Below, piece by piece: positions 1 through 64,000 of a stretch of DNA of 64,000 nucleotides. The number at the start of each line of letters is the position of its first letter. Position 1 is the first letter of the stretch. The translations under genes and the position numbers were made by a program. This DNA is from Escherichia phage vB_EcoM-RPN187. Below the pieces are notes generated by a model. The model saw only the letters and a list, made by a program, of their open reading frames with translations. It ran no database searches and was not told where the DNA came from. The stretch is from sequence record OL770074.2. One strand, given 5' to 3'.

Positions 1-397
1 TCGGGTGTTTTGCTTGTGACGGCTCAGGGAACCCATCCGGAGATGTTACTTCGATGTCGAAGTTAGCCACACGAATTTTTGTATGGTCGTATTTGATTTC
101 ATAGTTATAAGTGTCAGACAAATACGCCAATTTGAAATCGTCCATGCCAAGTGCTTCAAGTCCGATATCTTCCATGCGTTTAATCCATTGGGAGGCATCA
201 CGCATATTGGCGAACAACTTACGAGTACACGGCTTACCGTAGATATCGAAATATTTCGTAGCCTGACTTTCTGGACAATGAGCAAACAGTGATGGTTTAT
301 ATTCTACTTCACGAGTACGTTCACGGCCGTTAGAATCGATGTAACGTTCAAAAATTGAATCACCAATCTGTTCAACCGTTAAGTAAAATTCTTTCAT
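1..397 (-). CDS. 43: DNA polymerase gp43, N-terminal fragment (gene runs off the window start)
   Basis: Minus-strand translation from ATG at 395-397 reads MKEFYLTVEQIGDSIFERYIDSNGRERTREVEY...RMEDIGLEALGMDDFKLAY, matching the recalled T4 gp43 N-terminus; frame stays open to position 1. Confidence 0.9.
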   Translation of the reverse strand, partial: MKEFYLTVEQIGDSIFERYIDSNGRERTREVEYKPSLFAHCPESQATKYFDIYGKPCTRKLFANMRDASQWIKRMEDIGLEALGMDDFKLAYLSDTYNYEIKYDHTKIRVANFDIEVTSPDGFPEPSQAKHP

Positions 398-482
398 TTA
401 ATTTCCTTTAGACGAGTTATTGTCTTTTGTTTGTTGATGAACTTATTATACTCCAAATGGGACCGAAGTCCCATTGCTTGCT

Positions 483-851
483 TTAATTACCAATTGTATA
501 TTTTGCTTTCAAAGTCCAGTCATCTTTCTGTTTAAAAGAGATAACACGGAAGTTATTAGTCAGGCTAAATAGATCTTCACGAGCAGAGTCTTCAATAACA
601 ATCAATCCCCAGTCTTCAAGCAACTGAGCAATCGAATCACGTCGCTGATAGTCTTCACCATCAATATCAACCTGACGTCCGTCCATACGCAGCATTTCTT
701 TAAAGTGGACGATATAGTACTTACCTTGCTTTTGGAGGATATGACAAGACTGGTAAAGGACTTTATCCTTGTTATTAGCGATGCCCATACGGGTCAAAGT
801 CTCTTTGACTTTCAGAAAATCTTCAGGGTTCTTCAATTTAATTTCAATCAT
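483..851 (-). CDS. regA: RegA translational repressor
   Basis: MIEIKLKNPEDFLKVKETLTRMGIANNKDKVLYQSCHILQ... near-identical to recalled T4 RegA; sits immediately upstream of gene 43 as in T4; ATG at 849-851. Confidence 0.9.
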   Translation of the reverse strand: MIEIKLKNPEDFLKVKETLTRMGIANNKDKVLYQSCHILQKQGKYYIVHFKEMLRMDGRQVDIDGEDYQRRDSIAQLLEDWGLIVIEDSAREDLFSLTNNFRVISFKQKDDWTLKAKYTIGN

Positions 852-853
852 TT

Positions 854-1417
854 TTACCATTCCAATGCTAATTTTTTAAATTGTTTTTGTTCTTTCACAT
901 TTTTTGTAACTTCTTTGAGAAACTCATCAGTGACCATGGCCTTCAGTTCTTTAAGGACTATTGGCAACTTGTTATTTTTTTCAAGGAGCCGCTTATACTC
1001 AGTAGCATCATTCATGTTGATTGTGTAATGTTTCATCAACAGTTTGATAACTAGTAACTCTGAAGTGTCTTCGACTAGTTTAGCCCATTTAGAGAATCGA
1101 CGACCACGCGGAATTGCCGCCATCATATAGTTGAAGTGCGCTTCATCACTTAATTCAGAACCGACTAAGTTCATCATGTAAACAGCTGGCATACATTCTG
1201 GGAACTGGGATAATGAGTTCTCAACCATAAATTTTGAGTAGTCGACCTGAGCAATTGACATAGATTTCTTTTCATTAATAGCATTAATGATTTTAAAGAA
1301 TTCATTCTCAGGTTTTTCTTTAAACATATCAGCACATTTTTGAATCGCATCAGCGTCATTAGACTTCCATGCAATTTGGTGCTCGTTAAGCTGGACGTCA
1401 TCATCGAATAAGTTCAT
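854..1417 (-). CDS. 62: clamp loader small subunit gp62
   Basis: 187-aa ORF in the T4 position between 44 and regA; same length as T4 gp62; tight stop/start spacing with neighbours. Confidence 0.8.
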
Positions 1418-1418
1418 A

Positions 1419-2381
1419 TTATTTCCAAGTCAGTTCGCAGGTCAGTTGAAGAAGCATATACATAACATGTAATTCAATATTACTTGCTAATCCATGAAAC
1501 TTATTGTTTTCGCCTGCAATTTCATAAAGCGAAATAATACTTTTACCAGGTGCAACTTGGTCATAACATTCTGAAACTAATTTATCGATGAACCATGAAT
1601 AATCTGCGGCATATTTTGGAGCTAATGCACGAAGCTGTTTGATATCTTTGTTCTTCATTGCTTCGATAACATCAGAGACTGTGCCACGGTCATTAGTTAC
1701 GATAGACAAAATACCCGCATCAAGAACACCTTTAGACGAGTACTGGTCTAATTGACCAATTGTGCGACGAAAGTCTGGGAAGTTCTTTTTAACCAGAGCT
1801 GCAACAACTTTCATATCAGCGATTTCGATATTTTCGTTCTTACAGATTTCAACCATACGATGAATCATTTTCTTCATCATCGAGATTTTATCTTCTTCGG
1901 TTGGACGTCCGAATTCGATAACTCGACAACGACTACGTAATGGTTCAATAATTCCATCGATGTTGTTAGCAGTAATAATAATAGAGCAGTTACTAGAGAA
2001 TTCTTCCATAAACGTACGAAGGTGACGTTGTGATTCGGCGAGACCACTACGGTCAAATTCATCGATAACAATAACTTTCGGCTTGCCTTCCATTGAGACT
2101 GAACGAGCAAATGCGGTTAACGGTCCCCGTACAAAATCAATCTTACAATCAGAACCGTTGACGAACATCATTTCGGCATTGATATCATTACATAATGCTT
2201 TTGCTACGGTTGTTTTACCTGTACCAGGAGAAGGAGAGTGCAAAATAATATGAGGAAGTTTTCCTTTAGATACTAAAGACTTGAATGTTTCATGGTCATA
2301 CGCAGGCAGAATACATTCGTCAATGGAAGAAGGACGATATTTCTGTTCTAGAATGTGTTCTTTGGAATTGATAGTAATCAT
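1419..2381 (-). CDS. 44: clamp loader ATPase gp44
   Basis: 320 aa with Walker [11 protein letters not shown] and Walker B VIVIDEFD; RFC-like; T4 synteny 45-44-62. Confidence 0.9.
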
Positions 2382-2456
2382 GTAATTTTCCTCATTATCA
2401 TTAAACTGGAGGATTTCTCCTCCATAATAGTACTACATTAAACGTAAAGCTTTGAC

Positions 2457-3143
2457 TTAGAAGTCGTGAGTAGAATCGGCTTCCATCGCAATAACATAAC
2501 TTACTTGGGAGCTTTCAAACTTGGCTGCAACTTTATCACCAGCTCCCCACAACATTACTTTATAGTTACCTGGCTGGATTTTCATATTAGCCATATTGAT
2601 TACGAAGTTAAAATTGTTAGAACCGTCATAATCGGTAAGAGTCAAAGAATACTTAGGACGAGTTAGTCCAGAATCTTCAACTTTATTATAGCCATTGATA
2701 ACAATTTTACCATCTTTATTTGTAATAGCAATTGTATCAATCTGAAGACCACGTGAAACTCGAAGCAATTGTTGAAGGTCTTCAGCTTTAATTTCAGTAA
2801 TCACAGAAGCCACTGGGAATTGAATTGGCTTATTAGGAAAAACAATGGTGCTCTTGTCAGCGGCAGGCCAATAAACCGTGGAACGTGTATCTGCAATTTT
2901 AATATTGCCATCGGTGTGCATTGAAATTTCAGCATCATCAGACACTAGACTCAAAATGCTTAAGAAGCTATTCAAATCATAAAGTGCTACGTCAAAATCA
3001 ATTTCATCAGAGATATTTGCTTCCGCATAAGTGGTGCCATTAACTGCACGAGTCATAATAAATTTACCTTGACTCAGCAGAATGCCAGAGTTAATAGAGG
3101 CAAAGTTTTTCAGAATAGCGATAGTATCTTTAGACAGTTTCAT
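2457..3143 (-). CDS. 45: sliding clamp gp45
   Basis: MKLSKDTIAILKNFASINSGI... matches recalled T4 gp45; ATG at 3141-3143 (track ORF begins 5 codons earlier). Confidence 0.9.
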   Translation of the reverse strand: MKLSKDTIAILKNFASINSGILLSQGKFIMTRAVNGTTYAEANISDEIDFDVALYDLNSFLSILSLVSDDAEISMHTDGNIKIADTRSTVYWPAADKSTIVFPNKPIQFPVASVITEIKAEDLQQLLRVSRGLQIDTIAITNKDGKIVINGYNKVEDSGLTRPKYSLTLTDYDGSNNFNFVINMANMKIQPGNYKVMLWGAGDKVAAKFESSQVSYVIAMEADSTHDF

Positions 3144-3183
3144 TTTATTTCCTTTCAAGACAATTCAAAGTTTAACAAATTTA

Positions 3184-3600
3184 TTATGCAGTAACCATTT
3201 GCTTTTTAATAGCTTCAGGCAGTGATTCAATATATTCTGGAATTTTAGAAGCAACAATTTCGCCGGCTGCAATTAGTTGTTCGTCGGCATCAACACAGTA
3301 GAAATCTTCCAGACGCTCAGAACCATCTTTATCAAGAACGATTTTTCCGCCGGCTTCAATAGAATCTTTATAGTGCTTACGCATCAGATGAATCCACATA
3401 TCAGATACATCGTTATCAATAAAACCATAAATCATAAAACGAGTTTCTTGTGGCAAAGATTGGAGTTTTTTAGCACTTGCGTCATCACAATGCAGGACCC
3501 ATGCTTTACGAACACGATTATGGTTATGTGGGTTAGCGTCAGTACGGATAGAAGTAACTTTCAGATCAGCAGCAGTGAAACCTTTAGCAGTAGTAAACAT
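3184..3600 (-). CDS. rpbA: RNA polymerase-binding protein RpbA-like (by position)
   Basis: 138-aa ORF in the slot that rpbA occupies in T4 between 45 and 46; sequence not independently recognised. Confidence 0.45.
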   Translation of the reverse strand: MFTTAKGFTAADLKVTSIRTDANPHNHNRVRKAWVLHCDDASAKKLQSLPQETRFMIYGFIDNDVSDMWIHLMRKHYKDSIEAGGKIVLDKDGSERLEDFYCVDADEQLIAAGEIVASKIPEYIESLPEAIKKQMVTA

Positions 3601-3612
3601 ATTATTTCTCTC

Positions 3613-3813
3613 TTATTCGTAGAAGTCGGTAACTGTCCATGCGGAATTGCGATTAGACATTATTTTATTATACTCATCTTTAAAAGCAGATTTGAGCATT
3701 TGTTCAGTAACAATATGTTCTTCACCTGAAAACGTATTGGTCAAAACATATTTTTTAATTTCAGGGACAACGAGAAGATGTTGGCCAGTTGAATACTCCA
3801 TGTTGTTCTCCAT
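3613..3813 (-). CDS. hypothetical protein (66 aa), 45.2 position
   Basis: Small ORF packed between rpbA-like and gene 46 on the coding strand. Confidence 0.4.
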   Translation of the reverse strand: MENNMEYSTGQHLLVVPEIKKYVLTNTFSGEEHIVTEQMLKSAFKDEYNKIMSNRNSAWTVTDFYE

Positions 3814-3855
3814 TTAATTTGATGTGGTCATTATAACCACATCGTGTTAAAGCGT

Positions 3856-5544
3856 TTATGAAACAGTCATTACCGTAAATCGTCCAACTTTGCTCATCTG
3901 AAGATGCTGTCCATACCGTTGAGGGTCATGGTCTCGATGAGAGATAATGAACACATTAGTATTTTGTAAACTTCCAAGAATGGTATCTATAGCCTTAACA
4001 GCCTCAGAATCGACAGCGCCATCAAAAACCTCATCAAGAATCAGAGTGTTGATTTTAACACCAGAGACCTTTTCAGCAATATCTCGCCATGTAAACAACA
4101 ATGCGATATCGATACGTGCCTTTTCACCTTGACTAAATGAAGCATAACTAAAATCTTCACGACCACGTGATTTTATAGATTCATTGAATTCTTCGTCAAT
4201 AGAAAACACGTAATCAGCTTCCATGATTTTAAGATAATAGTTAATCTGCTTGTTGAACAGAGGCACATATTTTTTAATGATAGCACCTTTAATACCAGAA
4301 TCTTTTAACATATCTGTGATAATACCACGATGGTATTTTTCAAGAACGATATCCGATTTTGTTTTAATGATTTTATCAAGTTCTTTTTGAAGCAAAGCTA
4401 TCTCATCGGCATGGTCGATAAATTCCGCTGAGGCTTGTTCTATTGCAGCTTTAACTTTCTTAGCTTTATCAATAGTGGCAATCATTGCTTGTTTCTTGGT
4501 ACGAATATCAGATGCAAGGTCCTGTTTAGTCTTAACATTAGCTCTATATTCGTCCACTAGGACACTCAGATTATCTCTGTGACATGTAAGTTGCTCGAAT
4601 GAGTGATTACATTCGTGAAGCTTATCGGTAATCTTAGAGACAATAGGATCACCCTGGTGCAACTGTGATGCACAAGTAGGACATGTGCCGCCGTCATGAT
4701 ACATCTTAATAACTTTGTTATATGAGTCAATTTTAGATTTAATCAAGAATGCTTCTTGTCCTATCTTGTTGAATGCCTCAGTAGGGTCTTCATCAAGAAC
4801 GATATTAAGTAGTCGCTCATTAGCTTCTTCGATTTCTGCTTTTAATGAACGAGCTTCTTTGGCTAGGTCGTCATACATATTCTGTAGACGCGCTACATTA
4901 TCACCAGATAATTTCTTTTGACGTTCGATATTCTCGTTATAAATCTTAATTTGTTGGATAACACCATCTTTCTTGGCATCGAGAACTTGTCCCTGGGAAT
5001 TAAGTTCTCGAACTTGAGACTTATTGATTTTATCCATTTCAGCGAGTGTGCCGACTTCTAAAAGGTCTTCAACAAGTTTTCTGCGAGCAGGGGTGCTAAG
5101 AGCCATGAAAGGGGTATACCCTGCCGTCCCAAGCACAACGATTTGTTTAAAAGACGCGTATGACATTCCGATGCTACGTTCAAATTCTTCTTGGAAGTCA
5201 CGACTGCTGGCAGATTCATCAAGACGAACACCGTCAACGGAGATTTCGAAAATATTGGGCTTTTGGCCACGTTTAATGAAGTATTTTTTACCATCAAATT
5301 CCATCCAAAGCTCAACTAAGAGCTCTTTCTTGTTCGTGCTATTAATGATTTGCCCTTTCTTAACATCACGAAATGGTTTACCGAAAAGTCCAAAAGTAAT
5401 GGCTTCTAACATCGTAGATTTACCACCACCATTTTTACCAGTGATTAATGTCTTTTGGACTTTATCTAATTGGATGTCAATAGGATTCCCGCCTACCGAC
5501 ATGATGTTTTGATAACGAACACGATTTAATTTAAATGATTTCAT
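3856..5544 (-). CDS. 46: recombination endonuclease subunit gp46 (Rad50/SbcC-like)
   Basis: 562 aa, Walker A GKNGGGKST near N-terminus, long coiled-coil middle, CxxC hook (CPTC), C-terminal LILDEVFDG D-loop region. Confidence 0.9.
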   Translation of the reverse strand: MKSFKLNRVRYQNIMSVGGNPIDIQLDKVQKTLITGKNGGGKSTMLEAITFGLFGKPFRDVKKGQIINSTNKKELLVELWMEFDGKKYFIKRGQKPNIFEISVDGVRLDESASSRDFQEEFERSIGMSYASFKQIVVLGTAGYTPFMALSTPARRKLVEDLLEVGTLAEMDKINKSQVRELNSQGQVLDAKKDGVIQQIKIYNENIERQKKLSGDNVARLQNMYDDLAKEARSLKAEIEEANERLLNIVLDEDPTEAFNKIGQEAFLIKSKIDSYNKVIKMYHDGGTCPTCASQLHQGDPIVSKITDKLHECNHSFEQLTCHRDNLSVLVDEYRANVKTKQDLASDIRTKKQAMIATIDKAKKVKAAIEQASAEFIDHADEIALLQKELDKIIKTKSDIVLEKYHRGIITDMLKDSGIKGAIIKKYVPLFNKQINYYLKIMEADYVFSIDEEFNESIKSRGREDFSYASFSQGEKARIDIALLFTWRDIAEKVSGVKINTLILDEVFDGAVDSEAVKAIDTILGSLQNTNVFIISHRDHDPQRYGQHLQMSKVGRFTVMTVS

Positions 5545-5795
5545 ATGTATTCTCTTCGAATGAAGTCCTCTACATATTTTAACATGTCATCTCTATCAGC
5601 AAAATATTCATCTAGTTCTGCATACATAACAACACCCGGTGCGTACTCACAGGTAACATACATTGTTCCAAAGAAACGAGGAGTTGATTCCTCGTAATTC
5701 TCAGTCCATTCAACGACACCAATATAACCGTCACCAATACTAAATTCATGACGTTGGATTTCGTAATCAGTCTTCGTCATTATACGCGTCCTCAA
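5541..5795 (-). CDS. hypothetical protein (84 aa)
   Basis: ORF between 46 and 47, 4-nt overlap with gene 46 start; position of T4 46.1/46.2. Confidence 0.4.
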   Translation of the reverse strand: MRTRIMTKTDYEIQRHEFSIGDGYIGVVEWTENYEESTPRFFGTMYVTCEYAPGVVMYAELDEYFADRDDMLKYVEDFIRREYI

Positions 5796-6024
5796 TACAC
5801 GCTTCAGCCATTTTAAGAATAGAGCCAGGAGTATCGTTGTCCATTATATTAAAGCTAAATTCAATAGCCCAGTCAGTGCAGACATGAACTGCTTTAACTT
5901 CATTGCCTTCAACGCGTAATGGCTCAATCCAATACTTGATAGTGTTCTCGAATCCATCATCATCTTTAACGTCCATTTCAACTTCAAGCCTGAGTCCAGC
6001 ATTGTTAAATTCATCTAAAGTCAT
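5767..6024 (-). CDS. hypothetical protein (85 aa)
   Basis: ORF between 46 and 47, overlaps gene 47 stop; position of T4 46.1/46.2. Confidence 0.4.
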   Translation of the reverse strand: MTLDEFNNAGLRLEVEMDVKDDDGFENTIKYWIEPLRVEGNEVKAVHVCTDWAIEFSFNIMDNDTPGSILKMAEACIEDAYNDED

Positions 6025-7040
6025 TGTGTTGCCTCAATATAAAGTTCGTTGGAATATTTGACCAGCGCTTCTCTGTCTTCGTCTGAGATATCTGGAATCG
6101 CGTCAATATATTCTTTAATGATATCTTGAAGTGATTTAATCTCGATTTCCTGGTCGTCATCAGATTCAACACTGTTATCAACTTTAGAAACCATACGAAG
6201 AGAGTGAACTACTTTTTCAAGTTCAGATTCAAACTTAGTCAACTCTGAATCAATTTCTGATACTATAACACGTACGGCTAGATTAGTATAATCAGAATAA
6301 TTGATTTTGCCTTTAAACGGATAAGTGATTCGTCGATGCCATGTTGTTTCATTAGGAATAAATTCCATACGTTCAACATCGGTGTCAAATACCCAGAATC
6401 CTCGAGGGTCGTTTTCATCACCTGCAGTAAGGGTCCATGGTGTCCCAATATATTTGACGTTAGCAGCTTCAGAGATTGTGTGGAAGTGGCCGGACCAGAC
6501 TTGTTTATAGGTCTTTAAAAAATCAGGTTCAAGCCCATGAGACTTCATTCCTTTATAGAAATAAAAACCATTCAGTTCCCAGTGCCCAACACAATACGCG
6601 GCAGAAGAAGTCTTGATGTGCTCTAAGATTTCACCAGTATTTTCTTCGCACATCCAAGGAATTAAATCAATCAAACATCCGTCAAAATCTACTGTAGTAG
6701 GCTTATCATATACTTTAACATTAGGATATTTAGCTAAAAGCTCAGTAGAAGCGTTTGGAGTTAAAGTATTTTTAAAGTGCATATCATGGTTTCCTACAAC
6801 AGTATGTAGGGTAATACCAGCCTCATCAAGCATTTGAACTATTTCACGTGCGAACTCCATAGTTTTATGCGTGATTGCTTTTCGCACATCAAAAATATCG
6901 CCGTATTGAATCCATGTAGTAATTCCATTTTTCTTAGAATATTCTATCGCCTGCTTAATTCCATCCAACTGAATGGATTGAACCCACTCATCATCGGCTT
7001 TAACACCTAAATGCCAATCACCTAAATTTAAAATTTTCAT
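6021..7040 (-). CDS. 47: recombination endonuclease subunit gp47 (Mre11/SbcD-like)
   Basis: 339 aa; calcineurin-like phosphoesterase motifs (LGDWHLG, GDIFD, GNHD, GHWE, GHFH). Confidence 0.9.
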   Translation of the reverse strand: MKILNLGDWHLGVKADDEWVQSIQLDGIKQAIEYSKKNGITTWIQYGDIFDVRKAITHKTMEFAREIVQMLDEAGITLHTVVGNHDMHFKNTLTPNASTELLAKYPNVKVYDKPTTVDFDGCLIDLIPWMCEENTGEILEHIKTSSAAYCVGHWELNGFYFYKGMKSHGLEPDFLKTYKQVWSGHFHTISEAANVKYIGTPWTLTAGDENDPRGFWVFDTDVERMEFIPNETTWHRRITYPFKGKINYSDYTNLAVRVIVSEIDSELTKFESELEKVVHSLRMVSKVDNSVESDDDQEIEIKSLQDIIKEYIDAIPDISDEDREALVKYSNELYIEATQ

Positions 7041-7083
7041 ATTATTTCCTCATTAGTTAATTCATTCTATCATCCGTTTATAA

Positions 7084-7118
7084 AGCAAAAAAAAAAGGAA
7101 CTCCGAAGAGTTCCTATC
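7084..7118 (-). terminator. rho-independent terminator (GGAACTC-ttcg-GAGTTCC plus U-run)
   Basis: Minus strand reads GGAACTCTTCGGAGTTCC followed by TTTTTTTTTT; overlaps the stop of the 57-aa ORF and lies upstream of gene 47. Confidence 0.6.
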
Positions 7119-7287
7119 CACATAGTACACCGTACAGAGGCTCATTTGAACTTTTAAATCGAATGGGCTTGTATGTAATAGTTCCTTCGGCTTTAGCTTT
7201 ATCATAAGACTCTTTAAAACGTCTCATTCTTTCTGCTTTGCCTTTACGGATTTTATCGAAATTTTCAGAAGTCGGGATGTTCGTCAT
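7114..7287 (-). CDS. hypothetical small protein (57 aa, below the track cutoff)
   Basis: ATG at 7285-7287; MTNIPTSENFDKIRKGKAERMRRFKESYDKAKAEGTITYKPIRFKSSNEPLYGVLCG; stop inside the terminator hairpin. Confidence 0.3.
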   Translation of the reverse strand: MTNIPTSENFDKIRKGKAERMRRFKESYDKAKAEGTITYKPIRFKSSNEPLYGVLCG

Positions 7288-7326
7288 GCATAAGCACCTC
7301 TCAGAAAATGCCTAAATCGATTTCTC

Positions 7327-7548
7327 TCATCGTTTCCACCATTTCTTAACTTGAAATGAATCAACCCACACGAGTTGTTTTGGGTCTGCCTTTACAATAG
7401 GCGGACAAATTTCTGTAATAGAACCGTCGTGATATTCCTTTTCAGAGATTTTAACGCAAAGAGGACCTCCCAATTTAAGGGTGAACCCTGCGTTCAGCTT
7501 CAGACGTTTAAACTTTGTTTGAACTAGCGCCATTAATGATGTCCTCAA
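7327..7548 (-). CDS. hypothetical protein (73 aa)
   Basis: ORF on coding strand in the 47-55 spacer; start uncertain, overlaps next ORF. Confidence 0.3.
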   Translation of the reverse strand: MRTSLMALVQTKFKRLKLNAGFTLKLGGPLCVKISEKEYHDGSITEICPPIVKADPKQLVWVDSFQVKKWWKR

Positions 7549-7831
7549 TAGCCTGACGAGTAGTAACCCACTGGATTTTAATTAACTTGTCGTTATATGG
7601 TTGTCGTAGAATATCCCGAGATTTCTTAATAGCATATTCGTAAGCTTCGAAGTTGTTTTGAATTGCTGCTTCTTGAGCATGAGCATAAAGACGGTTTAGT
7701 TCAAAACGATTCTTTTTAAGAATCTTTTCGGATTTTTTACGTGCTTCAGCTTCATTTTTCTTTTGGATTTCTTGTAGCATTTTAGCTACTGCATCTTCTG
7801 CTTCTTTATTTTCAATAATCTCGGTAGTCAT
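7508..7831 (-). CDS. hypothetical protein (107 aa)
   Basis: ORF on coding strand in the 47-55 spacer. Confidence 0.4.
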   Translation of the reverse strand: MTTEIIENKEAEDAVAKMLQEIQKKNEAEARKKSEKILKKNRFELNRLYAHAQEAAIQNNFEAYEYAIKKSRDILRQPYNDKLIKIQWVTTRQAIEDIINGASSNKV

Positions 7832-7832
7832 A

Positions 7833-8126
7833 TTATCTCATTAAATTAAAATAAAAACGTCCATCCTCTTCAATACAGAACTCATACTCAACCGGAGTCC
7901 CATTTATCGAAAATGACACGTCATGTGGGTTCAAAGGGTCGATGTCAAAATTAATTTTAAATTCACGACCCAACAGTTTTACCAAATAAGGGATTGCTTC
8001 GTCAAAAGGTTCTTCTAAGTAGTTAGAGATGTCAATTGTCATCCTCATATAAAAAATCCAAACTAGGCGAATCGCTAACAACTTCCTTCTTTTCAGCCCC
8101 AGGAGCTTTATAAGCGGATTCTTCAT
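7833..8126 (-). CDS. hypothetical protein (start probably internal, about 70 aa)
   Basis: Track ORF overlaps the gp55 C-terminus; internal Met near 8042 gives a short overlap. Confidence 0.35.
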
Positions 8127-8589
8127 AATGCGTCATTTTATCGTAGATGTCTTGAATAAACGTTTCATCTACCAACGCTACCATATCATCGTCATGACTG
8201 TCGTAGACGTTATGAACGAAGTAACTATATTTCTTTGCAACTTCCTTACGTTCTTTTTTGATACGTTGGACAAAAGCATTAAAACAAGCTCGAGTTATGT
8301 ATGCATGTGGGTTATTGTACTTAGTTTCGTCGAAATTATGAAGTCCCTTAATAGAGGCTTCAATCCCATCTGCAATCATCTCCTGCTTCCAAGACTGGGT
8401 ATATCCTGAAAAGTTGAAACGTTTGGACAGGCCTTCAGCGATAAGCATAATTGCTAAACCGATGGTATCATTCTGACGAATAATTTTGTTTGGGTCTTTA
8501 TTATTTAAGAGCTCCTTTTTCCACTCGATTATAGCGGCGAGAAGCTCTTTATTATTCACATAGTTATTTTTAGGTTTTTGTTCAGTCAT
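8032..8589 (-). CDS. 55: late-transcription sigma factor gp55
   Basis: 185 aa; [24 protein letters not shown]...[53 protein letters not shown], close to recalled T4 gp55. Confidence 0.9.
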
Positions 8590-8599
8590 AAGTACCTCT

Positions 8600-8656
8600 T
8601 AGCTCAATTCATAGGTCTATTATATCATAATATTTAGAGACCTATCTTAAAGCACG
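8600..8656 (-). promoter_or_regulatory. promoter region upstream of gene 55 (MotA-box-like TGCTTTA plus TAAATA, inside palindrome TAGGTCT...AGACCTA)
   Basis: Minus strand: gTGCTTTAagataggtctcTAAATAttatgaTATAATagacctatg. Confidence 0.4.
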
Positions 8657-8661
8657 AGATA

Positions 8662-8931
8662 CTATCGGAGCAAACAATAAGCCTGAAACACTTTTTCCAT
8701 TAAACGTTTGAACTCATGGATATCGATATAAAGCTCAGTAAGACCGGCATTATAAAGAAAATCTAAAAAGTTCTCATGTGTTTCGTTATAGTCGCCTTCG
8801 TTTAATTGAGATACATGAGTTTCCCAAAAACCAACACCTTTAACGAATGGAAAATACGTGACTTTCATGTATTCGTCAACATAAAATTCGCCCAGCTTTT
8901 CTTCAGTTATACTGATTCGAGTTAATTTCAT
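8662..8931 (-). CDS. hypothetical protein (89 aa)
   Basis: Coding-strand ORF, 4-nt overlap with the next ORF. Confidence 0.4.
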   Translation of the reverse strand: MKLTRISITEEKLGEFYVDEYMKVTYFPFVKGVGFWETHVSQLNEGDYNETHENFLDFLYNAGLTELYIDIHEFKRLMEKVFQAYCLLR

Positions 8932-9155
8932 TCTAGTTCCTTTGCTGCTTCAAGAGCATCATCCAACGAATCAAATTGGTCAACGAAATCGATATTCAAC
9001 GCATCGTCAGCCGTAGCATATAGCCACCATTGTTTGAATTCATATTCTAGGATAAATCCAAGCCCTTCAATCTGAGAAAGACCTAGGCTATTTGTACCAA
9101 CTTCGTAACCAGCTAGACGCAGGTCATTAATCAAAGATTCTGTTAATACGCTCAT
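8928..9155 (-). CDS. hypothetical protein (75 aa), acidic
   Basis: Coding-strand ORF with ATGA-type overlaps at both ends. Confidence 0.4.
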   Translation of the reverse strand: MSVLTESLINDLRLAGYEVGTNSLGLSQIEGLGFILEYEFKQWWLYATADDALNIDFVDQFDSLDDALEAAKELE

Positions 9156-9484
9156 TTTACCGCCTTAACAATTTTCAGGTCAACGAATTTTTTCTTACGT
9201 TGATTTTTCATACGACGGATAGTCTTTTCAGAGATTTCATGTTTCTGATAAGCTTTAGATTCAACACCAAATGCAGCAACGTCAAATTCAGAAAGAATAT
9301 ATTGTACTAGAATTTCACGAATAGAATTACGTCCAATTTTCTGGTCGTGTTTTTGCATGATTTCATAAAGACGGAATTCCCATGCGTCAAGGACTTGAGG
9401 AGTAACAATATTGCCGGATTCCAGAAGAGCAACAACTTTATCGAAAGCGAAAGAATTAACTACGTTTTTGATTTTAGTAGACAT
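9152..9484 (-). CDS. hypothetical protein (110 aa)
   Basis: ATG at 9482-9484 preceded by CCGAGGAAAATAAT; the track ORF extends upstream through a non-ATG codon. Confidence 0.45.
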   Translation of the reverse strand: MSTKIKNVVNSFAFDKVVALLESGNIVTPQVLDAWEFRLYEIMQKHDQKIGRNSIREILVQYILSEFDVAAFGVESKAYQKHEISEKTIRRMKNQRKKKFVDLKIVKAVK

Positions 9485-9519
9485 ATTATTTTCCTCGGTT
9501 ATTTTATTATCCAATGAGA

Positions 9520-9550
9520 GCATTATACTCTGCTCTCAAGAGTTTGTGCA
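9520..9550 (-). promoter_or_regulatory. early promoter with hairpin (TGAGAGC-AGAGTATAAT-GCTCTCA)
   Basis: Minus strand: TGTGCA..AACTCTTGAGAGCAGAGTATAATGCTCTCATTGG; near-identical copy at 40078-40125. Confidence 0.5.
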
Positions 9551-9790
9551 TTATTCCGTGATAAGATAATGTAAATAGTTTGCTTGACGAACACTGATAT
9601 CAACACCCATATCAAAGATACCTTTATAGAACGGGTATTTGTTTTCAGTAGAATCTAGACTAAAAGCCTTTCCACCACAACTAACGGTAATAGCATCAGT
9701 TAAAGTGTCATATACAAACTTAATAGTTGAGCCATTCACTACGACTTCAAGACGTTTTTTCGATGTAATAACGTCTAATTCTTGTTCCAT
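9551..9790 (-). CDS. hypothetical protein (79 aa)
   Basis: Coding-strand ORF. Confidence 0.4.
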   Translation of the reverse strand: MEQELDVITSKKRLEVVVNGSTIKFVYDTLTDAITVSCGGKAFSLDSTENKYPFYKGIFDMGVDISVRQANYLHYLITE

Positions 9791-9853
9791 GATATTTTCC
9801 TCATTTTAAGACGATAGGAAGATAATAACACGTCTTCCTATCGTTGTACATTA

Positions 9854-10066
9854 TTAACCGAACTTTTTAGCGCCTTTCCAGCCTTCATACATAGCTGCAC
9901 AAGTCAGTAGTACAGCGTGCTGGCATTCTTTGTATTTGTAAATCCAGAACCAACGTAAAAAGTCTTCGTCCTCAACGCCGTTGAGTTTCATATTGGCAAA
10001 GAATTCGGCACGTTCTTCACGAAGTTGCCATGACACAATATTTTCAGGATTCATTTTGTGTTCCAC
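9854..10066 (-). CDS. hypothetical protein (70 aa)
   Basis: Coding-strand ORF. Confidence 0.35.
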   Translation of the reverse strand: MEHKMNPENIVSWQLREERAEFFANMKLNGVEDEDFLRWFWIYKYKECQHAVLLTCAAMYEGWKGAKKFG

Positions 10067-10192
10067 GTCCCATTTTCATCGATGAACTTAATCCAGTCAT
10101 TTACAGACCATTTAGTTGTATCACCCTTTGGATTAACATTTAAAGTATATAATCCCTGCTTAAAAAGCATTCGTTTGATATTCATAATTTCC

Positions 10193-10513
10193 TCAACTGT
10201 AACGATAACATTCATTAGCTTTACGTTTGGCTTCAGTATGAGAAGTATTATAATCATAATCTTCTTTACTGTAAACATCTTTTTTCAACTTACGAACTTC
10301 TTTGCGGAGTTGTCGATTCATTTCGTTCTTGACTTCAGAATCAACGCCTTTCATACGTTTCCATTTATCTGAGCGGAAAATGTTTTCAACCATGTCTTTG
10401 TGGCTAACACCGTCAGGAGCTTTACGTTTACCAAAATAGTCGTAATCACGAACTTTCAAATCTTTACGACGATACGTTTTACCCATAAGTACCTCAGAGG
10501 TTGATTGATACAA
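10193..10513 (-). CDS. hypothetical basic protein (106 aa)
   Basis: Lys/Arg-rich ORF on coding strand. Confidence 0.4.
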   Translation of the reverse strand: MYQSTSEVLMGKTYRRKDLKVRDYDYFGKRKAPDGVSHKDMVENIFRSDKWKRMKGVDSEVKNEMNRQLRKEVRKLKKDVYSKEDYDYNTSHTEAKRKANECYRYS

Positions 10514-10742
10514 TGCGTTTGATAAAATTTACTTCACTTACTGAAAGGTCTTTAAGACCAATTGATTCTAAACGCTGAGTAAGCGTCAACATTGGGATAT
10601 AGTCCCAATGTATTTTAGACGTTTGATAAGTACGGACGCCATTAGCAATTTCAACGTTCAAATCGGAAATGGTAATGAACACCAGACGTTCGTTGTTTAC
10701 ATTAAGAGTTAGAACAACTTTCTTTGAATCTAAACTAATCAT
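10494..10742 (-). CDS. hypothetical protein (82 aa)
   Basis: Coding-strand ORF. Confidence 0.35.
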   Translation of the reverse strand: MISLDSKKVVLTLNVNNERLVFITISDLNVEIANGVRTYQTSKIHWDYIPMLTLTQRLESIGLKDLSVSEVNFIKRIVSINL

Positions 10743-11083
10743 GGCTTAATTTCCTTCGCAATTGAACAGAAGATACCACGGTCACAAAGCATTTCACCAA
10801 TTTCTGGATATTTGATTGAACGGTACCAAACATCCAGGCTTGAAACTCTGGTTATCTGTACTGCATTACCATTGACAGAATAGTACTGGTCGACCTTAAT
10901 TTCTTTATCTTCAATTGTCATTTTATTTTCCTCTATAGTAGATGGTTTAATCTTAACACATCTATTGAGGATGTAAACTGTTTTATGAAAATATTTTCGA
11001 TTTGAGAGGGGCACAAGGAGATAGTGAAGTGAAGATTCCAATTGGATTATATTAGAAATGAGATAAAGAAGACCAGGCGGCAC
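10739..11083 (-). CDS. hypothetical protein (start uncertain)
   Basis: Coding-strand ORF; a likely internal start gives MTIEDKEIKV... Confidence 0.35.
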   Translation of the reverse strand: MPPGLLYLISNIIQLESSLHYLLVPLSNRKYFHKTVYILNRCVKIKPSTIEENKMTIEDKEIKVDQYYSVNGNAVQITRVSSLDVWYRSIKYPEIGEMLCDRGIFCSIAKEIKP

Positions 11084-11087
11084 CTGG

Positions 11088-11411
11088 TCAATCTTCTATG
11101 ATATCAGAGTCATATCCTAATGAAATCAAGGACTTTTTAAACTCTGCAATATTCTTTTGTTTCTTATCATTTAAAAATATGACAGGATAACGAATATTAA
11201 GTGAAGTGAATCCTGCACGTTTAGCAAGAGATACGATTAAAGGACGGTCATATTCAATCTTACCATTATTAGTGAGGACTTTATAAAATGTATAAGGAGC
11301 ATTGAGCTCCTTTAAAAGTTTTGTAACAGTATAACATCCCGGACAACGTCCTACTTCTTCAGGGATGCCATAAATTTCAATCTTGTTCTTTAAGTTCGAG
11401 TTTTGTTCCAC
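11088..11411 (-). CDS. nrdH: NrdH-like glutaredoxin (CPGC redox motif)
   Basis: KIEIYGIPEEVGRCPGCY... thioredoxin-fold CxxC; sits upstream of nrdG/nrdD as in T4. No in-frame ATG; GTG at 11409-11411 with AAGGA upstream is proposed as the start. Confidence 0.5.
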   Translation of the reverse strand: MEQNSNLKNKIEIYGIPEEVGRCPGCYTVTKLLKELNAPYTFYKVLTNNGKIEYDRPLIVSLAKRAGFTSLNIRYPVIFLNDKKQKNIAEFKKSLISLGYDSDIIED

Positions 11412-11694
11412 GAGAAATAATTCCTTGGTAAGCCCAATAAGGAGGATTAACAGAATCCTCACCAGAGTTTTCTTCAGGAAAATAAACCTGGATAACAAAT
11501 CCAGATTCATCAAAGGTAAAATAAACTGTAGGTAATTCACCTAACAATTCAGCACGATTATTAATTTCTTCGAGTTCTCGTTCACATCCAGCCCAAAAAC
11601 TAGGATTTAAACTACATTCGTAAAAATAATAGTCATTACCGAACATATCAAAACCATTCCAACTCTCAACCACATACCGCTCAAAACTAATCAT
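11377..11694 (-). CDS. hypothetical protein (105 aa)
   Basis: Coding-strand ORF whose stop overlaps the nrdH-like start region. Confidence 0.4.
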   Translation of the reverse strand: MISFERYVVESWNGFDMFGNDYYFYECSLNPSFWAGCERELEEINNRAELLGELPTVYFTFDESGFVIQVYFPEENSGEDSVNPPYWAYQGIISRGTKLELKEQD

Positions 11695-11696
11695 AA

Positions 11697-11912
11697 TTAA
11701 GCCTTTTTATCAAGAACAGAATTCAGTTTATTAGTAATTTTGTCCAAACGTTCATTGAATTCGCTGGAGGATAAACCCTTTTCCGGAGAAATTAAACTAA
11801 TCACGAAAAATACAACAGTAAAAGGAATAAGAAAAATAGCTCCAACTGCCATAAACAAAAAGAACGTTACAGTTGTAAGAAAATCAGCTAAACCTTTACG
11901 AAATTTATACAT
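11697..11912 (-). CDS. hypothetical membrane protein (71 aa)
   Basis: One strong hydrophobic helix (FLFMAVGAIFLIPFTVVFFVISLI). Confidence 0.4.
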   Translation of the reverse strand: MYKFRKGLADFLTTVTFFLFMAVGAIFLIPFTVVFFVISLISPEKGLSSSEFNERLDKITNKLNSVLDKKA

Positions 11913-12027
11913 ATTTTACCCTTAATTGATTATCCAAGCATTGATAAGCACTAAACTATATTGTGAATAAAATTCTGGACCAAAATTAAAAATCATATCA
12001 TTTATAGTATCCATAATATAATTCAAT

Positions 12028-12498
12028 TTAATCATGTTTCCACACCCCATCGGTATTTGACCAAAGTCGCTGATTATCTGATCCTCGCCACAGTTTTTTG
12101 GTCGGAAGATTTTTCTCATACTTCCCATCAATAATAACATCAACATATTTAAGCATTTCTAGTTGTTTAATATCTTCAAACTTATATCCTGTCCACAACC
12201 AAATGCTTTTATTGGGATAAAGATTTTTTACTGTTTGAACGATGCAATGAACAACATCTCGGTTATCAGGATAGAGAGGGTCTCCTCCAGTTATAGTTAA
12301 TCCTTCTATATAATCGTTATTCAAACATTCAATTAATTGCTCTAGTGTTTCACCCGTAAATGGAATACCATTTCTAGCGTTCCATGTTGATTTATTATAA
12401 CACCCCTCGCATTTATGCAAACAACCTGTAACGAAAAGAACGACCCTGCAACCAGGGCCATTCACAAAATCGCAAGGATAAAATCTATCATAATTCAT
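12028..12498 (-). CDS. nrdG: anaerobic ribonucleotide reductase activase NrdG (radical SAM)
   Basis: 156 aa; CDFVNGPGCRVVLFVTGCLHKCEGCYN cysteine cluster; 4-nt overlap with nrdD. Confidence 0.9.
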   Translation of the reverse strand: MNYDRFYPCDFVNGPGCRVVLFVTGCLHKCEGCYNKSTWNARNGIPFTGETLEQLIECLNNDYIEGLTITGGDPLYPDNRDVVHCIVQTVKNLYPNKSIWLWTGYKFEDIKQLEMLKYVDVIIDGKYEKNLPTKKLWRGSDNQRLWSNTDGVWKHD

Positions 12499-14312
12499 TG
12501 GTGTTTAACCCTATGCATGATTTCTTTATTTTTGCCGAGATTAAATCCGCGTTCGTTCGGATTTCCAAGATATCCGCATGTTCTTCTTATGGTGTTCATC
12601 TTTTTAGGATCAGTTTCTCCACAAACTGAACAAACAAATCCGTTTTCAGTAGGAGTCATTTCATGGGTACTTCCGCACGTAAAACATTTATCTACTGGCA
12701 TATTAACACCAAAATAATCTAAATGTTGTGCAGCATAATCCCATACAGCCTCAAGACCTTTTAGGTTATTTTTCATATCAGGAAGTTCAACATAAGAAAT
12801 GTGACCACCTGTCGCAATGAAATGATATGGCGCTTCACGAGAAATCTTTTCAAATGGAGTAATATTTTCTTCTACTGAAACATGGAAACTATTAGTGTAC
12901 CAGCCTTTATCAGTAACATCTTTTACACTTCCATATTTTTCTGTATCAAGTTTACAGAAGCGATAACAAAGGTTTTCAGCAGGAGTAGAATACAGGCTAA
13001 AAGCAAAACCGGTTCTTTCAGTCCACTGCTTAAGACGAGCATTCATTTTAGTCAAAATTTCCTGTCCAATATCACGTCCGACAAGAATATTCAATTCGTG
13101 AATACCAACGTATCCTAAAGACACCGAACTTCTACCGTTTTTAAATAACTCAATTATGTCGTCATCAGGTTTAAGACGAACCCCGAATGCACCTTCTTGG
13201 TAAAGAATAGGAGCAACAGTAGCTTTAACTCCTTTTAAGGAACTAATTCTACACATCAATGCTTCAAAACACAAATCCATTCGTTCATTGAACAATTCGG
13301 CAAATTTCTGTTCATTGAACTGTGTTCCAATATAAGAATCTAATGCAATACGAGGAAGATTCAGTGTTACAACGCCAAGATTATTACGTCCATCAAGAAT
13401 TTCATTACCAGTCGAATCTTTCCATACGCTCAAGAAACTGCGGCAACCCATTGGAGAAACAGGAACAGATGAACCGGTGATAGCTTTATTATTCTTAACT
13501 GAAATAATATCAGGATACATTCTTTTGCTTGCGCATTCTAAAGCAAGCTGCTTAATATCATAGTTCGGATCGTCTTTATAAAGATTAACACCCTCTTCAA
13601 CAAACATAACAAGTTTAGGGAAAATAGGAGTTATCCCATCGCGTCCAAGGCCTTTAATACGATTTTTCAGAATTGCTTTCTGAATCATTCGTTCAGTCCA
13701 GTCAGTTCCCGTACCAAACGTAATTGTTACAAAAGGCGTTTGTCCGTTTGAACTAAAGAGAGTATTTACTTCATATTCATACGCTTGGAATGCATCGTAT
13801 ACATCTTTTTCTGTTTTAGATTGGGCATAATTCAACGCATCAGCGATTTGCCATTTTTCTGCATCCTCAATATGTTTTGCATAGGTGCGTTTAACATAAG
13901 GAGAAAGAACTTTATCGACATTCGCAAATGTAGTTCCACCATACTGATGCGAAGCAACCTGTGCAGTAATTTGCGCCATAATTGCAGTAGCAACACCGAT
14001 TGATTTAGGAGTTTCAATCTGTGCATTACCGAGCTTAAATCCGTTCTCAAGCATTCCTTTTAAATCTACTAAACAGCAATTAGTAAACGGAAGAGCAGGG
14101 GAATAATCAATATCGTGCACGTGAATAATTCCGCTTTCATGCGCTTTCATAATAAAAGACGGGACCATATTTTTGGCAATGTGCTTAGACACAATACCAG
14201 CCATAAGGTCCCGTTGAGTTGGAAAAACACGAGAATCTTTATTAGCATTCTCGTTTAAAAGGTCTTTATTAGTTTTATGAATCAATCCTTCAATTTCTTT
14301 TTCAATTGTCAT
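12495..14312 (-). CDS. nrdD: anaerobic ribonucleoside-triphosphate reductase NrdD (no intron)
   Basis: 605-aa uninterrupted ORF; C-terminal Zn site CFTCGSTHE...CSVCG and glycyl-radical motif RRTCGYLGNP. Confidence 0.92.
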   Translation of the reverse strand: MTIEKEIEGLIHKTNKDLLNENANKDSRVFPTQRDLMAGIVSKHIAKNMVPSFIMKAHESGIIHVHDIDYSPALPFTNCCLVDLKGMLENGFKLGNAQIETPKSIGVATAIMAQITAQVASHQYGGTTFANVDKVLSPYVKRTYAKHIEDAEKWQIADALNYAQSKTEKDVYDAFQAYEYEVNTLFSSNGQTPFVTITFGTGTDWTERMIQKAILKNRIKGLGRDGITPIFPKLVMFVEEGVNLYKDDPNYDIKQLALECASKRMYPDIISVKNNKAITGSSVPVSPMGCRSFLSVWKDSTGNEILDGRNNLGVVTLNLPRIALDSYIGTQFNEQKFAELFNERMDLCFEALMCRISSLKGVKATVAPILYQEGAFGVRLKPDDDIIELFKNGRSSVSLGYVGIHELNILVGRDIGQEILTKMNARLKQWTERTGFAFSLYSTPAENLCYRFCKLDTEKYGSVKDVTDKGWYTNSFHVSVEENITPFEKISREAPYHFIATGGHISYVELPDMKNNLKGLEAVWDYAAQHLDYFGVNMPVDKCFTCGSTHEMTPTENGFVCSVCGETDPKKMNTIRRTCGYLGNPNERGFNLGKNKEIMHRVKHQ

Positions 14313-14782
14313 TTTAAACTCTTTCTAAGCTGCTTTTTGAATGAAGCTATTAATTGTGTTTTAGTATCAGATTCATTATATTCAAATCCTCTTTGAAGCA
14401 TCTCAGCCATCATTTCCTCTTTACCTAGTCTTGAGAACTCTTTAGTTTTGTCTGGAACAAAATTAGGATGGATATTATTATCAGAATAATCTTGTTTCAA
14501 ATAAGCGAGAAGAGCTTCAAGCCATTCGAGGTAGTCGACATCACGTCCTTTAAGACCGGAACGGTTGAACTTATGCTTCATTTGACCTTCTGCTGCGTTG
14601 CACAGATTACAGAGTAATCCACGAACTCTACCGGCTTTTGGCCCGTTTAATTCATGGTCGTGGTCAAGATGGTTACCTTGAACATCAGGGTCTAATTCAC
14701 GGTGGCAAATAGGACACTTACCGTTCTGTGCATCATAAAATTTTTGTTTTTCTTCTTTATATTTTGCGCCTGATAATAACAT
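14309..14782 (-). CDS. 49: endonuclease VII (Holliday-junction resolvase) gp49
   Basis: 157 aa; MLLSGAKYKEEKQKFYDAQNGKCPICHRELDPDVQGNHLDHDHELNGPKAG... near-identical to recalled T4 EndoVII. Confidence 0.9.
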   Translation of the reverse strand: MLLSGAKYKEEKQKFYDAQNGKCPICHRELDPDVQGNHLDHDHELNGPKAGRVRGLLCNLCNAAEGQMKHKFNRSGLKGRDVDYLEWLEALLAYLKQDYSDNNIHPNFVPDKTKEFSRLGKEEMMAEMLQRGFEYNESDTKTQLIASFKKQLRKSLK

Positions 14783-14817
14783 GATAAACCCTTACCTTAA
14801 ATAGATAAGGGTATTTA

Positions 14818-15243
14818 TTAACTTAAACGTCTTTCTAAATATTCAATGTATTCTGCGGCTGCTTGCATCAGGTTACCTTCATAGCCGTCGTTATTTTCTT
14901 GTCCAGCTAATTTAGCTAATGCATAAGAAATTCGTTCACCTTCGAATTCACCAAGTTTACTACCTAGCACATCCGCAATATCAGCCGAATCAATTTCTTC
15001 GAGTTCATCTATTGAATGGGATTCCCAGAAGCACCAAAGAGAAGTATCACGGTCATAGATGCAAAGTTTCTCACCTGTGTTCAACATCACTTCGATAATG
15101 CCATGGCCGCCATAACCATCTTCGGTAGTAGTACCAATTACCTTGATGATTGTTCCTTTCTTTAATTCAGGAAACTTGTCTTGTAGTTCTTCATCTTCTT
15201 TAACAATCTTGAACCATTTACCGCGAGTTTCAGAAATATTCAT
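14818..15243 (-). CDS. hypothetical acidic protein (141 aa)
   Basis: Coding-strand ORF in the 49-nrdC spacer (T4 pin/49.x position). Confidence 0.45.
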   Translation of the reverse strand: MNISETRGKWFKIVKEDEELQDKFPELKKGTIIKVIGTTTEDGYGGHGIIEVMLNTGEKLCIYDRDTSLWCFWESHSIDELEEIDSADIADVLGSKLGEFEGERISYALAKLAGQENNDGYEGNLMQAAAEYIEYLERRLS

Positions 15244-15543
15244 ATCAATATCCTCTATAAAAGTTGCGATGCGTGCGTTTCGCTTTGCGAAGCTGACGTT
15301 TAGTTGGTCGAACCGTAAATGGTCGTCCGGAGAAAAAATTTGGTTCGGTTTTAATCAACACATACCAATCGTGTTCGCCACTTTTTAATAAACGGTACAA
15401 TAATTTAACTTGCATAATAATCTCTTCCCATTTCCAAATCAATCATATCGTTTACTGTAGGTTCATCATAACACGTTTCTTCGTCGTTGTAAACTGTTTC
15501 GACGTCCGGCTCGACAGTTTCCCATCGAGCCGAATACCATGGT

Positions 15544-15861
15544 TTAACCCCGGAGTTTATTGAGCTCTTCATAATCAATCCAGGATTCTAGCCCTGACGG
15601 CAGGTCACATTCAATGTTCCACAGAAGCTCTTCGATGGCTTGTAGGCGATTATATTCTTCAACAGTAATAGTAACCATTGTTTCAGGCTTTTTAACCATC
15701 ATGTCATTCATCAGAATGTACAGGTCGTCCCATGTCCATATTTCAGCATCTCGAACTAATGAAGTCGGAATCGAATTTAAAACTTCAATCTTAGTAGGAG
15801 CGTCAGGGCCGAGAAGAGTTGCTACAAATTTATACGCTCTGGCGAAATCAATATCATTCAT
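15544..15861 (-). CDS. hypothetical protein (105 aa)
   Basis: Coding-strand ORF, 4-nt overlap with nrdC. Confidence 0.4.
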   Translation of the reverse strand: MNDIDFARAYKFVATLLGPDAPTKIEVLNSIPTSLVRDAEIWTWDDLYILMNDMMVKKPETMVTITVEEYNRLQAIEELLWNIECDLPSGLESWIDYEELNKLRG

Positions 15862-16121
15862 TTAAAATATTCTCGCAGTTGGTCAAATCCACCAATGTGA
15901 CTTCCGTCAGGAGCAAACACTTGAGGCATAGTCAATCCGACTTGTGATTCACGTCCAAGCTTAACCAGAAGCTCAGCAATTTTCTCATCATCAAAAACAC
16001 CTTTTTCTGGCATAACATTAATGAATTCAAATGGCTGTTTCTTAACAGTCAGCAATCGTTTCGCATTATCGCAATAAATGCATTTATGAATAGTAGAGTC
16101 ATACCCATACACTTTAAACAT
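15858..16121 (-). CDS. nrdC: thioredoxin/glutaredoxin NrdC
   Basis: MFKVYGYDSTIHKCIYCDNAKRLLTVKKQPFEFINVMPEKGVFDDEKIAELL... matches recalled T4 NrdC; ATG at 16119-16121. Confidence 0.85.
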   Translation of the reverse strand: MFKVYGYDSTIHKCIYCDNAKRLLTVKKQPFEFINVMPEKGVFDDEKIAELLVKLGRESQVGLTMPQVFAPDGSHIGGFDQLREYFK

Positions 16122-16527
16122 TATTTTTCCTTTCATCAATTAAATATGCAATGCCAAATACAATACATGTAATAAAACCTGTGATACAGATAGAAACCAA
16201 CAACACTGTACCAAAGAACCAAATCAAGTTATCTTTAGTAGTTTGTTTGATATCCATCTCACGAATTTCTATAGCTATCGTATCACCTTTATTAAGAAGC
16301 GTATAAAACGATGGTGATACATGCCTGTCAAAAACTCGTCCTTGTTCATCTTTATAAACTGCAATAAATTCTAATTTAGAATATTTTCCTGTAGATTGAC
16401 CTGAGATTAATTCTACTACCTCCACAGGAATTACTTTAGTTTCCATGTAAGTATTCTGGCTGTTCCAAATGAATGGAATGATGGCAAAAACTAAAGCTGT
16501 AATAAAACAACGAAGGCTATATCTCAT
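16114..16527 (-). CDS. hypothetical membrane protein (two TM helices flanking a soluble domain)
   Basis: N-terminal and C-terminal hydrophobic helices; ATGA-type overlap with next ORF. Confidence 0.45.
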   Translation of the reverse strand: MRYSLRCFITALVFAIIPFIWNSQNTYMETKVIPVEVVELISGQSTGKYSKLEFIAVYKDEQGRVFDRHVSPSFYTLLNKGDTIAIEIREMDIKQTTKDNLIWFFGTVLLVSICITGFITCIVFGIAYLIDERKNNV

Positions 16528-16832
16528 TATAATGTTCTCTCAAATTTGTGGAAGCATTTACGGCATTTCAATTTCAAGTTATCAGTGGTCCAGTTAACCA
16601 GTTGGACTTGGATAGTTCCACATTCCGGACATGGATGTTTTGCTGCCGATTTGGCAGCATTTTCACGTCGTTCAACCATTTTCATTATTTCGTTCCATGC
16701 CGGAGGAACGAACTCTTCTTCACCGTGGATTTTATCTCGCTGAACAAATTCAATCTTTGAACTATCGTCGATAAACTTAACCAAGCTGTGATTAGTGCTC
16801 ATGTCAATATCCTCTAAAAGACGTAGTTTCAT
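16527..16832 (-). CDS. hypothetical zinc-ribbon protein (101 aa)
   Basis: CPECG...CRKC pair of CxxC motifs. Confidence 0.45.
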   Translation of the reverse strand: MKLRLLEDIDMSTNHSLVKFIDDSSKIEFVQRDKIHGEEEFVPPAWNEIMKMVERRENAAKSAAKHPCPECGTIQVQLVNWTTDNLKLKCRKCFHKFERTL

Positions 16833-17782
16833 TATAAAACCTCAATGGCATTTCGTAAACCATCCGCTTTCGCATTCAGAGCTTTTAACGATTTAGTTTT
16901 TTCTGCAATCTGGGCTTCGACTTCTTTCAGTCGAGATTTGAGATATTCGCGTTCTTCTCTTAAATTATCAACTTTTTCTACTTTAGGTTCTTTAATAGGC
17001 TTAGGTTTATACGTATTAGGGTTCTTCAGTTTAATTAGAATGTGTGAACTGTACAGCATTGAACCATTATCTTCGGTTTCGTCATACATTTCCACTACGT
17101 CCATCATCTCCACCATCGTGCAGAGTTTATAAGACAACGAACGAATAGTTTTGTTGTGCTTATTAATTTCTTTAGAGTTCATGGTGCCTAGATTACGCGA
17201 GTAGTAATAAGGAACCTGGATATCAATTGTCAATGATGCGTTACCATTACCAGTTGGTTTGAATACTGCAGTAACCCAATCTTTAACATGAACTTTATTT
17301 GTACGACCATCGCCACCTGTGAATAATTTACGAGAATGTTTAAAAAGCATATTCACTTGGTTATTGAATTCACAAGCAAATTTATCAGCAAATTTAGTTT
17401 CAGGAATGGTAGATAACCAATCAGCCAAGTAGGTCTTTTTAACATCGTTAACAATAGTAAATTCAACCAAATCGGTTATAGATGTCGCAGTTTTAATGAA
17501 GCTCGGCTTCATAAAGTTTTTAATGTTATCGCGAGCTACAGTAGAAGATAATAAACGAGAACGTTTGAACCATTGAAGCAGTGTCCCTAATGAATGAGAA
17601 TACGCGTTTTGAGTATCTTTACAGATATGATTTTCTTGGCCTGTGTATGTACCAAAATCGCGAAGAATGCCACTTACTACAACTCGGTGTGGAACATCAA
17701 ATCCTAATGATCCAGAAGCACGTTGGGCATGAACGTTAGCGATAAGACCTGCAAAATAATCAATGTAATGTGAACGTGTCAT
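16832..17782 (-). CDS. hypothetical protein (316 aa) with C-terminal coiled coil
   Basis: Long ORF with own early promoter; C-terminal 45 aa have a heptad-like Lys/Glu pattern. Confidence 0.5.
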   Translation of the reverse strand: MTRSHYIDYFAGLIANVHAQRASGSLGFDVPHRVVVSGILRDFGTYTGQENHICKDTQNAYSHSLGTLLQWFKRSRLLSSTVARDNIKNFMKPSFIKTATSITDLVEFTIVNDVKKTYLADWLSTIPETKFADKFACEFNNQVNMLFKHSRKLFTGGDGRTNKVHVKDWVTAVFKPTGNGNASLTIDIQVPYYYSRNLGTMNSKEINKHNKTIRSLSYKLCTMVEMMDVVEMYDETEDNGSMLYSSHILIKLKNPNTYKPKPIKEPKVEKVDNLREEREYLKSRLKEVEAQIAEKTKSLKALNAKADGLRNAIEVL

Positions 17783-17810
17783 AATATTTTCCTCTCGTTA
17801 AGATAGAAAG

Positions 17811-17840
17811 ATTATACTCCAACCATCCTTGGTTGTAAAC
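17811..17840 (-). promoter_or_regulatory. early promoter (GTTTAC-N17-GTATAAT) with hairpin CAACC/GGTTG
   Basis: Minus strand: GTTTACAACCAAGGATGGTTGGAGTATAAT, then GAGAGGAAAATATT-ATG. Confidence 0.55.
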
Positions 17841-17844
17841 TGAT

Positions 17845-18777
17845 TTATGATTTTAATGCATTCATTGCGTTAAAAAGTTTAGAGTACTGCAACTGGAGCT
17901 TGGTGACTACTTGTTGAGCATCACGAAGCTTAGCTTGTGCTTTGTCAAGTTCAACAGACAGTTGGTCCACAGTGCCTTTGATTTGATTATAATAGTAATC
18001 TTCTGCAGGAAGAAGACCGTTAGAGATTTCCAGTTTAGTCGACGGTGTGCCATTAAACATAACAGGTTGTGCTGAAGCCGCATTAATCTTACCGATAGTC
18101 GGGGCGACAATAATTGACGCTTCGAACGTTGCATTTTCCTTTTTAAGATTTTTATAATATTCAGAGTCTTTGTGCCACCATGGTGCAGGAACCTTTTTAC
18201 CAATAGATACACGAGCCTGGATAGCGATATGGCCCTTATTCTTGATAGGGTCGATAATATTAAGCTCACGAGAATAAATTGCTTTAATCTGGTGGATATT
18301 ATCACCTAACACTTCCAACGCTTGGTGGAATACACGAGCAACGTTATCATTCTTAGGTTTATACGTAAGAGTGAACTCGTTCTCACTGATAACCATGATT
18401 TCTAACTTATCGTAAGTATATTTCAAATGTTTCATGTTAATTGCTTGAGGACGAATACGAGAAGCAATGGCCATCAAATTGTTAAGGTTATTCCGGAACT
18501 GCTTAGCGAAATATTGTCCTTCACCGCCAATACAAAAATTACGAAGTTTCTGTTTGGCTAATAAACGGCTGAACTCACCATTTTTAATGAACTCTTTAAC
18601 GGGTGTGTTAGTAACGCATTCAAATTGAGTAAACTTACGAGAAGTAATCCCATAATATGAACAGATTTCCTCAATCTCTTCAGGAGTCTTTACAGGCATA
18701 CGGATAGGATTAGGACCTGGGGTATATGCGTTCGAGGTAAATTCTTTGATAAGTTCTCTACGTGTAATAGAAGCCAT
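17845..18777 (-). CDS. hypothetical protein (310 aa) with C-terminal coiled coil
   Basis: Long ORF with own promoter; C-terminal heptad-like segment. Confidence 0.5.
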   Translation of the reverse strand: MASITRRELIKEFTSNAYTPGPNPIRMPVKTPEEIEEICSYYGITSRKFTQFECVTNTPVKEFIKNGEFSRLLAKQKLRNFCIGGEGQYFAKQFRNNLNNLMAIASRIRPQAINMKHLKYTYDKLEIMVISENEFTLTYKPKNDNVARVFHQALEVLGDNIHQIKAIYSRELNIIDPIKNKGHIAIQARVSIGKKVPAPWWHKDSEYYKNLKKENATFEASIIVAPTIGKINAASAQPVMFNGTPSTKLEISNGLLPAEDYYYNQIKGTVDQLSVELDKAQAKLRDAQQVVTKLQLQYSKLFNAMNALKS

Positions 18778-18803
18778 TTTATATTCCTCATGTTGAAAAA
18801 TTT

Positions 18804-18832
18804 ATTATACTCCAACCATCCTTGGTTGTACA
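18804..18832 (-). promoter_or_regulatory. early promoter, near-identical copy of the 17811-17840 element
   Basis: Plus-strand string ttatactccaaccatccttggttgta repeated at 17812-17837 and 18805-18830. Confidence 0.5.
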
Positions 18833-19828
18833 TCATTCCTTAAGAAGTTTTACTACTTGAATAAGATTAGCTCGTTCTGTTTTATTTTTACCGTTTAAGC
18901 CTGCTAATCGTGAGATTTCATCGTCAGTCTGTTGAATAGTTACATTAAGTTCGTTAATCAAAGCTTCAAAGTATTTGATTTGCTCAGCATGTTTTGATTC
19001 AAATTTCTGAACCGGAATAACGTCTTGGTTCAGTTCATCAATAAGGTCTTTAAGAGCATCTTCTTGATTGATATCATATTCAACTTCTTTTATTTCTTCA
19101 ACGAGCTCGTCTTTATATCTAACGTCTTTTAGTCCTGGTGCTGGTCCTGAAATCTCTTCTTTAAGAGTACAAACATATCCAATACGGTATCCAATGCCGT
19201 CTCGCTTGATATCAACTTCGTCAATAAATCCACAATGTTTAAGACCAGAGCCGATTAAGTCAAAATATCCTTGACGACGTCCTTCAAACGTTACACGAAC
19301 TACTAAGACAGTTTTACCTGCAACCTTTTGAAGCTCACATTTATAAAAGTTTGTTGAACCTGAATAACGTGGATGAGTTTTAAAGTTCATCTGACGATCT
19401 AGGCCCATTTGTAAGCGTGCTGATACGGCCATAAAACGTGTTTGGTTCTCGTTAAGATGAGCAACAATCCATTTCAAAGGCATTTTACACTGTTCACGTC
19501 CGAACAAATCAGTACGTCCTAGATTACGCAGGATGTTGTTAGAGTTAATCATCGACAGAACGTTAAGTTTATTCAGCGCGCTGAAGATTCCATCGGCCAT
19601 TGATTTTCCGTAACCTTTACACGCTTTAATAAGCGCTCGCGGTAGATTAGTATAGATTTCAGACGGCATATGAAAATCAAATTTACTAGTCAGTAATTGA
19701 TGAACTTGGATAGCAATTTGCTCATAATTAAGTGCTCTGCGATCATTATGGTCTTTAAACCACACTTTAATCTGTGAAGCACATAAACCGTTAATTTCAT
19801 GTTTTACCGCATCAGATGTAATGCTCAT
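18833..19828 (-). CDS. hypothetical protein (331 aa) with acidic C-terminal coiled coil
   Basis: Long ORF; N-terminal globular part, C-terminal Glu/Lys-rich helix. Confidence 0.5.
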   Translation of the reverse strand: MSITSDAVKHEINGLCASQIKVWFKDHNDRRALNYEQIAIQVHQLLTSKFDFHMPSEIYTNLPRALIKACKGYGKSMADGIFSALNKLNVLSMINSNNILRNLGRTDLFGREQCKMPLKWIVAHLNENQTRFMAVSARLQMGLDRQMNFKTHPRYSGSTNFYKCELQKVAGKTVLVVRVTFEGRRQGYFDLIGSGLKHCGFIDEVDIKRDGIGYRIGYVCTLKEEISGPAPGLKDVRYKDELVEEIKEVEYDINQEDALKDLIDELNQDVIPVQKFESKHAEQIKYFEALINELNVTIQQTDDEISRLAGLNGKNKTERANLIQVVKLLKE

Positions 19829-19890
19829 AACTATTTCCTCAGATTGAATTGGAACTCAAAACCATTATAACCCGTCCTTGGGTAAAGCGT

Positions 19891-20418
19891 TTATGCGTGA
19901 ACCGTCTTTAAACGTTCTTCAAATTTCCGAAGAGTACTAATACGTTCTGCTTTCTGTTTTGTATAGTTTGCAATACGTTCTGAAGTGAGAGCGTATCGTT
20001 CATTTACTGTTTCTTTCATGAAGTCAGGGATTTCACGAGAAGCTTTAATTTCATCAAACTTATCGAGTACTGCCTGGTCTTCAGTGATTAAATTTTCGTA
20101 CATCTCGATATCTTTCTTGATGAAGTCGATATCTTCCTGGGTTACTTTGGATAAACGAGATGCTTTATCCTTTTTGTACTGCTCGTTAGTTTCACGAGAC
20201 CAGAATAATGTACGTTTTTTGTTAGTGTTTTTGTAGACTTCCACAATTCCAACTGAATCAATGATAGCAATCCAATTCCAGCGAGATTTGAAAATCTGAC
20301 CTCCGTCCACGGTAATCTCGTTACCATAAGCAACGTCATTAAAGAACTTGCTTTGTGCTTCAGATTTAAATTTACCGTCGTTATAATTTACCAGGTTGAA
20401 AATATCTTTAGCGTTCAT
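19891..20418 (-). CDS. hypothetical protein (175 aa)
   Basis: Coding-strand ORF with own early promoter. Confidence 0.5.
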   Translation of the reverse strand: MNAKDIFNLVNYNDGKFKSEAQSKFFNDVAYGNEITVDGGQIFKSRWNWIAIIDSVGIVEVYKNTNKKRTLFWSRETNEQYKKDKASRLSKVTQEDIDFIKKDIEMYENLITEDQAVLDKFDEIKASREIPDFMKETVNERYALTSERIANYTKQKAERISTLRKFEERLKTVHA

Positions 20419-20445
20419 GTTTTACCTCCAGTAGTTGATAGGTCT

Positions 20446-20474
20446 ATAATAACACAACCATAGACCTTGTAAAC
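20446..20474 (-). promoter_or_regulatory. early promoter GTTTAC-N17-TATTAT inside palindrome GGTCTAT...ATAGACC
   Basis: Minus strand: GTTTACAAGGTCTATGGTTGTGTTATTATAGACC. Confidence 0.55.
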
Positions 20475-20476
20475 AA

Positions 20477-20764
20477 CTAAAAGAAACTTTTTTCGGTATT
20501 TTTTCCACTGAACCAAACAGACTTCGGGACTTTCTGTAATTTTTCAGATTTAAGTTTCTCTTCCTGTTCTTTCTTATATGCATCCTTGTCGTACTGGAAC
20601 AACTCTAGGGCATTCTTTTGTAGACGGTCTAAGGTAATTAAGGCTTTAGTTTTTCCTTTCAAGGAAGAGTCCTGGCGAACCTCCTCGCTATATTGCATCG
20701 TAGAACTAACCATACGATGAGCATACAGTTCGACTGCGGCTTTAATTTTTTGCATAAAATCCAT
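20477..20764 (-). CDS. hypothetical protein (95 aa)
   Basis: ATG preceded by AAGAGGA. Confidence 0.4.
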   Translation of the reverse strand: MDFMQKIKAAVELYAHRMVSSTMQYSEEVRQDSSLKGKTKALITLDRLQKNALELFQYDKDAYKKEQEEKLKSEKLQKVPKSVWFSGKNTEKSFF

Positions 20765-20902
20765 AACATATCCTCTTTGATTTGTACACCATTATTTTTA
20801 AATATTTCTATGCCCTCAGTAGGTTCCTGGTGTCCTTCTTTGAGGTAAGCCATATGATTATTCATCTTTATGGCTTTTGTTACCTCAGAACTTCCTATAA
20901 GC

Positions 20903-21904
20903 TTATTTCAGTAAAGTTACTTCAGAGATTTCTTCCCAACCATCTTTATCAGTTGAAATAAAATCTGCTACATAAAGAGCCGTACGTAATGATACATTGC
21001 GAAGACGAGATACGTTAGCCTTCATCCAGGACAATGCTTTATACGTTTCTGCATCGGTCAGACCACGTTTCTGCATCATGTCAGTAGATAATATTACATC
21101 TTCAACTCGAACCATAATCTCTTCATTAGAGTGTACTCCAAGGTCGAGATACACCGAACGAGATACTAAAGCTTGAAGGTGTGGGGCAAGTTTCGAACCG
21201 CGTTCTAACTCTTTATCGATATCAACGTTTGTAATGAAAACGATAGTACCTTCAAACTCAAATTCTTTATCAATACCCTTATCATCGAGATAAGATGACG
21301 CAGTGCTCCAGCAAACTTTGCGTTTATCTCCAGTATCTAATGCTGCTTTAAGAAGGTTCAAGATGTCCATATCTGAGAATACGTCAACGTCGTCGATTAA
21401 GAGAACGCTGTCTGCATCACGGTTGAGCCAAAGTTGTTCGTAAAGGCCAATACCGGAGATTTTACCATTAATGCTTTTGTATTTGATGAAACCATTATCA
21501 TTAGCGTTATTAAGTGCTTTATCCAGAGAATACGTCTTACCAATACCAGCTGCACCTGAAATAATGAGTGAACGAATTTTGCCATCGATAATGCCATTCG
21601 TCATCATGTTCATTACTTTAAAGCGTTTGTTGATACGAGTTTTCATATCTTCAGTGCTTTCAACAACTGCAACTGGTGATGTCTCAACTCCTTCCATTAC
21701 GATGTCTGATTTGAAGACCCATACTCCACGTTCAGAACCATCAATCATAACGAAAATTTTACCATCACCTAAGTGGGAACATTCAGGATTAAGCTTTGCC
21801 GGGAACCATGTCTTTGTGGCGACATAAGAACCAGAGATTTCGTTATTACGATAGATACCTTTTTTGATTTGAACGTTGAACATTTTATTCTCCAATTTAC
21901 TCAT
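20903..21904 (-). CDS. P-loop NTPase (333 aa)
   Basis: Walker A GAAGIGKT, Walker B VLLIDDVD; about 110-aa N-terminal domain ahead of the ATPase core. Confidence 0.55.
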   Translation of the reverse strand: MSKLENKMFNVQIKKGIYRNNEISGSYVATKTWFPAKLNPECSHLGDGKIFVMIDGSERGVWVFKSDIVMEGVETSPVAVVESTEDMKTRINKRFKVMNMMTNGIIDGKIRSLIISGAAGIGKTYSLDKALNNANDNGFIKYKSINGKISGIGLYEQLWLNRDADSVLLIDDVDVFSDMDILNLLKAALDTGDKRKVCWSTASSYLDDKGIDKEFEFEGTIVFITNVDIDKELERGSKLAPHLQALVSRSVYLDLGVHSNEEIMVRVEDVILSTDMMQKRGLTDAETYKALSWMKANVSRLRNVSLRTALYVADFISTDKDGWEEISEVTLLK

Positions 21905-21921
21905 TTCGTTTCGATAGGTCT

Positions 21922-21950
21922 ATAATAACATGTTTAAAGCAAAAGTAAAC
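21922..21950 (-). promoter_or_regulatory. early promoter GTTTAC-N17-TATTAT
   Basis: Minus strand: TGTTTACTTTTGCTTTAAACATGTTATTATAGACC. Confidence 0.5.
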
Positions 21951-21952
21951 AA

Positions 21953-22171
21953 TTATTTGCGACGAGATTTTTTGGTAAGAGGTTGAAAGAACACTGCTTT
22001 ACCTGCTGGGGTTAAGGTGACTCGTAACGCATTACCGATTCCCAAGGATGCTTTAACTAGACCTTTAGCTTTCAGTTCACCGAATGCTTGACGTTGGTCT
22101 GCATCACGAGTGTTAACCATAAGACCTTTATCACCAGCTTCACGAATCATTTCTAACATTTTGGTTTTCAT
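21953..22171 (-). CDS. hypothetical small basic protein (72 aa)
   Basis: ATG at 22169-22171 preceded by GAGGAGAA; MKTKMLEMIREAGDKGL... Confidence 0.4.
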   Translation of the reverse strand: MKTKMLEMIREAGDKGLMVNTRDADQRQAFGELKAKGLVKASLGIGNALRVTLTPAGKAVFFQPLTKKSRRK

Positions 22172-22199
22172 TTTGTTCTCCTCTTGTTTTGATAGGTCT

Positions 22200-22228
22200 A
22201 TAATAACATATCCTAAAAGCATGTACAC
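22200..22228 (-). promoter_or_regulatory. early promoter (GTGTAC-N17-TATTAT)
   Basis: Minus strand: GTGTACATGCTTTTAGGATATGTTATTATAGACC. Confidence 0.45.
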
Positions 22229-22251
22229 TACTTTTTTAAAAATATTTTAAC

Positions 22252-22280
22252 CCCCTAAAGGGACCCGAAGGTCCCCACAT
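22252..22280 (-). terminator. hairpin GGGACC-cgaa-GGTCCC downstream of the secreted-protein gene
   Basis: Perfect 6-bp GC stem with 4-nt loop immediately after the stop at 22281; weak U tract. Confidence 0.4.
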
Positions 22281-22562
22281 TTACTTATCACACTTAGCAA
22301 CATAATTAGGCATATCACAGAATACGGAGCGAGTAACTACTCGGCCCTTTGACCATGCTTCAGTTGCTTGTCCGGCTGTGCTATTGATATAGCTTGATCT
22401 AATGTTCTCAATACCCTGAGAATGTGATGCATTTACCGAACCATTAGAAGACCCAGAAGACTGGTTACCACCAGCTCCTGCGCTACCGCTGGCTGCACCC
22501 GTGGTAGCACCGACAGAGAATGCCATCATTACTGCGAATAAACCAATTACTAATTTTTTCAT
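22281..22562 (-). CDS. hypothetical secreted protein (93 aa)
   Basis: N-terminal signal-peptide-like MKKLVIGLFAVMMAFSVGA, then a Gly/Ser/Ala-rich linker and a C-terminal Cys pair. Confidence 0.45.
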   Translation of the reverse strand: MKKLVIGLFAVMMAFSVGATTGAASGSAGAGGNQSSGSSNGSVNASHSQGIENIRSSYINSTAGQATEAWSKGRVVTRSVFCDMPNYVAKCDK

Positions 22563-22593
22563 ATTTACCTCAAGTTAATGGTTATTTATCTAC

Positions 22594-23583
22594 TTATTTA
22601 TAGTAAGAATTATGATTTTCGAGATAGACTTGTTCAAGGAAGTCATCCCAGAAACTCATATCTACTTTTTGTCGCATACCGTTCTTGGCAGCTTGTTCTG
22701 ACGCATGTTCAACTTGGTCAACGATATCTTCTAGGAATTCTTGTACAGTTTTAAACGTATGTTTACCAAGCTTAACATCGAGAATAAATGGAGCATCCTG
22801 AAGTGGGTAAACCAGGTCGCCGGTTTTATAAATTTCTAATAGTTGAAGTCCACCACGACATGCATGACTCAATGCTTTCCAGTCAATACCTTCGTTAGCT
22901 TCTGCCTTACGAGCACGTTCACCATAGTTCTCTTCCAGTTTAACCAGGATGGCATTGAACTCTTTATTGGTTAATGTGTCTTGGAATTTACGGTCTAACA
23001 GATTATAGAATGTTTGCTTACCTGTTTTCTCGTTTTCAGTTTCAACCCACGAAGCAAATTCACCTACAGGCAGAACATTCTTCATATGTGATAAACGAAT
23101 TACTGCACCATTATCAAAGTATTGTCCCCATTCATTAGAACGTTTAAGGGCTTGACGAAGAACAGCCAGTCGAGAACCCTTGACACCGTATTTAGAAGCT
23201 TGCTTACGGACATACCCTAAATAAGATTTCATGTTAGTGGTATAGAAACGAGACCTGTTATCTTGAATATACTTCCATACATCAGGCAAATCAGATTTAA
23301 CTACTAAACTTGGTGGAGTGTGAAGCATATCTAATGCGACGGTTTCACCATCCGCCGCTAATTTAAAGAAATATTTGAGACTATACAACTCATGGTCCAC
23401 GTCGTCTTTTGTGTTCTTAGAAGATGTGTTATTCGTGTTCTTGCTCATGTGTTCTTTAACGTTACCTGTCAAGATGTCACGAGCATGAGGGACATAAATT
23501 TCTTTAAAATCGACGTCAGATTCAGGAGTAGACGTTCCGTAAAGGTGGCTACCAAAGTAGCCTTTCATAATTGTTTTCATCAT
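22594..23583 (-). CDS. nucleotidyltransferase-fold protein (329 aa), function unknown
   Basis: GSHLYGTSTPESDVDF (G-S-x10-D-x-D) and downstream VALDMLH fit the polymerase-beta-type minimal NTase signature; helical C-terminal half. Confidence 0.5.
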   Translation of the reverse strand: MMKTIMKGYFGSHLYGTSTPESDVDFKEIYVPHARDILTGNVKEHMSKNTNNTSSKNTKDDVDHELYSLKYFFKLAADGETVALDMLHTPPSLVVKSDLPDVWKYIQDNRSRFYTTNMKSYLGYVRKQASKYGVKGSRLAVLRQALKRSNEWGQYFDNGAVIRLSHMKNVLPVGEFASWVETENEKTGKQTFYNLLDRKFQDTLTNKEFNAILVKLEENYGERARKAEANEGIDWKALSHACRGGLQLLEIYKTGDLVYPLQDAPFILDVKLGKHTFKTVQEFLEDIVDQVEHASEQAAKNGMRQKVDMSFWDDFLEQVYLENHNSYYK

Positions 23584-24053
23584 TTAGCCTTATATTCAAG
23601 AGTAGGACAGATTTTTTCTTTACGAGCTTTAAGGTATTCACCTATTAATGATTTCTTACGTTCAATAGGTTCAAGTCCGTTTTTAATTCGTTCTTGGTTT
23701 TGCGCAATGAGCTCAATTTCTTTATAATATTTTCTGTCGTTATATTTGTCTAACAACCAAGACGGACCAATTACCAACCCGGTAGCAATAAAAGCCATGA
23801 CTGCTACCATTAAAATGCCTACACCAATTGAGGCCGGAACTAATGTCCATAGACTGCTAAAAACAAAGAATCTAGTTAAAATTTCCTGGCCAATGATTAC
23901 GACTGCTGCTAAAATAGCAAATCCGATAATTGAAACAGACAATACCGGGATTAACGTTTTCCAAAAATAAGCACACAACGTTTTCGGGCGATTCCATGTA
24001 CTATTGAACGCGGCATAAATTTTAAAGTGCCAAGAGTTTTCATTAATAATCAT
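23580..24053 (-). CDS. hypothetical membrane protein (157 aa)
   Basis: Three hydrophobic helices; basic C-terminal tail; 4-nt overlap with the NTase-like ORF. Confidence 0.45.
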   Translation of the reverse strand: MIINENSWHFKIYAAFNSTWNRPKTLCAYFWKTLIPVLSVSIIGFAILAAVVIIGQEILTRFFVFSSLWTLVPASIGVGILMVAVMAFIATGLVIGPSWLLDKYNDRKYYKEIELIAQNQERIKNGLEPIERKKSLIGEYLKARKEKICPTLEYKAK

Positions 24054-24062
24054 AATAATTCC

Positions 24063-24593
24063 TTATTTCAAAGTCGGGATAATAGAATCAAGATAAGCTT
24101 TAAGAGCAACTGCTTCATCTTTGTCTAATGTAATGATATGTTGACGAAGGTCATCAATTTGACGAATAACTACGACATCACCATCTTCATACGAAGGATT
24201 AACGCCTAAGACCGTTGTAGAGTCAGGGTTGGCCGGATTTGTAATAAAAGCATTACGGCATTTAGCCCATTGAAGTTTGGCCTTTTTGGCTGTTTCAGAT
24301 TCCACGAATTCTTTCACCTTAGTGACGAATGTTTTCCAATTATTAATAGAAAAACATTCGTCTTCAGTTTCGATATTAACCCCACTATAAAGTCCATGAT
24401 AAAAACGAACTTGAAGGTCTTCATTAATGTTAATTACAGATGCATGACCCGGTGGATTGAGTTTCAAAATCTTGTCCAGTTCCATAGGAAGAATAGTAGC
24501 AGCATCATCTTCTTGTGTCAGAACATACACATAACCACGTTTTTCGATACATAAATCACCAAACAACTCGGTTGTTTCAATTACAGTTTTCAT
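24063..24593 (-). CDS. hypothetical protein (about 176 aa)
   Basis: ATG at 24591-24593 (MKTVIETTELFGDL...); the track start is an upstream non-ATG codon. Confidence 0.45.
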   Translation of the reverse strand: MKTVIETTELFGDLCIEKRGYVYVLTQEDDAATILPMELDKILKLNPPGHASVININEDLQVRFYHGLYSGVNIETEDECFSINNWKTFVTKVKEFVESETAKKAKLQWAKCRNAFITNPANPDSTTVLGVNPSYEDGDVVVIRQIDDLRQHIITLDKDEAVALKAYLDSIIPTLK

Positions 24594-24594
24594 A

Positions 24595-24774
24595 TTATTC
24601 ACCAATTAAAGTTTCAACAAAATTCACCAAAGCATTCTGACAAGCATCAACCTGATTTTCATAAAAGCCTACATTATCATTTACCGCATGATAAGCTACA
24701 TCATTCAAATCTGAATCAGCTTCGCGCAAGTCACGAATAAGGTCCATCAATTTATTAGCTTGTTCACGGGTCAT
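24595..24774 (-). CDS. hypothetical small protein (59 aa, below the track cutoff)
   Basis: MTREQANKLMDLIRDLREADSDLNDVAYHAVNDNVGFYENQVDACQNALVNFVETLIGE; its stop TAA abuts the next ATG. Confidence 0.25.
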   Translation of the reverse strand: MTREQANKLMDLIRDLREADSDLNDVAYHAVNDNVGFYENQVDACQNALVNFVETLIGE

Positions 24775-24909
24775 TTTACCATACTCGTTTCAATAAGATT
24801 CACTATGCCGTTTACCATGTTATAAGTAAACATCGGATAATTGTATTGTACTACAACATAAGCGATAAGCAAAAGTTTCATTTTGTTCTCCATTTGTTTT
24901 GGTAGGACT

Positions 24910-24939
24910 ACTATAACATAGTCCTACCAAGACGTAAAC
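24910..24939 (-). promoter_or_regulatory. early promoter GTTTAC-N17-TTATAGT with hairpin GGTAGGAC/GTCCTACC
   Basis: Minus strand: GTTTACGTCTTGGTAGGACTATGTTATAGTAGTCCTACC. Confidence 0.5.
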
Positions 24940-25229
24940 TACCGATTATGTTTTAAAATACTATAAAGAGCTTCTACTTGGCTTGCATCCAGGTAAATAA
25001 CATCATCATCTTGCTCAATGGAAATTCCGCCAGTATTACCTTCAACGAAATTACATTCGCATACTTCAACGGTGCGATATACATCACCAACTGGATGCCC
25101 AGGCTCCAGAACAATCACACCATCTTCAGAACAACCGCTTGGGTCATATAACATTACAGTTTCCTCGCTAACCATGAAAAGAATAAACCAATTAAAACAG
25201 GTCCTACAGCCATTGTTAACCAAGCCCAA
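24939..25229 (-). CDS. hypothetical small protein (71-96 aa depending on start)
   Basis: Two candidate starts, both with an SD; C-terminal part MLYDPSGCSEDGVIVLEPGHP is paralogous to the next ORF. Confidence 0.35.
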   Translation of the reverse strand: MGLVNNGCRTCFNWFILFMVSEETVMLYDPSGCSEDGVIVLEPGHPVGDVYRTVEVCECNFVEGNTGGISIEQDDDVIYLDASQVEALYSILKHNR

Positions 25230-25245
25230 GGTTCAAGATAATAAA

Positions 25246-25410
25246 TCATCTCATGCTCCTGTGCCAACAGTTTCTTGGTTCACGTTTAAAAATTTCATCA
25301 TGCATTGATTGACAACCAACACAATATATCACCACCATATCATCTTCAGCGCTTTCAGGTAAAAGTTCAAGTACACCGTCTTCAGATTTTCCAGTATAAT
25401 CGTAAAGCAT
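25246..25410 (-). CDS. hypothetical small protein (54 aa), paralogue of the previous ORF
   Basis: MLYDYTGKSEDGVLELLPE... shares the N-terminal motif with 24939-25154. Confidence 0.35.
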   Translation of the reverse strand: MLYDYTGKSEDGVLELLPESAEDDMVVIYCVGCQSMHDEIFKREPRNCWHRSMR

Positions 25411-25417
25411 AATATCC

Positions 25418-25597
25418 TCACATAATCTCGTTAACATACATTTGCAATTCGGTGTGGGCTTCGGCCATCTTTTTCATAGCTCTGTTAATGTCGATGTCTC
25501 CATCTTCGCAACCATGAGCATTTTCCCAATCAGATACAGCATTAGCGTACTCTTCAATCAAAAACATTAACTTAGAAATTTTTTCTTTACGTGACAT
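25418..25597 (-). CDS. hypothetical small protein (59 aa)
   Basis: ATG preceded by GAGGAGAA; MSRKEKISKLMFLIEEYANAV... Confidence 0.35.
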   Translation of the reverse strand: MSRKEKISKLMFLIEEYANAVSDWENAHGCEDGDIDINRAMKKMAEAHTELQMYVNEIM

Positions 25598-25624
25598 AAC
25601 GTTCTCCTCTAGTAAGTAAAGACT

Positions 25625-25653
25625 ACTATAACACAACCTGAGGAGAAGTAAAC
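25625..25653 (-). promoter_or_regulatory. early promoter GTTTAC-N17-TATAGT
   Basis: Minus strand: GTTTACTTCTCCTCAGGTTGTGTTATAGTAGTC. Confidence 0.5.
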
Positions 25654-25663
25654 TGCTAAATGC

Positions 25664-25692
25664 AAAAAAGCCCCAACCGTAAGGAAGGGGCT
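25664..25692 (-). terminator. rho-independent terminator (GCCCC...GGGGC plus U6), copy 1
   Basis: Minus strand: GCCCCTTCCTTACGGTTGGGGCTTTTTT just after the rI stop; same element at 41024-41052, variant at 41570-41598. Confidence 0.6.
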
Positions 25693-25698
25693 AGTAAA

Positions 25699-26001
25699 TT
25701 AGATAGATGTAGGCTCTAATTTTATTTTCATGAACTCGGCAAATTGTCTGGCAGTTTTTATGCCTTGTTCATGACATTCAAATGCATCATCACAGGGGCT
25801 ATTTTTGTAATGCTTTACCATATACTTATAGAATTTTTCAGAATTCTCAACATTTTGAATTTCAAACAAAGTATATACGTTTTTAATCCCTGATTCCATA
25901 AAGTTATCAAAATATGGGTCGGTATACGCAGTACCAACGTTAGGAGTTGTTGCTGCAAAAAACCCCAGCATCGCCATTACAGCTATCGCTCTTAAGGCCA
26001 T
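25699..26001 (-). CDS. rI: lysis-inhibition antiholin RI
   Basis: Signal-anchor N-terminus then DPYFDNFMESGIKNVYTLFE...FYKYM...YKNSPC...FEC..., matching the pattern of recalled T4 RI; next to tk as in T4. Confidence 0.7.
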   Translation of the reverse strand: MALRAIAVMAMLGFFAATTPNVGTAYTDPYFDNFMESGIKNVYTLFEIQNVENSEKFYKYMVKHYKNSPCDDAFECHEQGIKTARQFAEFMKIKLEPTSI

Positions 26002-26013
26002 ATAGGCCTCCTG

Positions 26014-26226
26014 TTAATTTTGGCCAGTATTTATTTTTCGCCTTTGGACGGCCTTAACATCTGTGAGGTATTTTTCCAGCTTGCGCTTGCGTGTATAATC
26101 AGCTTTAGAACCGGTTTGACGGATATCCTCGTTTAAATGAGAAATAGAATGTCCTAATTCTCTTCGGATTTCATCCAATTGGGTTACAGTAAGATTACGA
26201 AGTTGTCTTTCGTTTAATTGCTGCAT
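26014..26226 (-). CDS. hypothetical protein (70 aa), rI.1 position
   Basis: Small basic ORF between tk and rI. Confidence 0.35.
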
Positions 26227-26253
26227 ATATACCTCTTGGTTAGATATTAGTAT

Positions 26254-26835
26254 TTATAACAACCCTGTCAAATCATTCCAATGCTTCCGGCATAATGACA
26301 CATATCTATCAGTATCACCAATTTCAATTTGACTGCCATCTGTAATTGGAAGTCCGTCTTCCGTGACTCTAGCTACCATTGTGGCCTTTTTACCGCAATG
26401 ACAGACACCTTTAAGTTCAACAAGCTTATCGGCAATAGCCATTAATGCTTGAGAACCTTCAAATAGATTACCTTTAAAATCTGTTCGTAGTCCATATGCC
26501 ATTACCGGCACATTGTATACGTCAACAATACGACTAAGTTGATACACCTTTTCAGTAGTTAAGAACTGAGCTTCGTCAACAAATACACAATGAATATCCT
26601 TTTGTGCTGCGGCCCATTTATAGAATTCAAAGATATCCATGTCTTTTGTAATTATATTGGCGTCCTGACGAATACCAATACGAGAGACTATTTCACCTTT
26701 TGAATCGCGAGTATCAATAGCCGGTTTAAGAACTAATACACCCATGCCACGTTCTTTATAGTTATGTGCGGCAGTAAGTAATGAAGCAGACTTACCAGCG
26801 TTCATAGCGGCATATGTAAAAATTAAACTAGCCAT
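26254..26835 (-). CDS. tk: thymidine kinase
   Basis: 193 aa; P-loop AAMNAGKSASLL; C-terminal Zn cysteines CHCGKKA...CRKH. Confidence 0.9.
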   Translation of the reverse strand: MASLIFTYAAMNAGKSASLLTAAHNYKERGMGVLVLKPAIDTRDSKGEIVSRIGIRQDANIITKDMDIFEFYKWAAAQKDIHCVFVDEAQFLTTEKVYQLSRIVDVYNVPVMAYGLRTDFKGNLFEGSQALMAIADKLVELKGVCHCGKKATMVARVTEDGLPITDGSQIEIGDTDRYVSLCRKHWNDLTGLL

Positions 26836-26844
26836 AAGAGTCCC

Positions 26845-27027
26845 TTATAGTGAATTCACGTAGTCAATGAGTTCTTGTTCTTTCCTATCAAATGATTCCA
26901 ACAATGCTTGATATTCTTCATCTGTTAAAGGAGCATATTCATCGTACGCATTGGTGGCTGCTTGCTCATCCAATAGGTCATGGATAAGATCAAACAGTTT
27001 AGCTTTCTCTTCTTTAGTTAATTTCAT
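26845..27027 (-). CDS. hypothetical acidic protein (60 aa)
   Basis: Coding-strand ORF with 4-nt overlap. Confidence 0.3.
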   Translation of the reverse strand: MKLTKEEKAKLFDLIHDLLDEQAATNAYDEYAPLTDEEYQALLESFDRKEQELIDYVNSL

Positions 27028-27230
27028 TTAGGTTCACCTTCTTTAACGAAATCTGGGTAAGGGTAAAATCCTGAGTAAAACCCTTCACCTTTATGATTGC
27101 TACAACCTTTGTTCGAACAGTAACACCAATAATCAAAATCACAAGCCATTTCGTCATTGCATAAAGCAAAAACTACAGGCCATTCGCATTTTTCGCATTT
27201 AGCACCTGTAAGAATTTTTGTTTGACTCAT
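27024..27230 (-). CDS. hypothetical cysteine-rich protein (about 68 aa)
   Basis: Ten Cys in 68 aa (CEKCEW...CNDEMACDFDYWCYCSNKGCSNH). Confidence 0.35.
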   Translation of the reverse strand: MSQTKILTGAKCEKCEWPVVFALCNDEMACDFDYWCYCSNKGCSNHKGEGFYSGFYPYPDFVKEGEPK

Positions 27231-27439
27231 AGCCATGTCACCTTTAAGCAATATTCTTCTACATGTTGTTTACGACCTTTCTTATCAATAAAGGTATATT
27301 CAACGAATGTTCCGATGTAGTCTTTATCTACATCATGTGGACTATTAATTGGACATTTGGTACGACAAATGCGTTCCCATTGACGAATAATTACTGCCTT
27401 ATTCTTTGGGTCATACGGATGTGGATAATGTATATTCAT
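27227..27439 (-). CDS. hypothetical protein (about 70 aa)
   Basis: Coding-strand ORF; likely start MNIHYPHPYD. Confidence 0.35.
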   Translation of the reverse strand: MNIHYPHPYDPKNKAVIIRQWERICRTKCPINSPHDVDKDYIGTFVEYTFIDKKGRKQHVEEYCLKVTWL

Positions 27440-27933
27440 AATAATGGTTCCCAATCAACAATCACAATTTCTAGTTTAGTGGAATACGTATCTAAAATCT
27501 CTTCGATGACATCCCAGTTTCCACCACCGATACCTGCACCAATTCTTGGCATGTAAATTACAGGCTTTGTTATCTTATTCTTTCCGAATTCATTTAATTC
27601 TATTATACAATTCATTAAAGCAAAGTACTCAAAATTAGGTCCAGGCTCAAACTGCGTATAAAGATTAAAGCAATAAGCTTTATGTGTCTTAAAATATTTT
27701 TCATAAACTGAATAAGTCCCGAGTTTAGACTCGTCTCCGAATTCAGTTTGAAGTTTATCGGCTTCTAGAATTTTTGGATAAGCCTTTGCTAATTGTCCTG
27801 CCACACCAGCGCCCATTGTATGAAAACAATTACACCCATGAGCAATATTATTACCTTTAGAAAACAGGGCGACAATATCGCCCTTGATATAGTTTTTAAT
27901 CACTTGCTGCAAGTCCTCTAGTATAAGAGTCAA
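27436..27933 (-). CDS. macrodomain-like protein (165 aa)
   Basis: NIAHGCNCFHTMGAGVAGQL and PRIGAGIGGG resemble the two glycine-rich ADP-ribose-binding loops of macrodomains; size fits a single macro fold. Confidence 0.5.
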   Translation of the reverse strand: MTLILEDLQQVIKNYIKGDIVALFSKGNNIAHGCNCFHTMGAGVAGQLAKAYPKILEADKLQTEFGDESKLGTYSVYEKYFKTHKAYCFNLYTQFEPGPNFEYFALMNCIIELNEFGKNKITKPVIYMPRIGAGIGGGNWDVIEEILDTYSTKLEIVIVDWEPLL

Positions 27934-28243
27934 CTAGACGGTCCACCATAGAATTGCATGCTGCCTTATCTTTAGGTTCCGCCACCGAGCATTCTAATAT
28001 TTGCCATTTTTTATAGTATCTTTTAATTAAGGTGGACGCCTTGAACCTACTAGTCGCCCCATCTTTTTCTCCGTCTTTATACGCATATAACAATTTTTGT
28101 GAAAAATCTACTTTACACTCTTGACTTTTACCACAATAATCAGACGCTGTTCTGTTTGTATACTCCGTTACATCAGTATATGTAGTATTAGCAAGAGCGT
28201 TAAACGAAACCAAGCCAACTATTAAAGCCAACATTTTGGTCAT
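27896..28243 (-). CDS. hypothetical secreted protein (115 aa), vs position
   Basis: Signal peptide MTKMLALIVGLVSFNALA; four Cys. Confidence 0.4.
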   Translation of the reverse strand: MTKMLALIVGLVSFNALANTTYTDVTEYTNRTASDYCGKSQECKVDFSQKLLYAYKDGEKDGATSRFKASTLIKRYYKKWQILECSVAEPKDKAACNSMVDRLVDSYTRGLAASD

Positions 28244-28782
28244 TCTTTTATTTCCAGTAGTTTGTTTGATTTAAGGTAATTAGCCTTTTCTAGGACTTCA
28301 GAAGCATATTTACTTCCAGCACTTGTCTTCCATCCCGCATTATATGAGGATATAGCTTTTCTTATATCCCCGTTATGTATATTTAACCAATAAGAAAATT
28401 CGATATAAGCCCATCTGGCTGAATTAGACCGCTTAGATAGCATTTTCTTAATTTGGGCATCAGTCATATTATAACCAAGCTGGTTAATTCTTGCCCTCAT
28501 TGTTGGTAGATAATTTTGGAACATTCCATACGCATGGTGACCTTTCTTATCTTTAAGATTAATACCGGCAGATGATTCCTGCCATAGTATTGCGGCCATT
28601 ATGTATCCAAGTCCTTTCTTATGCATGTTTTCATGCGTTTTAAATTTTCCATCCTTAGAAAACTGTTCCCCAAACTGATAAGCATAATTCAAGTTATCGA
28701 GTTGGACATTACTAAAAGTATGCTCGGAGCTATGTGCTGATAATGAAAGAGCAAATAGACCAGCGAGTAGTGCTTTTCTCAT
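28240..28782 (-). CDS. periplasmic lytic transglycosylase-like protein (180 aa)
   Basis: Signal peptide MRKALLAGLFALSLSAHS; family-1 lytic transglycosylase motifs WQESSAG, YGMFQ, SYNAGW. Confidence 0.55.
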   Translation of the reverse strand: MRKALLAGLFALSLSAHSSEHTFSNVQLDNLNYAYQFGEQFSKDGKFKTHENMHKKGLGYIMAAILWQESSAGINLKDKKGHHAYGMFQNYLPTMRARINQLGYNMTDAQIKKMLSKRSNSARWAYIEFSYWLNIHNGDIRKAISSYNAGWKTSAGSKYASEVLEKANYLKSNKLLEIKE

Positions 28783-28790
28783 GTTTACCT

Positions 28791-29249
28791 CTAGATTTTA
28801 ATCACTGCTTTAGAAGCTTTTCCTGGTAGTCGTTTACTGTTAATAATAGCCATTCTGCATTGAAGAGTCTTCATTTTGAACGCTGGATTTTCGCGACAAA
28901 CTGTAAGTCCTAACCAAAGATTTCCGTCAGTTATTTCTAAACGGCCTGGGCGATATTCGACACCTTCGACAAAATCTTCATCAACATCTGGACGTGCCGG
29001 CATTGATAAAAATTCTGTAACTTCTTTAACATGATTTTTTACTTTACGAAATAATTCAAAAACGTAGTTCTCATCTATTTCTCTCTGGATGGCACGATCT
29101 AAGAGATGTTGAGAATACTTGATATGAAAGCCTGGTAGTCCAAGAGACTTTGCAGCATCTTTTATACCGGCATTTATTTTGCGGAACTCCGTTTCAAAGA
29201 TTCGACGGAGTTTATTACGGCGGATAAAAACGTCAGAATTGATAGTCAT
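28791..29249 (-). CDS. regB: RegB site-specific endoribonuclease
   Basis: MTINSDVFIRRNKLRRIFETEFRKIN...SQHLLDRAIQREIDE...RLPGKASKAVIK, close to recalled T4 RegB. Confidence 0.85.
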   Translation of the reverse strand: MTINSDVFIRRNKLRRIFETEFRKINAGIKDAAKSLGLPGFHIKYSQHLLDRAIQREIDENYVFELFRKVKNHVKEVTEFLSMPARPDVDEDFVEGVEYRPGRLEITDGNLWLGLTVCRENPAFKMKTLQCRMAIINSKRLPGKASKAVIKI

Positions 29250-29278
29250 TTTTTATTTCTCCTCTAGTTGACAGGTCT

Positions 29279-29307
29279 ATAGTAACACAACTAGAGGAGA
29301 AGTAAAC
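29279..29307 (-). promoter_or_regulatory. early promoter GTTTAC-N17-TACTAT upstream of regB
   Basis: Minus strand: GTTTACTTCTCCTCTAGTTGTGTTACTATAGACC. Confidence 0.5.
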
Positions 29308-29311
29308 TACT

Positions 29312-29527
29312 TTATTGATAAAATGGAGTTAAAGCCCAAGATTCTTTAGATACCATATCGGCGAAATGCCTCATCTCTTCGATTTGGCGACGACGCTGGT
29401 CAGCATAGTCTTCTTCGCCTTCTTCCTTACAATCTTCAAGGTCTTCTTCAAGATACTTTAAGTATTCACTACAAATTTTGTTGACCTTTTCTTGAAAGTC
29501 CAATAACCCAGTAATAGTAGAAGCCAT
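29312..29527 (-). CDS. hypothetical acidic protein (71 aa)
   Basis: Coding-strand ORF upstream of regB. Confidence 0.35.
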   Translation of the reverse strand: MASTITGLLDFQEKVNKICSEYLKYLEEDLEDCKEEGEEDYADQRRRQIEEMRHFADMVSKESWALTPFYQ

Positions 29528-29793
29528 TAGTATTTTTCCTCAGGTCGAAATACTGCACGACATGCCCACATGCTGGCTTCTTTTAGATGTTGCTTAGCAT
29601 ACTTAAGAGCCTGCACTGCATCCATATCTTCTTTGGTTTGTTGCTCTGATTCATTTTCTTTCAAGATATATGCTTCTTCAATCAGAGCATCAAACATCAA
29701 TCCAAGACGGACTTCTGCATCTTTAATAGCGTTCACTTTACTGATTTTATCATCGGTATGCGGCTTGTAGCCTTTGATGTCTTCAATCGACAT
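29527..29793 (-). CDS. hypothetical protein (about 88 aa)
   Basis: Internal ATG with GAGGAAA SD (MSIEDIKGYKPH...); the track ORF is longer. Confidence 0.35.
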   Translation of the reverse strand: MSIEDIKGYKPHTDDKISKVNAIKDAEVRLGLMFDALIEEAYILKENESEQQTKEDMDAVQALKYAKQHLKEASMWACRAVFRPEEKY

Positions 29794-30007
29794 AAGGAAT
29801 TTCCTCATCGGTGGCAAGGTCATATTCGACCAATTGGATAGGCTCATTAATACCATATCCGCGTACAGTGATATCGGTTGACGGATATTTTCCAGTAATA
29901 TCACCAATTCTAAATGATTCAATGAATGATTGCTCGCCTGAGCAACTAAACCAGGCGGCAAAACATTTTAAAACATCTTCAGACCCTTCTATAATCAATT
30001 TAGCCAT
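29783..30007 (-). CDS. hypothetical protein (74 aa)
   Basis: Coding-strand ORF; its stop overlaps the next start. Confidence 0.35.
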   Translation of the reverse strand: MAKLIIEGSEDVLKCFAAWFSCSGEQSFIESFRIGDITGKYPSTDITVRGYGINEPIQLVEYDLATDEEIPYVD

Positions 30008-30369
30008 TATAGGCTCTCAGTAAAGGTACGAGCGATAACGTCGCGCTGCTGTTCCGGAGTCAGAGAGTTAAAGCGAACTGCATAACCGGATACACGGATG
30101 GTCAGCTGCGGATATTTTTCCGGATGCTTAACTGCATCTTCCAGAGTTTCACGACGCAGAACGTTAACGTTCAGGTGTTGACCACCTTCAATTTTAACTT
30201 TAGGTTGATGTTCAATTTCAATTTCACGGGCATTCAAACCGTAGAAAATTTCTGGGTCTACAATAGCGTCTTCTTTAAAAGTCTTAGAGACAATAATCCG
30301 GGCTTGAGCACCGTCTTCAAAATAAATAGTGCCTTTATGTACACCTTCAAGAATTTGATATGCTTTCAT
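30007..30369 (-). CDS. grcA: autonomous glycyl-radical cofactor (GrcA/YfiD-like; T4 Y06I family)
   Basis: C-terminal [59 protein letters not shown] with glycyl-radical motif RVSGY; 3' half of the gene is markedly GC-richer than the surrounding phage DNA. Confidence 0.8.
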
Positions 30370-30375
30370 ATAACC

Positions 30376-30684
30376 TCAATTAGAAAATAAATTTATCCAA
30401 GATTTTTCTTTAATCAAAAATGGGTCGGAATTAAACGCCATTAAACTTTGGGTGATTAATCCCTTAAATGGTCCATCAATAAATTCCATTTTGAAATGTG
30501 GAATACTAGTCATCAACCGTGCATTAGGAGCAGTACAAAGAACCTGCTGACCTGCGAACGGACCTTTAGTCAAACGATATCGTTTAGGTTTAAAATGGTA
30601 AATCTCGTAATTTTCTACAAGAGCCCTTTTATTGCATACTGGGCTGTTATAACAATACTCAAAAACTTCAATAGTGGTCATCAT
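30376..30684 (-). CDS. hypothetical protein (about 102 aa)
   Basis: Coding-strand ORF; internal start MMTTIEVFEY gives an ATGA-type junction. Confidence 0.35.
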   Translation of the reverse strand: MMTTIEVFEYCYNSPVCNKRALVENYEIYHFKPKRYRLTKGPFAGQQVLCTAPNARLMTSIPHFKMEFIDGPFKGLITQSLMAFNSDPFLIKEKSWINLFSN

Positions 30685-31220
30685 TGCATTCCAATCACAA
30701 AAAATTGAGGACGAGCAATACCGCCGATGCAATATTTGCTTTTGCAGCAGTGCTGTATTGCTTTAATATGGACATTGTAAATCTTATCCATATCAGGAGC
30801 TTTAATAGGCTCGTCAATTATATACAGAATACGAGAAAGCGTTAATCCACGGAATTTAGAACCTTCATTACCAATAAAACTACGGACAGAATCAGTAAAT
30901 AAACGGAATCGAATATCATCGCTAGAATAACGTGAAAATTCTTTTTTAATGTTGCCAGCAGAAATTTTAGCATAAGCTGAAGTATTAGAAAGAACAATAA
31001 CTGTTCCACCATCGAGCAGCCAATTAGCGGCAAAATTAGTTACTGCGGTAGATTTACCAGATTGTCTGCCACCGTCTAAACGAAGTGTACAGTACTGCTT
31101 GAGTACGTCTTCAAATGGTGGGGCACAACCGTTCTTACAAATTTCTTCTACTCTAGCATCAGAATGGTGTGTAAAAGCATTCATCAGGGATAGATAAGGT
31201 CCAGTTAAAAATGTTCTCAT
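30681..31220 (-). CDS. small P-loop protein (about 179 aa)
   Basis: Walker A GGRQSGKST; Walker B-like ILYIIDE. Confidence 0.45.
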   Translation of the reverse strand: MRTFLTGPYLSLMNAFTHHSDARVEEICKNGCAPPFEDVLKQYCTLRLDGGRQSGKSTAVTNFAANWLLDGGTVIVLSNTSAYAKISAGNIKKEFSRYSSDDIRFRLFTDSVRSFIGNEGSKFRGLTLSRILYIIDEPIKAPDMDKIYNVHIKAIQHCCKSKYCIGGIARPQFFVIGMQ

Positions 31221-31466
31221 ATTATTTCTCTTAAGGTTTGGGCCATTCCATGGCACATGTTAGGTCCTTCGATTCGCTATGTAAACCCATTACCGCACTT
31301 GGGCTCGACCTTATTACAGGTTGGCGGGAATCCCTCATAGAATCATGAGGTCCAGGTTGTTCCCATGTTATTTGAATGTAAATATTTTTGCCGTAATACT
31401 TATACCAGTGTGGCTTCGTTAAAATTTTTTCATCGAGTCATTTTACCTCTCCAAGTAATTATGAAT

Positions 31467-31496
31467 ATACTATCACAATTTTAGGAGAAAGTAAAC
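31467..31496 (-). promoter_or_regulatory. early promoter GTTTAC-N18-TAGTAT
   Basis: Minus strand: GTTTACTTTCTCCTAAAATTGTGATAGTAT; followed by about 180 nt without an ORF. Confidence 0.45.
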
Positions 31497-31498
31497 TG

Positions 31499-31801
31499 TT
31501 ATTTACCTTTAATTACTTTAGCTGCTTCGATAGCCGCTTGCTGAAGGTCATCCATCGACATACCGAATTTAGAAGCAAAGTTATCAATTTTCTTTTCGAC
31601 AGCATTCAAAGGCTTGGCCTGTTTACCTTCATTAGCGCCAGGAAGAGCGAGAATACGCTCTTTGTCAATATAAAGGCTTACAAGTTTCTTACGGTCTTTA
31701 TCGGACAAATCATGAAATGAATGGGCCTTTTTATTTATAGCGGCTTCTAATTTACCTGCACTCACTCGCGCTTCAGTAATAAATTCTTGATATGTTTTCA
31801 T
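31499..31801 (-). CDS. ipII: internal protein II (capsid-targeted, injected)
   Basis: 100 aa; capsid-targeting leader MKTYQEFITE then ARVSAGKLEAAINKK...; recalled T4 internal-protein family. ipII versus ipIII naming rests on length. Confidence 0.7.
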   Translation of the reverse strand: MKTYQEFITEARVSAGKLEAAINKKAHSFHDLSDKDRKKLVSLYIDKERILALPGANEGKQAKPLNAVEKKIDNFASKFGMSMDDLQQAAIEAAKVIKGK

Positions 31802-31842
31802 ATGTTTCCTTTAAATGTAAATAGGCCTAAATATAGGCCTTA

Positions 31843-32421
31843 TTAATTACCACGGGCTGCATTAGCAACGGCGTAAGCGTACTGAACATTAGCGTCTTTA
31901 AACGTACCTTTAGAGGTATCTAGTTCTGCCTTAAAGCCACCTTTAGCCATAACATCGGCAAATTCTTTACGGAAGGCCATTGCATCAAGACCTTTCCATG
32001 ATGATTTGTGCTTGGCGAATTCAAGACCAGCGTAGTTGACAGCCTTAGCTAATTTATTATCAATGACCCATTTACCGGCTTTAGGCACAAACACCGGGCC
32101 TTTCTGTTTAGAGAATAGTTTTAAATTCCAGCGACGAAGATCACTGTCGGCTTTAACAAAAGCTGCGTCTAAGTTACTAGCAACAACATCTTGAATATGG
32201 CCAAATTTAAGCCCATCAACTTCAATATTTAAATCGGTACGCCAGCGAAGTCCTTCCCAAGCGAAGGCTTTAAAATCAGAAGCTTTTGTGGCTAGATATC
32301 GTTCAAGTGGAGCAGTTTTAGGGTCAAAGCCGTTACCGCCACGATAAGTCCACTCGTCCTTATTAATGCCTTGAGCTTTTCCTGCAAAGGCCTCGGCGAT
32401 AAATTCTTTATATGTTTTCAT
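31843..32421 (-). CDS. ipIII: internal protein III (capsid-targeted, injected)
   Basis: 192 aa; leader MKTYKEFIAE; basic Lys/Ala-rich body. Confidence 0.65.
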   Translation of the reverse strand: MKTYKEFIAEAFAGKAQGINKDEWTYRGGNGFDPKTAPLERYLATKASDFKAFAWEGLRWRTDLNIEVDGLKFGHIQDVVASNLDAAFVKADSDLRRWNLKLFSKQKGPVFVPKAGKWVIDNKLAKAVNYAGLEFAKHKSSWKGLDAMAFRKEFADVMAKGGFKAELDTSKGTFKDANVQYAYAVANAARGN

Positions 32422-32484
32422 TTTTGTTTCCTTGTTTGTTTTGATAGAGTAATTATACCATATTAATACTTAAGCGTAAACTGT

Positions 32485-32745
32485 TTAAGCTTTACCGCCG
32501 GAAATAATTCCGAAGTTGTTAAAATCGTATCCAATATCGTCAACATCTACTTTAGGACTTGTAGCAACATAAGCAATTTCACTACGTTTTGCATAGGTGT
32601 TGATTTCTTTACCATCGCCACCTAAGAAAAAATACCCATTACGTTTTAATGAGCCAAAGTCTTCCGCATCACCAATGAAAGCTTTAACTTTAAATTTAGG
32701 ACCTTTGGCATCTGCTTCAGCGATAAATTCTTGATACATTTTCAT
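32485..32745 (-). CDS. capsid-targeting-leader protein (86 aa), unassigned internal-protein candidate
   Basis: N-terminus MKMYQEFIAE-A shares the IP leader and the I-x-E site. Confidence 0.5.
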   Translation of the reverse strand: MKMYQEFIAEADAKGPKFKVKAFIGDAEDFGSLKRNGYFFLGGDGKEINTYAKRSEIAYVATSPKVDVDDIGYDFNNFGIISGGKA

Positions 32746-32751
32746 TTTTCC

Positions 32752-33165
32752 TTAGTAAATTGATTTACCATAGTATTTGTACCAAGTAGGACGTTGAGCA
32801 ATTTTTTCATCTAAGCGTGCTTGACTTATCGCAATGGACGCTTCGGACGGGACATAATTATTACGAAATTCGGCAGGGATGTCGGAAATATCCTGGACAG
32901 TCGTGTCCTTGATTTTGAAACCACGTTTCAAGCATTCAGCGATTAGCTCGATTTGTCGTAAACGTAAAAATTCGAGTTTGTCGTAAAAGAATGTTACGTG
33001 GCCGGTGCCTAAGATAAATGTTGGAGAGATTTTAAAATCCCTTACACGTTTACCGTTTTGAACATGTTTACGGACTGCACTAAATACACGTGGTAATTCA
33101 CGATACTCAGCCATAAGATGTTGGTCGGTCAGTTCAGAAACAAGTGTTAAATTGATACGAGTCAT
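32752..33165 (-). CDS. denV: endonuclease V (pyrimidine-dimer DNA glycosylase) DenV
   Basis: [35 protein letters not shown]...[23 protein letters not shown], near-identical to recalled T4 DenV; ATG at 33163-33165. Confidence 0.9.
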
Positions 33166-33192
33166 AATTTCCTCCAAGTAGTTGATGAATGT

Positions 33193-33222
33193 ATAATATC
33201 AAAACCCTTGGAGGAAGTAAAC
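33193..33222 (-). promoter_or_regulatory. early promoter GTTTAC-N18-TATTAT upstream of denV
   Basis: Minus strand: GTTTACTTCCTCCAAGGGTTTTGATATTATAC. Confidence 0.5.
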
Positions 33223-33223
33223 A

Positions 33224-33505
33224 CTATTTTTCTGAAGCGCCTGAAATATATTTTTCAAGACGTTGTTTCATTAGCGAGCCGTTCTTAGCGATTTCTTCCG
33301 GTTTATCGCACATACGCAACAAGGCTTCAAGCTTAACGATATCGCTGGTACGTTCAAATTTGCGAGTATCTATCTTACTAGCAAGTTCAGAAATACGTGC
33401 TAATAGACTTTCAGCTTCAACCAAAGCTGCGCCTAGCTTAGTTGCAAATGTGTCAGTAGCTTCGTTAAGAATAGATTCTGATAAAAATTCACTATATGTT
33501 TTCAT
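33224..33505 (-). CDS. capsid-targeting-leader protein (93 aa), unassigned internal-protein candidate
   Basis: ATG at 33503-33505 gives [11 protein letters not shown]...; start overlaps the lysozyme stop (ATGA). Confidence 0.5.
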
Positions 33506-33990
33506 ATATACGCTTTCCAAGTTCCTGTTTTAAATGTTGAGATTACGCGTTTCGCGCGATTAGGTGTCTGACGATACCATTTAGATTGGGCTAGATTTAC
33601 TGCCGCTTCATCCCAACGTTTCTGTTGAAGCATACGAAGAGAATTAGTAAAACCAGCAACGCCTGCTACACCCATTTGGAAGACCATATTGACCAATGCA
33701 CATCGACGAACCGCATCTAAAGAATCATATACCGGTTTAAGTTTAGCATTACCCAAGATTCCTCGAACGGCTTTATCAACGTCTTCATTAAATAGCTTTT
33801 CGGCCTCATCAAGGGTAATTGTACCGTTGCATTTACGTCCGATCATTCTGTCAAGTTCAGCTTTAGCTACGGCTAAAGACGGGTTCTTTGTTACTAAATG
33901 ACCTATGCCAATCGTCCAAAAGCCTTCAGTGTCTTTGTATAAAGACAGTCTAAGACCTTCGTCATTACGAAGCATTTCAAATATATTCAT
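33502..33990 (-). CDS. e: endolysin (T4 lysozyme e)
   Basis: [32 protein letters not shown]...[25 protein letters not shown], very close to recalled T4 lysozyme. Confidence 0.92.
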
Positions 33991-34024
33991 AATACCTCCC
34001 ACGTTTATAGGAGGTATTTATTAC

Positions 34025-34483
34025 TTATAGGAGGGTAGTGAGCACCTTATATAATGATTTGCCCATTACATATTCCCATTGAGAAGGTTTAATTAACGCG
34101 AATGCATCAAATTCAGGAATCTGTCTTCCGTCCGGGAACGTATGATAGGAATTACAAACACTGTTTCTGAATTGCTCGTGCTCTACAGGGATGGTATATA
34201 GGAACAGATGAATATTCTTATTGTCTGAGTAATGATGTTCACCTAGGTCTTTCAGGAAGGCAGGGTCATATTGTGTAAACCCAGTTTCTTCTTCGCATTC
34301 ACGAATAGCGGCTTCGATAGGAGATTCACCGGGCTCGACACGACCTTTAGGAATATCCCACCGATGAGCTAAAGAACCTTTAGGACGAGAACCAGTTACA
34401 CGCCCCATGAATAATTCTTTATCTTCGGTAAGGAAAATAATACCAGCTGATAGTTCTTTCACTTTATTTTTCTTACTCATCAT
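34025..34483 (-). CDS. nudE: Nudix hydrolase NudE
   Basis: Nudix box GRVEPGESPIEAAIRECEEETGF; adjacent to e as in T4. Confidence 0.75.
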   Translation of the reverse strand: MMSKKNKVKELSAGIIFLTEDKELFMGRVTGSRPKGSLAHRWDIPKGRVEPGESPIEAAIRECEEETGFTQYDPAFLKDLGEHHYSDNKNIHLFLYTIPVEHEQFRNSVCNSYHTFPDGRQIPEFDAFALIKPSQWEYVMGKSLYKVLTTLL

Positions 34484-34971
34484 CTCAAATTCCTGCATTC
34501 GGTAATAAAACGTTCAACTTCATTATTCTTGGCCTTTATCTTGTCTTTATGTTCTTGTAAACTACTTTTAATAAGATTAATAATGATGGCGGCGGTACCG
34601 CCGCCAATGATGCCACCAACAACACTTATGATAATAGATGCTAATAAGATAGCAATAATATCAACAAAACCGAAAGAACTCACCTTAGTACTGAAAAACC
34701 ATATAGATGGTACAAATATAATCCATCCTGTTATCCATTGGCACTTATTGAAAAACTTTTCAAGCTCAGCTTGAGTTGTTCGTATTACTTCATCGATAGG
34801 TTGATATCCATTAATGTATCTGTTCACAATAATACCTGCTGGCTGGTCGATTTTAAATTCTTGGCAAATACGTTTCACTAAGTAGGATGGACATCCTGTC
34901 CATCCTACTGAATAGTATGAAATACCTTCGTTGCCATCGTCTATATTAGACCAATATGTTTTGTTAATCAT
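34480..34971 (-). CDS. hypothetical membrane-anchored protein (163 aa)
   Basis: C-terminal TM helix plus Gly-rich helix; ends in ERFITECR motif. Confidence 0.4.
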   Translation of the reverse strand: MINKTYWSNIDDGNEGISYYSVGWTGCPSYLVKRICQEFKIDQPAGIIVNRYINGYQPIDEVIRTTQAELEKFFNKCQWITGWIIFVPSIWFFSTKVSSFGFVDIIAILLASIIISVVGGIIGGGTAAIIINLIKSSLQEHKDKIKAKNNEVERFITECRNLR

Positions 34972-35657
34972 TACCAGCCTTCCATAGGGAATTCCAGATA
35001 AACTTGGGCGTTGACACGAATTTCATTGGTAATCTTTTTAAATCGGTCTGTATTACGAGATACACGTCCGAACCAACGCCATCCATTACTAATTGCACGA
35101 GAACCAGTGTGCCATGTTTGCCAATCAAACTGAAGAAGAGTACGATCTGGAGCTTCCCATTTCTCTAGTTCACCTTTTTCAATTTTTTCGAGGACTTCTT
35201 TGTGCCACTGGCGATAGATAAGTTCGCCATCAGGAATCTGACTGAACTCTGCAGTTCCTGTTGCAAAATGAGTAGGACACACATCAGCGTTAACAAGACC
35301 AAGAATATGTTCAGAATGGTAACGAGGGTTATCATAATCAGGTTGTCCTGCAGTAATAAAGTGTTGACCAACTGGAATATCAGGGCGTGGTACATCATCA
35401 TGGTGATATCCAGGAATAGCAGGATACCAACCAGGCATCAGCATGTGAACTCGTGAATCAAATACTACATCCGAGTCTTTCCAATCATCAGGAAGATTTT
35501 GGATAAAGCTACGAGTAATTGGGCCACCATTATCAAAAGCAAAATTCAAATCGCAGTTAAAGAACATAGGCTCGTTTTTAATCTGGTTGTTTTTAATCTC
35601 ATGAGCAAAACCACCTACTGCACGAGCTTGGCTATTAAACACTTTAGAACTATTCAT
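34971..35657 (-). CDS. hypothetical protein (228 aa)
   Basis: Coding-strand ORF with GAGGAAAATAAT-ATG; His/Asp-rich segment PGYHHDDVPRP. Confidence 0.45.
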   Translation of the reverse strand: MNSSKVFNSQARAVGGFAHEIKNNQIKNEPMFFNCDLNFAFDNGGPITRSFIQNLPDDWKDSDVVFDSRVHMLMPGWYPAIPGYHHDDVPRPDIPVGQHFITAGQPDYDNPRYHSEHILGLVNADVCPTHFATGTAEFSQIPDGELIYRQWHKEVLEKIEKGELEKWEAPDRTLLQFDWQTWHTGSRAISNGWRWFGRVSRNTDRFKKITNEIRVNAQVYLEFPMEGW

Positions 35658-35658
35658 A

Positions 35659-35964
35659 TTATTTTCCTCGGCATTCTTTAATGAAATTTTCTAGATTGGT
35701 AGATTCAATAGCTTTTTTACGAGCTTCTGCGTGTTCTTCTTCAGACAATTTACATTTATAATTGACCCAGGCATTATGGTCGAAACTAGTCGTGGCATAT
35801 AATAACAATGCTCCGACGAATAATAAAAACGGTGATAAGAATACAAAACCAGGAACACCATCCATATCGTAAGCCTTTTGTAATACTGCAACAGAAAGGG
35901 CCGCGTAAAAAGGTGATGCAAATATTGTTAAAAGACCAATTCGGTTGGTTTCTGTTAATTTCAT
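35659..35964 (-). CDS. hypothetical membrane protein (101 aa)
   Basis: Two TM helices; ends in ENFIKECR motif. Confidence 0.4.
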   Translation of the reverse strand: MKLTETNRIGLLTIFASPFYAALSVAVLQKAYDMDGVPGFVFLSPFLLFVGALLLYATTSFDHNAWVNYKCKLSEEEHAEARKKAIESTNLENFIKECRGK

Positions 35965-35992
35965 ATTATTCTCCTCATGTTTTAATAGGACT

Positions 35993-36022
35993 ACTATAAC
36001 ATAGTCCTATCATGTTGTAAAC
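35993..36022 (-). promoter_or_regulatory. early promoter GTTTAC-N17-TTATAGT with hairpin TAGGACTA/TAGTCCTA
   Basis: Minus strand: GTTTACAACATGATAGGACTATGTTATAGTAGTCCTA. Confidence 0.55.
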
Positions 36023-36034
36023 AGTTTTGTGAAG

Positions 36035-36991
36035 TTATTTGAAAGGTTTCACCATATGAAAATTTTCTTTAAACCGTTTGATGTAATCATTTTTGCCGAG
36101 CTTATGATACATAGCCACTACTTCATAATAGTTCTCGTATGCGTACTCACGGAACCAACCAGAGGTGATGCTTGTACAGACCTTTTCCAATGCCATCATG
36201 AAACTGGCTTCAGGGTTAATTTTAAAGTCATTAGGAATCTGAGAACGTTCTAATGCTAGTACACATGATTCTTCGTATACACCGGCCAATTTGACCATTT
36301 CTGGTAATGATTCGAACTTCTCTCGTGAGGTCATGACTTCAGAACCGTCTTTCATATAAAATGTATACGCTGGACGGTCTGTTAGCGCAATGGCTTCATG
36401 AATAGTATCATGGTCATATGTATAGATGTCATCTTTAAAGAACGCACTTTTAGAAGTGTCAAGAACTGGGTGAGCATAGTTCAAGGTTTCTTTCTGGCGT
36501 TTCAGCATAATTTCAGTAAGTTCATCGTTCAGTGTAACACCTTTACCGCGAAGATACTGAATATGGTTCATAGTCTTTAAAAAGAATGGATTATTTTTCT
36601 TGAAACGATGAGACATCTTAATTGCAAGACACATCTCAGGAGTTGCCCAGTAAAACCCGTTCAAACGGTCTTTAGTCAAATTTTTCTTGGCGTATTTTAA
36701 AAGGTCATAAGAAGACGTGAAATCTTCAGGAGTGAGTTCACCGACTAATTCACGGACATTAGTGATTGCCGGAACAATATATGCTTCAAAATGAGTTTCG
36801 CGTCCGTTATGGAAACATTTGAAAACTTGGACACCAGGGTTATCTTGATGAACGTATACACCCATCATTTGATTTTTGAATGCATTCCAAGAACCTTGGT
36901 CTGCAATAAAGTCCCAGTCACTATTTTTGATAGCGTTAGAATCAATAAGACCGTGATAGTGAAGTGCACGAGAACCAATAACTAACATCAT
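36035..36991 (-). CDS. hypothetical protein (318 aa)
   Basis: Long ORF with strong SD (CCGAGGAAAATATT-ATG); no motif recognised. Confidence 0.5.
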   Translation of the reverse strand: MMLVIGSRALHYHGLIDSNAIKNSDWDFIADQGSWNAFKNQMMGVYVHQDNPGVQVFKCFHNGRETHFEAYIVPAITNVRELVGELTPEDFTSSYDLLKYAKKNLTKDRLNGFYWATPEMCLAIKMSHRFKKNNPFFLKTMNHIQYLRGKGVTLNDELTEIMLKRQKETLNYAHPVLDTSKSAFFKDDIYTYDHDTIHEAIALTDRPAYTFYMKDGSEVMTSREKFESLPEMVKLAGVYEESCVLALERSQIPNDFKINPEASFMMALEKVCTSITSGWFREYAYENYYEVVAMYHKLGKNDYIKRFKENFHMVKPFK

Positions 36992-37019
36992 AATATTTTC
37001 CTCGGATTAATTCATTAAC

Positions 37020-37259
37020 TTAAATTTCACGACATGCGATATCATATTCATCCCATAGGTCATCGTGTGAAGCCTCTACTAATGGAACGATTGTACCATT
37101 TATGTCTTCATTATAAGGGCAAATTGTACAGTGTGCATCTTCGAATCGGATGCCTTTGTGTTCAGATTTTTTATAACGCATATCGAATATCTTTGCAAAC
37201 TTTTCACGAGTAATGGTTTTAGCAACCACTTTGGTTCCAACACTTTCGTAATAAATCAT
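37020..37259 (-). CDS. hypothetical protein (about 79 aa)
   Basis: ATG (MIYYESVG...) preceded by GGAG; contains HCTICPYNED. Confidence 0.4.
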   Translation of the reverse strand: MIYYESVGTKVVAKTITREKFAKIFDMRYKKSEHKGIRFEDAHCTICPYNEDINGTIVPLVEASHDDLWDEYDIACREI

Positions 37260-37286
37260 TGTGGACTCCATTTAATTTGATAGGAC

Positions 37287-37316
37287 TACTATAACATAGC
37301 CCTATCTTGTTGTAAA
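37287..37316 (-). promoter_or_regulatory. early promoter GTTTAC-N17-TTATAGT with hairpin
   Basis: Minus strand: GTTTACAACAAGATAGGGCTATGTTATAGTAGTCCTATC. Confidence 0.55.
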
Positions 37317-37321
37317 CTGTT

Positions 37322-37519
37322 TTAGCAAGAATAACTAGATGATACCCAGCCTTGAACAGTAATACTATTATTTGATACCGAGATTGCATTCTGGAGATTC
37401 AAACCTGCATTATCTTCAATCCACAATGTAACTTCTTCGCGTTCTTCTGTTGCAATTTGGAACAGGTTTTCTAGGGCAGCTACTGCCGTACGTACAGCAC
37501 AATCCAATTCACGAGACAT
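37322..37519 (-). CDS. small protein with C-terminal GWVSSSYSC tail (paralogue 1 of 3)
   Basis: 65 aa; begins MSRE, ends ...VQGWVSSSYSC. Confidence 0.4.
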   Translation of the reverse strand: MSRELDCAVRTAVAALENLFQIATEEREEVTLWIEDNAGLNLQNAISVSNNSITVQGWVSSSYSC

Positions 37520-37528
37520 ATAGTTTCC

Positions 37529-37801
37529 TTAGCAAGTGTGAGAAGATGCAATCCAACCACCAGTTTCAAGGCTCAGGTTGTAGTCGTATTGGTAAACGTC
37601 AGCCCATTCAGCATAGCCGTTTTTTGTACAACGTTCAAGATCGGCTTTAAGTTGTCCGGGTGAATGATATGTTCCACCCATACCATAAGCTGGATACAAG
37701 TCGAATGTTGTGTTTTGTTTATCAGCAATTTCTTTGGCAGCCTCAATAGCTGCATAGATTTTTGCTACGGCTTCAGCCAGTTCGGTTTGTTCTTTAGACA
37801 T
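37529..37801 (-). CDS. small protein with C-terminal GGWIASSHTC tail (paralogue 2 of 3)
   Basis: 90 aa; begins MSKEQ, ends ...ETGGWIASSHTC. Confidence 0.4.
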   Translation of the reverse strand: MSKEQTELAEAVAKIYAAIEAAKEIADKQNTTFDLYPAYGMGGTYHSPGQLKADLERCTKNGYAEWADVYQYDYNLSLETGGWIASSHTC

Positions 37802-37810
37802 AATGATTCC

Positions 37811-38116
37811 TTAGCACAACGCAGAAGACGAAACCCAAGCACCTTCAGTAATAACGTAACCATTACCTTCACGCTTAACATCGCCACCATTATTTTCAAT
37901 TTCATCTTTCATCCACTGGGATACGATTTCACCCTTAGGATAATAAGTACGACCGCTACCATAATCACCTACAGAAAATGATACGGCGTATTGGTCTGCG
38001 ATCTTTGTTGCTTCTTCTTCGATACGTTCAGCTTGATTCAGAAGTTTATAAATTGCATCTGAAGCGGATTTGGCATCATTAAACTCTGGTACTTTAATTT
38101 CAATAATCTTACTCAT
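37811..38116 (-). CDS. small protein with C-terminal GAWVSSSALC tail (paralogue 3 of 3)
   Basis: 101 aa; begins MSKI, ends ...ITEGAWVSSSALC. Confidence 0.4.
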   Translation of the reverse strand: MSKIIEIKVPEFNDAKSASDAIYKLLNQAERIEEEATKIADQYAVSFSVGDYGSGRTYYPKGEIVSQWMKDEIENNGGDVKREGNGYVITEGAWVSSSALC

Positions 38117-38472
38117 TTTCTACATTCCTTAATAAAGTTTTCGATTGTTTCATTTTCACGTCTAGCTAGGAGTTCATTATAACTAATCATTTGAGAAGCG
38201 TAAACCTTTTTATTTTTCTTGTTATGGTTTATAAAATCGTAGTAAAAATAGACTACAGTACAAAATGATGCGATGGATGCAAAGGCTTGGGTATACCGTA
38301 AGTCCTGCCATTGGTCTGTGAATCCACCAGTGTTCCCTATAAATCCTAACACAACGCCGTCAATAAGAAATCCAACTAATCCAAAGGCAAATCCCATGCC
38401 AATACTCATAATAAAAATTAGAATGTTCTCACCAAGAGAAGGCCATACGGTTAAGAGTTGAGGCTTTTGCAT
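38113..38472 (-). CDS. hypothetical membrane protein (119 aa)
   Basis: Two to three TM helices; ends in ENFIKECRK. Confidence 0.4.
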   Translation of the reverse strand: MQKPQLLTVWPSLGENILIFIMSIGMGFAFGLVGFLIDGVVLGFIGNTGGFTDQWQDLRYTQAFASIASFCTVVYFYYDFINHNKKNKKVYASQMISYNELLARRENETIENFIKECRK

Positions 38473-38846
38473 CTTATTTCCTTAACGAATTCCATAGCTT
38501 CTTCATATTCGTACTTTTTAACAGCTTCATCATACTGAGCTTGGGCTTTTGCGCACTGAACTTTCCATTCTCTTAATCGGGCTCTATAATGACGTCCTTG
38601 GTGCCAATATCCTACCCAATTAATAGGCATTAATAAAAACGGTACAATAAGTGGTGCGACGAACATTAATGAAAATGCTGCATCAGACGATATAACTTCA
38701 CTAGAATCTAAAACAGCTCCTATAATCATAAAGATTAAAAATGCTAAAGCTAAAATAGGGCCAAATAGTACTTCGTTTGGGATTAATTTACGCTTGTATT
38801 CATACGCCCAGGGCTTAATTGGCATGTATAGGGTTGGCTTTGACAT
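38451..38846 (-). CDS. hypothetical membrane protein (about 131 aa)
   Basis: Internal start MSKPTLYMPI; two TM helices; tail ...MEFVKEIRCK. Confidence 0.4.
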   Translation of the reverse strand: MSKPTLYMPIKPWAYEYKRKLIPNEVLFGPILALAFLIFMIIGAVLDSSEVISSDAAFSLMFVAPLIVPFLLMPINWVGYWHQGRHYRARLREWKVQCAKAQAQYDEAVKKYEYEEAMEFVKEIRCKSLNS

Positions 38847-39411
38847 ATTCTCTACATTCCATAATAAATTGCTCAAGGATTAAATTGTTAGTGAAATTAG
38901 GACTAACAACCATGGTTTCATAAAGCGCATCAATAGCACTTAAAGCATCAACTCTTTTAAGCAAAGGCTTGCCTTCATACATAGTTTCAGAATCGACGAT
39001 TAACGTAAAGTAATATTTTTTATTATTGACCAGAACTTCTGTATCAATATAAAACATGTTAGATCTTAAAAGCTTATCTCTAAAACCATAATAATCTTCA
39101 GAGCGTTCGCTGATATATTCCAATTCAGTGTTTAAACAACAAACAGACCACGTAGGAGCAACGAAATCAGTGAATCTAATATCATGGTCTGCAACTAGTT
39201 TAGCAATAGCTCCGATATCATGAATCATAATACCTGGGGCTAATAAAGATTTTCGGTTATTTGCATATTCAGTTGTCTCATAAGAAGACGACCAGTACCA
39301 TTTACGTCCAGTTGCAACATATCGTAATGAATCAACTAAAGACGTAGGTGGATTTACCTTATTTCGGAACTCTTCGAACATTGAGTCAATATCATTATTT
39401 TGGTTTCGCAT
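38815..39411 (-). CDS. hypothetical protein (about 198 aa)
   Basis: ATG preceded by AAAGGAG; C-terminal ...EQFIMECREYV. Confidence 0.4.
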   Translation of the reverse strand: MRNQNNDIDSMFEEFRNKVNPPTSLVDSLRYVATGRKWYWSSSYETTEYANNRKSLLAPGIMIHDIGAIAKLVADHDIRFTDFVAPTWSVCCLNTELEYISERSEDYYGFRDKLLRSNMFYIDTEVLVNNKKYYFTLIVDSETMYEGKPLLKRVDALSAIDALYETMVVSPNFTNNLILEQFIMECREYVKANPIHAN

Positions 39412-39432
39412 GTTAACTCCTTTATTATCCAA

Positions 39433-39460
39433 AAGGAGGACCGGAGTCCTCCGTATTATT
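39433..39460 (-). terminator. terminator hairpin GGAGGAC-N4-GTCCTCC plus U tract
   Basis: Perfect 7-bp stem directly after the stop at 39461, followed on the minus strand by TTTTGG. Confidence 0.5.
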
Positions 39461-40054
39461 TTATTTCAAAGAGTTAATATATTCTTGTACATCAGCAGAA
39501 GTGGTTTCGACACCAGCTGGAGTGCCATTGAACGTTTCAACACGAGTCAGAGTGTCTTCGATATCAACCTTAGTCAGTGCAGCGATTTCAATTACATCGT
39601 CAGCCGTAGAGATACCAAGGGCATTGGCTGCTCGAGTTTCACGAATGTATTCGAGTTTGATTGCCAGGTTCTGACGAGCATCGTCAAGTTCAACCACCTT
39701 ACGAGCAATTTCAATTCGCATAGCAGCGTACCCGTCAGCTTTTGTATTAAGTTGTTCGGCGGTTCGACGATACAGAAGACCAAGCTTAGCATGCATGGTA
39801 ACATCTTGTCCTTCAGCCAGGAGCTTACGAATTTCAAGTTCCTTAGAAGCGGCTTGCTTATTCTTTTCATTAACAAGTTCGCGAATACGTTTTTCTTCAT
39901 TAATAGATTTAACAGAAGCCGTTTTTAGTTCTTTGATTTGGGTAATCAACTTATCTGCGGCTGCGTTATACTGTTCTTCGACAGTCAGATTTTTAGCCAT
40001 AGCAGTACCCAGTTTAGTGCGGATGAATTCAACAAGTTTCTTCAGTGTGTTCAT
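39461..40054 (-). CDS. hypothetical coiled-coil protein (about 197 aa)
   Basis: Largely helical Ala/Lys/Glu-rich sequence. Confidence 0.45.
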
Positions 40055-40077
40055 ATTATTACCTTTCAATTGGTGGT

Positions 40078-40127
40078 TTATTATCCAATGAGAGCATTAT
40101 ACTCTGCTCTCAAGAGTTTGTACACTT
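40078..40127 (-). promoter_or_regulatory. early promoter with hairpin, copy of the 9520-9550 element
   Basis: Plus-strand string ttattatccaatgagagcattatactctgctctcaagagtttgt repeated at 9506-9550 and 40078-40122. Confidence 0.5.
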
Positions 40128-40374
40128 ATTTGTACGAATTAATAATCTCTTCCATTTTATCCAGAACATGGATATCGATTATACGAGGAAGTGCCGAAAG
40201 ATTAGAACCGTCGAAAGATTTAAGGTCTTCCAAAATAATATTTTCAATGGCCTTTAAAGCTTCCGCAGATTCTGATGCAGAATTAAATTCAGGAATTTCT
40301 CCAAAAAGACGTAAGAATGAACCAAAGTATTCTGCGGCGATTTCTTTAGCTTGTTCGATATCAGACTTAAACAT
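40126..40374 (-). CDS. hypothetical acidic protein (about 82 aa)
   Basis: ATG with GAGGAAAA SD (MFKSDIEQAK...). Confidence 0.4.
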   Translation of the reverse strand: MFKSDIEQAKEIAAEYFGSFLRLFGEIPEFNSASESAEALKAIENIILEDLKSFDGSNLSALPRIIDIHVLDKMEEIINSYK

Positions 40375-40431
40375 TTTGTTTTCCTCATTTGTTGGTGGAG
40401 TAATCATATCACCATCCTTGGCGTTTGTACA

Positions 40432-40935
40432 TCATTTATTTTTAATTTTGCAAATTTTTTCTGCTTCAGCAATTGCAGCGTCAATGATGCTTTGTGCAAT
40501 TTTATTACTAGTTGACCTGGCAATCACACTAAGAACAATTTCTTTTTCTTCACCACCCCAACCCCAAGTCCTTTGTTCGTGGGTACCTTTAACTACAGCT
40601 GAAACTTCAACAGAACGTCCACCATCAGAAGTTTTAACATCTACAACCCAATCACCATCTTTCTCTTCTACCCTTGATTTATCCCAAGAAATACTAATAT
40701 ATGATTCGTTGTCAATAGAAGTCGCCGGGTTTTTCTCTACCGTAAGACCTTCACTTTCCAGCCATTCAATAGTATTTGCGCATAAATCGGAGGAACACCT
40801 CATCGGGAACCGGCAAGATTTTTCACCTTTAGATGCGGCGTTATACATCTTTTCTAAAATACGCTTTTGCACGTTTTTAAAAATAGTTTCAGCAGATTCT
40901 TCAGATTTTTTATTCAGTTCAGTATAAAGACTCAT
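40432..40935 (-). CDS. hypothetical protein (167 aa)
   Basis: Coding-strand ORF with its own promoter at 40964-40992. Confidence 0.45.
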   Translation of the reverse strand: MSLYTELNKKSEESAETIFKNVQKRILEKMYNAASKGEKSCRFPMRCSSDLCANTIEWLESEGLTVEKNPATSIDNESYISISWDKSRVEEKDGDWVVDVKTSDGGRSVEVSAVVKGTHEQRTWGWGGEEKEIVLSVIARSTSNKIAQSIIDAAIAEAEKICKIKNK

Positions 40936-40963
40936 AACATTTTCCTATGTTGTTGATAAGTCT

Positions 40964-40992
40964 ATAGTATCATGTCCTTAGAAGAAGTAAAC
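40964..40992 (-). promoter_or_regulatory. early promoter GTTTAC-N17-TACTAT
   Basis: Minus strand: GTTTACTTCTTCTAAGGACATGATACTATAGAC. Confidence 0.5.
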
Positions 40993-41023
40993 ATCTTTAT
41001 GAAATATTTTTATGCCCTAGATA

Positions 41024-41052
41024 CCAAAAAGCCCCAACCGTAAGGAAGGGGC
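41024..41052 (-). terminator. rho-independent terminator, copy 2 of the GCCCC...GGGGC-U6 element
   Basis: Same string as 25664-25692, just after the stop at 41059. Confidence 0.6.
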
Positions 41053-41058
41053 ATTCTA

Positions 41059-41523
41059 TTATTTAATTTGTTTAGCAGACCAGATACGGTCTTTAATAAG
41101 TTTTTGGATATCTTCAACATACTCAAGGCTATGAGCGTGAGGATTATCTTTGAAGCTATGTGCTCGTGCCAGTTTCTGGCCTTCTGTTTTGATTACTAAA
41201 AGCTCTTTAAGAATTGCTTCATACTTAGAAATAATTCCTTTGGCGATATTTTTTTCTTGAGCGGCTTTAGGGTCCGCTTTTGGCGCAGGTGCTTTACCTG
41301 TAGCTTTCTGGAACAATTCACCTGATGCAGCTAGGCTTTTAAAAACTCGGCTAACAGTATTAGCATTAGTAAAACCTTCGGCTTTAAAATCTCTAATAAA
41401 ACGGAAACGTTCTTCATCAGAGGCGTCTTTGTAAGAATATTTACCTGCTCTAATTGCTGCAATCGCAGCGGCTTTTACATCTGAACTAGATTGTTCAGTC
41501 AAAAATTCAGCGTATGATTTCAT
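41059..41523 (-). CDS. capsid-targeting-leader protein (154 aa), unassigned internal-protein candidate
   Basis: N-terminus MKSYAEFLTE-Q with the L-x-E site; Ala/Lys-rich body; isolated between two terminators. Confidence 0.5.
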   Translation of the reverse strand: MKSYAEFLTEQSSSDVKAAAIAAIRAGKYSYKDASDEERFRFIRDFKAEGFTNANTVSRVFKSLAASGELFQKATGKAPAPKADPKAAQEKNIAKGIISKYEAILKELLVIKTEGQKLARAHSFKDNPHAHSLEYVEDIQKLIKDRIWSAKQIK

Positions 41524-41569
41524 GTTGCTTTTCCTAAGTTAATTAACTTATCTATTTATTATTATGCAA

Positions 41570-41598
41570 AAAAGCCCCAACCTTTCGGAAGGGGCTAT
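41570..41598 (-). terminator. rho-independent terminator, variant copy (end of the tRNA/stable-RNA unit)
   Basis: Minus strand: GCCCCTTCCGAAAGGTTGGGGCTTTTTT. Confidence 0.55.
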
Positions 41599-41644
41599 GC
41601 CTTGCGGCAACCTTGTCGGGGTTCCACCTGCTAAGGCAAGTGTT

Positions 41645-41795
41645 TGTACGAAACGCCGGGATTCGAACCCGGTTATTAAGCAGTTGACGCTACTCAATAT
41701 TTTTAAAAGGCCATATCTCGACCATATCCGAACGTTCCGTCAAAAACGCTACTCGGCTTACGGCAAAGATATTTCCTCGAATCGATAATTCTGTG
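41645..41795 (-). ncRNA. candidate tRNA-like stable RNA (about 140 nt), analogous in place to T4 RNA species C/D
   Basis: No ORF; minus strand carries a perfect T-arm CCGGG-TTCGAAT-CCCGG followed by CGTTTCG, which can pair with GAAACG about 140 nt upstream; lies between tRNA-Arg and a terminator. Confidence 0.3.
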
Positions 41796-41907
41796 CGCCG
41801 TTTCAGCTGTGATAGTAAAGAACCAGAACACAGTAAAACTGTGGGAGGAACTATACTCCAGGGAACATCAGTCCGACGACTTACCGGTAGCGACCCGGTT
41901 TCTTGTT

Positions 41908-41983
41908 TGGTCGAGGCAGTAGGGGTCGAACCTACGACCTAGGACTTAGAAGGTCCTTGCTCTTCCTTCTGAGCTATGCCTCG
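41908..41983 (-). tRNA. tRNA-Arg (anticodon UCU)
   Basis: Hand-folded cloverleaf: acceptor CGAGGCA/TGCCTCG, D-arm GCTC/GAGC, anticodon loop CUUCUAA, T-arm GTAGG-TTCGACC-CCTAC, encoded CCA. Confidence 0.8.
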
Positions 41984-41987
41984 GATT

Positions 41988-42062
41988 TGGCGGACATGCA
42001 TGGATTCGAACCATGGACCAATTGATTAACAGTCAACTGCTCTACCACTGAGCTACACATCC
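41988..42062 (-). tRNA. tRNA-Asn (anticodon GUU)
   Basis: Acceptor GGATGTG/CATGTCC (two G-U pairs), D-arm GCTC/GAGC, anticodon stem GTTGA/TCAAT with loop CUGUUAA, T-arm CATGG-TTCGAAT-CCATG, CCA. Confidence 0.7.
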
Positions 42063-42066
42063 AAAT

Positions 42067-42153
42067 TGGTTGGGAGTGATGGAGTCGAACCACCTGAGTC
42101 GCAATGACAATGGATTTACAGTCCACACCGCTACCTCTACGGGATAACTCCCC
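42067..42153 (-). tRNA. tRNA-Tyr (anticodon GUA), class II with long variable arm
   Basis: Anticodon loop CUGUAAA; T-arm GGTGG-TTCGACT-CCATC; CCA encoded; the acceptor stem pairs only with a mismatch or bulge, so the 5' boundary is uncertain. Confidence 0.55.
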
Positions 42154-42162
42154 AAATTAATT

Positions 42163-42237
42163 TGGTGGCCCTGGGTGGAATTGAACCACCATCTGGCGAT
42201 TATGAGTCGCTTGCTTGAACCTTCCAGCTACAGGGCC
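42163..42237 (-). tRNA. tRNA with anticodon CAU (Met or lysidine-type Ile)
   Basis: Acceptor GGCCCTG/CAGGGCC, anticodon loop CUCAUAA, T-arm GGTGG-TTCAATT-CCACC, CCA; occupies the T4 tRNA-Ile position. Confidence 0.7.
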
Positions 42238-42238
42238 T

Positions 42239-42314
42239 TGGTGCTGATTGACGGAATCGAACCACCGACCTTCTCATTACAAGTGAGTTGCTCTACCTAC
42301 TGAACTAAATCAGC
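42239..42314 (-). tRNA. tRNA-Thr (anticodon UGU)
   Basis: Acceptor GCTGATT/AATCAGC, D-arm GTTC/GAGC, anticodon loop CUUGUAA, CCA encoded. Confidence 0.75.
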
Positions 42315-42319
42315 AAAAC

Positions 42320-42410
42320 TGGCGGAGGCGATAGGATTTGAACCTATGAGTCGCCGGAGCGACTGCCGGTTTTCAAGACCGGTGCATTAAACCACTCTGC
42401 CACGCCTCCA
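42320..42410 (-). tRNA. tRNA-Ser (anticodon UGA), class II
   Basis: Acceptor GGAGGCG/CGCCTCC, anticodon stem CCGGT/ACCGG with loop CUUGAAA, long variable arm, 91 nt. Confidence 0.8.
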
Positions 42411-42411
42411 G

Positions 42412-42485
42412 TCTCCATACAAGGATTTGAACCTTGGACCTCCTGATCCCAAATCAGGCGCTCTACCAAACTGAGCTACACGGAG
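42412..42485 (-). tRNA. tRNA-Pro (anticodon UGG), CCA not encoded
   Basis: Acceptor CTCCGTG/TATGGAG, D-arm GCTC/GAGC, anticodon stem CCTGA/TCAGG with loop UUUGGGA, T-arm CAAGG-TTCAAAT-CCTTG; one nucleotide separates it from tRNA-Ser. Confidence 0.75.
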
Positions 42486-42495
42486 TAAATTAAAT

Positions 42496-42569
<74 letters not shown>

Positions 42570-42574
42570 AAATT

Positions 42575-42661
42575 TGGTGCGAGAAGTGGGACTCGAACCC
42601 ACAAGGAAATCATTCCGCAGCATTTTAAGTGCTGTGCCTTTACCAATTTGACCATTCTCGC
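42575..42661 (-). tRNA. tRNA-Leu (anticodon UAA), class II
   Basis: Acceptor GCGAGAA/TTCTCGC, anticodon stem CAGCA/TGCTG with loop CUUAAAA, variable arm GGAA-TGAT-TTCC, T-arm GTGGG-TTCGAGT-CCCAC, CCA. Confidence 0.8.
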
Positions 42662-42662
42662 G

Positions 42663-42735
42663 CTGGGAATAAAGGACTCGAACCTTTGCATCCTGGAATC
42701 AAAATCCAGTGCCTTACCAACTTGGCTAATTCCCA
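42663..42735 (-). tRNA. tRNA-Gln (anticodon UUG), CCA not encoded
   Basis: Acceptor TGGGAAT/ATTCCCA, D-arm GCC/GGC, anticodon stem CTGGA/TCCAG with loop UUUUGAU, T-arm AAAGG-TTCGAGT-CCTTT; one nucleotide from tRNA-Leu. Confidence 0.75.
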
Positions 42736-42799
42736 ATTATTAACAAAGGCTCTCAAGCAAGAACCCTTGATGATAGAGGGTATTAATCAGTGCGATATG

Positions 42800-42832
42800 A
42801 GTTAATAATAACAAATAATTCTTAAAGCATAT
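42800..42832 (-). promoter_or_regulatory. candidate MotA-dependent middle promoter upstream of the tRNA cluster
   Basis: Minus strand: aTGCTTTAAgaattatttgtTATTAT (MotA-box-like TGCTTTA, 12 nt, then TAnnnT). Confidence 0.4.
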
Positions 42833-43126
42833 TTACCATTTATGATAATACATATTTACGATGCATTCAAGACCCAAAGGATTCTTGAAAATATCATATT
42901 CAAGAGGACCTTTTTCCGTTTCAATAAAGAAATCAAAGTTAACTGTGTTAAATTTACGGTCTTCCTTTACTAATTTAACTTGAGAAGATGAACGGTCAAT
43001 GTAAACCTTTTCAACTTCAAAACATGTTAAAATGCCATAATCATCAATCAAGGCTTTAGCCGCATCTTGATCATATTTATATCCATTTTCAATGGATGAT
43101 ACTTTCGCATAAAGAATCATTATCAA
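42833..43126 (-). CDS. hypothetical protein (97 aa)
   Basis: Coding-strand ORF with 4-nt overlap. Confidence 0.4.
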   Translation of the reverse strand: MIMILYAKVSSIENGYKYDQDAAKALIDDYGILTCFEVEKVYIDRSSSQVKLVKEDRKFNTVNFDFFIETEKGPLEYDIFKNPLGLECIVNMYYHKW

Positions 43127-43503
43127 CCTTCATCAACAATAGTATGCGTATTGGCATTTACAATTTGCCACCAATCAAAGAGATTAGAACCATACATCAG
43201 TTTGTTTTCATTTTCTTTGATAATATCACGGAGTTCATCTTCAGTGGCGGCTTTCGCGATTAAATCAGCATATCCACCACGAGGATAATAATTATCACCT
43301 GCAAAAAGTAAAAAGTTTGGTTTAATGTTATTGAACTCTTCAAGAGTAATAACTTTTCCTGACGGTTGAACAATCTCTACATATTTATATCCCAATTTTT
43401 GAGCAGCATCTACTGCTTCAAGCAAAGTATCATGAGCCCATCCAATTTGACAACCTGGCTTTTCAGATGGATTAGCCTGATAATCCGCATACACTTTGTA
43501 CAT
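43123..43503 (-). CDS. hypothetical protein (about 126 aa)
   Basis: Coding-strand ORF; likely start MYKVYADYQ. Confidence 0.4.
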   Translation of the reverse strand: MYKVYADYQANPSEKPGCQIGWAHDTLLEAVDAAQKLGYKYVEIVQPSGKVITLEEFNNIKPNFLLFAGDNYYPRGGYADLIAKAATEDELRDIIKENENKLMYGSNLFDWWQIVNANTHTIVDEG

Positions 43504-43504
43504 T

Positions 43505-43690
43505 CTATTCACCTTTAGAAATTTTATCCATAACGATAGCAATTAAACCAATTAAAAATGCTACTACAAGTGAAAACACATTTTCTGCTGTAGTTAATAA
43601 TCCGCATATAAATCCAACAAACATTGAAAAACTAAAAGCGGAAGCAGAAATTGCAATAGCAACATTTCGAATTAATTCACAACGTTTCAT
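43505..43690 (-). CDS. hypothetical small membrane protein (61 aa)
   Basis: Hydrophobic core FSFSMFVGFICGLL...LVVAFLIGLIAIVM. Confidence 0.35.
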   Translation of the reverse strand: MKRCELIRNVAIAISASAFSFSMFVGFICGLLTTAENVFSLVVAFLIGLIAIVMDKISKGE

Positions 43691-43718
43691 TTTATTCTCC
43701 TCTGTAGTTGATAGGGTA

Positions 43719-43748
43719 ATAGTATCACTACCCCATCTAAAAGTAAAC
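43719..43748 (-). promoter_or_regulatory. early promoter GTTTAC-N18-TACTAT
   Basis: Minus strand: GTTTACTTTTAGATGGGGTAGTGATACTATTACC. Confidence 0.5.
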
Positions 43749-44021
43749 TCATTTTAAATAAATTGCGTATTTTTTATAGCCACCAGGCTCGTGTCGAAGA
43801 CCCTTATCATTAGCAAAACGCTCAATGTTGTTAATTTGATTCTGGTCAAGTTCAGAGATGTCAAACACGAAATAGTTACGTTTGTTACCAACTGTTACAT
43901 AGTCAGTTAAATCAATACCATATAGGTAATTGATGTCAGCAATCATAGTCTTGACAGCTTTGCTAATTTTTACTTTTTCGTTAAAAGTAGCTTCATTGAT
44001 AAATTCTTTAAATGTTTTCAT
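43749..44021 (-). CDS. capsid-targeting-leader protein (90 aa), ipI-locus internal-protein candidate
   Basis: N-terminus MKTFKEFINE-A; own promoter at 44053-44082. Confidence 0.5.
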   Translation of the reverse strand: MKTFKEFINEATFNEKVKISKAVKTMIADINYLYGIDLTDYVTVGNKRNYFVFDISELDQNQINNIERFANDKGLRHEPGGYKKYAIYLK

Positions 44022-44052
44022 TTTATTTTCTTAATTAATTTTGATAGGACCT

Positions 44053-44082
44053 ACTATAACATAGTCCTATCAACATGTAAAC
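44053..44082 (-). promoter_or_regulatory. early promoter GTTTAC-N17-TTATAGT with hairpin GATAGGAC/GTCCTATC
   Basis: Minus strand: GTTTACATGTTGATAGGACTATGTTATAGTAGGTCCTATC. Confidence 0.55.
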
Positions 44083-44084
44083 TA

Positions 44085-44348
44085 TTAAATACCTGCTTCG
44101 CGCTTAACATAAGCAACATAAGCTTCGATAGCTTTCTTGCTGGTAATTTTTACCTGACCGCGTCCGTTGCCTTCTTTAGAGTTTTTCTTAACAACTACAT
44201 TACCATCTTTAACACCCCATACATGGACATAAGTACCGATGTTTCGGTCGTAGAACATTGCATGGTCGTTGTTGTAAGAGAATGATTCGTAGTTCTCTGT
44301 CAGAGTAGAAGATTGAGATTCAGCGATAAATTCTTTATACGTTTTCAT
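44085..44348 (-). CDS. capsid-targeting-leader protein (87 aa), ipI-locus internal-protein candidate
   Basis: N-terminus MKTYKEFIAE-S; sits just upstream of 57B where T4 carries ipI. Confidence 0.5.
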   Translation of the reverse strand: MKTYKEFIAESQSSTLTENYESFSYNNDHAMFYDRNIGTYVHVWGVKDGNVVVKKNSKEGNGRGQVKITSKKAIEAYVAYVKREAGI

Positions 44349-44382
44349 TTTATTTCCTTGAGGTCGTTTATTTGATAGGATG

Positions 44383-44412
44383 ATAGTAACACACCATCAT
44401 CCTTATGTAAAC
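44383..44412 (-). promoter_or_regulatory. early promoter GTTTAC-N17-TTACTAT with hairpin
   Basis: Minus strand: GTTTACATAAGGATGATGGTGTGTTACTATCATCC. Confidence 0.55.
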
Positions 44413-44425
44413 TGTTTTGTGAAAA

Positions 44426-45111
<686 letters not shown>

Positions 45112-45115
45112 TTTA

Positions 45116-45850
45116 TTACCTTAAGATTGTTTCAATTTTAGAATAAAGCTCTTCTAAAGAGCCGTCGTTTGTAATAACTAAATCGCCTTCTTCAATAGGC
45201 AACCCAGCTTCTGTAATATGTTTATCAGTGGATTCCGTACCAGAGCGAACCACATGAATAACTGTAGCACCCATCGCTCTAGCGGTTTCCATTTCATGGA
45301 CTTGACGTGTATCGGTTACAACATAGTAATCGAAATCACTTCCAATATAATCCATATAGTTTAATGCAAAAAGTTTAACCCAATACATACGGTCAAATAA
45401 ATTAACGACAATATCCGTACCGAGGGCTTGCATAAGACGGCGGATTGACCATGTGTCGTTGATATTATTTATAGCTTCACGCAGGGCTTCATACGGTTTA
45501 ACATCTAGATATGAATACCCACCTTCTAATGATGATAATACTTTAACATTATTAATTGGTAAATATTGACTTTGTAAATAAATTAGCGTTTCTTCCATTA
45601 ATTCAATAACATCCAACTTATTGATATTTAATGGTGTTTCACGGTCGTATCCAACACCTTCAAAGTATTCATATTTCAACTCAGTGAATACATCAGGGTT
45701 TTCGGCATGTTTACGTCCCCAGGCTATTGCTAGAGCGTCTTTAATCGGATATGCCAATTGGTATTTTACGGATTTAAAGTTTGAATTGATGTAATCAGCA
45801 GTAGTGTCTTTACCACTACGTTTGATGCCGCTTAAAAAGATTAGCTCCAT
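45116..45850 (-). CDS. 1: dNMP kinase gp1
   Basis: 244 aa; P-loop-like LSGIKRSGKDTTADY at the N-terminus; T4 synteny. Confidence 0.9.
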   Translation of the reverse strand: MELIFLSGIKRSGKDTTADYINSNFKSVKYQLAYPIKDALAIAWGRKHAENPDVFTELKYEYFEGVGYDRETPLNINKLDVIELMEETLIYLQSQYLPINNVKVLSSLEGGYSYLDVKPYEALREAINNINDTWSIRRLMQALGTDIVVNLFDRMYWVKLFALNYMDYIGSDFDYYVVTDTRQVHEMETARAMGATVIHVVRSGTESTDKHITEAGLPIEEGDLVITNDGSLEELYSKIETILR

Positions 45851-45903
45851 AGGTTTTCCTCATATAATTTATGAGTGATTATAACATACGGAGCTAGAAG
45901 CGA

Positions 45904-46488
45904 TTAACGCAAGGAAGGGTGTCTAGAAATGGATTTAGATTCGACTGCTTGACGTGGTTGTTGAGATACAATGACTTCGCCATCCTTTTCTATCGTCATA
46001 TACGCGTAGTGAATAGTTGCTACGCACGTAACGGCAGGGTCAGAGTCTTCAGTGTAACTAAATTCAATTTCACTCAAATCAGAAATCCATGGTTTATAGA
46101 AATTTGCTGTCAAAACTACTTCGGTCTTATTGTTGTTTAAAATGTGCAAAGTAACAAACTCAGGACCATCGGAGTGGGCCGTATTATGTCCGGTTATATA
46201 GTTATTAGTGCTGAGCATCCATTTATACATGTTCATCCAGGACGTCATGTCTTCATCAACTATAAATCGTACAACAAAAGGGTCGTATTCAAATGTGGTG
46301 CCTGCACGCATTGCACGTCCTAACCCCATTGTGCCTGTCACAGTTTCAACAACAGGAATTCTCACACCGGGCAATGGAGCCGTTTGGGCATTGAGCACAA
46401 AACCTGAAGTTCGTGTACTATCTGGGATATCAACAACAAAGTTTGTTATATTTGTTTGGTTAAAAATCTGTCTCGCTGGACGAGTCAT
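45904..46488 (-). CDS. 3: tail completion/sheath stabiliser gp3
   Basis: ATG at 46486-46488 (MTRPARQIFNQ...); T4 order 1-3-2-4. Confidence 0.8.
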   Translation of the reverse strand: MTRPARQIFNQTNITNFVVDIPDSTRTSGFVLNAQTAPLPGVRIPVVETVTGTMGLGRAMRAGTTFEYDPFVVRFIVDEDMTSWMNMYKWMLSTNNYITGHNTAHSDGPEFVTLHILNNNKTEVVLTANFYKPWISDLSEIEFSYTEDSDPAVTCVATIHYAYMTIEKDGEVIVSQQPRQAVESKSISRHPSLR

Positions 46489-46590
46489 AAGCACCTCAAA
46501 AACGCTTTAATAAAAATGCAGTATAATGGTTTTAGGTCTCTTCCATTAATCCGGTTCAACAGAATATCAGAAGAACGGAAGAGAATAGAA

Positions 46591-47412
46591 TTAAGATTTC
46601 CAAACAGTATTCGCAGAGAAACGTTTTCCTTTTGACATAAACTGCTGAGTAGGTAACATGATTATGTTAGCCCAGTCTTTAGGAGCTATTTCTGTTATTG
46701 TTCCTCTAATGTGGCCTGGCAGGTATGCTTTAATCATTTTGTCAGCACCTTGAAATCCTTTCACCTTGCTCCAGTCTATCTTCAACTTTGTGTTATTAGT
46801 AATAGTAGTTGTGCTAGCATATTGCTTCAGCAATTCTTCAAGAAACTGTTGTCGTGCTTTAGGTGGGATATAGTGCAAGTTTAACCCATACATCAAATTA
46901 TGTTTACCTAATCCTAAATAAATAATCAAAGGATATCGGTCCCAATACGGCAGAGTATCTTTATGTTTAGCATCATACACGTAAGTATAAATTTTGCCTG
47001 GCGTAGGCTTGACTACTTTATGACCTTTTACACTTTTCTTAATTGTTTCAATAAACCACTTAGATGATTTGTTGTTTACTGCTGCGCCTTCATTTCTAAT
47101 CTTTTCTCGTATTGAACTGCGAAACGAGTTTATCATCAGAAGTTGACGTTCTTGCTTATTGAGTTTATTTTTAGGTTTAGATTCAAGCGTTTCAATTTTC
47201 TGTGCAGTCTTAATAGATGATGCATATCTAGACATTGCAGATGTAAACGACGAGTATTTTATTCCTTTTGATTCTGCAAATGCTTTTGCAGTGATTCCTT
47301 TCTCTTTAGCTTTCTTGTATTCTAATCCTATCTCAATCCATTTTCTTTCATTCATAGACTGAGCAATCTTAGGGGCTTGTACGCCTTCAGATATAATTTG
47401 GAATATGCTCAT
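46591..47412 (-). CDS. 2: DNA end-protector gp2
   Basis: 273-aa basic protein in the T4 gene-2 position and of its size. Confidence 0.8.
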
Positions 47413-47414
47413 AA

Positions 47415-47864
47415 TTACCCCTTGTATCCGAGTTTTCTAAGACCATCTTCGGTTAGAACTCGAAATTTTATATTTCTCTTTTCAGCAACAGCTGAGGCAG
47501 CTTTCCATTTGTCACAGTTCACAGACCAGGTATATATTTCATTCATATAACGTTTCTTTGCTGCAGTCGTAAGATTTACAGGCTTAATAGGCGGTTGAGT
47601 TTCTTTCTTTGGTTTTATTTCTACAAAGAACTCTTGACCTGATGCATCTTTCATCCATATGTCCATATAGTATCGACGTTTCTTACCTTCAGCATTACAA
47701 AAATATGGAATTACTGCCGTTTCACTACCCCATGCAATAATTTCTGGATTTTTATCCAACCATTCGAAAAAGAATTTTTCCCAGTTTGAACGATACGTTA
47801 TTTTGGTATGGTCTCCACGGTATTTTTTTAAATTTTTTGGGACCCATTTACCAGAGTAGGCCAT
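47415..47864 (-). CDS. 4: head completion protein gp4
   Basis: [55 protein letters not shown]..., near-identical to recalled T4 gp4; ATG at 47862-47864 with AAGGAGG SD. Confidence 0.88.
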
Positions 47865-47875
47865 GTTGTCCTCCT

Positions 47876-47883
47876 TATAAATA
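47876..47883 (+). promoter_or_regulatory. late promoter TATAAATA for the 53/5 operon (plus strand)
   Basis: Exact TATAAATA 43 nt upstream of the gp53 start; divergent from the gene-4 late promoter. Confidence 0.6.
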
Positions 47884-47890
47884 GTATTAT

Positions 47891-47898
47891 TATTTATA
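47891..47898 (-). promoter_or_regulatory. late promoter TATAAATA for gene 4 (minus strand)
   Basis: Exact T4 late -10 consensus 27 nt upstream of the gene 4 start. Confidence 0.6.
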
Positions 47899-47925
47899 CC
47901 AATTTCATATTGGAAGGAGACTATC

Positions 47926-48501
47926 TTGTTATTTACATTCTTCGACCCAATAGGATATAGTGCTAAAACAGTTAATAAGAACGCACCTACTATTCCTATG
48001 ACAGACATATTTCGTAACTATAAAGAGTACTTTAAACGTGTTGCTGCCAATTATAGATTACGTTCTTATTATATTAAAGGCTCTCCACGTCCTGAAGAAC
48101 TAGCAAACATAATTTATGGCAACCCTCAATTATACTGGGTCCTTTTGATGTGTAATGACAACTATGATCCATATTATGGTTGGATTACATCTCAGGAAGC
48201 CGCGTATCAAGCTTCTATTCAGAAATATGCTAATGCTGGCGGCGACCAAGTTCTTTATCATATTAATGAAAATCGTGAGAAATTTTACAATTTGGTTTCA
48301 TATCCGGATGAGCCTTTAGTGTGGTATGATAAAGGTGATGAAGCTCGTAAGTATCCGCAATATAAAGGACCTTTAGCTGCAGTAGATACTTATGAAGCGG
48401 CAGTATTAGATAATGAAAAACTTCGTAAAATAAAAATTGTTGCAAAAGAAGATATAAACTCGTTTATCACAGATTTGATTCGTGAGATGGAGATTGCATA
48501 A
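47926..48501 (+). CDS. 53: baseplate wedge protein gp53
   Basis: MLFTFFDPIGYSAKTVNKNAPTIPMTDIFRNYK... matches recalled T4 gp53; the first codon here is TTG, preceded by GGAAGGAGA. Confidence 0.85.
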   Translation: MLFTFFDPIGYSAKTVNKNAPTIPMTDIFRNYKEYFKRVAANYRLRSYYIKGSPRPEELANIIYGNPQLYWVLLMCNDNYDPYYGWITSQEAAYQASIQKYANAGGDQVLYHINENREKFYNLVSYPDEPLVWYDKGDEARKYPQYKGPLAAVDTYEAAVLDNEKLRKIKIVAKEDINSFITDLIREMEIA

Positions 48502-50234
48502 TGGAAATGATTAGCAGTAGCCTTAATTGGTTCGTGGGTGTTGTCGAGGACAGAATGGACCCATTAAAACAAGGGCGAGTTCGAGTTCGAGTCGTTGGTC
48601 TTCATCCGGCGCAGAGAACACAAGGTGATGTACAAGGTATTCCTACAGAAAAACTTCCATGGATGACTGTTATTCAACCTATTACGTCTGCATCAATGTC
48701 AGGTATTGGTGGTTCTGTTACAGGTCCTGTTGAAGGAACTCGAGTATATGGTCATTTCTTAGACAAATGGAAAACAAACGGGATTGTACTTGGTACATAT
48801 GGCGGAATAGTACGTGAAAAGCCTAATAGACTTGAAGGTTTTTCAGACCCGACAGGCCAGTATCCGCGACGTTTAGGTAATGATACGAACGTACTAAACC
48901 AAGGTGGTGAAGCTGGTTATTATTCGAACTCTAACGTAATTCAAGATAACAACTTGGATTATGGTATAAACCCAGACGATACAGATTTAGCAAATATTCC
49001 AGAAGATGATGACCCTAATTTTACAATAACAGAAATGTTACGTCGTGACGAAGGTCTTCGTGATAAAGTGTATTGGGACCATCTAGGGTATCCTACAGTA
49101 GGTATTGGACACCTTATCGTAATGGAAAAGACCCGAGACATGACTCGAATTAATAAATTGTTATCCGATCAAGTAGGGCGTGAAGTAACAGGAAATCCGG
49201 GAACTATTACATTAGAAGAAGCAACAGCGTTATTTGAGAAGGACCTTGCTAAGATGCAGAAAGACATTCGTTCTAATTCTAAAGTAGGTCCTGTTTATGC
49301 TAAAATGAACAGATCTCGCCAAATGGCATTAGAAAACATGTGCTTCCAGATGGGCGTTGGCGGTGTAGCAAAATTCAATACTATGCTTAAAGCAATGGCC
49401 ACAGGCGATTGGAAAACCGCATACAAATCTGGGCGCGATTCGTTATGGTTCCAACAGACTAAAGGGCGTGCTTCACGTGTAACAACAATTATTTTAACTG
49501 GTAACATGGAATCATATGGCGTTCCTGTTAAAACACCACCTTCACCAGGAGTTGGTGCCGATTTAGTTACTAGAAATACCGATCCAGAAGACCCAGCTGG
49601 TCCTCCTGTTCCGTTAGATTCACGTATCCTTTTTAAAGAACCTGAATCAAGTTATCGTGGTGAGTATCCATACGTTCATGCTATGGAAACAGAAAGTGGT
49701 CATATCCAAGAATTTGACGATACTCCAGGTAATGAACGTTATCGCTTAGTTCATCCAACAGGGTCATATGAGGAAGTTTCTCCGTCTGGGCGTCGTACTC
49801 GTAAAACTGTAGAAGACCTTTTTGACATCACTAATGGCGATGGGAACTTCTTGATTTCTGGCGATAAGCTTGTTAACGTTGGTGCTAATGAAATATATTA
49901 TAATATGGCAGACCGCCTCCATCAAATAGACGGCAATGATACAATCTTTATTCGTGGTAACCAATCTAAAACTGTTGAAGGCGATGGAACTCTTTACGTT
50001 AAGGGCAATATCAAAATAGTCGTTGACGGAAATGCAGATATTCTTGTTAAAGGCGATGCTAAAACTCAGGTCGAAGGGAATCATGATTACACCGTAAACG
50101 GAAACGTTAAATGGACTGTTAATGGTAATGTTGATATGACTGTTGCTGGGGATTGGGCAGAGACAATGTCTACAATGAGCTCAGTAGCTTCAGGACAATA
50201 CACTGTTGACGGATCTCGTATTGATATTGGGTAA
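48501..50234 (+). CDS. 5: baseplate hub and tail lysozyme gp5
   Basis: 577 aa; N-terminal OB domain, central lysozyme domain (RRDEGLRDKVYWDHLGYPTVGIGHL), C-terminal VxGxxxxx beta-helix repeats. Confidence 0.92.
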   Translation: MEMISSSLNWFVGVVEDRMDPLKQGRVRVRVVGLHPAQRTQGDVQGIPTEKLPWMTVIQPITSASMSGIGGSVTGPVEGTRVYGHFLDKWKTNGIVLGTYGGIVREKPNRLEGFSDPTGQYPRRLGNDTNVLNQGGEAGYYSNSNVIQDNNLDYGINPDDTDLANIPEDDDPNFTITEMLRRDEGLRDKVYWDHLGYPTVGIGHLIVMEKTRDMTRINKLLSDQVGREVTGNPGTITLEEATALFEKDLAKMQKDIRSNSKVGPVYAKMNRSRQMALENMCFQMGVGGVAKFNTMLKAMATGDWKTAYKSGRDSLWFQQTKGRASRVTTIILTGNMESYGVPVKTPPSPGVGADLVTRNTDPEDPAGPPVPLDSRILFKEPESSYRGEYPYVHAMETESGHIQEFDDTPGNERYRLVHPTGSYEEVSPSGRRTRKTVEDLFDITNGDGNFLISGDKLVNVGANEIYYNMADRLHQIDGNDTIFIRGNQSKTVEGDGTLYVKGNIKIVVDGNADILVKGDAKTQVEGNHDYTVNGNVKWTVNGNVDMTVAGDWAETMSTMSSVASGQYTVDGSRIDIG

Positions 50235-50237
50235 CAT

Positions 50238-50753
50238 ATGGCACAAATACTTCCTTTAAATACCGACTTAGGAGAAGACATGGAAGGGGCGTCTATTGAC
50301 GTCCTTTTTACTCCACAGTTAGAAACAACCGAAACTTTAGTGTCAATAAATATAACAGATTATGAACCGACACAAGGCATTACGGTAGATGGTAATCGTT
50401 TATATGGAACATATGAAAGTGTGTTTAGCTTTTCTTCGGATGCATTGAAATACCGATTAAATGATGATTTTGAAACCGCATCTTCATGGGATGATTTACC
50501 AAAAGATGAATCCACACAGTTATATTTGTGGAGAGCTCCTCAGAATCTTCGTAAAGTGTTTAGTTATACGGTTGAAATGATTTATAACTACCAAGAAGAA
50601 AGTTCATCAGGCGGCTCTAGAAGTGACTCTGGTACAGAACCTCCACCGGCTCCAGTACAAAAAACTCTTACTAAGGTTTATACAAAAACTATAGTAGGAA
50701 ATTGGAGCAAATGGGCTCAACAATTACGAAACTATGTTTATGTGAGGCCGTGA
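50238..50753 (+). CDS. 5.1: gp5.1-like protein
   Basis: 171-aa ORF between 5 and 5.4. Confidence 0.6.
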
Positions 50754-50755
50754 AA

Positions 50756-51049
50756 ATGTCTGGCTTAAGTTACGACAAGTGCGTTACAGCAGGTCATGAA
50801 GCATGGCCTCCTACTGTAATAAATGCTTCCCAATCTAAAGTGTTCACCGGTGGTATTCCTGTTCTTGTGGCAGGAGACCAAATAACACCTCATACAGAAA
50901 CTAAAAAACCATACGAGACTCATGGAGGTGTTACTGAACCTCGTACATCTAAAGTATACGTCACCGGTAAAAAGGCCGTTCAAATGGCCGACCCAATTTC
51001 ATGCGGGGATACTGTTTCTCAGGCCTCGTCAAAAGTCTTTATAAAATAG
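50756..51049 (+). CDS. 5.4: spike-tip PAAR-like protein gp5.4
   Basis: ATG at 50756; [41 protein letters not shown]..., near-identical to recalled T4 gp5.4. Confidence 0.88.
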
Positions 51050-51057
51050 GAATTAAA

Positions 51058-53031
51058 ATGGCAAACACTCCTGTAAATTATCAATTAACCCGAACAGCGA
51101 ATGCTATTCCCGAGATTTTTATCGGGGGCACATTTGCCGAAATCAAACAGAACATTATCGAATGGCTCAATGGACAGAATGAATTTCTTGATTATGATTT
51201 TGAAGGTTCGCGTTTAAACGTATTGTGTGACCTTTTAGCATATAACACTCTTTACATCCAACAGTTCAGTAATAGTGCAGTGTATGAAAGTTTTATGCGT
51301 ACTGCAAACTTGCGTAGTTCTGTTGTACAAGCGGCTCAAGATAACGGATATCTGCCTTCATCTAAATCAGCAGCACAAACAGAAATTATGCTCACATGTA
51401 CGGATGCATTAAATAGAAACTATATCACCATTCCACGCGGCACTCGTTTCTTAGCATACGCTAAAGATACTTCTGTTAACCCGTATAACTTTGTTTCTAC
51501 TGAAGATGTCATTGTAGTTAAAGACAAAAATAACCAATATTTTCCACGTCTTCGATTAGCTCAAGGACGTATTGTTCGCACTGAATTAACATTTGATAGA
51601 TTAAAACCTATCATTATTCGTGATAAGAATATTGACCGTAATTTGGTTAAGTTGTATGTTGACGGAGCAGAATGGATTAACTGGACTCGTAAGTCGATGG
51701 TTCACGCTGGTTCTACGTCAACAATCTATTATATGCGTGAAACAGTTGATGGGAACACCGAATTTTATTTTGGTGAAGGCGAAATCTCTATTAACACATC
51801 AGAAGGTGCGTTAACATCTAACTATATTGGTGGCCTTAAACCTGTTCAGGGTTCTAAAATTGTAATTGAGTATATTTCTACTAACGGCGCAGATGCTAAC
51901 GGTGCTGTAGGATTTTCTTATGCCGATACATTAGCTAATATCACGGTAATCGGTATTAACGAGAACCCTAGCAATAACCCAGACTTTGTTGGGGCTGATG
52001 GTGGTGGCGACCCTGAAGATATTGAACGTATCCGCGAATTAGGCACAATTAAACGCGAAACTCAACAACGTTGTGTAACTGCTTCCGACTATGACACATT
52101 CGTCTCTGAGCGGTTTGGTTCTATTATTCAAGCGGTTCAAACATTCACAGATTCATCTAAGCCTGGGTACGCATTTATTGCTGCTAAACCTAAGTCTGGG
52201 TTGTATTTGACTTCTGTTCAACGTGATGATATCAAAAACTATTTAAATGATTATAACTTAGGGACTATTACACCTGTTGTTATTTCGCCTGATTATTTGT
52301 TTATCAAAATGAATATCAAAGTTACGTACGCGTTGAATAAACTCCAAGAATCAGAACAATATCTTGAAGGGCAGATTATTAATAAAATAGACCGTTATTA
52401 TATTGAAGATGTAGAAATTTTTAACTCATCATTTGCAAAATCTAAAATGCTAACTTATGTCGATGATGCAGATATTTCTATTATTGGTTCTTCAGCTACT
52501 ATTCAAATGGTTCGCGAAGTACAAAACTTCTATAAAACGCCTGAGGCCGGTATTAAATACAATAATCAGATTAAAGATAGATCGATGGAATCTAATATAT
52601 TCTCGTTTGATTCACACAGACCTAATCCAGAAAATGCAAACGAAACTATTAAATATGGTGTTCGCATAGTATCTTCTGACCGTAATGACCGTGGCATAGG
52701 TCAAGTTATTATTGGTCCATTTGCAGACGGCGATGTTGTTGAAAACGAAAATATACAACCTTATACAGGTAATGATTTTAATAAACTTACTGTTACTGAC
52801 GGACGAAACAAATACTATTCAATTGGTGAAGTGAATTATCCTGCCGATTCGATTTATTGGAACATTGCTAAAATTGACCTCACTTCAGACCGTTTTGAAG
52901 TTCAAACAATTGAACTTTATTCCGACCCTGCAGATGATATTATTTTTACAAAGGATGGTTCTTTAATCGTATTCGAAAATGACTTACGTCCTCAGTACTT
53001 AACTATAGATTTGGAGCCTATTTCACAATGA
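51058..53031 (+). CDS. 6: baseplate wedge protein gp6
   Basis: ATG at 51058 (MANTPVNYQL...); 657 aa; 4-nt overlap with gp7. Confidence 0.9.
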   Translation: MANTPVNYQLTRTANAIPEIFIGGTFAEIKQNIIEWLNGQNEFLDYDFEGSRLNVLCDLLAYNTLYIQQFSNSAVYESFMRTANLRSSVVQAAQDNGYLPSSKSAAQTEIMLTCTDALNRNYITIPRGTRFLAYAKDTSVNPYNFVSTEDVIVVKDKNNQYFPRLRLAQGRIVRTELTFDRLKPIIIRDKNIDRNLVKLYVDGAEWINWTRKSMVHAGSTSTIYYMRETVDGNTEFYFGEGEISINTSEGALTSNYIGGLKPVQGSKIVIEYISTNGADANGAVGFSYADTLANITVIGINENPSNNPDFVGADGGGDPEDIERIRELGTIKRETQQRCVTASDYDTFVSERFGSIIQAVQTFTDSSKPGYAFIAAKPKSGLYLTSVQRDDIKNYLNDYNLGTITPVVISPDYLFIKMNIKVTYALNKLQESEQYLEGQIINKIDRYYIEDVEIFNSSFAKSKMLTYVDDADISIIGSSATIQMVREVQNFYKTPEAGIKYNNQIKDRSMESNIFSFDSHRPNPENANETIKYGVRIVSSDRNDRGIGQVIIGPFADGDVVENENIQPYTGNDFNKLTVTDGRNKYYSIGEVNYPADSIYWNIAKIDLTSDRFEVQTIELYSDPADDIIFTKDGSLIVFENDLRPQYLTIDLEPISQ

Positions 53032-56000
53032 CAGTAAAAGCGCCAGCAGTCACAAGTCTCAGAATATCCAAGTTGTCCGCTAACCAAGTTCAAATACGCT
53101 GGGATGACGTTGGTGCTAATTTCTACTATTTCGTAGAAATCGCTGAGACTAAAACGTCAGACGGGGAAATAATTCCACCTGCCAACTACAGATGGATAAA
53201 TTTAGGATATACTCCTAATAGCAACTGGTTCGAAAGTAGCTTAGACCCATTAACTTCTTATATTATTCGTGTATCAACTGCCGCCGAAGGCTTCGAGAGA
53301 TCTGATTGGGTATACACCGAAATATTTGAATCATTTCAGACCAACGCGTATACATTTCAACATATGATTGAAATGCAATTGGCTAACAGTTTTATTAGAG
53401 AAAAATTTACAAATAACAACATGGCTTATGTCGATTTTAATAACGACACTATAATGGCAGCTCTAATGAATGAATCGTTCCAATTTAGCCCTGCTTATGC
53501 GGATATTTCATCTATTAAAAATTTCATTATTGGCGAAAACGAGTATCATGAAATTCAAGGTTCGATTCAACAGGTGTGTCATGATATAAACCGTGTTTAT
53601 TTGATGGAATCCGAAGGAATTCTTTATTTGTTTGAACGGTATCAGCCTGTGGTTAAAGTCTCTAATGATAAGGGACAAACCTGGAAATCGGTTAAATTGT
53701 TTAATGACCGTGTAGGGTACCCTGTATCAAGAACAGTGTATTACCAGACGGATCACACCACGTATGTTCTTGGGTATGATAAATTATTTTACGGCCGTAA
53801 ATCAACCGACGTTCGTTGGTCTGCCGATGATGTGAGATTTAGTTCTCAAGATATAACATTTGCTAAAATTGGCGACCAATTAAATTTAGGATTTGATGTA
53901 GAAATATTTGGTAACTACGCATCATTACCTGCTAACGTATCACGTATTGCAGAAGCTATCGTTTGCAATGACGATTATGTATACGTTGCTGCTCGAGATA
54001 AAGTTCGTTTTATTAAAACTAGTAATGCCCCTATTGATTCGGACCCGTTATCTCCGACATATTCCGAACGTTTGTTTGAACAAGAAACATTTAACATCAC
54101 AGGTAACCCTAAGGCAGTTTGCTATAAAATGGATTCTGTCGGTGGTAAAATATTTGCACTGATTGTCGGTGAAGTTGTTAATCTTAATGACGACCCGAGG
54201 ACCACTCCTATTGTTGATTCTGCTGATAAGGGTGTTTACGTTCTAGACCATGATGCTGGCACATTTAAACGTGTGTTTGGTAATACTGAAGAAGAACGCC
54301 GTCGTATTGAACCTGGGTACACCAGTATGTCTACTGATGGTGTTGAGTTATCTATTTCATCTAGTAATTTTAAATTTTTAGAATCAGATATTGTTGATGA
54401 CCAAAAAACACAAGTCAAGTACGGTTTAAACGGTGCTGTTAAATACGAGTATCCTCGCGAATGGTTGGCTGATAAACATTATCATATGATGTCATTTATT
54501 TCAACTGAAGACTCTCAATGGGAATCGTTCACTCCTCAACCGATGGAATACTATGCTGAGCCATTCTTTAGTTATTCTAGAAAGTCTGGTACTCGTTGTT
54601 GGATTAATAACTCAGACAAGGCCGTTGTAATTTATTCTGATTTACTTTACACTAAGGTTATTGAGAGTCATCCACTTAGTTCTCCAGACCGTGAAGTTCA
54701 TGAATATTGGAAGGACGGTGACTGTACAATAGTGATGCCTAACGTAGATTTCACCGGATTTAAAAAATATGCATCCGGCATGATTTTCTATAAAGCATCA
54801 GGTGAGATTATTTCTTATTATGATTTTAGTTACCGTGTTAGAGATAATGTTTCTATAATTTGGAAGCCTACTAATGTATTCTTAACAGCATCGTTACAAA
54901 ACCAAGAAAAAGATACCACATGGTCTCCTGTGGAAGAGAACGGTATTGCGGACCCAGATTTACGACCATTGCTCACTACAATGATGCCGGAGTCTTATCT
55001 TTTAGATAATACAAACTTCGAAGCATTCTGCGAGGCTTATATTCAGTATCTTTCTGACGGCTATGGGACCCATTATAACAACCTTTTAAATCTTATTAAA
55101 AATCAATATCCGCGAGAAGAACATGCGTGGGAATATTTATGGTCTGAGATTTATAAACGAAACATTTACTTAAACGCCGAAAAACGCGATTTAGTGTCTC
55201 GTTTCTTTGAATCAAGAAGTTATGACTTCTATTCAACTAAAGGAACTGAAGCATCATATAAATTCTTGTTTAAAGTGCTTTATAATGAAGATGTTGAAAT
55301 TGAAATTGAATCTAGTTCCGGGACCGAATATGATATCATCATTGAATCTGATTCGTTGACAGAAGATTTGGTCGGACAAACCATATACACCGCTACAGGA
55401 CGTTGTAATGTGACGTATATCGAGAGAAGTTACTCTAAAGGTAAATTACAATGGGCTGTAACAATTCACAACCTCTTAGGTCGTTTAATCCAAGGACAGG
55501 AAGTTAAAGCTGAAAGACTCCCTGGTTTTGAAGGTGAAATTGTTCGTGGTATTAAAGGTAAAGAGCTTTCTCAGAACAACATCGATTACATAAATCGTGG
55601 TAGAGCATACTACGTAATGAAGATTAAATCTAAACTTCCATCATCTCGTTGGAAATCAGACGTATTACGTTTTGTTCATCCGGTTGGATTTGGATTTATC
55701 GCAATTACCCTTCTCACAATGTTTATTAACACCGGATTAACACTTAAACATGTTGAAACCATTATTAATAAATACAAAAACTATAAGTGGGATTCTGGAT
55801 TACCGACTAAATATGCAGACCGAGTGGCTAAATTAGACCCACAAGGAAATGTTGAGTTTGACCCTATTACAGGTGAAGCGATATATGAAATAGGCCCTAT
55901 GGCTGGTCAAGATTATCCATTGCCTGAAGATTATAACGCTGAAAACAATAACTCCATATTTCAAGGTCAACTTCCATCGGAACGACGTAAACTGATGAGC

Positions 56001-56126
56001 CCATTATTTGATGCGTCCGGAACAACATTCTCTAGATTTAGAGATTTGGTTGAACAGCGGTTAATCGATAATGTAGGAAATCCAAGAGACCCCGTGAATC
56101 CACCACAGGTTAAATTAGATGAATGA
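53028..56126 (+). CDS. 7: baseplate wedge initiator gp7
   Basis: 1032 aa, the same length as T4 gp7; synteny 6-7-8. Confidence 0.9.
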   Translation: MTVKAPAVTSLRISKLSANQVQIRWDDVGANFYYFVEIAETKTSDGEIIPPANYRWINLGYTPNSNWFESSLDPLTSYIIRVSTAAEGFERSDWVYTEIFESFQTNAYTFQHMIEMQLANSFIREKFTNNNMAYVDFNNDTIMAALMNESFQFSPAYADISSIKNFIIGENEYHEIQGSIQQVCHDINRVYLMESEGILYLFERYQPVVKVSNDKGQTWKSVKLFNDRVGYPVSRTVYYQTDHTTYVLGYDKLFYGRKSTDVRWSADDVRFSSQDITFAKIGDQLNLGFDVEIFGNYASLPANVSRIAEAIVCNDDYVYVAARDKVRFIKTSNAPIDSDPLSPTYSERLFEQETFNITGNPKAVCYKMDSVGGKIFALIVGEVVNLNDDPRTTPIVDSADKGVYVLDHDAGTFKRVFGNTEEERRRIEPGYTSMSTDGVELSISSSNFKFLESDIVDDQKTQVKYGLNGAVKYEYPREWLADKHYHMMSFISTEDSQWESFTPQPMEYYAEPFFSYSRKSGTRCWINNSDKAVVIYSDLLYTKVIESHPLSSPDREVHEYWKDGDCTIVMPNVDFTGFKKYASGMIFYKASGEIISYYDFSYRVRDNVSIIWKPTNVFLTASLQNQEKDTTWSPVEENGIADPDLRPLLTTMMPESYLLDNTNFEAFCEAYIQYLSDGYGTHYNNLLNLIKNQYPREEHAWEYLWSEIYKRNIYLNAEKRDLVSRFFESRSYDFYSTKGTEASYKFLFKVLYNEDVEIEIESSSGTEYDIIIESDSLTEDLVGQTIYTATGRCNVTYIERSYSKGKLQWAVTIHNLLGRLIQGQEVKAERLPGFEGEIVRGIKGKELSQNNIDYINRGRAYYVMKIKSKLPSSRWKSDVLRFVHPVGFGFIAITLLTMFINTGLTLKHVETIINKYKNYKWDSGLPTKYADRVAKLDPQGNVEFDPITGEAIYEIGPMAGQDYPLPEDYNAENNNSIFQGQLPSERRKLMSPLFDASGTTFSRFRDLVEQRLIDNVGNPRDPVNPPQVKLDE

Positions 56127-57123
56127 TTCAAGTGTTATCTATCGTGCAATAGTTACATCAAAATTTAGAACAGAGAAAATGCTGAATTTTTATAATTCAG
56201 TTGGGGATGGAGATGATAAGAACTCCATTTATATTACGTTTGGACGTTCAGAGCCTTGGGCGTCAAATGAAAATGAGGTGGGCTTCGCCCCACCTTATCC
56301 TACAGATTCTGTTCTTGGTGTTACTGATATGTGGACCCATATGATGGGTATCGTTAAAGTTTTACCTTCAATGTTAGATTCTGTTATTCCTAGACGTGAT
56401 TGGGGAGATGTGCGATATCCAGACCCTTACACGTTTAGAATTAACGATATAGTCGCATGTAATACTGCTCCGTACAACGCGACAGAAGTTGGAGCTGGTT
56501 GGTTAATTTACCGTTGTTTAGATGTCCCTGACGTAGGGCTCTGTTCAATAGAATCTTTAGATAATAAAGATGAATGTCTTAAATTAGGTGGTAAATGGAC
56601 TCCGTCTGTTCGTTCTATGTCTCCTCCTGAAGGCAGAGGCGATGCTAATGGGGTTATCGAAACCGGTGATGGATATATTTGGGAATACCTTTATGAGATT
56701 CCTGCCGATGTGTCAATTAACCGTTGCACTAATGAATATCTTGTAGTTCCATGGCCGGAAGAAATTAAAGAAGACCCCACCCGTTGGGGATATGAAAATA
56801 ACTTAACTTGGCAACAAGATGACTACGGCTTGATTTACCGTGTTAAAGCCAATACGATGCGGTTTAAAGCATATTTTGATTCTGTTTATTTCCCTGAGGC
56901 GGCTTTGCCTGGTAACAAGGGTTTTAGACAGATATCAATTATCGCAAACCCGTTAGAAGCTAAGAAAAATCCAAATGACCCTAATGTTAAAGCAGAAAAG
57001 GATTATTATGACCCTAGAGACCTGCAGCGTCATTCCGGTGAAATGATTTATATGGAAAACCGACCACCTGTTATTATGGCAATGGACCAAACAGAAGAAA
57101 TTAACATTTTGTTTATGTTTTAA
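56119..57123 (+). CDS. 8: baseplate wedge protein gp8
   Basis: 334 aa, the same length as T4 gp8. Confidence 0.9.
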   Translation: MNDSSVIYRAIVTSKFRTEKMLNFYNSVGDGDDKNSIYITFGRSEPWASNENEVGFAPPYPTDSVLGVTDMWTHMMGIVKVLPSMLDSVIPRRDWGDVRYPDPYTFRINDIVACNTAPYNATEVGAGWLIYRCLDVPDVGLCSIESLDNKDECLKLGGKWTPSVRSMSPPEGRGDANGVIETGDGYIWEYLYEIPADVSINRCTNEYLVVPWPEEIKEDPTRWGYENNLTWQQDDYGLIYRVKANTMRFKAYFDSVYFPEAALPGNKGFRQISIIANPLEAKKNPNDPNVKAEKDYYDPRDLQRHSGEMIYMENRPPVIMAMDQTEEINILFMF

Positions 57124-57150
57124 TTAGGGAGCCTTCGGGCTCCCATTTTT
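57124..57150 (+). terminator. rho-independent terminator after gene 8 (GGGAGCC-ttcg-GGCTCCC plus U tract)
   Basis: Plus strand: GGGAGCCTTCGGGCTCCCATTTTTGT. Confidence 0.7.
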
Positions 57151-57155
57151 GTATC

Positions 57156-57163
57156 TATAAATA
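57156..57163 (+). promoter_or_regulatory. late promoter TATAAATA for gene 9
   Basis: Exact TATAAATA 33 nt upstream of the gp9 start. Confidence 0.6.
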
Positions 57164-57195
57164 GAATATAATATCGGACAACAAAAGGCAGAATT

Positions 57196-58068
57196 ATGGC
57201 ATTTTTTAAGCAAACTCCTAAACAATTAATCGATACCGGCGAAATTGGTAATGCCTCAACAGGTGATATCTTATTCGACGGTGGTAATAAAATAAATGAC
57301 GATATCAACGCTATTTACAATGCATTTGGCGATCAACGTAAAATGGCCGTAGCAGATGGAACCGGACCTACAGGTCAAACTATTCATGCCACAGGCTATT
57401 ATCAAAAAGGAAAGGCTGTCGATTATCAAACTCCTATTAAACCAGGCACAATGCATGATATTGATGCTTCTGATGGTGGTGTGATTGTTATTATTGACCG
57501 TCCTGAATTAGGTGACTCTGTAGAATTCATAAACTCTAATGGGTCTATTTCTGTTAACAATCCTTTAAGTATCCAAGTAACCGATGGTTCAATTAAAGGT
57601 GTTCTTAATAATCTTGTTATTTCCACCCCTTATACACATGTTGTTCTTCGTTGTATTGAAATTAATGGGCCAACTTCAGTATGGAATTATTCTACTGATA
57701 GCATGTTTGGACAGAAAGAATCTCCTGTCGATGGGACTTGGAGTCTTACAGGAAACACAGTTTCTATTCCTCTGTTTTATCGCACAGATTATAACATGGC
57801 TAAATTGCTTGTTACATGTCAATCCGCCGACGGTAGAAAAATAAAAACATGCGAAATAAATATTCTAATAGATACAATTAACTCAGAAGTTCTTTCTACC
57901 GAATTTGCAGTAATGCGAGTTGGTAATGTAGATGAAACCGACGAGATTGCTAATATTAGCTTTAGTATTATTAACAACTTTGTTACTATGACGATTACAT
58001 CTGATATTATTGGATTACGTTCAGCAGTTAAAATTATCTCAACTCAGAAAATTGGGGTCGCTCAATAA
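57196..58068 (+). CDS. 9: baseplate long-tail-fibre connector gp9
   Basis: LIDTGEIGNASTGDILFDGGNKIN...NAFGDQRKMAVA...KIGVAQ, close to recalled T4 gp9. Confidence 0.9.
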   Translation: MAFFKQTPKQLIDTGEIGNASTGDILFDGGNKINDDINAIYNAFGDQRKMAVADGTGPTGQTIHATGYYQKGKAVDYQTPIKPGTMHDIDASDGGVIVIIDRPELGDSVEFINSNGSISVNNPLSIQVTDGSIKGVLNNLVISTPYTHVVLRCIEINGPTSVWNYSTDSMFGQKESPVDGTWSLTGNTVSIPLFYRTDYNMAKLLVTCQSADGRKIKTCEINILIDTINSEVLSTEFAVMRVGNVDETDEIANISFSIINNFVTMTITSDIIGLRSAVKIISTQKIGVAQ

Positions 58069-59873
58069 TGAAACAAAATATTAAAATTGGTAACGTCGTT
58101 GATGACGGACAAGGCGATTACCTTCGTCGAGGTGGTGAAAAAATAAATGAGAACTTTGACGAAATCTATTATGAATTAGGTGATGGTGAAGTTCCTTATT
58201 CCGCTGGCGCATGGAAGACTTATGATGCGGCTGATGGTCTTAATCTTAATGCCGCTTGGGGTAAATCTTATGCAATTAATACTACTTCTGGGCGAGTTTC
58301 GGTAAATCTTCCTAAAGGGACAATTGCAGACTATAATAAAGTTATTCGTGCTCGTGACGTATTTGCAACTTGGAACATTAACCCTGTTACTTTAATTCCG
58401 GCAAACGGAGACACGATTAAAGGTTCTTCATCTCCGGTAGAAATTAACGTTCAGTTCTCTGATTTAGAATTAGTTTATTGTGCTCCTGGACGTTGGGAAT
58501 ACATCAAGAACAAACAAATTGATAAAATAGTTAGCTCTGACATTAGTAATGTTGCTCGTAGAGAATATCTGGTTGAAACCCAAGGTCAGACCGATTTCGT
58601 GGATGTTTTTAACGGGACCTCTTATAACGTTAATAACATTCGCGTAAAACATCGTGGCAACGAATTGTATTATGGTGATGTATTCAGTGATAATAGTGAT
58701 TTTGGTTCTCCAGGCGCTAATCCTGGTGAACTGGTTGCACTTGATGGATTTAATATTAGATTACGCCAACCATGTAATGTTGGCGACACTGTACAAATTG
58801 AGACATTCTTAGATGGTGTTTCTCAGTGGCGCAGTTCATATACTCGTCGCCAAGTTCGCATTTTAGATAGTAAATTGACCGCTAAAAAGTCTATTGATGG
58901 AAGTATTTACGTCACTGATTTGAGTACGTTCCGGTCTATTCCATTTACAGCATTTGGTATTAATCCTACGGAACCACCTAACCCGAATTCGTTAGAAGTT
59001 CGCTTCAATGGTATTCTCCAAGAATTAGCTGGTACTGTTGGAACTCCTATTTTCCGTTGTGAAGGTGTGGATGCTGATTCTGAAGAGACATGCGCTAATC
59101 TCGGTGGGACATGGACTCAATCATATACAGATTATGCGATTGAATATACTGATAATATCCCTAGCGCAATTTTGTTTGACCGTCAATTTGAAGACCAAGA
59201 CATTATTACCATCACATGGTTTAATAACGATTTAGGAACTCTTCTTGAAATGGAAGAAATCCTTGATGTCGCTGATGAGAAATATGTTTCTCAAGGGTCT
59301 AACATTGAAATTACTGGTGACGTTGCATTAACCGATTTCGATAAAATTGGATGGCCTAATGTAGAACCTGTTCCTAAGTATGAACGTGAATTCTCGACTA
59401 TCTCAGCAATATTTGATACAATTTATCCTGTCGGGACTATTTACGAAAATGCGGTTAACCCTAATAATCCGGCAACTTATTTAGGTTTTGGTTCGTGGAA
59501 AATTTGGGGACAAGGCAAAGTATTAGCAGGTTGGAATGATGACGCGTCAGATCCTAATTTTGCATTAAATAATAATGACCTTGACGTCAATGGTAACCCT
59601 ACTCATACCGCAGGTGGGACCGTTGGTGTAACAACCATCACATTAGAAAATGCTGATTTACCAGCTACACAAACCGATGAAAAGGTTCTTATTTCTGATG
59701 ATAATGGTACAGTAATTATAGGCGGTTGCCAATATGACCCAGATGAAGAAGGTCCTATTTACACTAAATATCGTGAAGACCATGCAAAGACTAATGGATC
59801 TCATGTTCCAGCGCGTTCTATAACTAATATTCAGCCATCTATAACTGTATACCGTTGGGTAAGGATTGCATAA
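58068..59873 (+). CDS. 10: baseplate wedge/tail pin gp10
   Basis: 601 aa; T4 synteny and size. Confidence 0.9.
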
Positions 59874-60532
59874 TGACTGTACTTAATACAAAGGCGGGAG
59901 TTATTTCCCGTCATGCTGATTTTTTGAATTACAGAAAAAATCCAGCTCAAATTGATGTTTTAAACAACCAAGCTGTAGGTTCCGTGACTATTTCTCAGTT
60001 AGCTCGCGGTTTTTATGATGCCAACGTAGAATCTGCAATAAATGATGTCCATAATATGGCACGAGCTGATATTGGTACTGTTGTCACAAACACTTCAGGC
60101 GTATCGCCTGAAGGTGCAGCACAAGTTGATTATTGGACTTTTTCCGGTGATGTTCTCGACGATACTTTGGACACTGGAACGCCAGTCGTTATTAACGTAT
60201 TTGGACTTGCCGTTAAAGCAACAATCGGTATGACTGATAACGAATTAACGGCACAAGTTCGTATAGCTTTACAAGAAGCCATTGCTAATCAAATCGCTAT
60301 TTCTTCTTATAAAGACCATCCGTCCGAAGGTAATAAACTTCAGGTGACATATTTAGATAACCAACGTCATGTGTTGCCAACATATGCTTCGTTTGGTGTA
60401 ACAATTTCGCAAGAAATTTTGTCTGAAGCAAAATCCGGATACGGAACATGGAATTTATTGGGTGCCCAAACGGTTACTCTTGATAACCATAGCACTCCTA
60501 CCGTTTTCTACCACTTTGTGAGAGCCTCATGA
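59873..60532 (+). CDS. 11: baseplate wedge/short-fibre connector gp11
   Basis: ATG at 59873 overlapping the gp10 stop (TAATG); about 219 aa. Confidence 0.88.
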
Positions 60533-62112
60533 GTAATAACAATACATACCAACACGTTTCAAACAAATCCATTTACGTTGAATTCGACCCCGTAGGGTCG
60601 AATTTTCCAGATACAGTCACTAATGTCCAAGCCGCATTAGCTGCTATTTCTCCTTCAGGTGTTAATGGCGTACCGGAAGCAACAACTACTACACCAGGAA
60701 TTATTCAAATAGCTACTCCACAAGAAGTTATTGATGGATTAGATAATAGTAAAGCTGTTACTCCGGCAACACTGAATGCTCGTCTACAATATCCTAATGC
60801 AACCGAAACTCAATACGGCTTAACTCGTTATGCTACTGAAGATGAAGCAGTAACCGGAGCTATTGACGATGCATCAATTACTCCGCTTAAATTGAATCAA
60901 AAAATAGACAATGTATTTCAGACAAAAGTGTCAACAGAAGCAACAAATGGTGTAATTAAAATTTCAACTTCTGCCGCGGCATTAGCTGGTTCTGACGATA
61001 CAACGGCAATGACTCCGTTAAAAACGCAACAATTAGCAATTAAACTTATTTCGCAAATTGCTCCAAATAATAGTGACGCCACCGAATCTATTACAGGTGT
61101 TGTTCGTTTGGCTACAGTTGCTCAAGCACAGCAAGGCACCCTGCGTGAAGGATATGCAATTTCACCTTATACCTTTATGAATTCAGTAGCGTCAGAAACT
61201 AATAAAGGTGTCGTTAAACTAGGGACACAGACTGAAGTAAATAGTAACAACTCTTCAGTTGTAGTGACCGGTGCAACATTAAACGGGCGTGGGGCTACAA
61301 CTTCTTTACGTGGAGTTGTTCGTTTAACTACACAAGCTGGTAGTCAATCAGGTGGTGATGGTTCTTCTGCCCTTGCTTGGAATGCTGATGTTATCCACCA
61401 ACGAGGTGGACAAACTATTAACGGCACGCTTCGCATTAATAATACGTTGACGGTTGGTTCTGGTGGAGCTAATATAACTGGTAATGTCAATATGACAGGT
61501 GGTTATATTCAAGGCAATCGTATTGTGACTCAAAATGAATTAGACCGAATTCTTCCAGTTGGCGCTATTACAATGTGGGCTGCGGATAGTTTACCGAGTT
61601 CTGACTGGCGCTTCTGTCACGGTGGGACTGTTTCTGCTTCAGAATGTCCGGTATATGCTTCCAGAATTGGGACACGATATGGTGGTAGTTCTTCTAACCC
61701 GGGCTTGCCTGATATGCGTGGATTATTTGTTCGCGGCTCAGGTCGTGGTACCCATTTAACTAACCCTAATGTTAATGGTAATGACCAATTCGGTAAGCCT
61801 CGTCTGGCGGTAGGTTGTACCGGTGGATATGTTGGTGAAGTGCAAAAACAACAGATGTCATATCATAAGCATGCTGGTGGTTTTGGCGAGCATGACGATT
61901 CCGGTGCATTTGGTAATACTCGTCGTTCAAACTTTGTTGGTACTCGTAAAGGACTTGACTGGGATAACCGTTCGTATTTTACTAACGAGGGATATGAAAT
62001 TGATCCAGCGTCTCAGCGTAACTCTAAATATACCATGAATCGTCCAGAATTAATTGGAAATGAAACTCGCCCATGGAATATTTCTTTAAACTATATCATT
62101 AAGGTAAAATAA
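60529..62112 (+). CDS. 12: short tail fibre gp12
   Basis: 527 aa, the same length as T4 gp12; repetitive Thr/Gly/Ala-rich fibre sequence. Confidence 0.9.
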
Positions 62113-63560
62113 TGACTGATATAACTCTGGTAGATTTACCATATGTTGACGGCCCACCAGACGCGGGTCAGAGTCGTATTGAATGGATTAAAAACGATGA
62201 AGAAATAACAGGTGCTGACACAAAATACGGTTCTGAAGGTGTAATGAACCGTCCTATTGTTGAAGTTCAACGTAACGTAGAAGCGTTAGATGTTAATATT
62301 AAAACTATAGCATCTTCTCTGAATACAGCCAATGAAGATATCAAAGTTATTCAAGGTATTTTAGATGTTTCTGGGGATGTTGATGCTCTTGCACAGATAG
62401 GCCAGAACACCCAAGATATCGATGTCATTAAAGTCACAGTTCAAACCCATGCTAGTGAATTGAATGATTTGAATGAACATATTGATGCGAATACTGATGA
62501 TATTGGTGTTTATAATCAGGAAACAGATTCAGTTTATAGAACTGTTCGTAACGACCTGCTTTGGATTAAAAATGAATTAGGACAATATACGGGTCAAGAT
62601 ATTAACGGGGTTCCTACTCCAGGAAATGATAGCACCGGTATGAAACGCCGTATTATGACTAATAGCTCCGTGATTGTTGACCACGGTGTTCGATTAACTG
62701 ATTTAGAAACTAAATTTGCTGATTCTGACGTCGGCTCTTTAACTAATGAAGTCGAACACTTACGCGAAGAAATGGGACCTCGCACTTCTTTCACTACTCC
62801 AGTATTTAGTCGTCTTTCCGGTATTGATTTAACTTTGTCGCGTCAAAATGCTGACTTGGATGGCATTAAACAGTCTATTGGGTATCCTAATACGACTTCT
62901 ATTATTACCACAACTAATGCGAATAGTTCAGCAATAAATGACATTAATCTTGAGCTCAATCAATCGGGCGGTATTAAACCTCGTTTGACTACAGTAGAAA
63001 CTGCCATTGGCTCTGATGATTTGCCTACTACAATCCAAGGACGTATTAAACTCAATACTGATGCTATCGGAGCATTGAACACTGTTGTCGGCTCTGATTC
63101 TTCGTCAGGATTGCGTTTTAATGTGTCATGGTTAAATAACGTAGTTGGTGTTGACGCTTCAGGTGGGAAACCGGAACCAGACGGCTCTTTGCTTTATCGT
63201 ACTCGAGTGCTTGAAGGATCTATCAGTGAGATGAGTAATGACATTCAGAACGTTCAAACTGATGTTGGGACTAATACCACAGGAATTAAGGGTTCTGTAA
63301 ACACATTAAATACTCTTATAAACGGCACCAACCCAAATGGTTCGACTGTTGAAGAACGTGGTATATTGCCTACAGTTAAAAGTCATGATACGACAATTAA
63401 TGGTTTAACTTCTAGAATTGCTACTCTTGAAACTGATTTGGCCGCTGCAGAAGCTGAAATCCAAACTCTTAAGGACGCTGGATATATTGAAGATGCTCCT
63501 TCAGACGGTAAATTCTATGTTCGCAAAGACGGTGCATGGGTTGAACTTCCTACAGCTTAA
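62112..63560 (+). CDS. wac: fibritin (whisker) Wac
   Basis: 482-aa coiled-coil protein ending in the foldon-like GYIEDAPSDGKFYVRKDGAWVELPTA. Confidence 0.9.
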   Translation: MTDITLVDLPYVDGPPDAGQSRIEWIKNDEEITGADTKYGSEGVMNRPIVEVQRNVEALDVNIKTIASSLNTANEDIKVIQGILDVSGDVDALAQIGQNTQDIDVIKVTVQTHASELNDLNEHIDANTDDIGVYNQETDSVYRTVRNDLLWIKNELGQYTGQDINGVPTPGNDSTGMKRRIMTNSSVIVDHGVRLTDLETKFADSDVGSLTNEVEHLREEMGPRTSFTTPVFSRLSGIDLTLSRQNADLDGIKQSIGYPNTTSIITTTNANSSAINDINLELNQSGGIKPRLTTVETAIGSDDLPTTIQGRIKLNTDAIGALNTVVGSDSSSGLRFNVSWLNNVVGVDASGGKPEPDGSLLYRTRVLEGSISEMSNDIQNVQTDVGTNTTGIKGSVNTLNTLINGTNPNGSTVEERGILPTVKSHDTTINGLTSRIATLETDLAAAEAEIQTLKDAGYIEDAPSDGKFYVRKDGAWVELPTA

Positions 63561-63562
63561 TG

Positions 63563-63585
63563 AAAAGGGCCTTCGGGCCCTAAAG
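63563..63585 (+). other. hairpin GGGCC-ttcg-GGCCC between wac and gene 13
   Basis: Perfect 5-bp GC stem with UUCG loop; no U tract, so a terminator role is uncertain. Confidence 0.35.
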
Positions 63586-63592
63586 GATTTAT

Positions 63593-64000
63593 ATGTCAGG
63601 TTATAATGCACAAAACCCTAAAGAATTAAAGGACGTAATATTACGTCGTTTAGGCGCTCCTATTGTAAATGTTGAATTAACTACAGATCAAATTTATGAT
63701 TGTATTTCACGAGCGTTAGAACTTTATGGCGAATACCATTTTGACGGGTTGAATAAAGGTTTCCATGTATTTTTTGTTGATGACGAAGAAAAATACCGTC
63801 ACGGCGTATTTGATATGCGTGGTTCTAACGTATTTGCTGTAACAAGAATTATAAGAACAAACGTTGGCTCTATTACTTCAATGGATGGTAATGCAACTTA
63901 TCCATGGTTCACTGATTTCCTTTTAGGAATGGCAGGTGTTTCAGGTGGTATGGGTAGTAATTGCGGTAAATTCTACGGCCCGAACGCTTTTGGCGCTGAT
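63593..64000 (+). CDS. 13: neck protein gp13, N-terminal fragment (runs off the window end)
   Basis: ATG at 63593 ([30 protein letters not shown]...); frame open to position 64000; follows wac as in T4. Confidence 0.8.

Follow-up and report, generated by a model that had tools for sequence, protein, structure and literature searches.

The interval between genes 47 and 55 of bacteriophage T4 contains 47.1, a-gt (400 aa), mobB and a-gt.2 to a-gt.5. A sequence-only reading of a 64,000-nucleotide stretch of Escherichia phage vB_EcoM-RPN187 (OL770074.2; this whole stretch is called the window below), which was right in giving the T4 locus an a-gt of about 400 aa, reported that the corresponding interval holds no such gene. 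This raises the question of whether the phage has lost its alpha-glucosyltransferase or never depended on one, and of how its cytosines are modified. We find that the absence of a-gt is real but ordinary, and already known for RB69-type phages. We consider it very probable that the interval is the complete and normal Mosigvirus version of the locus rather than a T4 locus minus a gene, and that the phage carries arabinosylated 5-hydroxycytosine made by enzymes encoded outside the window.

Layout of the interval between genes 47 and 55

Positions 7041-8031 run exactly from the ATG of gene 47 (7040, minus strand) to the stop codon of gene 55 (8032), and contain four small ORFs, all on the minus strand, and one terminator, with nothing else (Table 1). 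The longest ORF in any frame is 107 aa and tblastn with T4 a-gt was null, which bears out the reported absence of the gene. The small ORFs of 57, 73, 107 and about 70 aa that had been described were all located, and the terminator was seen as a hairpin followed by a T9 run. Each of the four ORFs has its orthologue among T4 a-gt.2 to a-gt.5, and the layout is the norm for the genus; the T4-framed view of the locus therefore stands as to the missing a-gt and falls as to any depletion. The locus looks depleted because it is framed by T4.

Table 1. Features of the 47–55 interval and of the cytosine-modification pathway in the window (positions are those of the window)
Feature	Position	Strand	Basis
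Gene 43 (DNA polymerase), 5' part, first ~132 codons, runs off left edge	1..397	-	ATG at 397-395, MKEFYLTVEQ
Gene 47 (SbcD-like recombination nuclease subunit)	6021..7040	-	phrog_100, E = 5.8e-141
Shine-Dalgarno GAGGAAA for gene 47	7045..7051	-	read from sequence
Predicted MotA-dependent middle promoter of gene 47	7064..7090	-	matches TGCTTYA-N11-13-TANNNT
Predicted intrinsic terminator: 8-bp stem, UUCG loop, T9 run	7087..7115	-	hairpin in both MFE and centroid structures
a-gt.2 orthologue, 57 aa, DUF5486	7114..7287	-	76% identity to T4 a-gt.2; phrog_2140; PF17588
a-gt.3 orthologue, 68 aa from ATG at 7533	7327..7533	-	71% identity to T4 a-gt.3; phrog_1648
a-gt.4 orthologue, 107 aa, DUF2654	7508..7831	-	58% identity to T4 a-gt.4; phrog_951; PF10849
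a-gt.5 orthologue, 69 aa, DUF5491	7833..8042	-	45% identity to T4 a-gt.5; phrog_1169; PF17595
Gene 55 (late sigma factor)	8032..8589	-	phrog_234, E = 3.7e-68
Gene 1 (dNMP kinase)	45116..45850	-	phrog_139; 95% identity to RB69p159

Starting at the TTG at 7548 would lengthen the a-gt.3 orthologue to 73 aa; the annotation of Mosigvirus ST0 uses the 207-bp version that begins at the ATG. At its start the a-gt.5 orthologue shares 11 nt with the 3' end of gene 55, and its mechanical ORF extends to 8126, within gene 55. As names, a-gt.2 to a-gt.5 reflect position and nothing more, and no link to glucosylation is to be read from them; a literature search on the function of these genes turned up nothing useful.

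A terminator with a UUCG hairpin, a middle promoter of MotA type and a ribosome-binding site together take up the whole 73-bp gap upstream of gene 47. The terminator (7115..7087, minus strand) reads AGGAACTC-TTCG-GAGTTCCT followed by nine T, which is the G+C-containing hairpin and U-run of an intrinsic terminator; it shares bases with the stop codon of a-gt.2 and lies directly next to the MotA box. This box, TTTTGCTTTA at 7090-7081, is separated by an 11-nt spacer from a -10 element, TAGAAT, at 7069-7064. Box, spacing and -10 element all agree with the published consensus, in which (a/t)(a/t)(a/t)TGCTTtA lies 12 +/- 1 bp upstream of TAnnnT (PMC2988021). The pattern TGCTTYA-N11-13-TANNNT occurs 9 times in the window, where 1.67 matches would be expected. 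Genes for a MotA-like activator and for an anti-sigma factor are present in ST0, and the predicted promoter is the positional homologue of T4 P47, whose start is mapped at T4 position 36576. From this sequence evidence both the terminator and the promoter are probably functional. Transcription on the minus strand passes gene 55, the a-gt.5, a-gt.4, a-gt.3 and a-gt.2 orthologues, the terminator, the MotA-type middle promoter and then genes 47 and 46; the terminator would end the upstream unit and the middle promoter would restart transcription into genes 47 and 46.

Compared with the window, T4 has only 47.1, a-gt and mobB as extras (2.2 kb in all, together with a second hairpin-plus-middle-promoter cassette), none of which is detectable in the window. 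In T4, mobB and a-gt lie between the two cassettes. Both loci have 47 and 55 at their borders, the four small genes inside them, and a cassette upstream of 47.

The window is 95–99% identical to the Mosigvirus genomes JS09, ST0 and AV117. Over positions 5500-9200 (3.7 kb) nucleotide identity was 99.0% to JQD51 and 98.9% to ST0 (Mosigvirus JS09), and over 25 kb it was 96–97% to genomes of the Mosigvirus JS09 group, with 97.4% the highest among phage records. ST0 aligns to 95% of the window at a mean identity of 96.7%, and the contig that matched best by exact proteins (L016) is 95.7% identical to the window. A 60-mer taken from the window edge had no exact match in IMG/VR, in the JGI metagenomes or among the related loci compared, the nearest of which differ from it by one mismatch. 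Additionally, gp47 is a JS09-type allele, with 99.7% amino-acid identity to JS09 gp47, about 89% to that of most other Mosigviruses and 85.5% to T4 gp47. These alignments place the window in an RB69/JS09-type phage of the genus Mosigvirus.

Gene order in the relatives follows the same pattern. The series 55, a-gt.5, a-gt.4, a-gt.3, a-gt.2 and 47, without a-gt, mobB or 47.1, is the same in the window, ST0 and RB69. From 47 to 55, RB69 (RB69p066-p071, NC_004928 38972-41536) has gene order and sizes identical to those of the window (a-gt.2 174 bp, a-gt.3 207 bp, a-gt.4 324 bp, a-gt.5 210 bp, so named since its genome record); the two phages, of one genus, differ here by sequence divergence only, with a gap before 47 of 69 bp in the RB69 record versus 73 bp in the window. 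We also sampled related contigs that encode the window's exact gp62 or gp44, and the a-gt-less interval was present in all of them (12/12).

Cytosine modification and the search for a glycosyltransferase

Mosigviruses appear to swap cytosine for 5-hydroxycytosine bearing one or two arabinoses. Mono- and di-arabinosyl 5-hydroxycytosine have been reported in the DNA of RB69 (Lee et al. 2026, PMC13326640) and of the Mosigvirus NicPhage (PMC13390438), and RB69 gp48 makes 5-hydroxy-dCMP. The phage would not need a-gt, because the genus Mosigvirus does not make glucosyl-hmC. The sequence-only reading had reasoned that if the phage modifies its hydroxymethylcytosine, the enzyme must be elsewhere or different. 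It appears to be both, and the hydroxymethylcytosine premise is probably wrong, since Mosigviruses make arabinosylated 5-hydroxycytosine (PMC13326640, PMC13390438).

Between gene 43 and uvsX, relatives of this phage carry the 5-hydroxy-dCMP synthase, genes for UDP-arabinose synthesis and arabinosyltransferase 1; in line with the RB69/DLP3 pathway (PMC13326640; PMC6024577), they also encode a SIS isomerase, an NTP-transferase/kinase, a phosphatase and a U32-like protein. The complete genome of ST0 has gene 43 at 29402-32113, the start of the arabinose cluster at 32154, and the two arabinosyltransferase genes at 37252-38148 (arabinosyltransferase 1) and 59016-60113 (arabinosyltransferase 2). Its proteins are close to those of RB69 (99% for the gp48 homologue, the ThyA-homologous 5-hydroxy-dCMP synthase; 98-99% for gp47 and gp46, the counterpart of arabinosyltransferase 1; 98% for gp3, the second arabinosyltransferase). 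Arabinosyltransferase 1 occurs in 348 phage records, with at least 95% identity in 153 of these, the closest relatives of the window included. The assignment of the arabinosyltransferases is a qualified one, resting on published structure predictions, synteny and partial biochemistry in which the first arabinosylation step is not reconstituted (PMC13326640).

The left edge of the window cuts gene 43. By homology with ST0, the arabinose cluster would start about 2.4 kb past this edge and arabinosyltransferase 1 would lie about 7.5 kb past it, with arabinosyltransferase 2, which sits between rIIA and gene 39 in relatives, about 29 kb past it. The only listed component of the cytosine-modification pathway within the window is gene 1, whose RB69 counterpart, RB69p159, is the dNMP kinase of that pathway (PMC13326640 Table 1). 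Given relatives that are 95–99% identical, this phage's own genome probably contains the arabinose cluster and, by analogy with them, its DNA is probably arabinosylated.

Searches of the window are consistent with enzymes encoded outside it. With T4 a-gt, T4 b-gt and both Mosigvirus arabinosyltransferases as tblastn queries against all 64 kb, the best E was 0.49 (0.53 for a-gt, AGT, PF11440; 1.9 for b-gt, PF09198). Pfam and PHROG scans found no glycosyltransferase family in the larger unassigned ORFs of the window; as a control, T4 a-gt scored 862 bits on PF11440. We rejected a hidden glycosyltransferase among the ORFs of the nrdC.3,.5,.6,.10 and.11, RB69 ORF132c/ORF134c, e.5 and e.6 types, among which neither Pfam nor PHROGs found one. 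Pfam is blind to the kind of glycosyltransferase expected here, because both Mosigvirus arabinosyltransferases are themselves without a Pfam match, and for this reason the window was also searched directly with their sequences. The earlier failure to recognize any glycosyltransferase-like ORF in the window is thus upheld by tblastn, Pfam and PHROG alike.

The isolate might nevertheless have lost the arabinose cluster, or carry a different and undescribed cytosine modification, despite its Mosigvirus-like window. Variation of this chemistry is documented, with mono-, di- and tri-arabinosyl variants among relatives (PMC13326640), but two observations argue against such a change: window positions 1-400, with the 5' part of gene 43, are 99% identical to ST0 29798-29399, and the cluster lies directly downstream of gene 43 in 12/12 of the related contigs, where SIS, NTP-transferase, U32, ThyA, 299-aa glycosyltransferase and 182-aa genes are followed by uvsX. 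We regard this alternative as improbable.

We consider it highly unlikely that this is a glucosyl-hmC phage with its alpha- or beta-glucosyltransferase relocated to a place outside the window. That explanation draws on the size of the window, 64 kb of roughly 169 kb, and on the mosaic nature of T4-type genomes, 5% of the window being without an ST0 counterpart. Against it, the complete genome of ST0, the closest RefSeq relative, contains neither enzyme (no tblastn match at E <= 1 for either; best phmmer --max E 0.82 for a-gt and best phmmer E 2.2 for b-gt), so that the canonical a-gt elsewhere in the genome, which had been named as the finding that would overturn the reading, did not appear there. 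BlastP likewise found no glucosyltransferase in RB69 (Thomas et al. 2018, PMC6024577). A spread listing of the 657 a-gt-bearing records comprised Tequatrovirus-type and Klebsiella-phage (Jiaodavirus-type) entries, with no identified Mosigvirus among the matches listed, and in 12/12 of the contigs sharing gp62 or gp44 the arabinose cluster sits where T4 has gene 42 and b-gt.

We give as little credence to a recent deletion of a-gt, which would make the isolate a T4-like phage whose sugar modification is reduced or missing. Modules do come and go between genera at the junction of a-gt.2 and 47, but here tblastn and inspection of the junction sequence found no degraded a-gt, 47.1 or mobB remnant, and all 73 bp are accounted for. 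The same junction occurs in RB69, ST0 and the 12 related contigs, and the window is 95–99% identical to Mosigviruses while its gp47 shares only 85.5% with T4. The chance that one or more of the four small ORFs performs sugar transfer, as their historical names and their place next to a-gt in T4 could suggest, is negligible: at 57–107 aa they are much too small for any glycosyltransferase fold, the Pfam families they match are DUFs, and they are kept whatever the chemistry (T4, a Jiaodavirus, a Dhakavirus, a Karamvirus and Mosigviruses), so that size and conservation in phages with a-gt rule them out.

Cassettes at the junction of a-gt.2 and 47

The preferred reading, a normal Mosigvirus locus, leaves room for a proposal about how a-gt comes to be present in some genera. 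In JS98, a Karamvirus, Mineola and T4, as in the window, 47 or 47.1 has a hairpin, MotA box and -10 element upstream of it. Among the genomes compared, only those with a-gt, T4 and Mineola, have a second copy of this cassette, located after a-gt.2; in T4 the two copies correspond to the mapped promoters P47 and PmobB. The Dhakavirus JS98 resembles the window in lacking a-gt and in carrying one hairpin-plus-MotA cassette after a-gt.2 to a-gt.5, with a spacer nearly that of the window (CGGATGATA(A/G)AAT). Unlike the window, JS98 retains 47.1 between the cassette and 47.

These elements recall PeSLs, the mobile regulatory cassettes of T4-type phages that were defined with early promoters (Arbiol 2010, PMC2839356; Comeau 2014, PMC4122927). 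Both are composites of a stem-loop terminator and a promoter bordering modules that vary between related genomes; here, two cassettes flank a-gt in T4 and Mineola, and one is found where a-gt is absent. The difference lies in the promoter, as the cassette described here has a MotA box replacing the -35 element and is of the middle class, not an early promoter.

We regard a-gt as an accessory module. In T4 and the Klebsiella Jiaodaviruses it occupies the junction of a-gt.2 and 47 between two cassettes of the same type; the window has a single cassette and no a-gt module. Recombination between cassettes could account for the presence or absence of a-gt. A wider proposal, which we offer tentatively and think possible rather than probable, is that this junction is a conserved docking site for DNA-modification modules and that the hairpin-plus-MotA cassette is the middle-promoter counterpart of the PeSL, with two copies bordering a-gt in Tequatroviruses and Jiaodaviruses and one copy in Mosig-, Dhaka- and Karamviruses. 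The shared hairpin and GCTTTATA core might then be the site of homologous recombination that inserts or excises a-gt as a self-expressing unit, helping lineages to switch chemistry.

Implications for RB69-type phages

That RB69-type phages lack a-gt, b-gt and ba-gt has been in print since 2018, and papers on the replacement chemistry and its genes appeared in 2025-2026. The view of a-gt as a module between two hairpin-plus-middle-promoter cassettes is the one modest extra that our analysis offers beyond these known facts. It is also evident that an expectation centred on T4 can make a difference that is normal at genus level look like an anomaly. Our reading predicts arabinosylated 5-hydroxycytosine in the DNA of this phage. 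That modification decides how sensitive the DNA is to attack by restriction enzymes, CRISPR and type IV enzymes such as BrxU/GmrSD; for NicPhage DNA, cleavage in vitro by BrxU, a type IV enzyme of the GmrSD family, is reported. Such sensitivity is relevant to phage therapy and to phage engineering.

Four small genes between 47 and 55

The stretch at 7041-8031, exactly the space from the start of gene 47 to the stop of gene 55, carries orthologues of T4 a-gt.2 to a-gt.5 (table below). The sequence-only reading had described a terminator, four small ORFs, the largest of 107 aa, and no a-gt, and this is accurate because no ORF in any frame of the interval exceeds 107 aa. T4 has the order 47, 47.1, a-gt, mobB, a-gt.2, a-gt.3, a-gt.4, a-gt.5, 55; thus, the four small genes are common to T4 and the window. 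T4 differs by 47.1, a-gt and the homing endonuclease gene mobB (~2.2 kb together), and no trace of any of the three was found in the window.

Genes in and around the 47-55 interval (window coordinates)
Feature	Coordinates	Strand	Product	Identity to T4	Family or basis
gene 43	ATG at 397, continues past left window edge	-			alignment to ST0
gene 46	3856-5544	-			
gene 47	6021-7040	-			
a-gt.2 orthologue	7114-7287	-	57 aa	76%	DUF5486
a-gt.3 orthologue	7327-7533	-	68 aa (73 aa from upstream TTG)	71%	phrog_1648, no Pfam family
a-gt.4 orthologue	7508-7831	-	107 aa	58%	DUF2654
a-gt.5 orthologue	7833-8042	-	69 aa	45%	DUF5491
gene 55	8032-8589	-			

Over window positions 5500-9200, identity reaches 99.0% with phage JQD51 and 98.9% with ST0, a phage assigned to Mosigvirus JS09; over positions 1-25000, AV117, JS09 and related records share 96-97% identity with the window. 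Overall, 95% of the window aligns to the assembled ST0 genome at a mean identity of 96.7%. The 47-55 layout of RB69, the type Mosigvirus, is identical to that of the window, and its record already calls the four ORFs a-gt.2 to a-gt.5.

The window's gp47 allele is rare (only 17 phage records at 95% protein identity or more; JS09 99.7%), with ~88.5-89% identity to other Mosigviruses such as NicPhage and 85.5% to T4, suggesting mosaic exchange within the genus. Segments without an ST0 counterpart, every one <600 bp (14819-15255, 21942-22154, 29312-29521, 31268-31441, 31808-32392, 40132-40674, 40999-41561 and 43701-44015), include the gene for an internal virion protein of 192 aa (phrog_5341, at 31843-32421) alongside small genes whose function is unknown (phrog_2280, phrog_6869), and are typical of hyperplastic-region mosaicism. 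A minus-strand tRNA cluster at 41908-42735 has 10 genes (Arg, Asn, Tyr, Met, Thr, Ser, Pro, Gly, Leu, Gln). The RB69 annotation lists just the Arg and Met genes, two tRNAs are reported for Mosigvirus NicPhage (PMC13390438), and ST0 is homologous to window 41907-43700 (~95% identity), yet has no tRNA annotation there. Homing-endonuclease-type insertions around gene 46 also differ among relatives, and none of those seen there is present in the window. In ST0, the space between 46 and 45.2 contains a MobB-like HNH remnant that is not annotated (25554-25919; ~11355-11720 of our ST0 locus L013) and has 43.5% identity to T4 MobB aa 1-129, and two metagenome contigs (L018, L020 6818-7534) carry an ORF of 238 aa on the opposite strand at this position; in another contig (L021 5027-5887) a 286-aa ORF replaces 46.1.

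A predicted regulatory cassette in front of gene 47

The 73-bp gap before gene 47 begins, on the minus strand, with the TAG stop of a-gt.2. Overlapping this stop is a hairpin, AGGAACTC-TTCG-GAGTTCCT, followed by nine T, by prediction a canonical intrinsic terminator. TTTTGCTTTA begins inside the end of the T-run and precedes an 11-nt spacer and TAGAAT; GAGGAAA and the gene 47 ATG close the gap. The arrangement TTTTGCTTTA-N11-TAGAAT is a predicted promoter that conforms to the T4 rule for middle promoters, in which a MotA box, (a/t)(a/t)(a/t)TGCTTtA, lies 12 +/- 1 bp upstream of the -10 element (PMC2988021). The pattern TGCTTYA-N11-13-TANNNT has 9 matches in the window versus 1.67 expected. Box and -10 matches were seen at 4370-4394, 14375-14400, 27597-27622 and 42805-42829 (-), among others, and one within gene 46 recalls the internal T4 promoters P46i (PMC2988021). 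The T4 homologue of the gap sequence lies ahead of 47.1 and 47 and is P47, experimentally mapped with its start at T4 36576, and the T4 sequence after a-gt.2 is PmobB (also Pa-gt.1), mapped with its start at 38682 (PMC2988021).

We compared the a-gt.2 to 47 junction in five genera, defining the cassette as a short G+C hairpin (UUCG loop; UUAG in JS98), (T)GCT(T/A)T... within a few bases, a spacer and a TAnAAT -10. Reading from 55, the window and RB69 (Mosigvirus) have a-gt.5 to a-gt.2, cassette, 47, and JS98 (Dhakavirus) has the same genes and cassette, then 47.1 and 47. In vB_VIPECLUMC02 (Karamvirus) the order is 55, a-gt.5, a-gt.4, a-gt.3, an unrelated small ORF, cassette, 47. Two cassettes flank a-gt in Mineola (Jiaodavirus: 55, a-gt.5 to a-gt.2, cassette, a-gt, cassette, 47) and mobB with a-gt in T4 (Tequatrovirus: 55, a-gt.5 to a-gt.2, cassette, mobB, a-gt, cassette, 47.1, 47). 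The left side of the window cassette (a-gt.2 end and hairpin) resembles the upstream T4 copy, and its spacer (CGGA...) resembles the P47 copy. This arrangement is that expected if a-gt were a module recombining via duplicated cassettes; a-gt would then travel as a self-expressing unit, entering or leaving through recombination within the duplicated regulatory cassette. The cassette is similar to PeSL elements, the mobile stem-loop and promoter units of T4-type phages (PMC2839356, PMC4122927), but has a middle promoter where PeSLs have an early one.

Arabinosyltransferases and the modified base

In agreement with the sequence-only reading, neither a-gt nor any other glycosyltransferase was recognisable in the 64-kb window: the best tblastn E was 0.49 when T4 a-gt, T4 b-gt and both Mosigvirus arabinosyltransferases served as queries, and no glycosyltransferase family turned up when the larger unassigned ORFs were scanned against Pfam and PHROGs. 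A 329-aa TTG-initiated ORF (39938-40927, +) overlaps two minus-strand genes, matched nothing in Pfam or PHROGs and is unlikely to be a gene. The complete ST0 genome (170,496 bp, assembled from five pieces) has no tblastn match to a-gt or b-gt at E <= 1 (best phmmer --max E 0.82 and 2.2, respectively) and carries both arabinosyltransferases. Arabinosyltransferase 1 occurs in 348 phage-collection records, 153 at 95% identity or more (including AV117, TU01, EP02SG and ST0). T4 a-gt occurs in 657, and the matches listed are Tequatrovirus-type genomes with 90-100% identity and Klebsiella-phage (Jiaodavirus-type) genomes with ~66%.

Window position 1 corresponds to ST0 29798, within gene 43. Directly after this gene, up to uvsX, ST0 and RB69 encode in order an arabinose-5-phosphate isomerase (SIS domain), a 561-aa nucleotidyltransferase/kinase, a 128-aa phosphatase-like protein, a U32-family protein, a thymidylate-synthase (ThyA) homologue, a 299-aa protein and a thymidylate-kinase-like protein. 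By ST0 homology, the cluster would start ~2.4 kb, and the 299-aa gene lie ~7.5 kb, outside the left window edge. ST0 proteins are 99% identical to RB69 gp48, 98-99% to gp47 plus gp46 taken as one ORF (the 299-aa protein) and 98% to gp3, encoded between rIIA and gene 39; the ThyA homologue has only 25% identity to T4 gp42. RB69p046 and RB69p047 (24597-25497 of the RB69 locus L004) align end to end with the ST0 299-aa ORF (aa 184-299 and 1-181), which supports the published statement that their split is a sequencing or annotation artefact in the RB69 record. All 12 public-assembly contigs with the window's exact gp62 or gp44 combine an a-gt-less 47-55 interval with the cluster downstream of gene 43, and a direct check, made on one of them, showed arabinosyltransferase 1 at 98.7% identity. 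The suggestion that a modifying enzyme must be elsewhere or different was probably right on both counts; the relatives' arabinosyltransferases are encoded outside the window span.

No a-gt, b-gt or ba-gt homologue was found in RB69; arabinose was detected in its DNA, and ORF003c was proposed as the transferase (Thomas et al. 2018, PMC6024577). Its DNA contains mono- and di-arabinosylated 5-hydroxycytosine, with the sugar ether-linked straight to C5 without a hydroxymethyl group; gp48 produces 5-hydroxy-dCMP, and gp46:47 (arabinosyltransferase 1) and gp3 (arabinosyltransferase 2) are assigned as the two transferases, with the first transfer step still awaiting reconstitution (Lee et al. 2026, PMC13326640). 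Both nucleosides also occur, at a ratio of 1:4, in Mosigvirus NicPhage, and its two transferase genes lie at the positions found in ST0 (Durham Collection paper, PMC13390438). The a-gt-less locus is the documented norm for RB69-type phages. Because the published chemistry of RB69 and NicPhage is arabinosylated 5-hydroxycytosine, the premise that this phage modifies hydroxymethylcytosine is probably wrong for the genus, and the base modified in RB69-type phages is probably a different one.

Follow-up and report, generated by a model that had tools for sequence, protein, structure and literature searches.

Gene organisation of the locus

The window, which is the whole 64,000-nt stretch of Escherichia phage vB_EcoM-RPN187 (OL770074.2) analysed here, belongs to a Mosigvirus, an RB69/JS09-like T-even phage, and shows a 98% DNA match to Mosigvirus phages. 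It carries three consecutive ORFs (Table 1), and all of them exist on the minus strand at the positions reported by the first-pass annotation. ORF1, ORF2 and ORF3 alike have a GAGG-type ribosome-binding site 7–9 nt 5′ of the ATG.

In several genera the last member of the NrdC.3–6 family is followed by nrdC.2 as a conserved partner. The two genes overlap at the stop codon of that member in Mosigvirus, Tequatrovirus, Dhakavirus and Kanagawavirus, and the nrdC.2 of the window is 38% identical (E 1e-20) to the gene that follows the single family member in Kanagawavirus IME523. The nrdC.8 orthologue on the other side of the three ORFs lies outside the family. Compared with T4, this phage is without NrdC.4, and its NrdC.7-like membrane protein is displaced to a position between nrdC and nrdC.2.

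Table 1. Coordinates of genes, protein segments and upstream elements in the window.
Feature	Coordinates	Strand	Size or residues	Description	Basis
nrdC.2	16527..16832	minus	101 aa	zinc-ribbon protein; ATG overlaps ORF1 stop (TAATG)	
ORF1	16832-17782	minus	316 aa	NrdC.3 orthologue	
ORF1 C-terminal heptad helix	16835..16984	minus	aa 267-316	ends LRNAIEVL	
ORF1 core	17069..17614	minus	~aa 57-238	helices SRLLSxxxAxDxxKNF, NxxxMLFKHSRKLxxGGDxR, then strands and helix	merged-profile hhalign
ORF1 putative early-promoter/hairpin cassette	17811..17839	minus		TTTACA-17-TATAAT, repeat copy A	
ORF2	17845-18777	minus	310 aa	Mosigvirus NrdC.5	
ORF2 C-terminal heptad helix	17848..18006	minus	aa 258-310	ends LFNAMNALKS	
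ORF2 core	18184..18654	minus	~aa 42-198	FSRLLAKQKLRNF ... FRNNLNNLMAIASRI, then strands and helix	bridge vs NrdC.5 N-domains
ORF2 putative early-promoter/hairpin cassette	18804..18832	minus		TGTACA-17-TATAAT, repeat copy B	
ORF3	18833-19828	minus	331 aa	NrdC.6 orthologue	
ORF3 C-terminal long helix	18839..19000	minus	aa 277-330	ends LIQVVKLLKE	
ORF3 core	19169..19618	minus	~aa 71-220	LSMINSNNILRNLG ... NENQTRFMAVSARLQMGLDRQMNFKT, beta-hairpin 162-179, helix 186-199	bridge vs NrdC.6 N-domains
ORF3 upstream element	19864..19889	minus		CGCTTTA-13 nt-TATAAT, same CCAAGGACGG hairpin core	
nrdC.8 orthologue	19891..20418	minus	175 aa	82% identity to T4; directly upstream of ORF3	

Identity of the three proteins

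The three ORFs are the already-catalogued T-even genes nrdC.3, nrdC.5 and nrdC.6. Their earlier description as unassigned is correct to the extent that relatives annotate them as conserved hypothetical proteins; the genes are nevertheless named in those relatives, and ORF2 belongs to a Pfam family. Clear homology to T4 ORFs, which the first-pass annotation had set against its own reading of a diversifying family, was found for all three. The genes are therefore not novel, and the reading of them as a family is not contradicted.

ORF1 is 57% identical to T4 NrdC.3 and matched phrog_1435 over its full length (E 1e-104; residues 1–316 against profile positions 1–333 of 334), a profile that is matched by both T4 NrdC.3 and T4 NrdC.4; the newer Pfam identifier of its family is PF26897. 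The HMM of the T4/Dhakavirus NrdC.4 matched ORF1 alone in the window (E 1e-12). ORF3 likewise gave a full-length match to phrog_2257 (E 2.2e-127; 6.4e-126 for T4 NrdC.6 on the same model), is an NrdC.6 orthologue at about 25–38% identity (25% to T4), and its family carries the newer identifier PF26899. ORF1 and ORF3 share PHROGs and gene order with T4 NrdC.3 and NrdC.6, which, together with T4 NrdC.4, are uncharacterised 31–39 kDa proteins of the nrdC–mobD region.

ORF2 was assigned to DUF7235 (PF23882) with 373.4 bits (E 1.3e-111) across profile positions 1–307 of 307; the gathering cut-off for membership is 30 bits over the whole protein. It is the sole member among the three, as the search of ORF1 and ORF3 with DUF7235 gave no match at E<=1. 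T4 NrdC.5 belongs to the same family (421 bits, E 5e-126), and ORF2 is also in phrog_2351. At 24% identity, ORF2 is a remote homologue of T4 NrdC.5, and tblastn with ORF2 as the query did not reach Tequatrovirus. The two proteins are alike in size, position in the nrdC–mobD block, early-gene context and C-terminal coiled coil.

Profile evidence for one superfamily

Pairwise BLASTP detected no similarity among ORF1, ORF2 and ORF3. Profile comparison with hhalign linked NrdC.3 to NrdC.4 at 97.6%, and the direct profile pairs among NrdC.3, NrdC.5 and NrdC.6 were weak. A bridging family from other T4-like phages (P0167, P0169, P0170 and P0172), found with the NrdC.6 profile and also matching phrog_2351/DUF7235, aligned to the NrdC.6 profile at 99% (E 7.5e-19) and to the NrdC.5 profile at 97.8% (E 9e-13). 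Its HMM matched only ORF3 (6e-15) and ORF2 (1.8e-8) among the 113 ORFs of the window. A Foldseek search with the ORF3 model returned full-length matches to proteins of 300–335 residues from other T4-like phages, bridge-family proteins included.

The links persisted when the last 65 residues were removed: the bridge aligned to NrdC.6 at 97.4% (E 1e-11) and to NrdC.5 at 83–89%, and NrdC.3 to NrdC.4 at 97.7%. The NrdC.3/4 branch was joined to the rest more weakly by the individual family profiles (54–66% without the coiled coil); the merged N-domain profiles lacking the coiled coil, (C3+C4) against (C5+bridge+C6), aligned at 94.3% (E 9.6e-8, hhalign). All 32 negative controls against neighbouring families scored <=1.6%. 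Kanagawavirus has a single family member at the same locus. These comparisons support the view that NrdC.3, NrdC.4, NrdC.5 and NrdC.6, together with their single-copy T4-like relatives, are ancient tandem paralogues of one superfamily.

Domain architecture and structure models

Judged from their sequences, the proteins follow one plan: an N-terminal segment particular to each family, then a conserved core, a variable linker and, at the C-terminus, a helix that is homologous throughout. The core spans ~130–200 residues and consists of two motif helices, [LF]S-x3-A-x2-x-L-x-N-F and N-x3-[LF]-[LM]-x2-[AS]-[RK]-L-x2-G, followed by a small sheet and a helix. The aligned motifs keep the same order and the same positions across the families, and in ORF3 the core region has the lowest column entropy. 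The linker is hypervariable and probably disordered; in ORF3 it is acidic and longer than in the NrdC.6 of Tequatrovirus and Dhakavirus.

The C-terminal helix is ~50 residues long, amphipathic and homologous among the families. The heptad-like helix proposed at the C-terminus of each protein was recovered in all three cases, the crude heptad score peaking at residues 267–316 of ORF1, 258–310 of ORF2 and 273–311 of ORF3, each above the 95th percentile of shuffled sequences. AlphaFold2 predicted uninterrupted C-terminal helices in ORF2 (258–309) and ORF3 (277–330). The ORF3 model (pLDDT 70.8) has a confident helical N-domain; the ORF2 model is unusable as a whole (pLDDT 40.6), the C-terminal helix alone reaching pLDDT 57–82, and the order of secondary structures agrees between the ORF3 model and this low-confidence ORF2 model. 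No solved structure resembling these proteins was found, nor did any defence protein or known anti-defence fold show similarity to them.

Upstream elements, repeat and hairpin

A direct repeat precedes ORF1 and ORF2 (17811–17837 and 18804–18830; coding strand TACAACCAAGGATGGTTGGAGTATAAT). It had been described as a near-identical 26-bp promoter/hairpin copy, and proved to be exact and 27 nt long. The repeat spans a sigma70-like promoter with a 17-nt spacer, matched at 11/12 and 10/12 consensus positions, and the spacer holds a 6-bp hairpin, CAACCA-AGGA-TGGTTG. No sigma70-spaced promoter was found upstream of ORF3. The element there is conserved before nrdC.6 in Mosigvirus and Dhakavirus, and its sequence suggests that it is probably a MotA-type middle promoter.

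Promoter-like sites were not in excess in the region (30 found against 31.3 expected from shuffles); the case for these promoters is therefore one of position and cross-genus conservation, not of consensus match. The terminator scan gave no minus-strand site in the intergenic gaps, and transcription may therefore also read through. The hairpin motif precedes family genes in three genera, where, read by eye, the stem sequences differ yet stay complementary. The hairpins are small and individually no more stable than shuffled sequence.

Divergence and cassette shuffling

The three proteins are among those of the region most diverged from T4, with identities of 57% (ORF1), 24% (ORF2) and 25% (ORF3) compared to 82–89% for gp49, nrdC and nrdC.8. 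Within the genus, dN/dS was highest for ORF2 (0.20–0.40), and the gene-wide value was below 1 in all three genes, so positive selection is without support. Of the diversifying family proposed in the first-pass annotation, the single family stands, given the match of the N-domain profiles, and "diversifying" holds in the sense of strong divergence, copy-number variation and raised ORF2 dN/dS.

The number of family copies ranges from 1 to 4 across genera. Phage ESCO47 is without nrdC.5, and its nrdC.6–nrdC.3 spacer is chimeric, with the crossover inside the 27-nt repeat. This indel of nrdC.5 is cassette shuffling of the type described for the PeSL (promoter-early stem-loop) cassettes of T4-like phages (Arbiol et al., 2010, PMC2839356; Comeau et al., 2014, PMC4122927).

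Discussion

Several genes of the nrdC island have been reported to counter host immunity. T4 nrdC.5 restores plating on dsr1+ cells, countering the SIR2 protein Dsr1, and it suffices alone from a plasmid, a result that is genetic and not biochemical (Srikant et al., 2022, PMC9391042). A preprint (10.1101/2025.11.20.689424) reports inhibition of Septu by T4 nrdC.1 and of Druantia III by Bas37_0203; Bas37_0203 is the NrdC.8 orthologue and shares a 90% cluster with T4 NrdC.8. Within the family, NrdC.5 is the only member with a reported anti-defence phenotype, none being reported for NrdC.3, NrdC.4 or NrdC.6. T4 nrdC.3, nrdC.4, nrdC.5 and nrdC.6 all tolerate transposon insertions and are thus dispensable in the laboratory. 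From T4 nrdC.5, T4 nrdC.1 and the Bas37 NrdC.8, we infer that the three ORFs probably form a small arsenal of anti-immunity proteins.

The best joint explanation, to which we assign a probability of roughly 0.6, is that ORF1–3 are T-even nrdC.3/5/6 paralogues that are shuffled as cassettes and neutralise host immune proteins. The NrdC.3–6 proteins would act as stoichiometric binders, with early or middle expression driven in each case by the gene's own promoter-hairpin cassette. Target specificity would lie in the variable N-terminal and core regions, and the coiled coil may drive oligomerisation and so provide avidity towards oligomeric defence proteins. ORF2 would be the candidate anti-Dsr1 member and ORF1 and ORF3 would have other targets; at only 24% identity to T4 NrdC.5, however, ORF2 may not have kept the anti-Dsr1 activity. 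Homologous recombination between the repeated cassettes would add, remove or swap family members between phages.

The chief competing explanation, which we consider unlikely, accepts the family and gives it a non-immune role in host takeover or phage-phage competition, for example as modulators of host enzymes or factors for superinfection or co-infection exclusion. The effect of T4 NrdC.5 on Dsr1 would then be indirect, for instance through removal of the trigger. Such a role agrees with a phenotype that is genetic and limited to one member, with the neighbouring gene pin, which encodes a host-protease inhibitor and not an immune antagonist, and with the lack of detected similarity to defence proteins or anti-defence folds. 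It accounts less well for the anti-defence phenotypes of nrdC.1, nrdC.5 and nrdC.8 in the same island and for the dispensability of the family genes on laboratory strains, and the fast divergence and copy-number variation fit an arms race.

Quite improbable is a single machine with one function, in which the paralogues co-assemble through their C-terminal helices as a hetero-oligomer, possibly with the translationally coupled NrdC.2. The C-terminal helix is indeed the part that different family profiles mutually recognise, its end carries an L-x-N-A-x3-L-K-type motif common to the proteins, and in four genera nrdC.2 overlaps the last member at its stop codon. However, single losses and gains spare the other members (ESCO47 without nrdC.5, Mosigvirus without nrdC.4, one copy in Kanagawavirus), and nrdC.5 of T4 works against Dsr1 on its own. 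That the proteins are unrelated, with coincidental length and C-terminal helix and with profile matches arising from coiled-coil composition, fits the absent BLASTP similarity and the weak direct NrdC.3/NrdC.5/NrdC.6 profile pairs, but it is highly improbable in view of the links that survive removal of the last 65 residues, the aligned motifs in fixed order and position, the control scores, and the synteny with the single-copy Kanagawavirus relative.

The reading of the family as cassette-shuffled immune antagonists can be extended, tentatively, to an origin. It is possible that nrdC.3–nrdC.6 constitute an array of coiled-coil anti-defence paralogues, each tuned to a different immune system, with Dsr1 as the target of the NrdC.5 type and other systems as those of the NrdC.3, NrdC.4 and NrdC.6 types. 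On this view the paralogues arose by tandem duplication from one ancestral gene paired with NrdC.2 and are swapped at promoter-hairpin repeats in an integron-like, self-expressing manner.

Most T-even early genes are still without a function, and T4 nrdC.5 is the only NrdC.3–6 gene tied to a specific immune system. If NrdC.3–6 are one scaffold, the three or four "hypothetical proteins" that each phage encodes can be tested together as one family, members of which occur in hundreds of therapeutic-type coliphage genomes. Such a scaffold would have a domain logic of variable recognition part, conserved core and oligomerising helix. It would guide screens for host targets, help to explain host-range differences among T4-like phages, and provide a concrete case of promoter-cassette shuffling that carries counter-defence genes.

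Comparison with known systems

A functional analogy is offered by DSAD1 (PMC10973363, PMC10981675), a phage inhibitor that binds directly to a defence-associated sirtuin and so blocks it. Its target is DSR2 and not Dsr1, and it would serve by analogy alone as a model for the mechanism proposed for the NrdC.3–6 proteins.

The repeats resemble PeSL cassettes in combining an early promoter with a stem-loop in a repeated unit that flanks non-essential genes of a plastic region, and in an indel between related phages with its junction inside the repeat. The PeSL early-promoter consensus, TTTACW-N17-TAYWAT (PMC4122927), is matched here. They differ in that the hairpin lies within the promoter spacer and not beside the promoter, and in that the copy before ORF3 resembles a middle-promoter variant. 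The hairpin also differs in being 5–6 bp long, with a conserved AAGGAY loop and without a U-tract, which makes a terminator function doubtful.

The locus is also reminiscent of the T4 anti-toxin-antitoxin island dmd-tifA-adfA, an early, dispensable cluster of counter-defence genes in a T-even genome, and the nrdC.1–nrdC.8 block has three reported anti-defence genes of its own (nrdC.1, nrdC.5 and nrdC.8). The genes of dmd-tifA-adfA are small and mutually unrelated, whereas nrdC.3–6 comprise three or four adjacent paralogues.

Identity and genomic context of the three proteins

The region showed 96–98% DNA identity across 4.1 kb to Mosigvirus genomes (RB69/JS09-like T-even coliphages). The gene order in JS09 is nrdD, gene 49 (endonuclease VII), pin, nrdC, the gene of an NrdC.7-like membrane protein, nrdC.2, nrdC.3, nrdC.5, nrdC.6, nrdC.8, nrdC.9, nrdC.10 and nrdC.11; in the window, the nrdD-to-nrdC.11 block lies on the minus strand throughout. 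The coordinates of the three consecutive ORFs in the first-pass annotation agreed exactly on rechecking. They had been described there as unassigned, a label that holds only in part: PHROG and Pfam matches and T4 identities showed that they are orthologues of the known, mostly uncharacterised T4 ORFs nrdC.3 (ORF1), nrdC.5 (ORF2) and nrdC.6 (ORF3), and they are therefore not orphans.

ORF1 is a member of phrog_1435 (E 1e-104), to which T4 NrdC.4 is also assigned. DUF7235 of Pfam covered ORF2 over its full length with 373 bits (T4 NrdC.5, 421 bits), despite an identity of only 24% between the two proteins. ORF3 is a member of phrog_2257 with ∼25–38% identity to T4 NrdC.6. A tblastn search with ORF2 returned 132 records, exclusively from Mosigvirus, and a protein homology search with ORF2 alone yielded no relative below 79% identity; T4-type NrdC.5 and NrdC.4 proteins were still not recovered by a mixed-alignment homology search. 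NCBIfam and PADLOC returned either nothing or sub-threshold coiled-coil noise.

Coordinates of genes and promoter elements (window positions unless a comparison locus is named)
Feature	Position	Strand	Description
nrdD	12495-14312	-	605 aa, uninterrupted
NrdC.7-like predicted membrane protein	16114-16527	-	41% identical to T4 NrdC.7
NrdC.2 zinc-ribbon protein	16527-16832	-	101 aa, two CxxC pairs
NrdC.2, comparison phage locus L015	6744-7034		
ORF1 (nrdC.3)	16832-17782	-	316 aa, GAGG ribosome-binding site
ORF2 (nrdC.5)	17845-18777	-	310 aa, GAGG ribosome-binding site
ORF3 (nrdC.6)	18833-19828	-	331 aa, GAGG ribosome-binding site
Exact 27-nt direct repeat	17811-17837, 18804-18830		
Pre-ORF3 element	19889-19864		CGCTTTA-13 nt-TATAAT
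NrdC.8 orthologue	19891-20418	-	82% identical to T4; immediately upstream of ORF3
GTTTACA...TATTATAGACCTATCAA cassettes	20435-20478, 21911-21954, 22189-22232	-	before nrdC.8, nrdC.10, small ORF 21953-22228
Further promoter-with-hairpin copy	40393-40425	-	TGTACA-AACGCCAAGGATGGTGA-TATGAT, exact CCAAGGATGG core

The NrdC.7-like gene is located between nrdC and nrdC.2 in the window and between nrdC.6 and nrdC.8 in T4, and has therefore moved within the block. The nrdC.2 start overlaps the ORF1 stop codon (TAATG), and the last family member overlaps nrdC.2 in this way in T4, ESCO47, IME08 and Kanagawavirus IME523, where the NrdC.2 partner is 38% identical (E 1e-20). NrdC.2 and the last family member form a conserved gene pair whose functions may be coupled; NrdC.2 as a conserved, translationally coupled partner was not found described in the literature and databases searched. 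In T4, mobC adjoins nrdG.

Relatedness of ORF1, ORF2 and ORF3

Pairwise BLASTP revealed no similarity among the three proteins. Family profiles drawn from 15 phage loci were compared using hhalign, and matches were obtained between NrdC.3 and NrdC.4 (97.6%, E 3e-12) and between NrdC.4 and NrdC.5 (83.7%, E 8e-6). The direct match of the NrdC.3/4/5 alignment to the NrdC.6 alignment was weak (8.8%), and a bridging family was therefore needed. An exhaustive HMM search of 1.84 billion representative proteins with the NrdC.6 profile gave only 15 matches, four of which were distant, full-length proteins of 288–345 aa, referred to here as the bridge. These matched phrog_26858, phrog_2257 (NrdC.6) and phrog_2351/DUF7235 (NrdC.5), and their relatives occur in Kanagawavirus, Edwardsiella and Pectobacterium T4-like phages. 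The full-length bridge profile matched both NrdC.6 (99%, E 7.5e-19) and NrdC.5 (97.8%, E 9e-13).

As coiled coils are able to inflate profile scores, the last 65 residues were cut from every sequence before hhalign. The matches then stood at 97.7% for NrdC.3–NrdC.4, 97.4% for bridge–NrdC.6, 83–89% for bridge–NrdC.5, 66% for NrdC.4–bridge and 54% for NrdC.4–NrdC.5, and the merged coiled-coil-free profiles, (NrdC.3+NrdC.4) against (NrdC.5+bridge+NrdC.6), matched at 94.3% (E 9.6e-8) over 132 columns. All 32 control comparisons with NrdC.8, NrdC.10, NrdC.11 and NrdD remained at or below 1.6%. When the 113 window ORFs were searched, an HMM built from the four foreign bridge proteins alone hit ORF3 (6e-15) and ORF2 (1.8e-8) and no others, while the sole match of an NrdC.4-only HMM was ORF1 (1e-12). 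Two aligned motifs were recognised by eye: a helix with LS-x-x-N/A-x-x-I/L-L/K-x-N-F/Y/L, and a helix with N-x3-L/F-L/M-A-x-x-A/S-R-L-x-x-G followed by M/I-x-F-K.

The earlier suggestion that three similar but divergent proteins in a row make up one family is supported by the coiled-coil-free profile matches and their controls. Our conclusion is that ancient tandem paralogy links ORF1, ORF2 and ORF3, with high confidence for the ORF2–ORF3 pair and good confidence for ORF1. NrdC.8 was ruled out as a further member by the HMM search of the window ORFs and the control comparisons. Prior knowledge covers the genes, DUF7235, the concept of promoter-early stem-loop (PeSL) cassettes and the role of T4 nrdC.5 against Dsr1. 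At accession level, NrdC.3/4/5/6 are separate entries in PHROGs and Pfam, and a superfamily derived from a single gene was not found stated in the literature and databases searched; this view is a useful, testable refinement rather than a surprise.

Structure and the C-terminal helix

A C-terminal heptad-like helix had been proposed for each ORF, and our results agree. By a crude heptad score, the best coiled-coil-like segment was C-terminal in all three proteins (ORF1 267–316, ORF2 258–310, ORF3 273–311), each above the shuffle 95th percentile, and AlphaFold2 predicted long single helices in ORF2 (258–309) and ORF3 (277–330). The ORF3 model (pLDDT 70.8) consisted of a confident all-helical N-domain (1–145), a β-hairpin plus helix (162–199) and a low-confidence linker (∼211–277) preceding the long helix. 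The ORF2 model, based on a mixed NrdC.5+NrdC.3 alignment, reached a pLDDT of only 40.6 and was unfit for fold comparison; at this low confidence, its predicted secondary-structure order after the common motifs was that of ORF3. When predicted viral structures were searched with the ORF3 model in Foldseek, NrdC.6 orthologues ranked first, followed by full-length 300–335-aa proteins of IME523, PM2, Acj9, Acj61, phage 133 and Mineola (E 1e-7 to 2e-4).

The nrdC.6 product of the T4 reference (L002 11067-11894) is 275 aa long with an aberrant tail and no C-terminal helix, whereas the proteins of T4T, further T4 isolates and every Tequatrovirus relative have 295–296 aa and include the helix. The reference tail is probably a frameshift or sequencing error in the record.

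Divergence and copy number

At the amino-acid level, ORF1, ORF2 and ORF3 are 57%, 24% and 25% identical to their T4 counterparts, respectively, compared with 89% for gp49, 87% for NrdC and 82% for NrdC.8. Within Mosigvirus, dN/dS was below 1 in every case; ORF2 had the highest values of the region (0.20–0.40), with 0.13–0.21 for ORF1 and 0.04–0.16 for ORF3. Mosigvirus variation in ORF2 and ORF3 was concentrated in the linker ahead of the C-terminal helix, and the common core was the most conserved part of NrdC.6 family-wide. T4 has four copies, the window and Dhakavirus three each, ESCO47 two and Kanagawavirus one; the single copy of Kanagawavirus IME523 lies at the corresponding locus, flanked by nrdC and nrdC.10.

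Proposed anti-defence function

A T4 deletion mutant does not plate on cells carrying ECOR17 dsr1, a SIR2-domain defence gene, and plating is restored by nrdC.5 expressed alone (PMC9391042). T4 nrdC.1 and Bas37_0203 are reported inhibitors of Septu and Druantia III, respectively, in a 2025 preprint that tabulates T4 nrdC.3,.4,.5 and.6 as non-essential (10.1101/2025.11.20.689424). By exact-sequence look-up, Bas37_0203 falls in the 90% cluster of T4 NrdC.8; it is thus NrdC.8 and was rejected as a family member. These genes are absent from the accessory-gene paper PMC12373910. Given the reports on nrdC.5, nrdC.1 and NrdC.8 and the non-essentiality of nrdC.3–.6, the nrdC block has the behaviour of an anti-defence island. 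In the simplest interpretation, the family members would bind host immune proteins, differ in specificity and be oligomerised by the coiled coil; direct binding, oligomerisation and immune targets for ORF1 and ORF3 are all putative. With only 24% identity to the T4 protein, ORF2 is at most a candidate for anti-Dsr1 activity.

Promoter-hairpin repeats and comparison with known systems

The direct repeat ahead of ORF1 and ORF2, previously described as a near-identical 26-bp promoter/hairpin copy, is present but is exact and 27 nt long. It spans a sigma70-like promoter (TTTACA or TGTACA-17 nt-TATAAT; 11/12 and 10/12 consensus positions) whose spacer contains the hairpin CAACCA-AGGA-TGGTTG. The spacing of the pre-ORF3 element is wrong for sigma70; its sequence would fit the T4 MotA-box middle-promoter layout, in which a TGCTT box is followed by a -10 box (PMC4122927). 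Promoter-like matches in the region were not enriched (30 observed, 31.3 in shuffles), so that position and conservation, rather than the consensus match, support the first-pass view of separately driven genes. A scan of the region revealed no terminator-like sites between the three genes, so read-through transcription is possible. Intergenic RNA folding gave small hairpins with stability not significantly above shuffles.

The CCAAGGAYGG core (≤1 mismatch) occurred 12 times in the window against 3.2 expected, and was found ahead of family genes in Mosigvirus, Tequatrovirus and Dhakavirus. Read by eye, the stems vary yet stay complementary (CAACC/GGTTG, CCACA/TGTGG, AGCCA/TGGCT, TACCA/TGGTA, CATCC/GGATG). 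A further copy of the promoter-with-hairpin motif lies ∼20 kb off, ahead of a small ∼82–93-aa ORF (40126-40407), and the motif therefore represents a wider early-promoter cassette class in this phage. A second repeated early-promoter family, GTTTACA...TATTATAGACCTATCAA (44–59 nt, 70–80% identical), was also observed, and its copy before nrdC.8 is kept in T4 and Dhakavirus. In phage moha (L014 5699-6000), an extra 66-aa hydrophobic ORF between nrdC.6 and nrdC.5 is followed by a ∼25-nt duplicate of the nrdC.5 3' end fused to the promoter-hairpin repeat, which looks like the scar of a recombinational cassette insertion.

In ESCO47, which lacks nrdC.5, the left half of the nrdC.6–nrdC.3 spacer equals the window pre-ORF2 copy and the right half the pre-ORF1 leader, which places the crossover inside the repeat. 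T4 nrdD carries a group I intron and I-TevII, whereas the window gene is without interruption. The window hairpin differs from PeSL cassettes of T4-like phages in lying inside the spacer of the promoter, and its small size precludes a terminator call; the ESCO47 junction within the repeat is the behaviour described for those cassettes (PMC2839356, PMC4122927).

Follow-up and report, generated by a model that had tools for sequence, protein, structure and literature searches.

Near-identical promoter/hairpin cassettes in front of unrelated genes of a Mosigvirus, probable points of gene module exchange

Introduction

Two short elements recur almost letter for letter in front of different genes in a 64,000-nucleotide stretch (the window) of the genome of Escherichia phage vB_EcoM-RPN187 (record OL770074.2). 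The question raised by these copies is whether they are simply similar promoters or places at which genes have entered and left the genome. The original prediction was that they match the promoter-early-stem-loop (PeSL) elements of T4-type phages, for which the definition and a mini-circle model were given by Arbiol et al. 2010 (PMC2839356) and Comeau et al. 2014 (PMC4122927). The PeSL systems described are those of RB49/phi1 (PMC2839356), and of PST/T4 and nt-1/KVP40 (PMC4122927). The source phage is a Mosigvirus (an RB69-like T-even phage), the window being 95-100% identical to Mosigvirus genomes, and the genes are named after the RB69 annotation.

Results and Discussion

Anatomy of the repeated cassettes

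Cassette 1 was an exact 27-nt direct repeat (ATTATACTCCAACCATCCTTGGTTGTA) at 17811-17837 and 18804-18830, one nucleotide longer than the 26-nt repeat originally predicted at 17812-17837 and 18805-18830. When up to 3 mismatches were allowed, it had two matches in the window and none in 100 dinucleotide shuffles. The two copies of cassette 2, at 9503-9550 and 40077-40124, were identical at 47 of 48 positions, with an exact run of 45 nt (9503-9547 and 40077-40121), and the core of its hairpin, GAGAGCATTATACTCTGCTCTC, occurred exactly twice against 0.01 occurrences expected. The 45-bp element predicted at 9506-9550 and 40078-40122 is therefore real, although its second coordinate was about 2 nt out of register. 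Together, the shuffles and expected counts indicated that the occurrence of near-identical promoter/hairpin repeats before different genes is not a product of chance.

All genes at both repeats are on the minus strand, and each repeat forms the core of a linker of about 60 nt that contains the stop codon of the upstream gene, a -35 box, a 17-nt spacer, TATAAT, a Shine-Dalgarno sequence (SD) and ATG. Copy A of cassette 1 (17811-17839) carries the predicted early promoter of an nrdC.3-like gene (16832-17782, 316 aa), TTTACA-N17-TATAAT, with its -35 at 17839-17834 and its -10 at 17816-17811. Copy B (18804-18832) carries that of an nrdC.5-like gene (17845-18777, 310 aa), TGTACA-N17-TATAAT; its -35 (18832-18827) overlaps the TGA stop of the upstream nrdC.6-like gene (18833-19828, 331 aa) and its -10 is at 18809-18804. 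Cassette 2 serves a 55.2-like gene (9152-9484) from 9503-9550, with TGCACA-N17-TATAAT at 9550-9522 (-35 at 9550-9545, -10 at 9527-9522), and an e.6-like gene (39461-40054) from 40077-40124, with TGTACA-N17-TATAAT at 40124-40096 (-35 at 40124-40119, -10 at 40101-40096). All four copies thus have a sigma-70-type promoter with a 17-nt spacer on the gene strand, as had been anticipated for early promoters, for which the T-even consensus is TTTACW-N17-TAYWAT (PMC2839356, PMC4122927).

From 1 to 48 kb, the minus strand has 27 such cassettes, 22 early-type and five MotA-box-type. The 25 nt upstream of the -35 had an AT content of 73.1%, compared to 62.7% for the region (Mann-Whitney p=2e-6). In 14 of 22 cassettes, 0-4 nt separated the stop codon from the -35 block, and the distance from the -10 to the ATG was typically 26-31 nt. 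The motifs GTTTAC, TGn-like and ATCAA were common to many of the cassettes.

Gain and loss of the nrdC.5 module

The two 27-mers bound a dispensable module of 993 bp (17838-18830, minus strand) that consists of the nrdC.5-like ORF and one cassette copy. Exactly these 993 bp were missing from F27 and JM17, the two phages whose deletion junctions were aligned. The junction in both was a chimeric single cassette, in which one 27-mer was preceded by the sequence upstream of copy B and followed by that downstream of copy A. This single-cassette junction was present at full length in 21 phage records, with both flank alleles represented, and nrdC.5 itself was present in about 131 database phage records and absent from 21.

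The arrangement of this locus could also be read as the remains of a tandem duplication, in which nrdC.3, nrdC.5 and nrdC.6 would be diverged paralogues that have kept an ancestral promoter. The three genes follow one another and encode proteins of similar size (316, 310 and 331 aa) whose C-termini all look like coiled coils, and the repeats are in direct orientation at a spacing of one gene. However, the nrdC.5-like protein had no similarity by BLASTP to either neighbor, and none was detectable among the three proteins (best E 0.35, 0.24 and 3.9), while the DNA similarity ended at the edges of the 27-mer. Cassette 1 also occurs before distant unrelated genes (a 164-aa ORF after dexA, and modA in Bp7), and a duplication leaves cassette 2 unexplained, its copies being 30 kb apart before 55.2 and e.6. 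Based on the BLASTP result for the three neighboring proteins we rejected this origin, which we find scarcely credible.

Position and conservation of the hairpins

The -10 had been predicted to lie inside a hairpin loop. This held for cassette 2 and, by our reading of the per-cassette structures, for about 15 of the 27 window cassettes, but not for cassette 1. The cassette 2 hairpin (9538-9515 and 40112-40089) encloses the -10 within an 8-bp stem and the loop GAGUAUAA, and had a folding energy of -13.8 kcal/mol (z about -3). The hairpin of cassette 1, CAACCA-AGGA-TGGTTG (17835-17820 and 18828-18813), has 6 bp and is located in the spacer; it takes in the final two bases of the -35 hexamer and is followed by the -10. 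At -6.9 kcal/mol, with z-scores of -0.7 and -1.7, it was thermodynamically unremarkable. The cassettes as a class were more structured than random windows (p=3e-4), 16 of the 27 having an MFE z-score below -2. A single consensus structure for all 27 was dropped as their stems are in different registers, and per-cassette z-scores were used.

Both stems were maintained by compensatory base changes, which in these alignments is the mark of structural selection. Across four genera, five of the eight pairs of the cassette 2 stem had changed on both sides and 94.6% of cells were paired; for cassette 1, AU<->UA and CG->GC compensations were found and 95.8% were paired. In each case none of 500 shuffles reached the covariation score. 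The loops were invariant (AGGA in cassette 1, GAGTATAA in cassette 2). The cassette 2 stem includes G-U pairs on the sense strand, which point to a structure at the RNA level. In five window cassettes the spacer arm (TTCTCCTC...) could pair with the SD (GAGGAGAA); in cassettes 1 and 2 the SD is outside the stem.

These patterns bear on the possibility that the repeats are strong promoters, each conserved independently through its contacts with RNA polymerase, with no part in recombination or shuffling. T4 early promoters do have an extended consensus beyond the -35 and -10 boxes (PMC2988021), with which the shared GTTTAC, TGn-like and ATCAA motifs would agree. However, the identity between copies extends over spacer and stem positions at which orthologous and paralogous copies elsewhere differ, with compensation, and the deletions have their junctions within the repeats, where a single chimeric copy remains. 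We consider promoter strength a most improbable sole explanation. Since identity of 27/27 and 47/48 spans positions that are otherwise variable, recent common descent or conversion of the copies is indicated.

The hairpins were also considered as intrinsic terminators, for which a G+C-rich stem followed immediately by a U-tract is expected. Cassettes 1 and 2 did not have this combination: neither stem is directly followed by a U-tract, the next letters being GAGUAUAAU in cassette 1 and AUUGGAUAAU in cassette 2, and a terminator scan of 16500-20600, a stretch that includes cassette 1 only, detected no terminator-like site on the gene (minus) strand. A classical terminator role is unlikely for these reasons and was rejected as the main function. 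The true terminators of this phage (GCCCCTTCCTTACGGTTGGGGCTTTTT, at 25656-25691, 41017-41052 and 41560-41595) look unlike the cassette stems.

Cassettes and breakpoints in related phages

The repeats were not confined to this genome, and they mark module boundaries in relatives, as at nrdC.5. Cassette 1 was carried by 211 phage records and cassette 2 by 757, the latter count being from BLAST at a lower stringency than an exact 38-mer search, which returned 0 matches in IMG/VR. A Mosigvirus genome usually had three to four copies. In other genera, copies of these cassettes stand before motB, ndd, modA and other genes; the intergenic element ahead of motB in T4 and VR25 is a homolog of cassette 2. 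Homology to related phages often stopped at the -35, as did the upstream homology among five different contexts of cassette 2. In addition, the two cassette 2 copies of the window have a private variant in common, whereas the RB69 55.2 copy is a diverged, compensated allele; ectopic conversion is therefore indicated.

Further rearrangements were found at the cassettes. F27 lacks 300 nt between cassette 2 (9503-9550) and the neighboring promoter/hairpin cassette of an ORF075c-like gene (9822-9851, minus strand; -35 ATGTAC, stem GATAGGAAGA/TCTTCCTATC), which has 11 of 12 nt in common with the edge of cassette 2 (TTGTGCATTATT, the stop codon plus -35). The cassette at 35993-36021 (minus strand; GTTTAC followed by GATAGGACTA-TGTTA-TAGTCCTAT) was a recurrent module boundary: O157 typing phage 3 has a module of about 262 nt (a promoter and a 66-aa ORF) inserted at its -35, about nine other relatives listed have 250-270 nt more than the query at this cassette, and the homology to Av-05 and WFL6982 breaks there. 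At the e.6 copy of cassette 2, the alignments with RB69, HX01 and F27 lose homology at 40131. Beyond the nrdC.5 module, indels and replacements had breaks at cassette -35 boxes at 9547/9844, 36015-36022, 40131, 40998, 21941 and 29311.

A genome-wide breakpoint test was performed with four full-length relatives. MRostami-2023e was left out, as its sequence is interrupted by 12 runs of N, several of them in variable segments and one coinciding with the 35993-36021 cassette; the first statistics, which had included it (p=0.08), were discarded and recomputed with F27 in its place. A breakpoint was present at 17 of 27 promoter-bearing gene junctions versus 20 of 74 promoterless ones (OR 4.6, p=0.0011), and 10 of 64 breakpoints were within 12 nt of a promoter on either side, compared to 3% expected (p=2e-5). 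When the comparison was with other intergenic spacers (25 nt or longer), the excess was not significant (17/27 versus 6/15, p=0.13), so we do not claim that cassettes are hotter than other spacers. Breakpoints were of several kinds, cassettes being just one of them: 23 of the 64 fell within genes. A break at a cassette is also not easily told from one at a gene end, since the -35 directly adjoins the stop codon of the gene upstream.

The variety of these junctions is informative as to whether the hairpins could be sites for a dedicated DNA-binding or structure-specific protein, with integron-like, site-specific excision and integration by way of mini-circles. Such sites would be in keeping with stems kept by covariation around invariant loops; Arbiol et al. 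raised the possibility and detected mini-circles in RB49/phi1 (PMC2839356), and the phage encodes endonuclease VII (gene 49, 14309-14782), a cutter of branched DNA. However, the crossover points vary: some are inside the 27-mer, others at the -35 and stop codon, where only 8-12 nt are shared. A repeated terminator hairpin of different sequence behaves alike, flanking a 623-nt indel in TH58 with 28 of 28 nt identical. The sense-strand G-U pairs fit RNA and not cruciform DNA, and no recombinase gene adjoins the cassettes in the RB69 or F27 annotation. We believe a site-specific system to be very unlikely. Based on the like behavior of the terminator hairpin, the exchange seems to be plain short-homology recombination. 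Other clean indels mostly had 3-8 nt of microhomology.

Relationship to known elements

The PeSL reading was well supported, as every sequence-level feature by which these elements are defined (PMC2839356, PMC4122927) was found here: the promoter, the AT-rich upstream segment, the intergenic position and the repeated copies, as well as variable ORFs and indel breakpoints with a chimeric junction, although the breakpoint excess over other spacers was not significant (p=0.13). The positions of the stem-loops are also within those described for PeSLs, whose stem-loops may lie between the two promoter boxes, overlap one of them, or lie upstream or downstream (PMC2839356, PMC4122927). As in PeSLs, a consensus early promoter and a stem-loop lie between a stop codon and the next SD and ATG, the copies are genome-internal repeats concentrated among small non-essential early genes, and an ORF between two copies in one phage corresponds to one chimeric copy in a close relative. 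In contrast, the stems here are A/T-rich or mixed, whereas RB49 stems are G(n)...C(n), and as no U-tract follows them, it is doubtful that they terminate transcription. For RB49/phi1, experiments demonstrated promoter activity, terminator activity and mini-circles (PMC2839356), while the cassettes here are known from sequence and the deletion product from database genomes. Their promoter and hairpin functions are accordingly predictions from consensus, homology and covariation. The covariation of the stems across genera is an additional feature here.

Similar patches of homology are the repeats on either side of the internal-protein (IP) genes of T-even phages, which have a conserved early promoter and leader according to the account of Repoila et al. 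1994 (EMBO J 13:4181) given in PMC2839356. As far as that account goes, they too combine T4-type early promoters with weaker AT-rich hairpins and serve swaps of small genes, and IP-type gene starts with promoter cassettes of the same architecture are present in the window (43690-44425 and 31800-33520). The IP repeats differ by that description in reaching into the coding region (a capsid-targeting leader), whereas cassettes 1 and 2 lie wholly between genes and occur at various loci other than those of the IP genes (nrdC, 55.x, e.x and dexA).

The T4 genes e, soc, 49 and I-TevI have RBS-sequestering hairpins in their long transcripts, together with an internal promoter (Uzan & Miller 2010, PMC3014915). 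The cassettes appear comparable in that a promoter embedded in a hairpin would leave the full structure to read-through RNA only, and in the predicted pairing of the spacer arm with the SD in five of them. The known cases differ in having late or middle promoters, and in cassettes 1 and 2 the predicted stem leaves out the SD. Integron cassettes and lambdoid "morons" likewise are single ORFs gained or lost as a unit, with their own expression signals, at a defined type of site, but there is no integrase or attC-type site here and exchange seems to rely on short stretches of homology shared by the regulatory elements themselves.

Proposed role of the cassettes

Taken together, the cassettes are very probably PeSL-type regulatory linkers of Mosigvirus that are exchanged by homologous recombination between copies. 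Each unit begins with the upstream stop codon, mostly 0-4 nt from the -35, followed by a putative strong early promoter, a hairpin in the spacer or around the -10 and, some 27-30 nt later, the SD and ATG. Host sigma70 RNA polymerase would start about 7 nt after the -10, and because of this start the transcript of the cassette itself should not contain the complete hairpin, which would form only in RNA reading through from upstream. There it might act as an attenuator or 3'-end stabilizer and so insulate each gene unit. Because 12-48 nt are identical between copies, the highly active recombination and annealing machinery of T4-type phages would occasionally cross over between them, deleting, inserting or swapping the promoter and ORF module in between, and distant copies would be converted to one another in concerted evolution. 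No dedicated recombinase would be needed, the cassettes presumably being the longest direct repeats at harmless positions.

A more tentative idea, which we regard as unlikely, is that the hairpin itself is the selected part, as a "transcript-origin discriminator," and that mobility is a side-effect of the insulator design. With the promoter firing inside or just after the stem, only read-through RNA would have the complete structure, which would stop, cleave or stabilize the upstream message; in the sub-class with SD pairing, the 5' arm would silence translation of the downstream gene. Expression of each small early gene would then depend solely on its own cassette. Such a role would explain stems that covary across four genera around an invariant loop (GAGTATAA or AGGA). 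In a DNA-level variant, extrusion of the hairpin may present the -10 as single-stranded DNA.

For the PeSL-type linkers that we favor, the shuffling of promoter-hairpin units is a mechanism already described in T4-type phages, of which this locus is a new, clear example. It comes from Mosigvirus, a genus for which the PeSL model was described neither in PMC2839356, in which RB69 is absent, nor in PMC4122927, and nrdC.5 provides an unusually clean natural case. Two points add to the published PeSL picture: the stems are under structural selection across genera, and the exchange seems to be of the plain short-homology kind. In RB69-like phages used in therapy or engineering, the cassettes predict sites of spontaneous gene loss or swapping, and also sites at which the phage would probably tolerate and express an insert.

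Repeated Promoter–Hairpin Cassettes

The window shared 95–100% identity with genomes of Mosigvirus, the RB69-like T-even phages (e.g., AV112/AV113/AV117, HX01 and JS09), and its genes are named here after the RB69 annotation. All genes in 1–48 kb are on the minus strand, in the order regA/62/44, 55, nrdD, 49, nrdC.x, tk, regB, e, tRNAs and genes 1–3, and beyond them lie plus-strand late baseplate genes.

Both repeats of the original prediction proved to be real. Cassette 1 (ATTATACTCCAACCATCCTTGGTTGTA), a 27-nt promoter/hairpin element, was present in exact copies at 17811–17837 (copy A) and 18804–18830 (copy B), the only two sites with up to three mismatches, and no site was found in 100 dinucleotide shuffles. 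Cassette 2 was present at 9503–9550 and 40077–40124 with 47/48 identity, its 22-nt hairpin core occurring exactly twice against 0.01 expected. The predicted promoters, all on the minus strand, were TTTACA-N17-TATAAT in copy A (17839–17811, serving nrdC.3), TGTACA-N17-TATAAT in copy B (18832–18804, serving nrdC.5), TGCACA-N17-TATAAT before 55.2 (9550–9522) and TGTACA-N17-TATAAT before e.6 (40124–40096). Their putative function is indicated by the consensus and by homology to the element upstream of T4 motB; T4 early promoters are exceptionally strong, with an extended consensus (PMC2988021). The predicted placement of the -10 inside a hairpin loop held for cassette 2, in which an 8-bp stem (-13.8 kcal/mol, z about -3) has a loop, GAGUAUAA, enclosing the -10, but not for cassette 1, whose 6-bp hairpin CAACCA-AGGA-TGGTTG (-6.9 kcal/mol, z -0.7 and -1.7) lies in the spacer with the -10 after it.

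On the minus strand of 1–48 kb there were 27 promoter-bearing intergenic spacers, 22 early-type and five with the MotA-box GCTTTA. The upstream stop codon was 0–4 nt from the -35 block in 14/22 cassettes, the -10 to ATG distance was typically 26–31 nt, and AT content in the 25 nt preceding the -35 was 73% versus 63% (p = 2e-6). As a class, the cassettes had stronger predicted structure than random 58-nt windows (p = 3e-4); 16/27 folded with z < -2, and in about 15, by our reading of the predicted structures, the stem encloses the -10. The middle-promoter cassettes at 3806–3857 and 2403–2454 (minus strand; MotA-box GCTTTA, 11–13 nt, TATAAT), upstream of 45.2 and 44, had strong hairpins (z -4.4 and -3.0); phage nt-1 has analogous elements, described as "PmSL".

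That the cassettes precede different genes was borne out: BLASTP among the three proteins encoded around the cassette 1 copies (316, 310 and 331 aa) detected no similarity, which rules out a recent tandem duplication as the source of this repeat. Cassette 1 was found at 580 places in 211 phage records. In Mosigviruses it also adjoins dexA, where it precedes a 164-aa ORF and a second variant copy lies one gene beyond; in Dhakaviruses it precedes an ORF whose product starts MTRTEY..., and in Bp7 it precedes modA. Homologues of cassette 2 (1342 places in 757 records) preceded motB in T4 and VR25, ndd in Edwardsiella phage PEi26 and a hypothetical gene in Enterobacter phage Entb_45. The 64-nt cassette at 35959–36022 had a ~88% identical copy in the Tequatrovirus nrdC.10 region, and that at 37288–37316 (window 37279–37318) a 95% match over 40 nt in Serratia phage 4S, indicating that further cassette families also cross genera, in different contexts.

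Module Boundaries in Related Phages

Several direct cases supported the cassettes marking module boundaries in relatives. Phages F27 (vB_Eco_F27) and JM17 lacked exactly 993 bp, the nrdC.5 module (17838–18830), their junction running from the upstream flank of copy B through a single 27-mer into the downstream flank of copy A. A search with this junction found it full-length in 21 records versus about 131 with nrdC.5. Since T4 also has nrdC.5, the single-cassette state would most simply be a deletion, and its occurrence with both downstream-flank alleles suggests that it either arose repeatedly or was spread by recombination.

F27 also lacked the 300 nt, comprising an ORF075c-like gene and its promoter, that separate cassette 2 at 9547 from the next cassette at 9844; the two cassettes have 11/12 nt in common spanning the stop codon and -35. 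At the cassette at 35993–36021, O157 typing phage 3 carried an extra promoter and 66-aa ORF module with both junctions at the -35 (GT[T/G]TACAA) of two cassettes. Among the matches listed, about nine further relatives were 250–270 nt longer than the query there, and Av-05 and WFL6982 ceased to be homologous to the window at 36010–36022. Av-05 (KM190144.1) is filed under Vequintavirinae yet has Mosigvirus sequence at ~93% identity, and it and phiE142 (NC_055709.1) are each only about 121 kb; Av-05 has probably been misclassified or incompletely assembled.

Upstream of e.6, the window remained homologous to RB69, HX01 and F27 only as far as 40131, 6 nt past the -35; the gene there is frd.3 in place of the window's 93-aa ORF. 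A ten-copy alignment of cassette 2 had five different upstream contexts, all diverging at the -35. The two window copies have in common a private base absent from most e.6 copies, and RB69 and MRostami have a diverged, compensated stem at 55.2, which together indicate that copies 30 kb apart have undergone ectopic conversion.

Genome-Wide Breakpoints and Other Variable Loci

Comparison of the window with RB69, TH58, HX01 and F27 yielded 64 unique breakpoints. Breakpoints occurred at 17/27 promoter-bearing gene junctions versus 20/74 promoterless ones (OR 4.6, one-sided p = 0.0011), and 10/64 lay within 12 nt of a promoter versus 3% expected (p = 2e-5). Against other spacers 25 nt or longer, the difference among these four relatives was not significant (17/27 versus 6/15, p = 0.13), and 23/64 breakpoints were intragenic. 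MRostami-2023e (OQ031495.1) was left out because its record is full of N runs; several of the 12 coincide exactly with promoter cassettes or variable segments, probably because its assembly broke at repeats.

Only three clean indels were flanked by long repeats, the 993-bp and 300-nt promoter-cassette cases of F27 and one at a 28/28-nt terminator hairpin in TH58; the remainder had 3–8 nt of microhomology. The intrinsic terminator, GCCCCTTCCTTACGGTTGGGGC plus a T-run, has three 81–100% identical copies (25656–25691, 41017–41052 and 41560–41595, minus strand). At about 25665–25692, TH58 has a 623-nt extra segment between direct repeats of it, suggesting that terminator hairpins act as exchange points like the promoter cassettes.

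Both ends of a block of 10 tRNA genes (41908–42735, minus strand; Arg, Asn, Tyr, Met, Thr, Ser, Pro, Gly, Leu and Gln) were homology breaks versus relatives, and only two tRNAs are annotated there in RB69 and F27. The nrdD gene (12495–14312) was uninterrupted in the window; TH58 and F27 have a ~1045-nt insertion at 13774, probably an intron or homing-endonuclease element since the F27 annotation splits nrdD around a 765-nt ORF, and TH58 has an additional ~883-nt insertion at the nrdD 3' end (window 12498–12559). A ~41-nt repeat common to six gene starts (31772–31812, 32392–32432, 32716–32756, 33476–33516, 43992–44032 and 44319–44359) encodes an MKTY.EFI..-type N-terminus that resembles the capsid-targeting leader found on T-even internal proteins; both gene clusters are thus probably variable internal-protein loci. 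Relatives differed strongly at 43–44.3 kb.

Conservation and Possible Role of the Hairpins

Stem covariation indicates that selection maintains the hairpin structure in both cassettes. Among seven copies of cassette 2 from four genera, 5/8 stem pairs changed on both sides (GAGAGCA/TGCTCTC, GGGACCA/TGGTCCC, GAGGACA/TGTCCTC and GAGAGA/TCTCTC) around an invariant loop, GAGTATAA; 94.6% of cells were paired and the observed covariation was reached in 0/500 shuffles. For cassette 1 (CAACCA/TGGTTG, CATCCA/TGGATG and CAAGCA/TGCTTG), 2/6 pairs were compensated, 95.8% of cells were paired and the score was again reached in 0/500 shuffles. Sense-strand G-U pairs weakly suggest an RNA-level structure. With transcription predicted to start ~7 nt past the -10, the complete hairpin would exist only in read-through transcripts from upstream, where it may serve as an attenuator of read-through or a 3'-end stabilizer. 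Neither stem is followed by a U-tract, which makes it unlikely that the hairpins are classical terminators.

In a sub-class of cassettes (25601–25657, 29255–29311, 33169–33226, 31443–31500 and 10926–10982, minus strand), one of which precedes regB (28791–29249), the spacer 5' arm TTCTCCTC... pairs with the Shine-Dalgarno (SD) region GAGGAGAA of the downstream gene in stems of up to 14 bp (-12 to -21.6 kcal/mol). As both arms are predicted in read-through transcripts only, the SD would be sequestered there and free in locally initiated RNA, a logic resembling that of T4 genes e, soc, 49 and I-TevI, with the difference that the promoters here are early.

Relationship to PeSL Elements

Every sequence-level feature that defines promoter-early stem-loop (PeSL) elements (PMC2839356, PMC4122927) was present, which supports the proposed PeSL interpretation, and the elements matched the T-even variant TTTACW-N17-TAYWAT. 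They are related to the repeats of the IP loci reported by Repoila et al. 1994, as cited in PMC2839356. As RB69 is absent from the 2010 PeSL paper (PMC2839356), the elements are a Mosigvirus addition to a known class and not a new class.

In the best-supported reading, the cassette would be a regulatory linker with a second function as a patch of homology. Exchange looks like plain short-homology recombination, without a dedicated recombinase, because crossover points vary by event, very short identities suffice and the terminator repeat behaves alike. Arbiol et al. left open that PeSL exchange is a "by-product of the efficient phage recombination system" (PMC2839356), and exchange here fits that option rather than a dedicated recombinase. 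To the known class these phages add a clean population-level polymorphism of nrdC.5, evidence of stem covariation and an indication that exchange may proceed by short homology alone.
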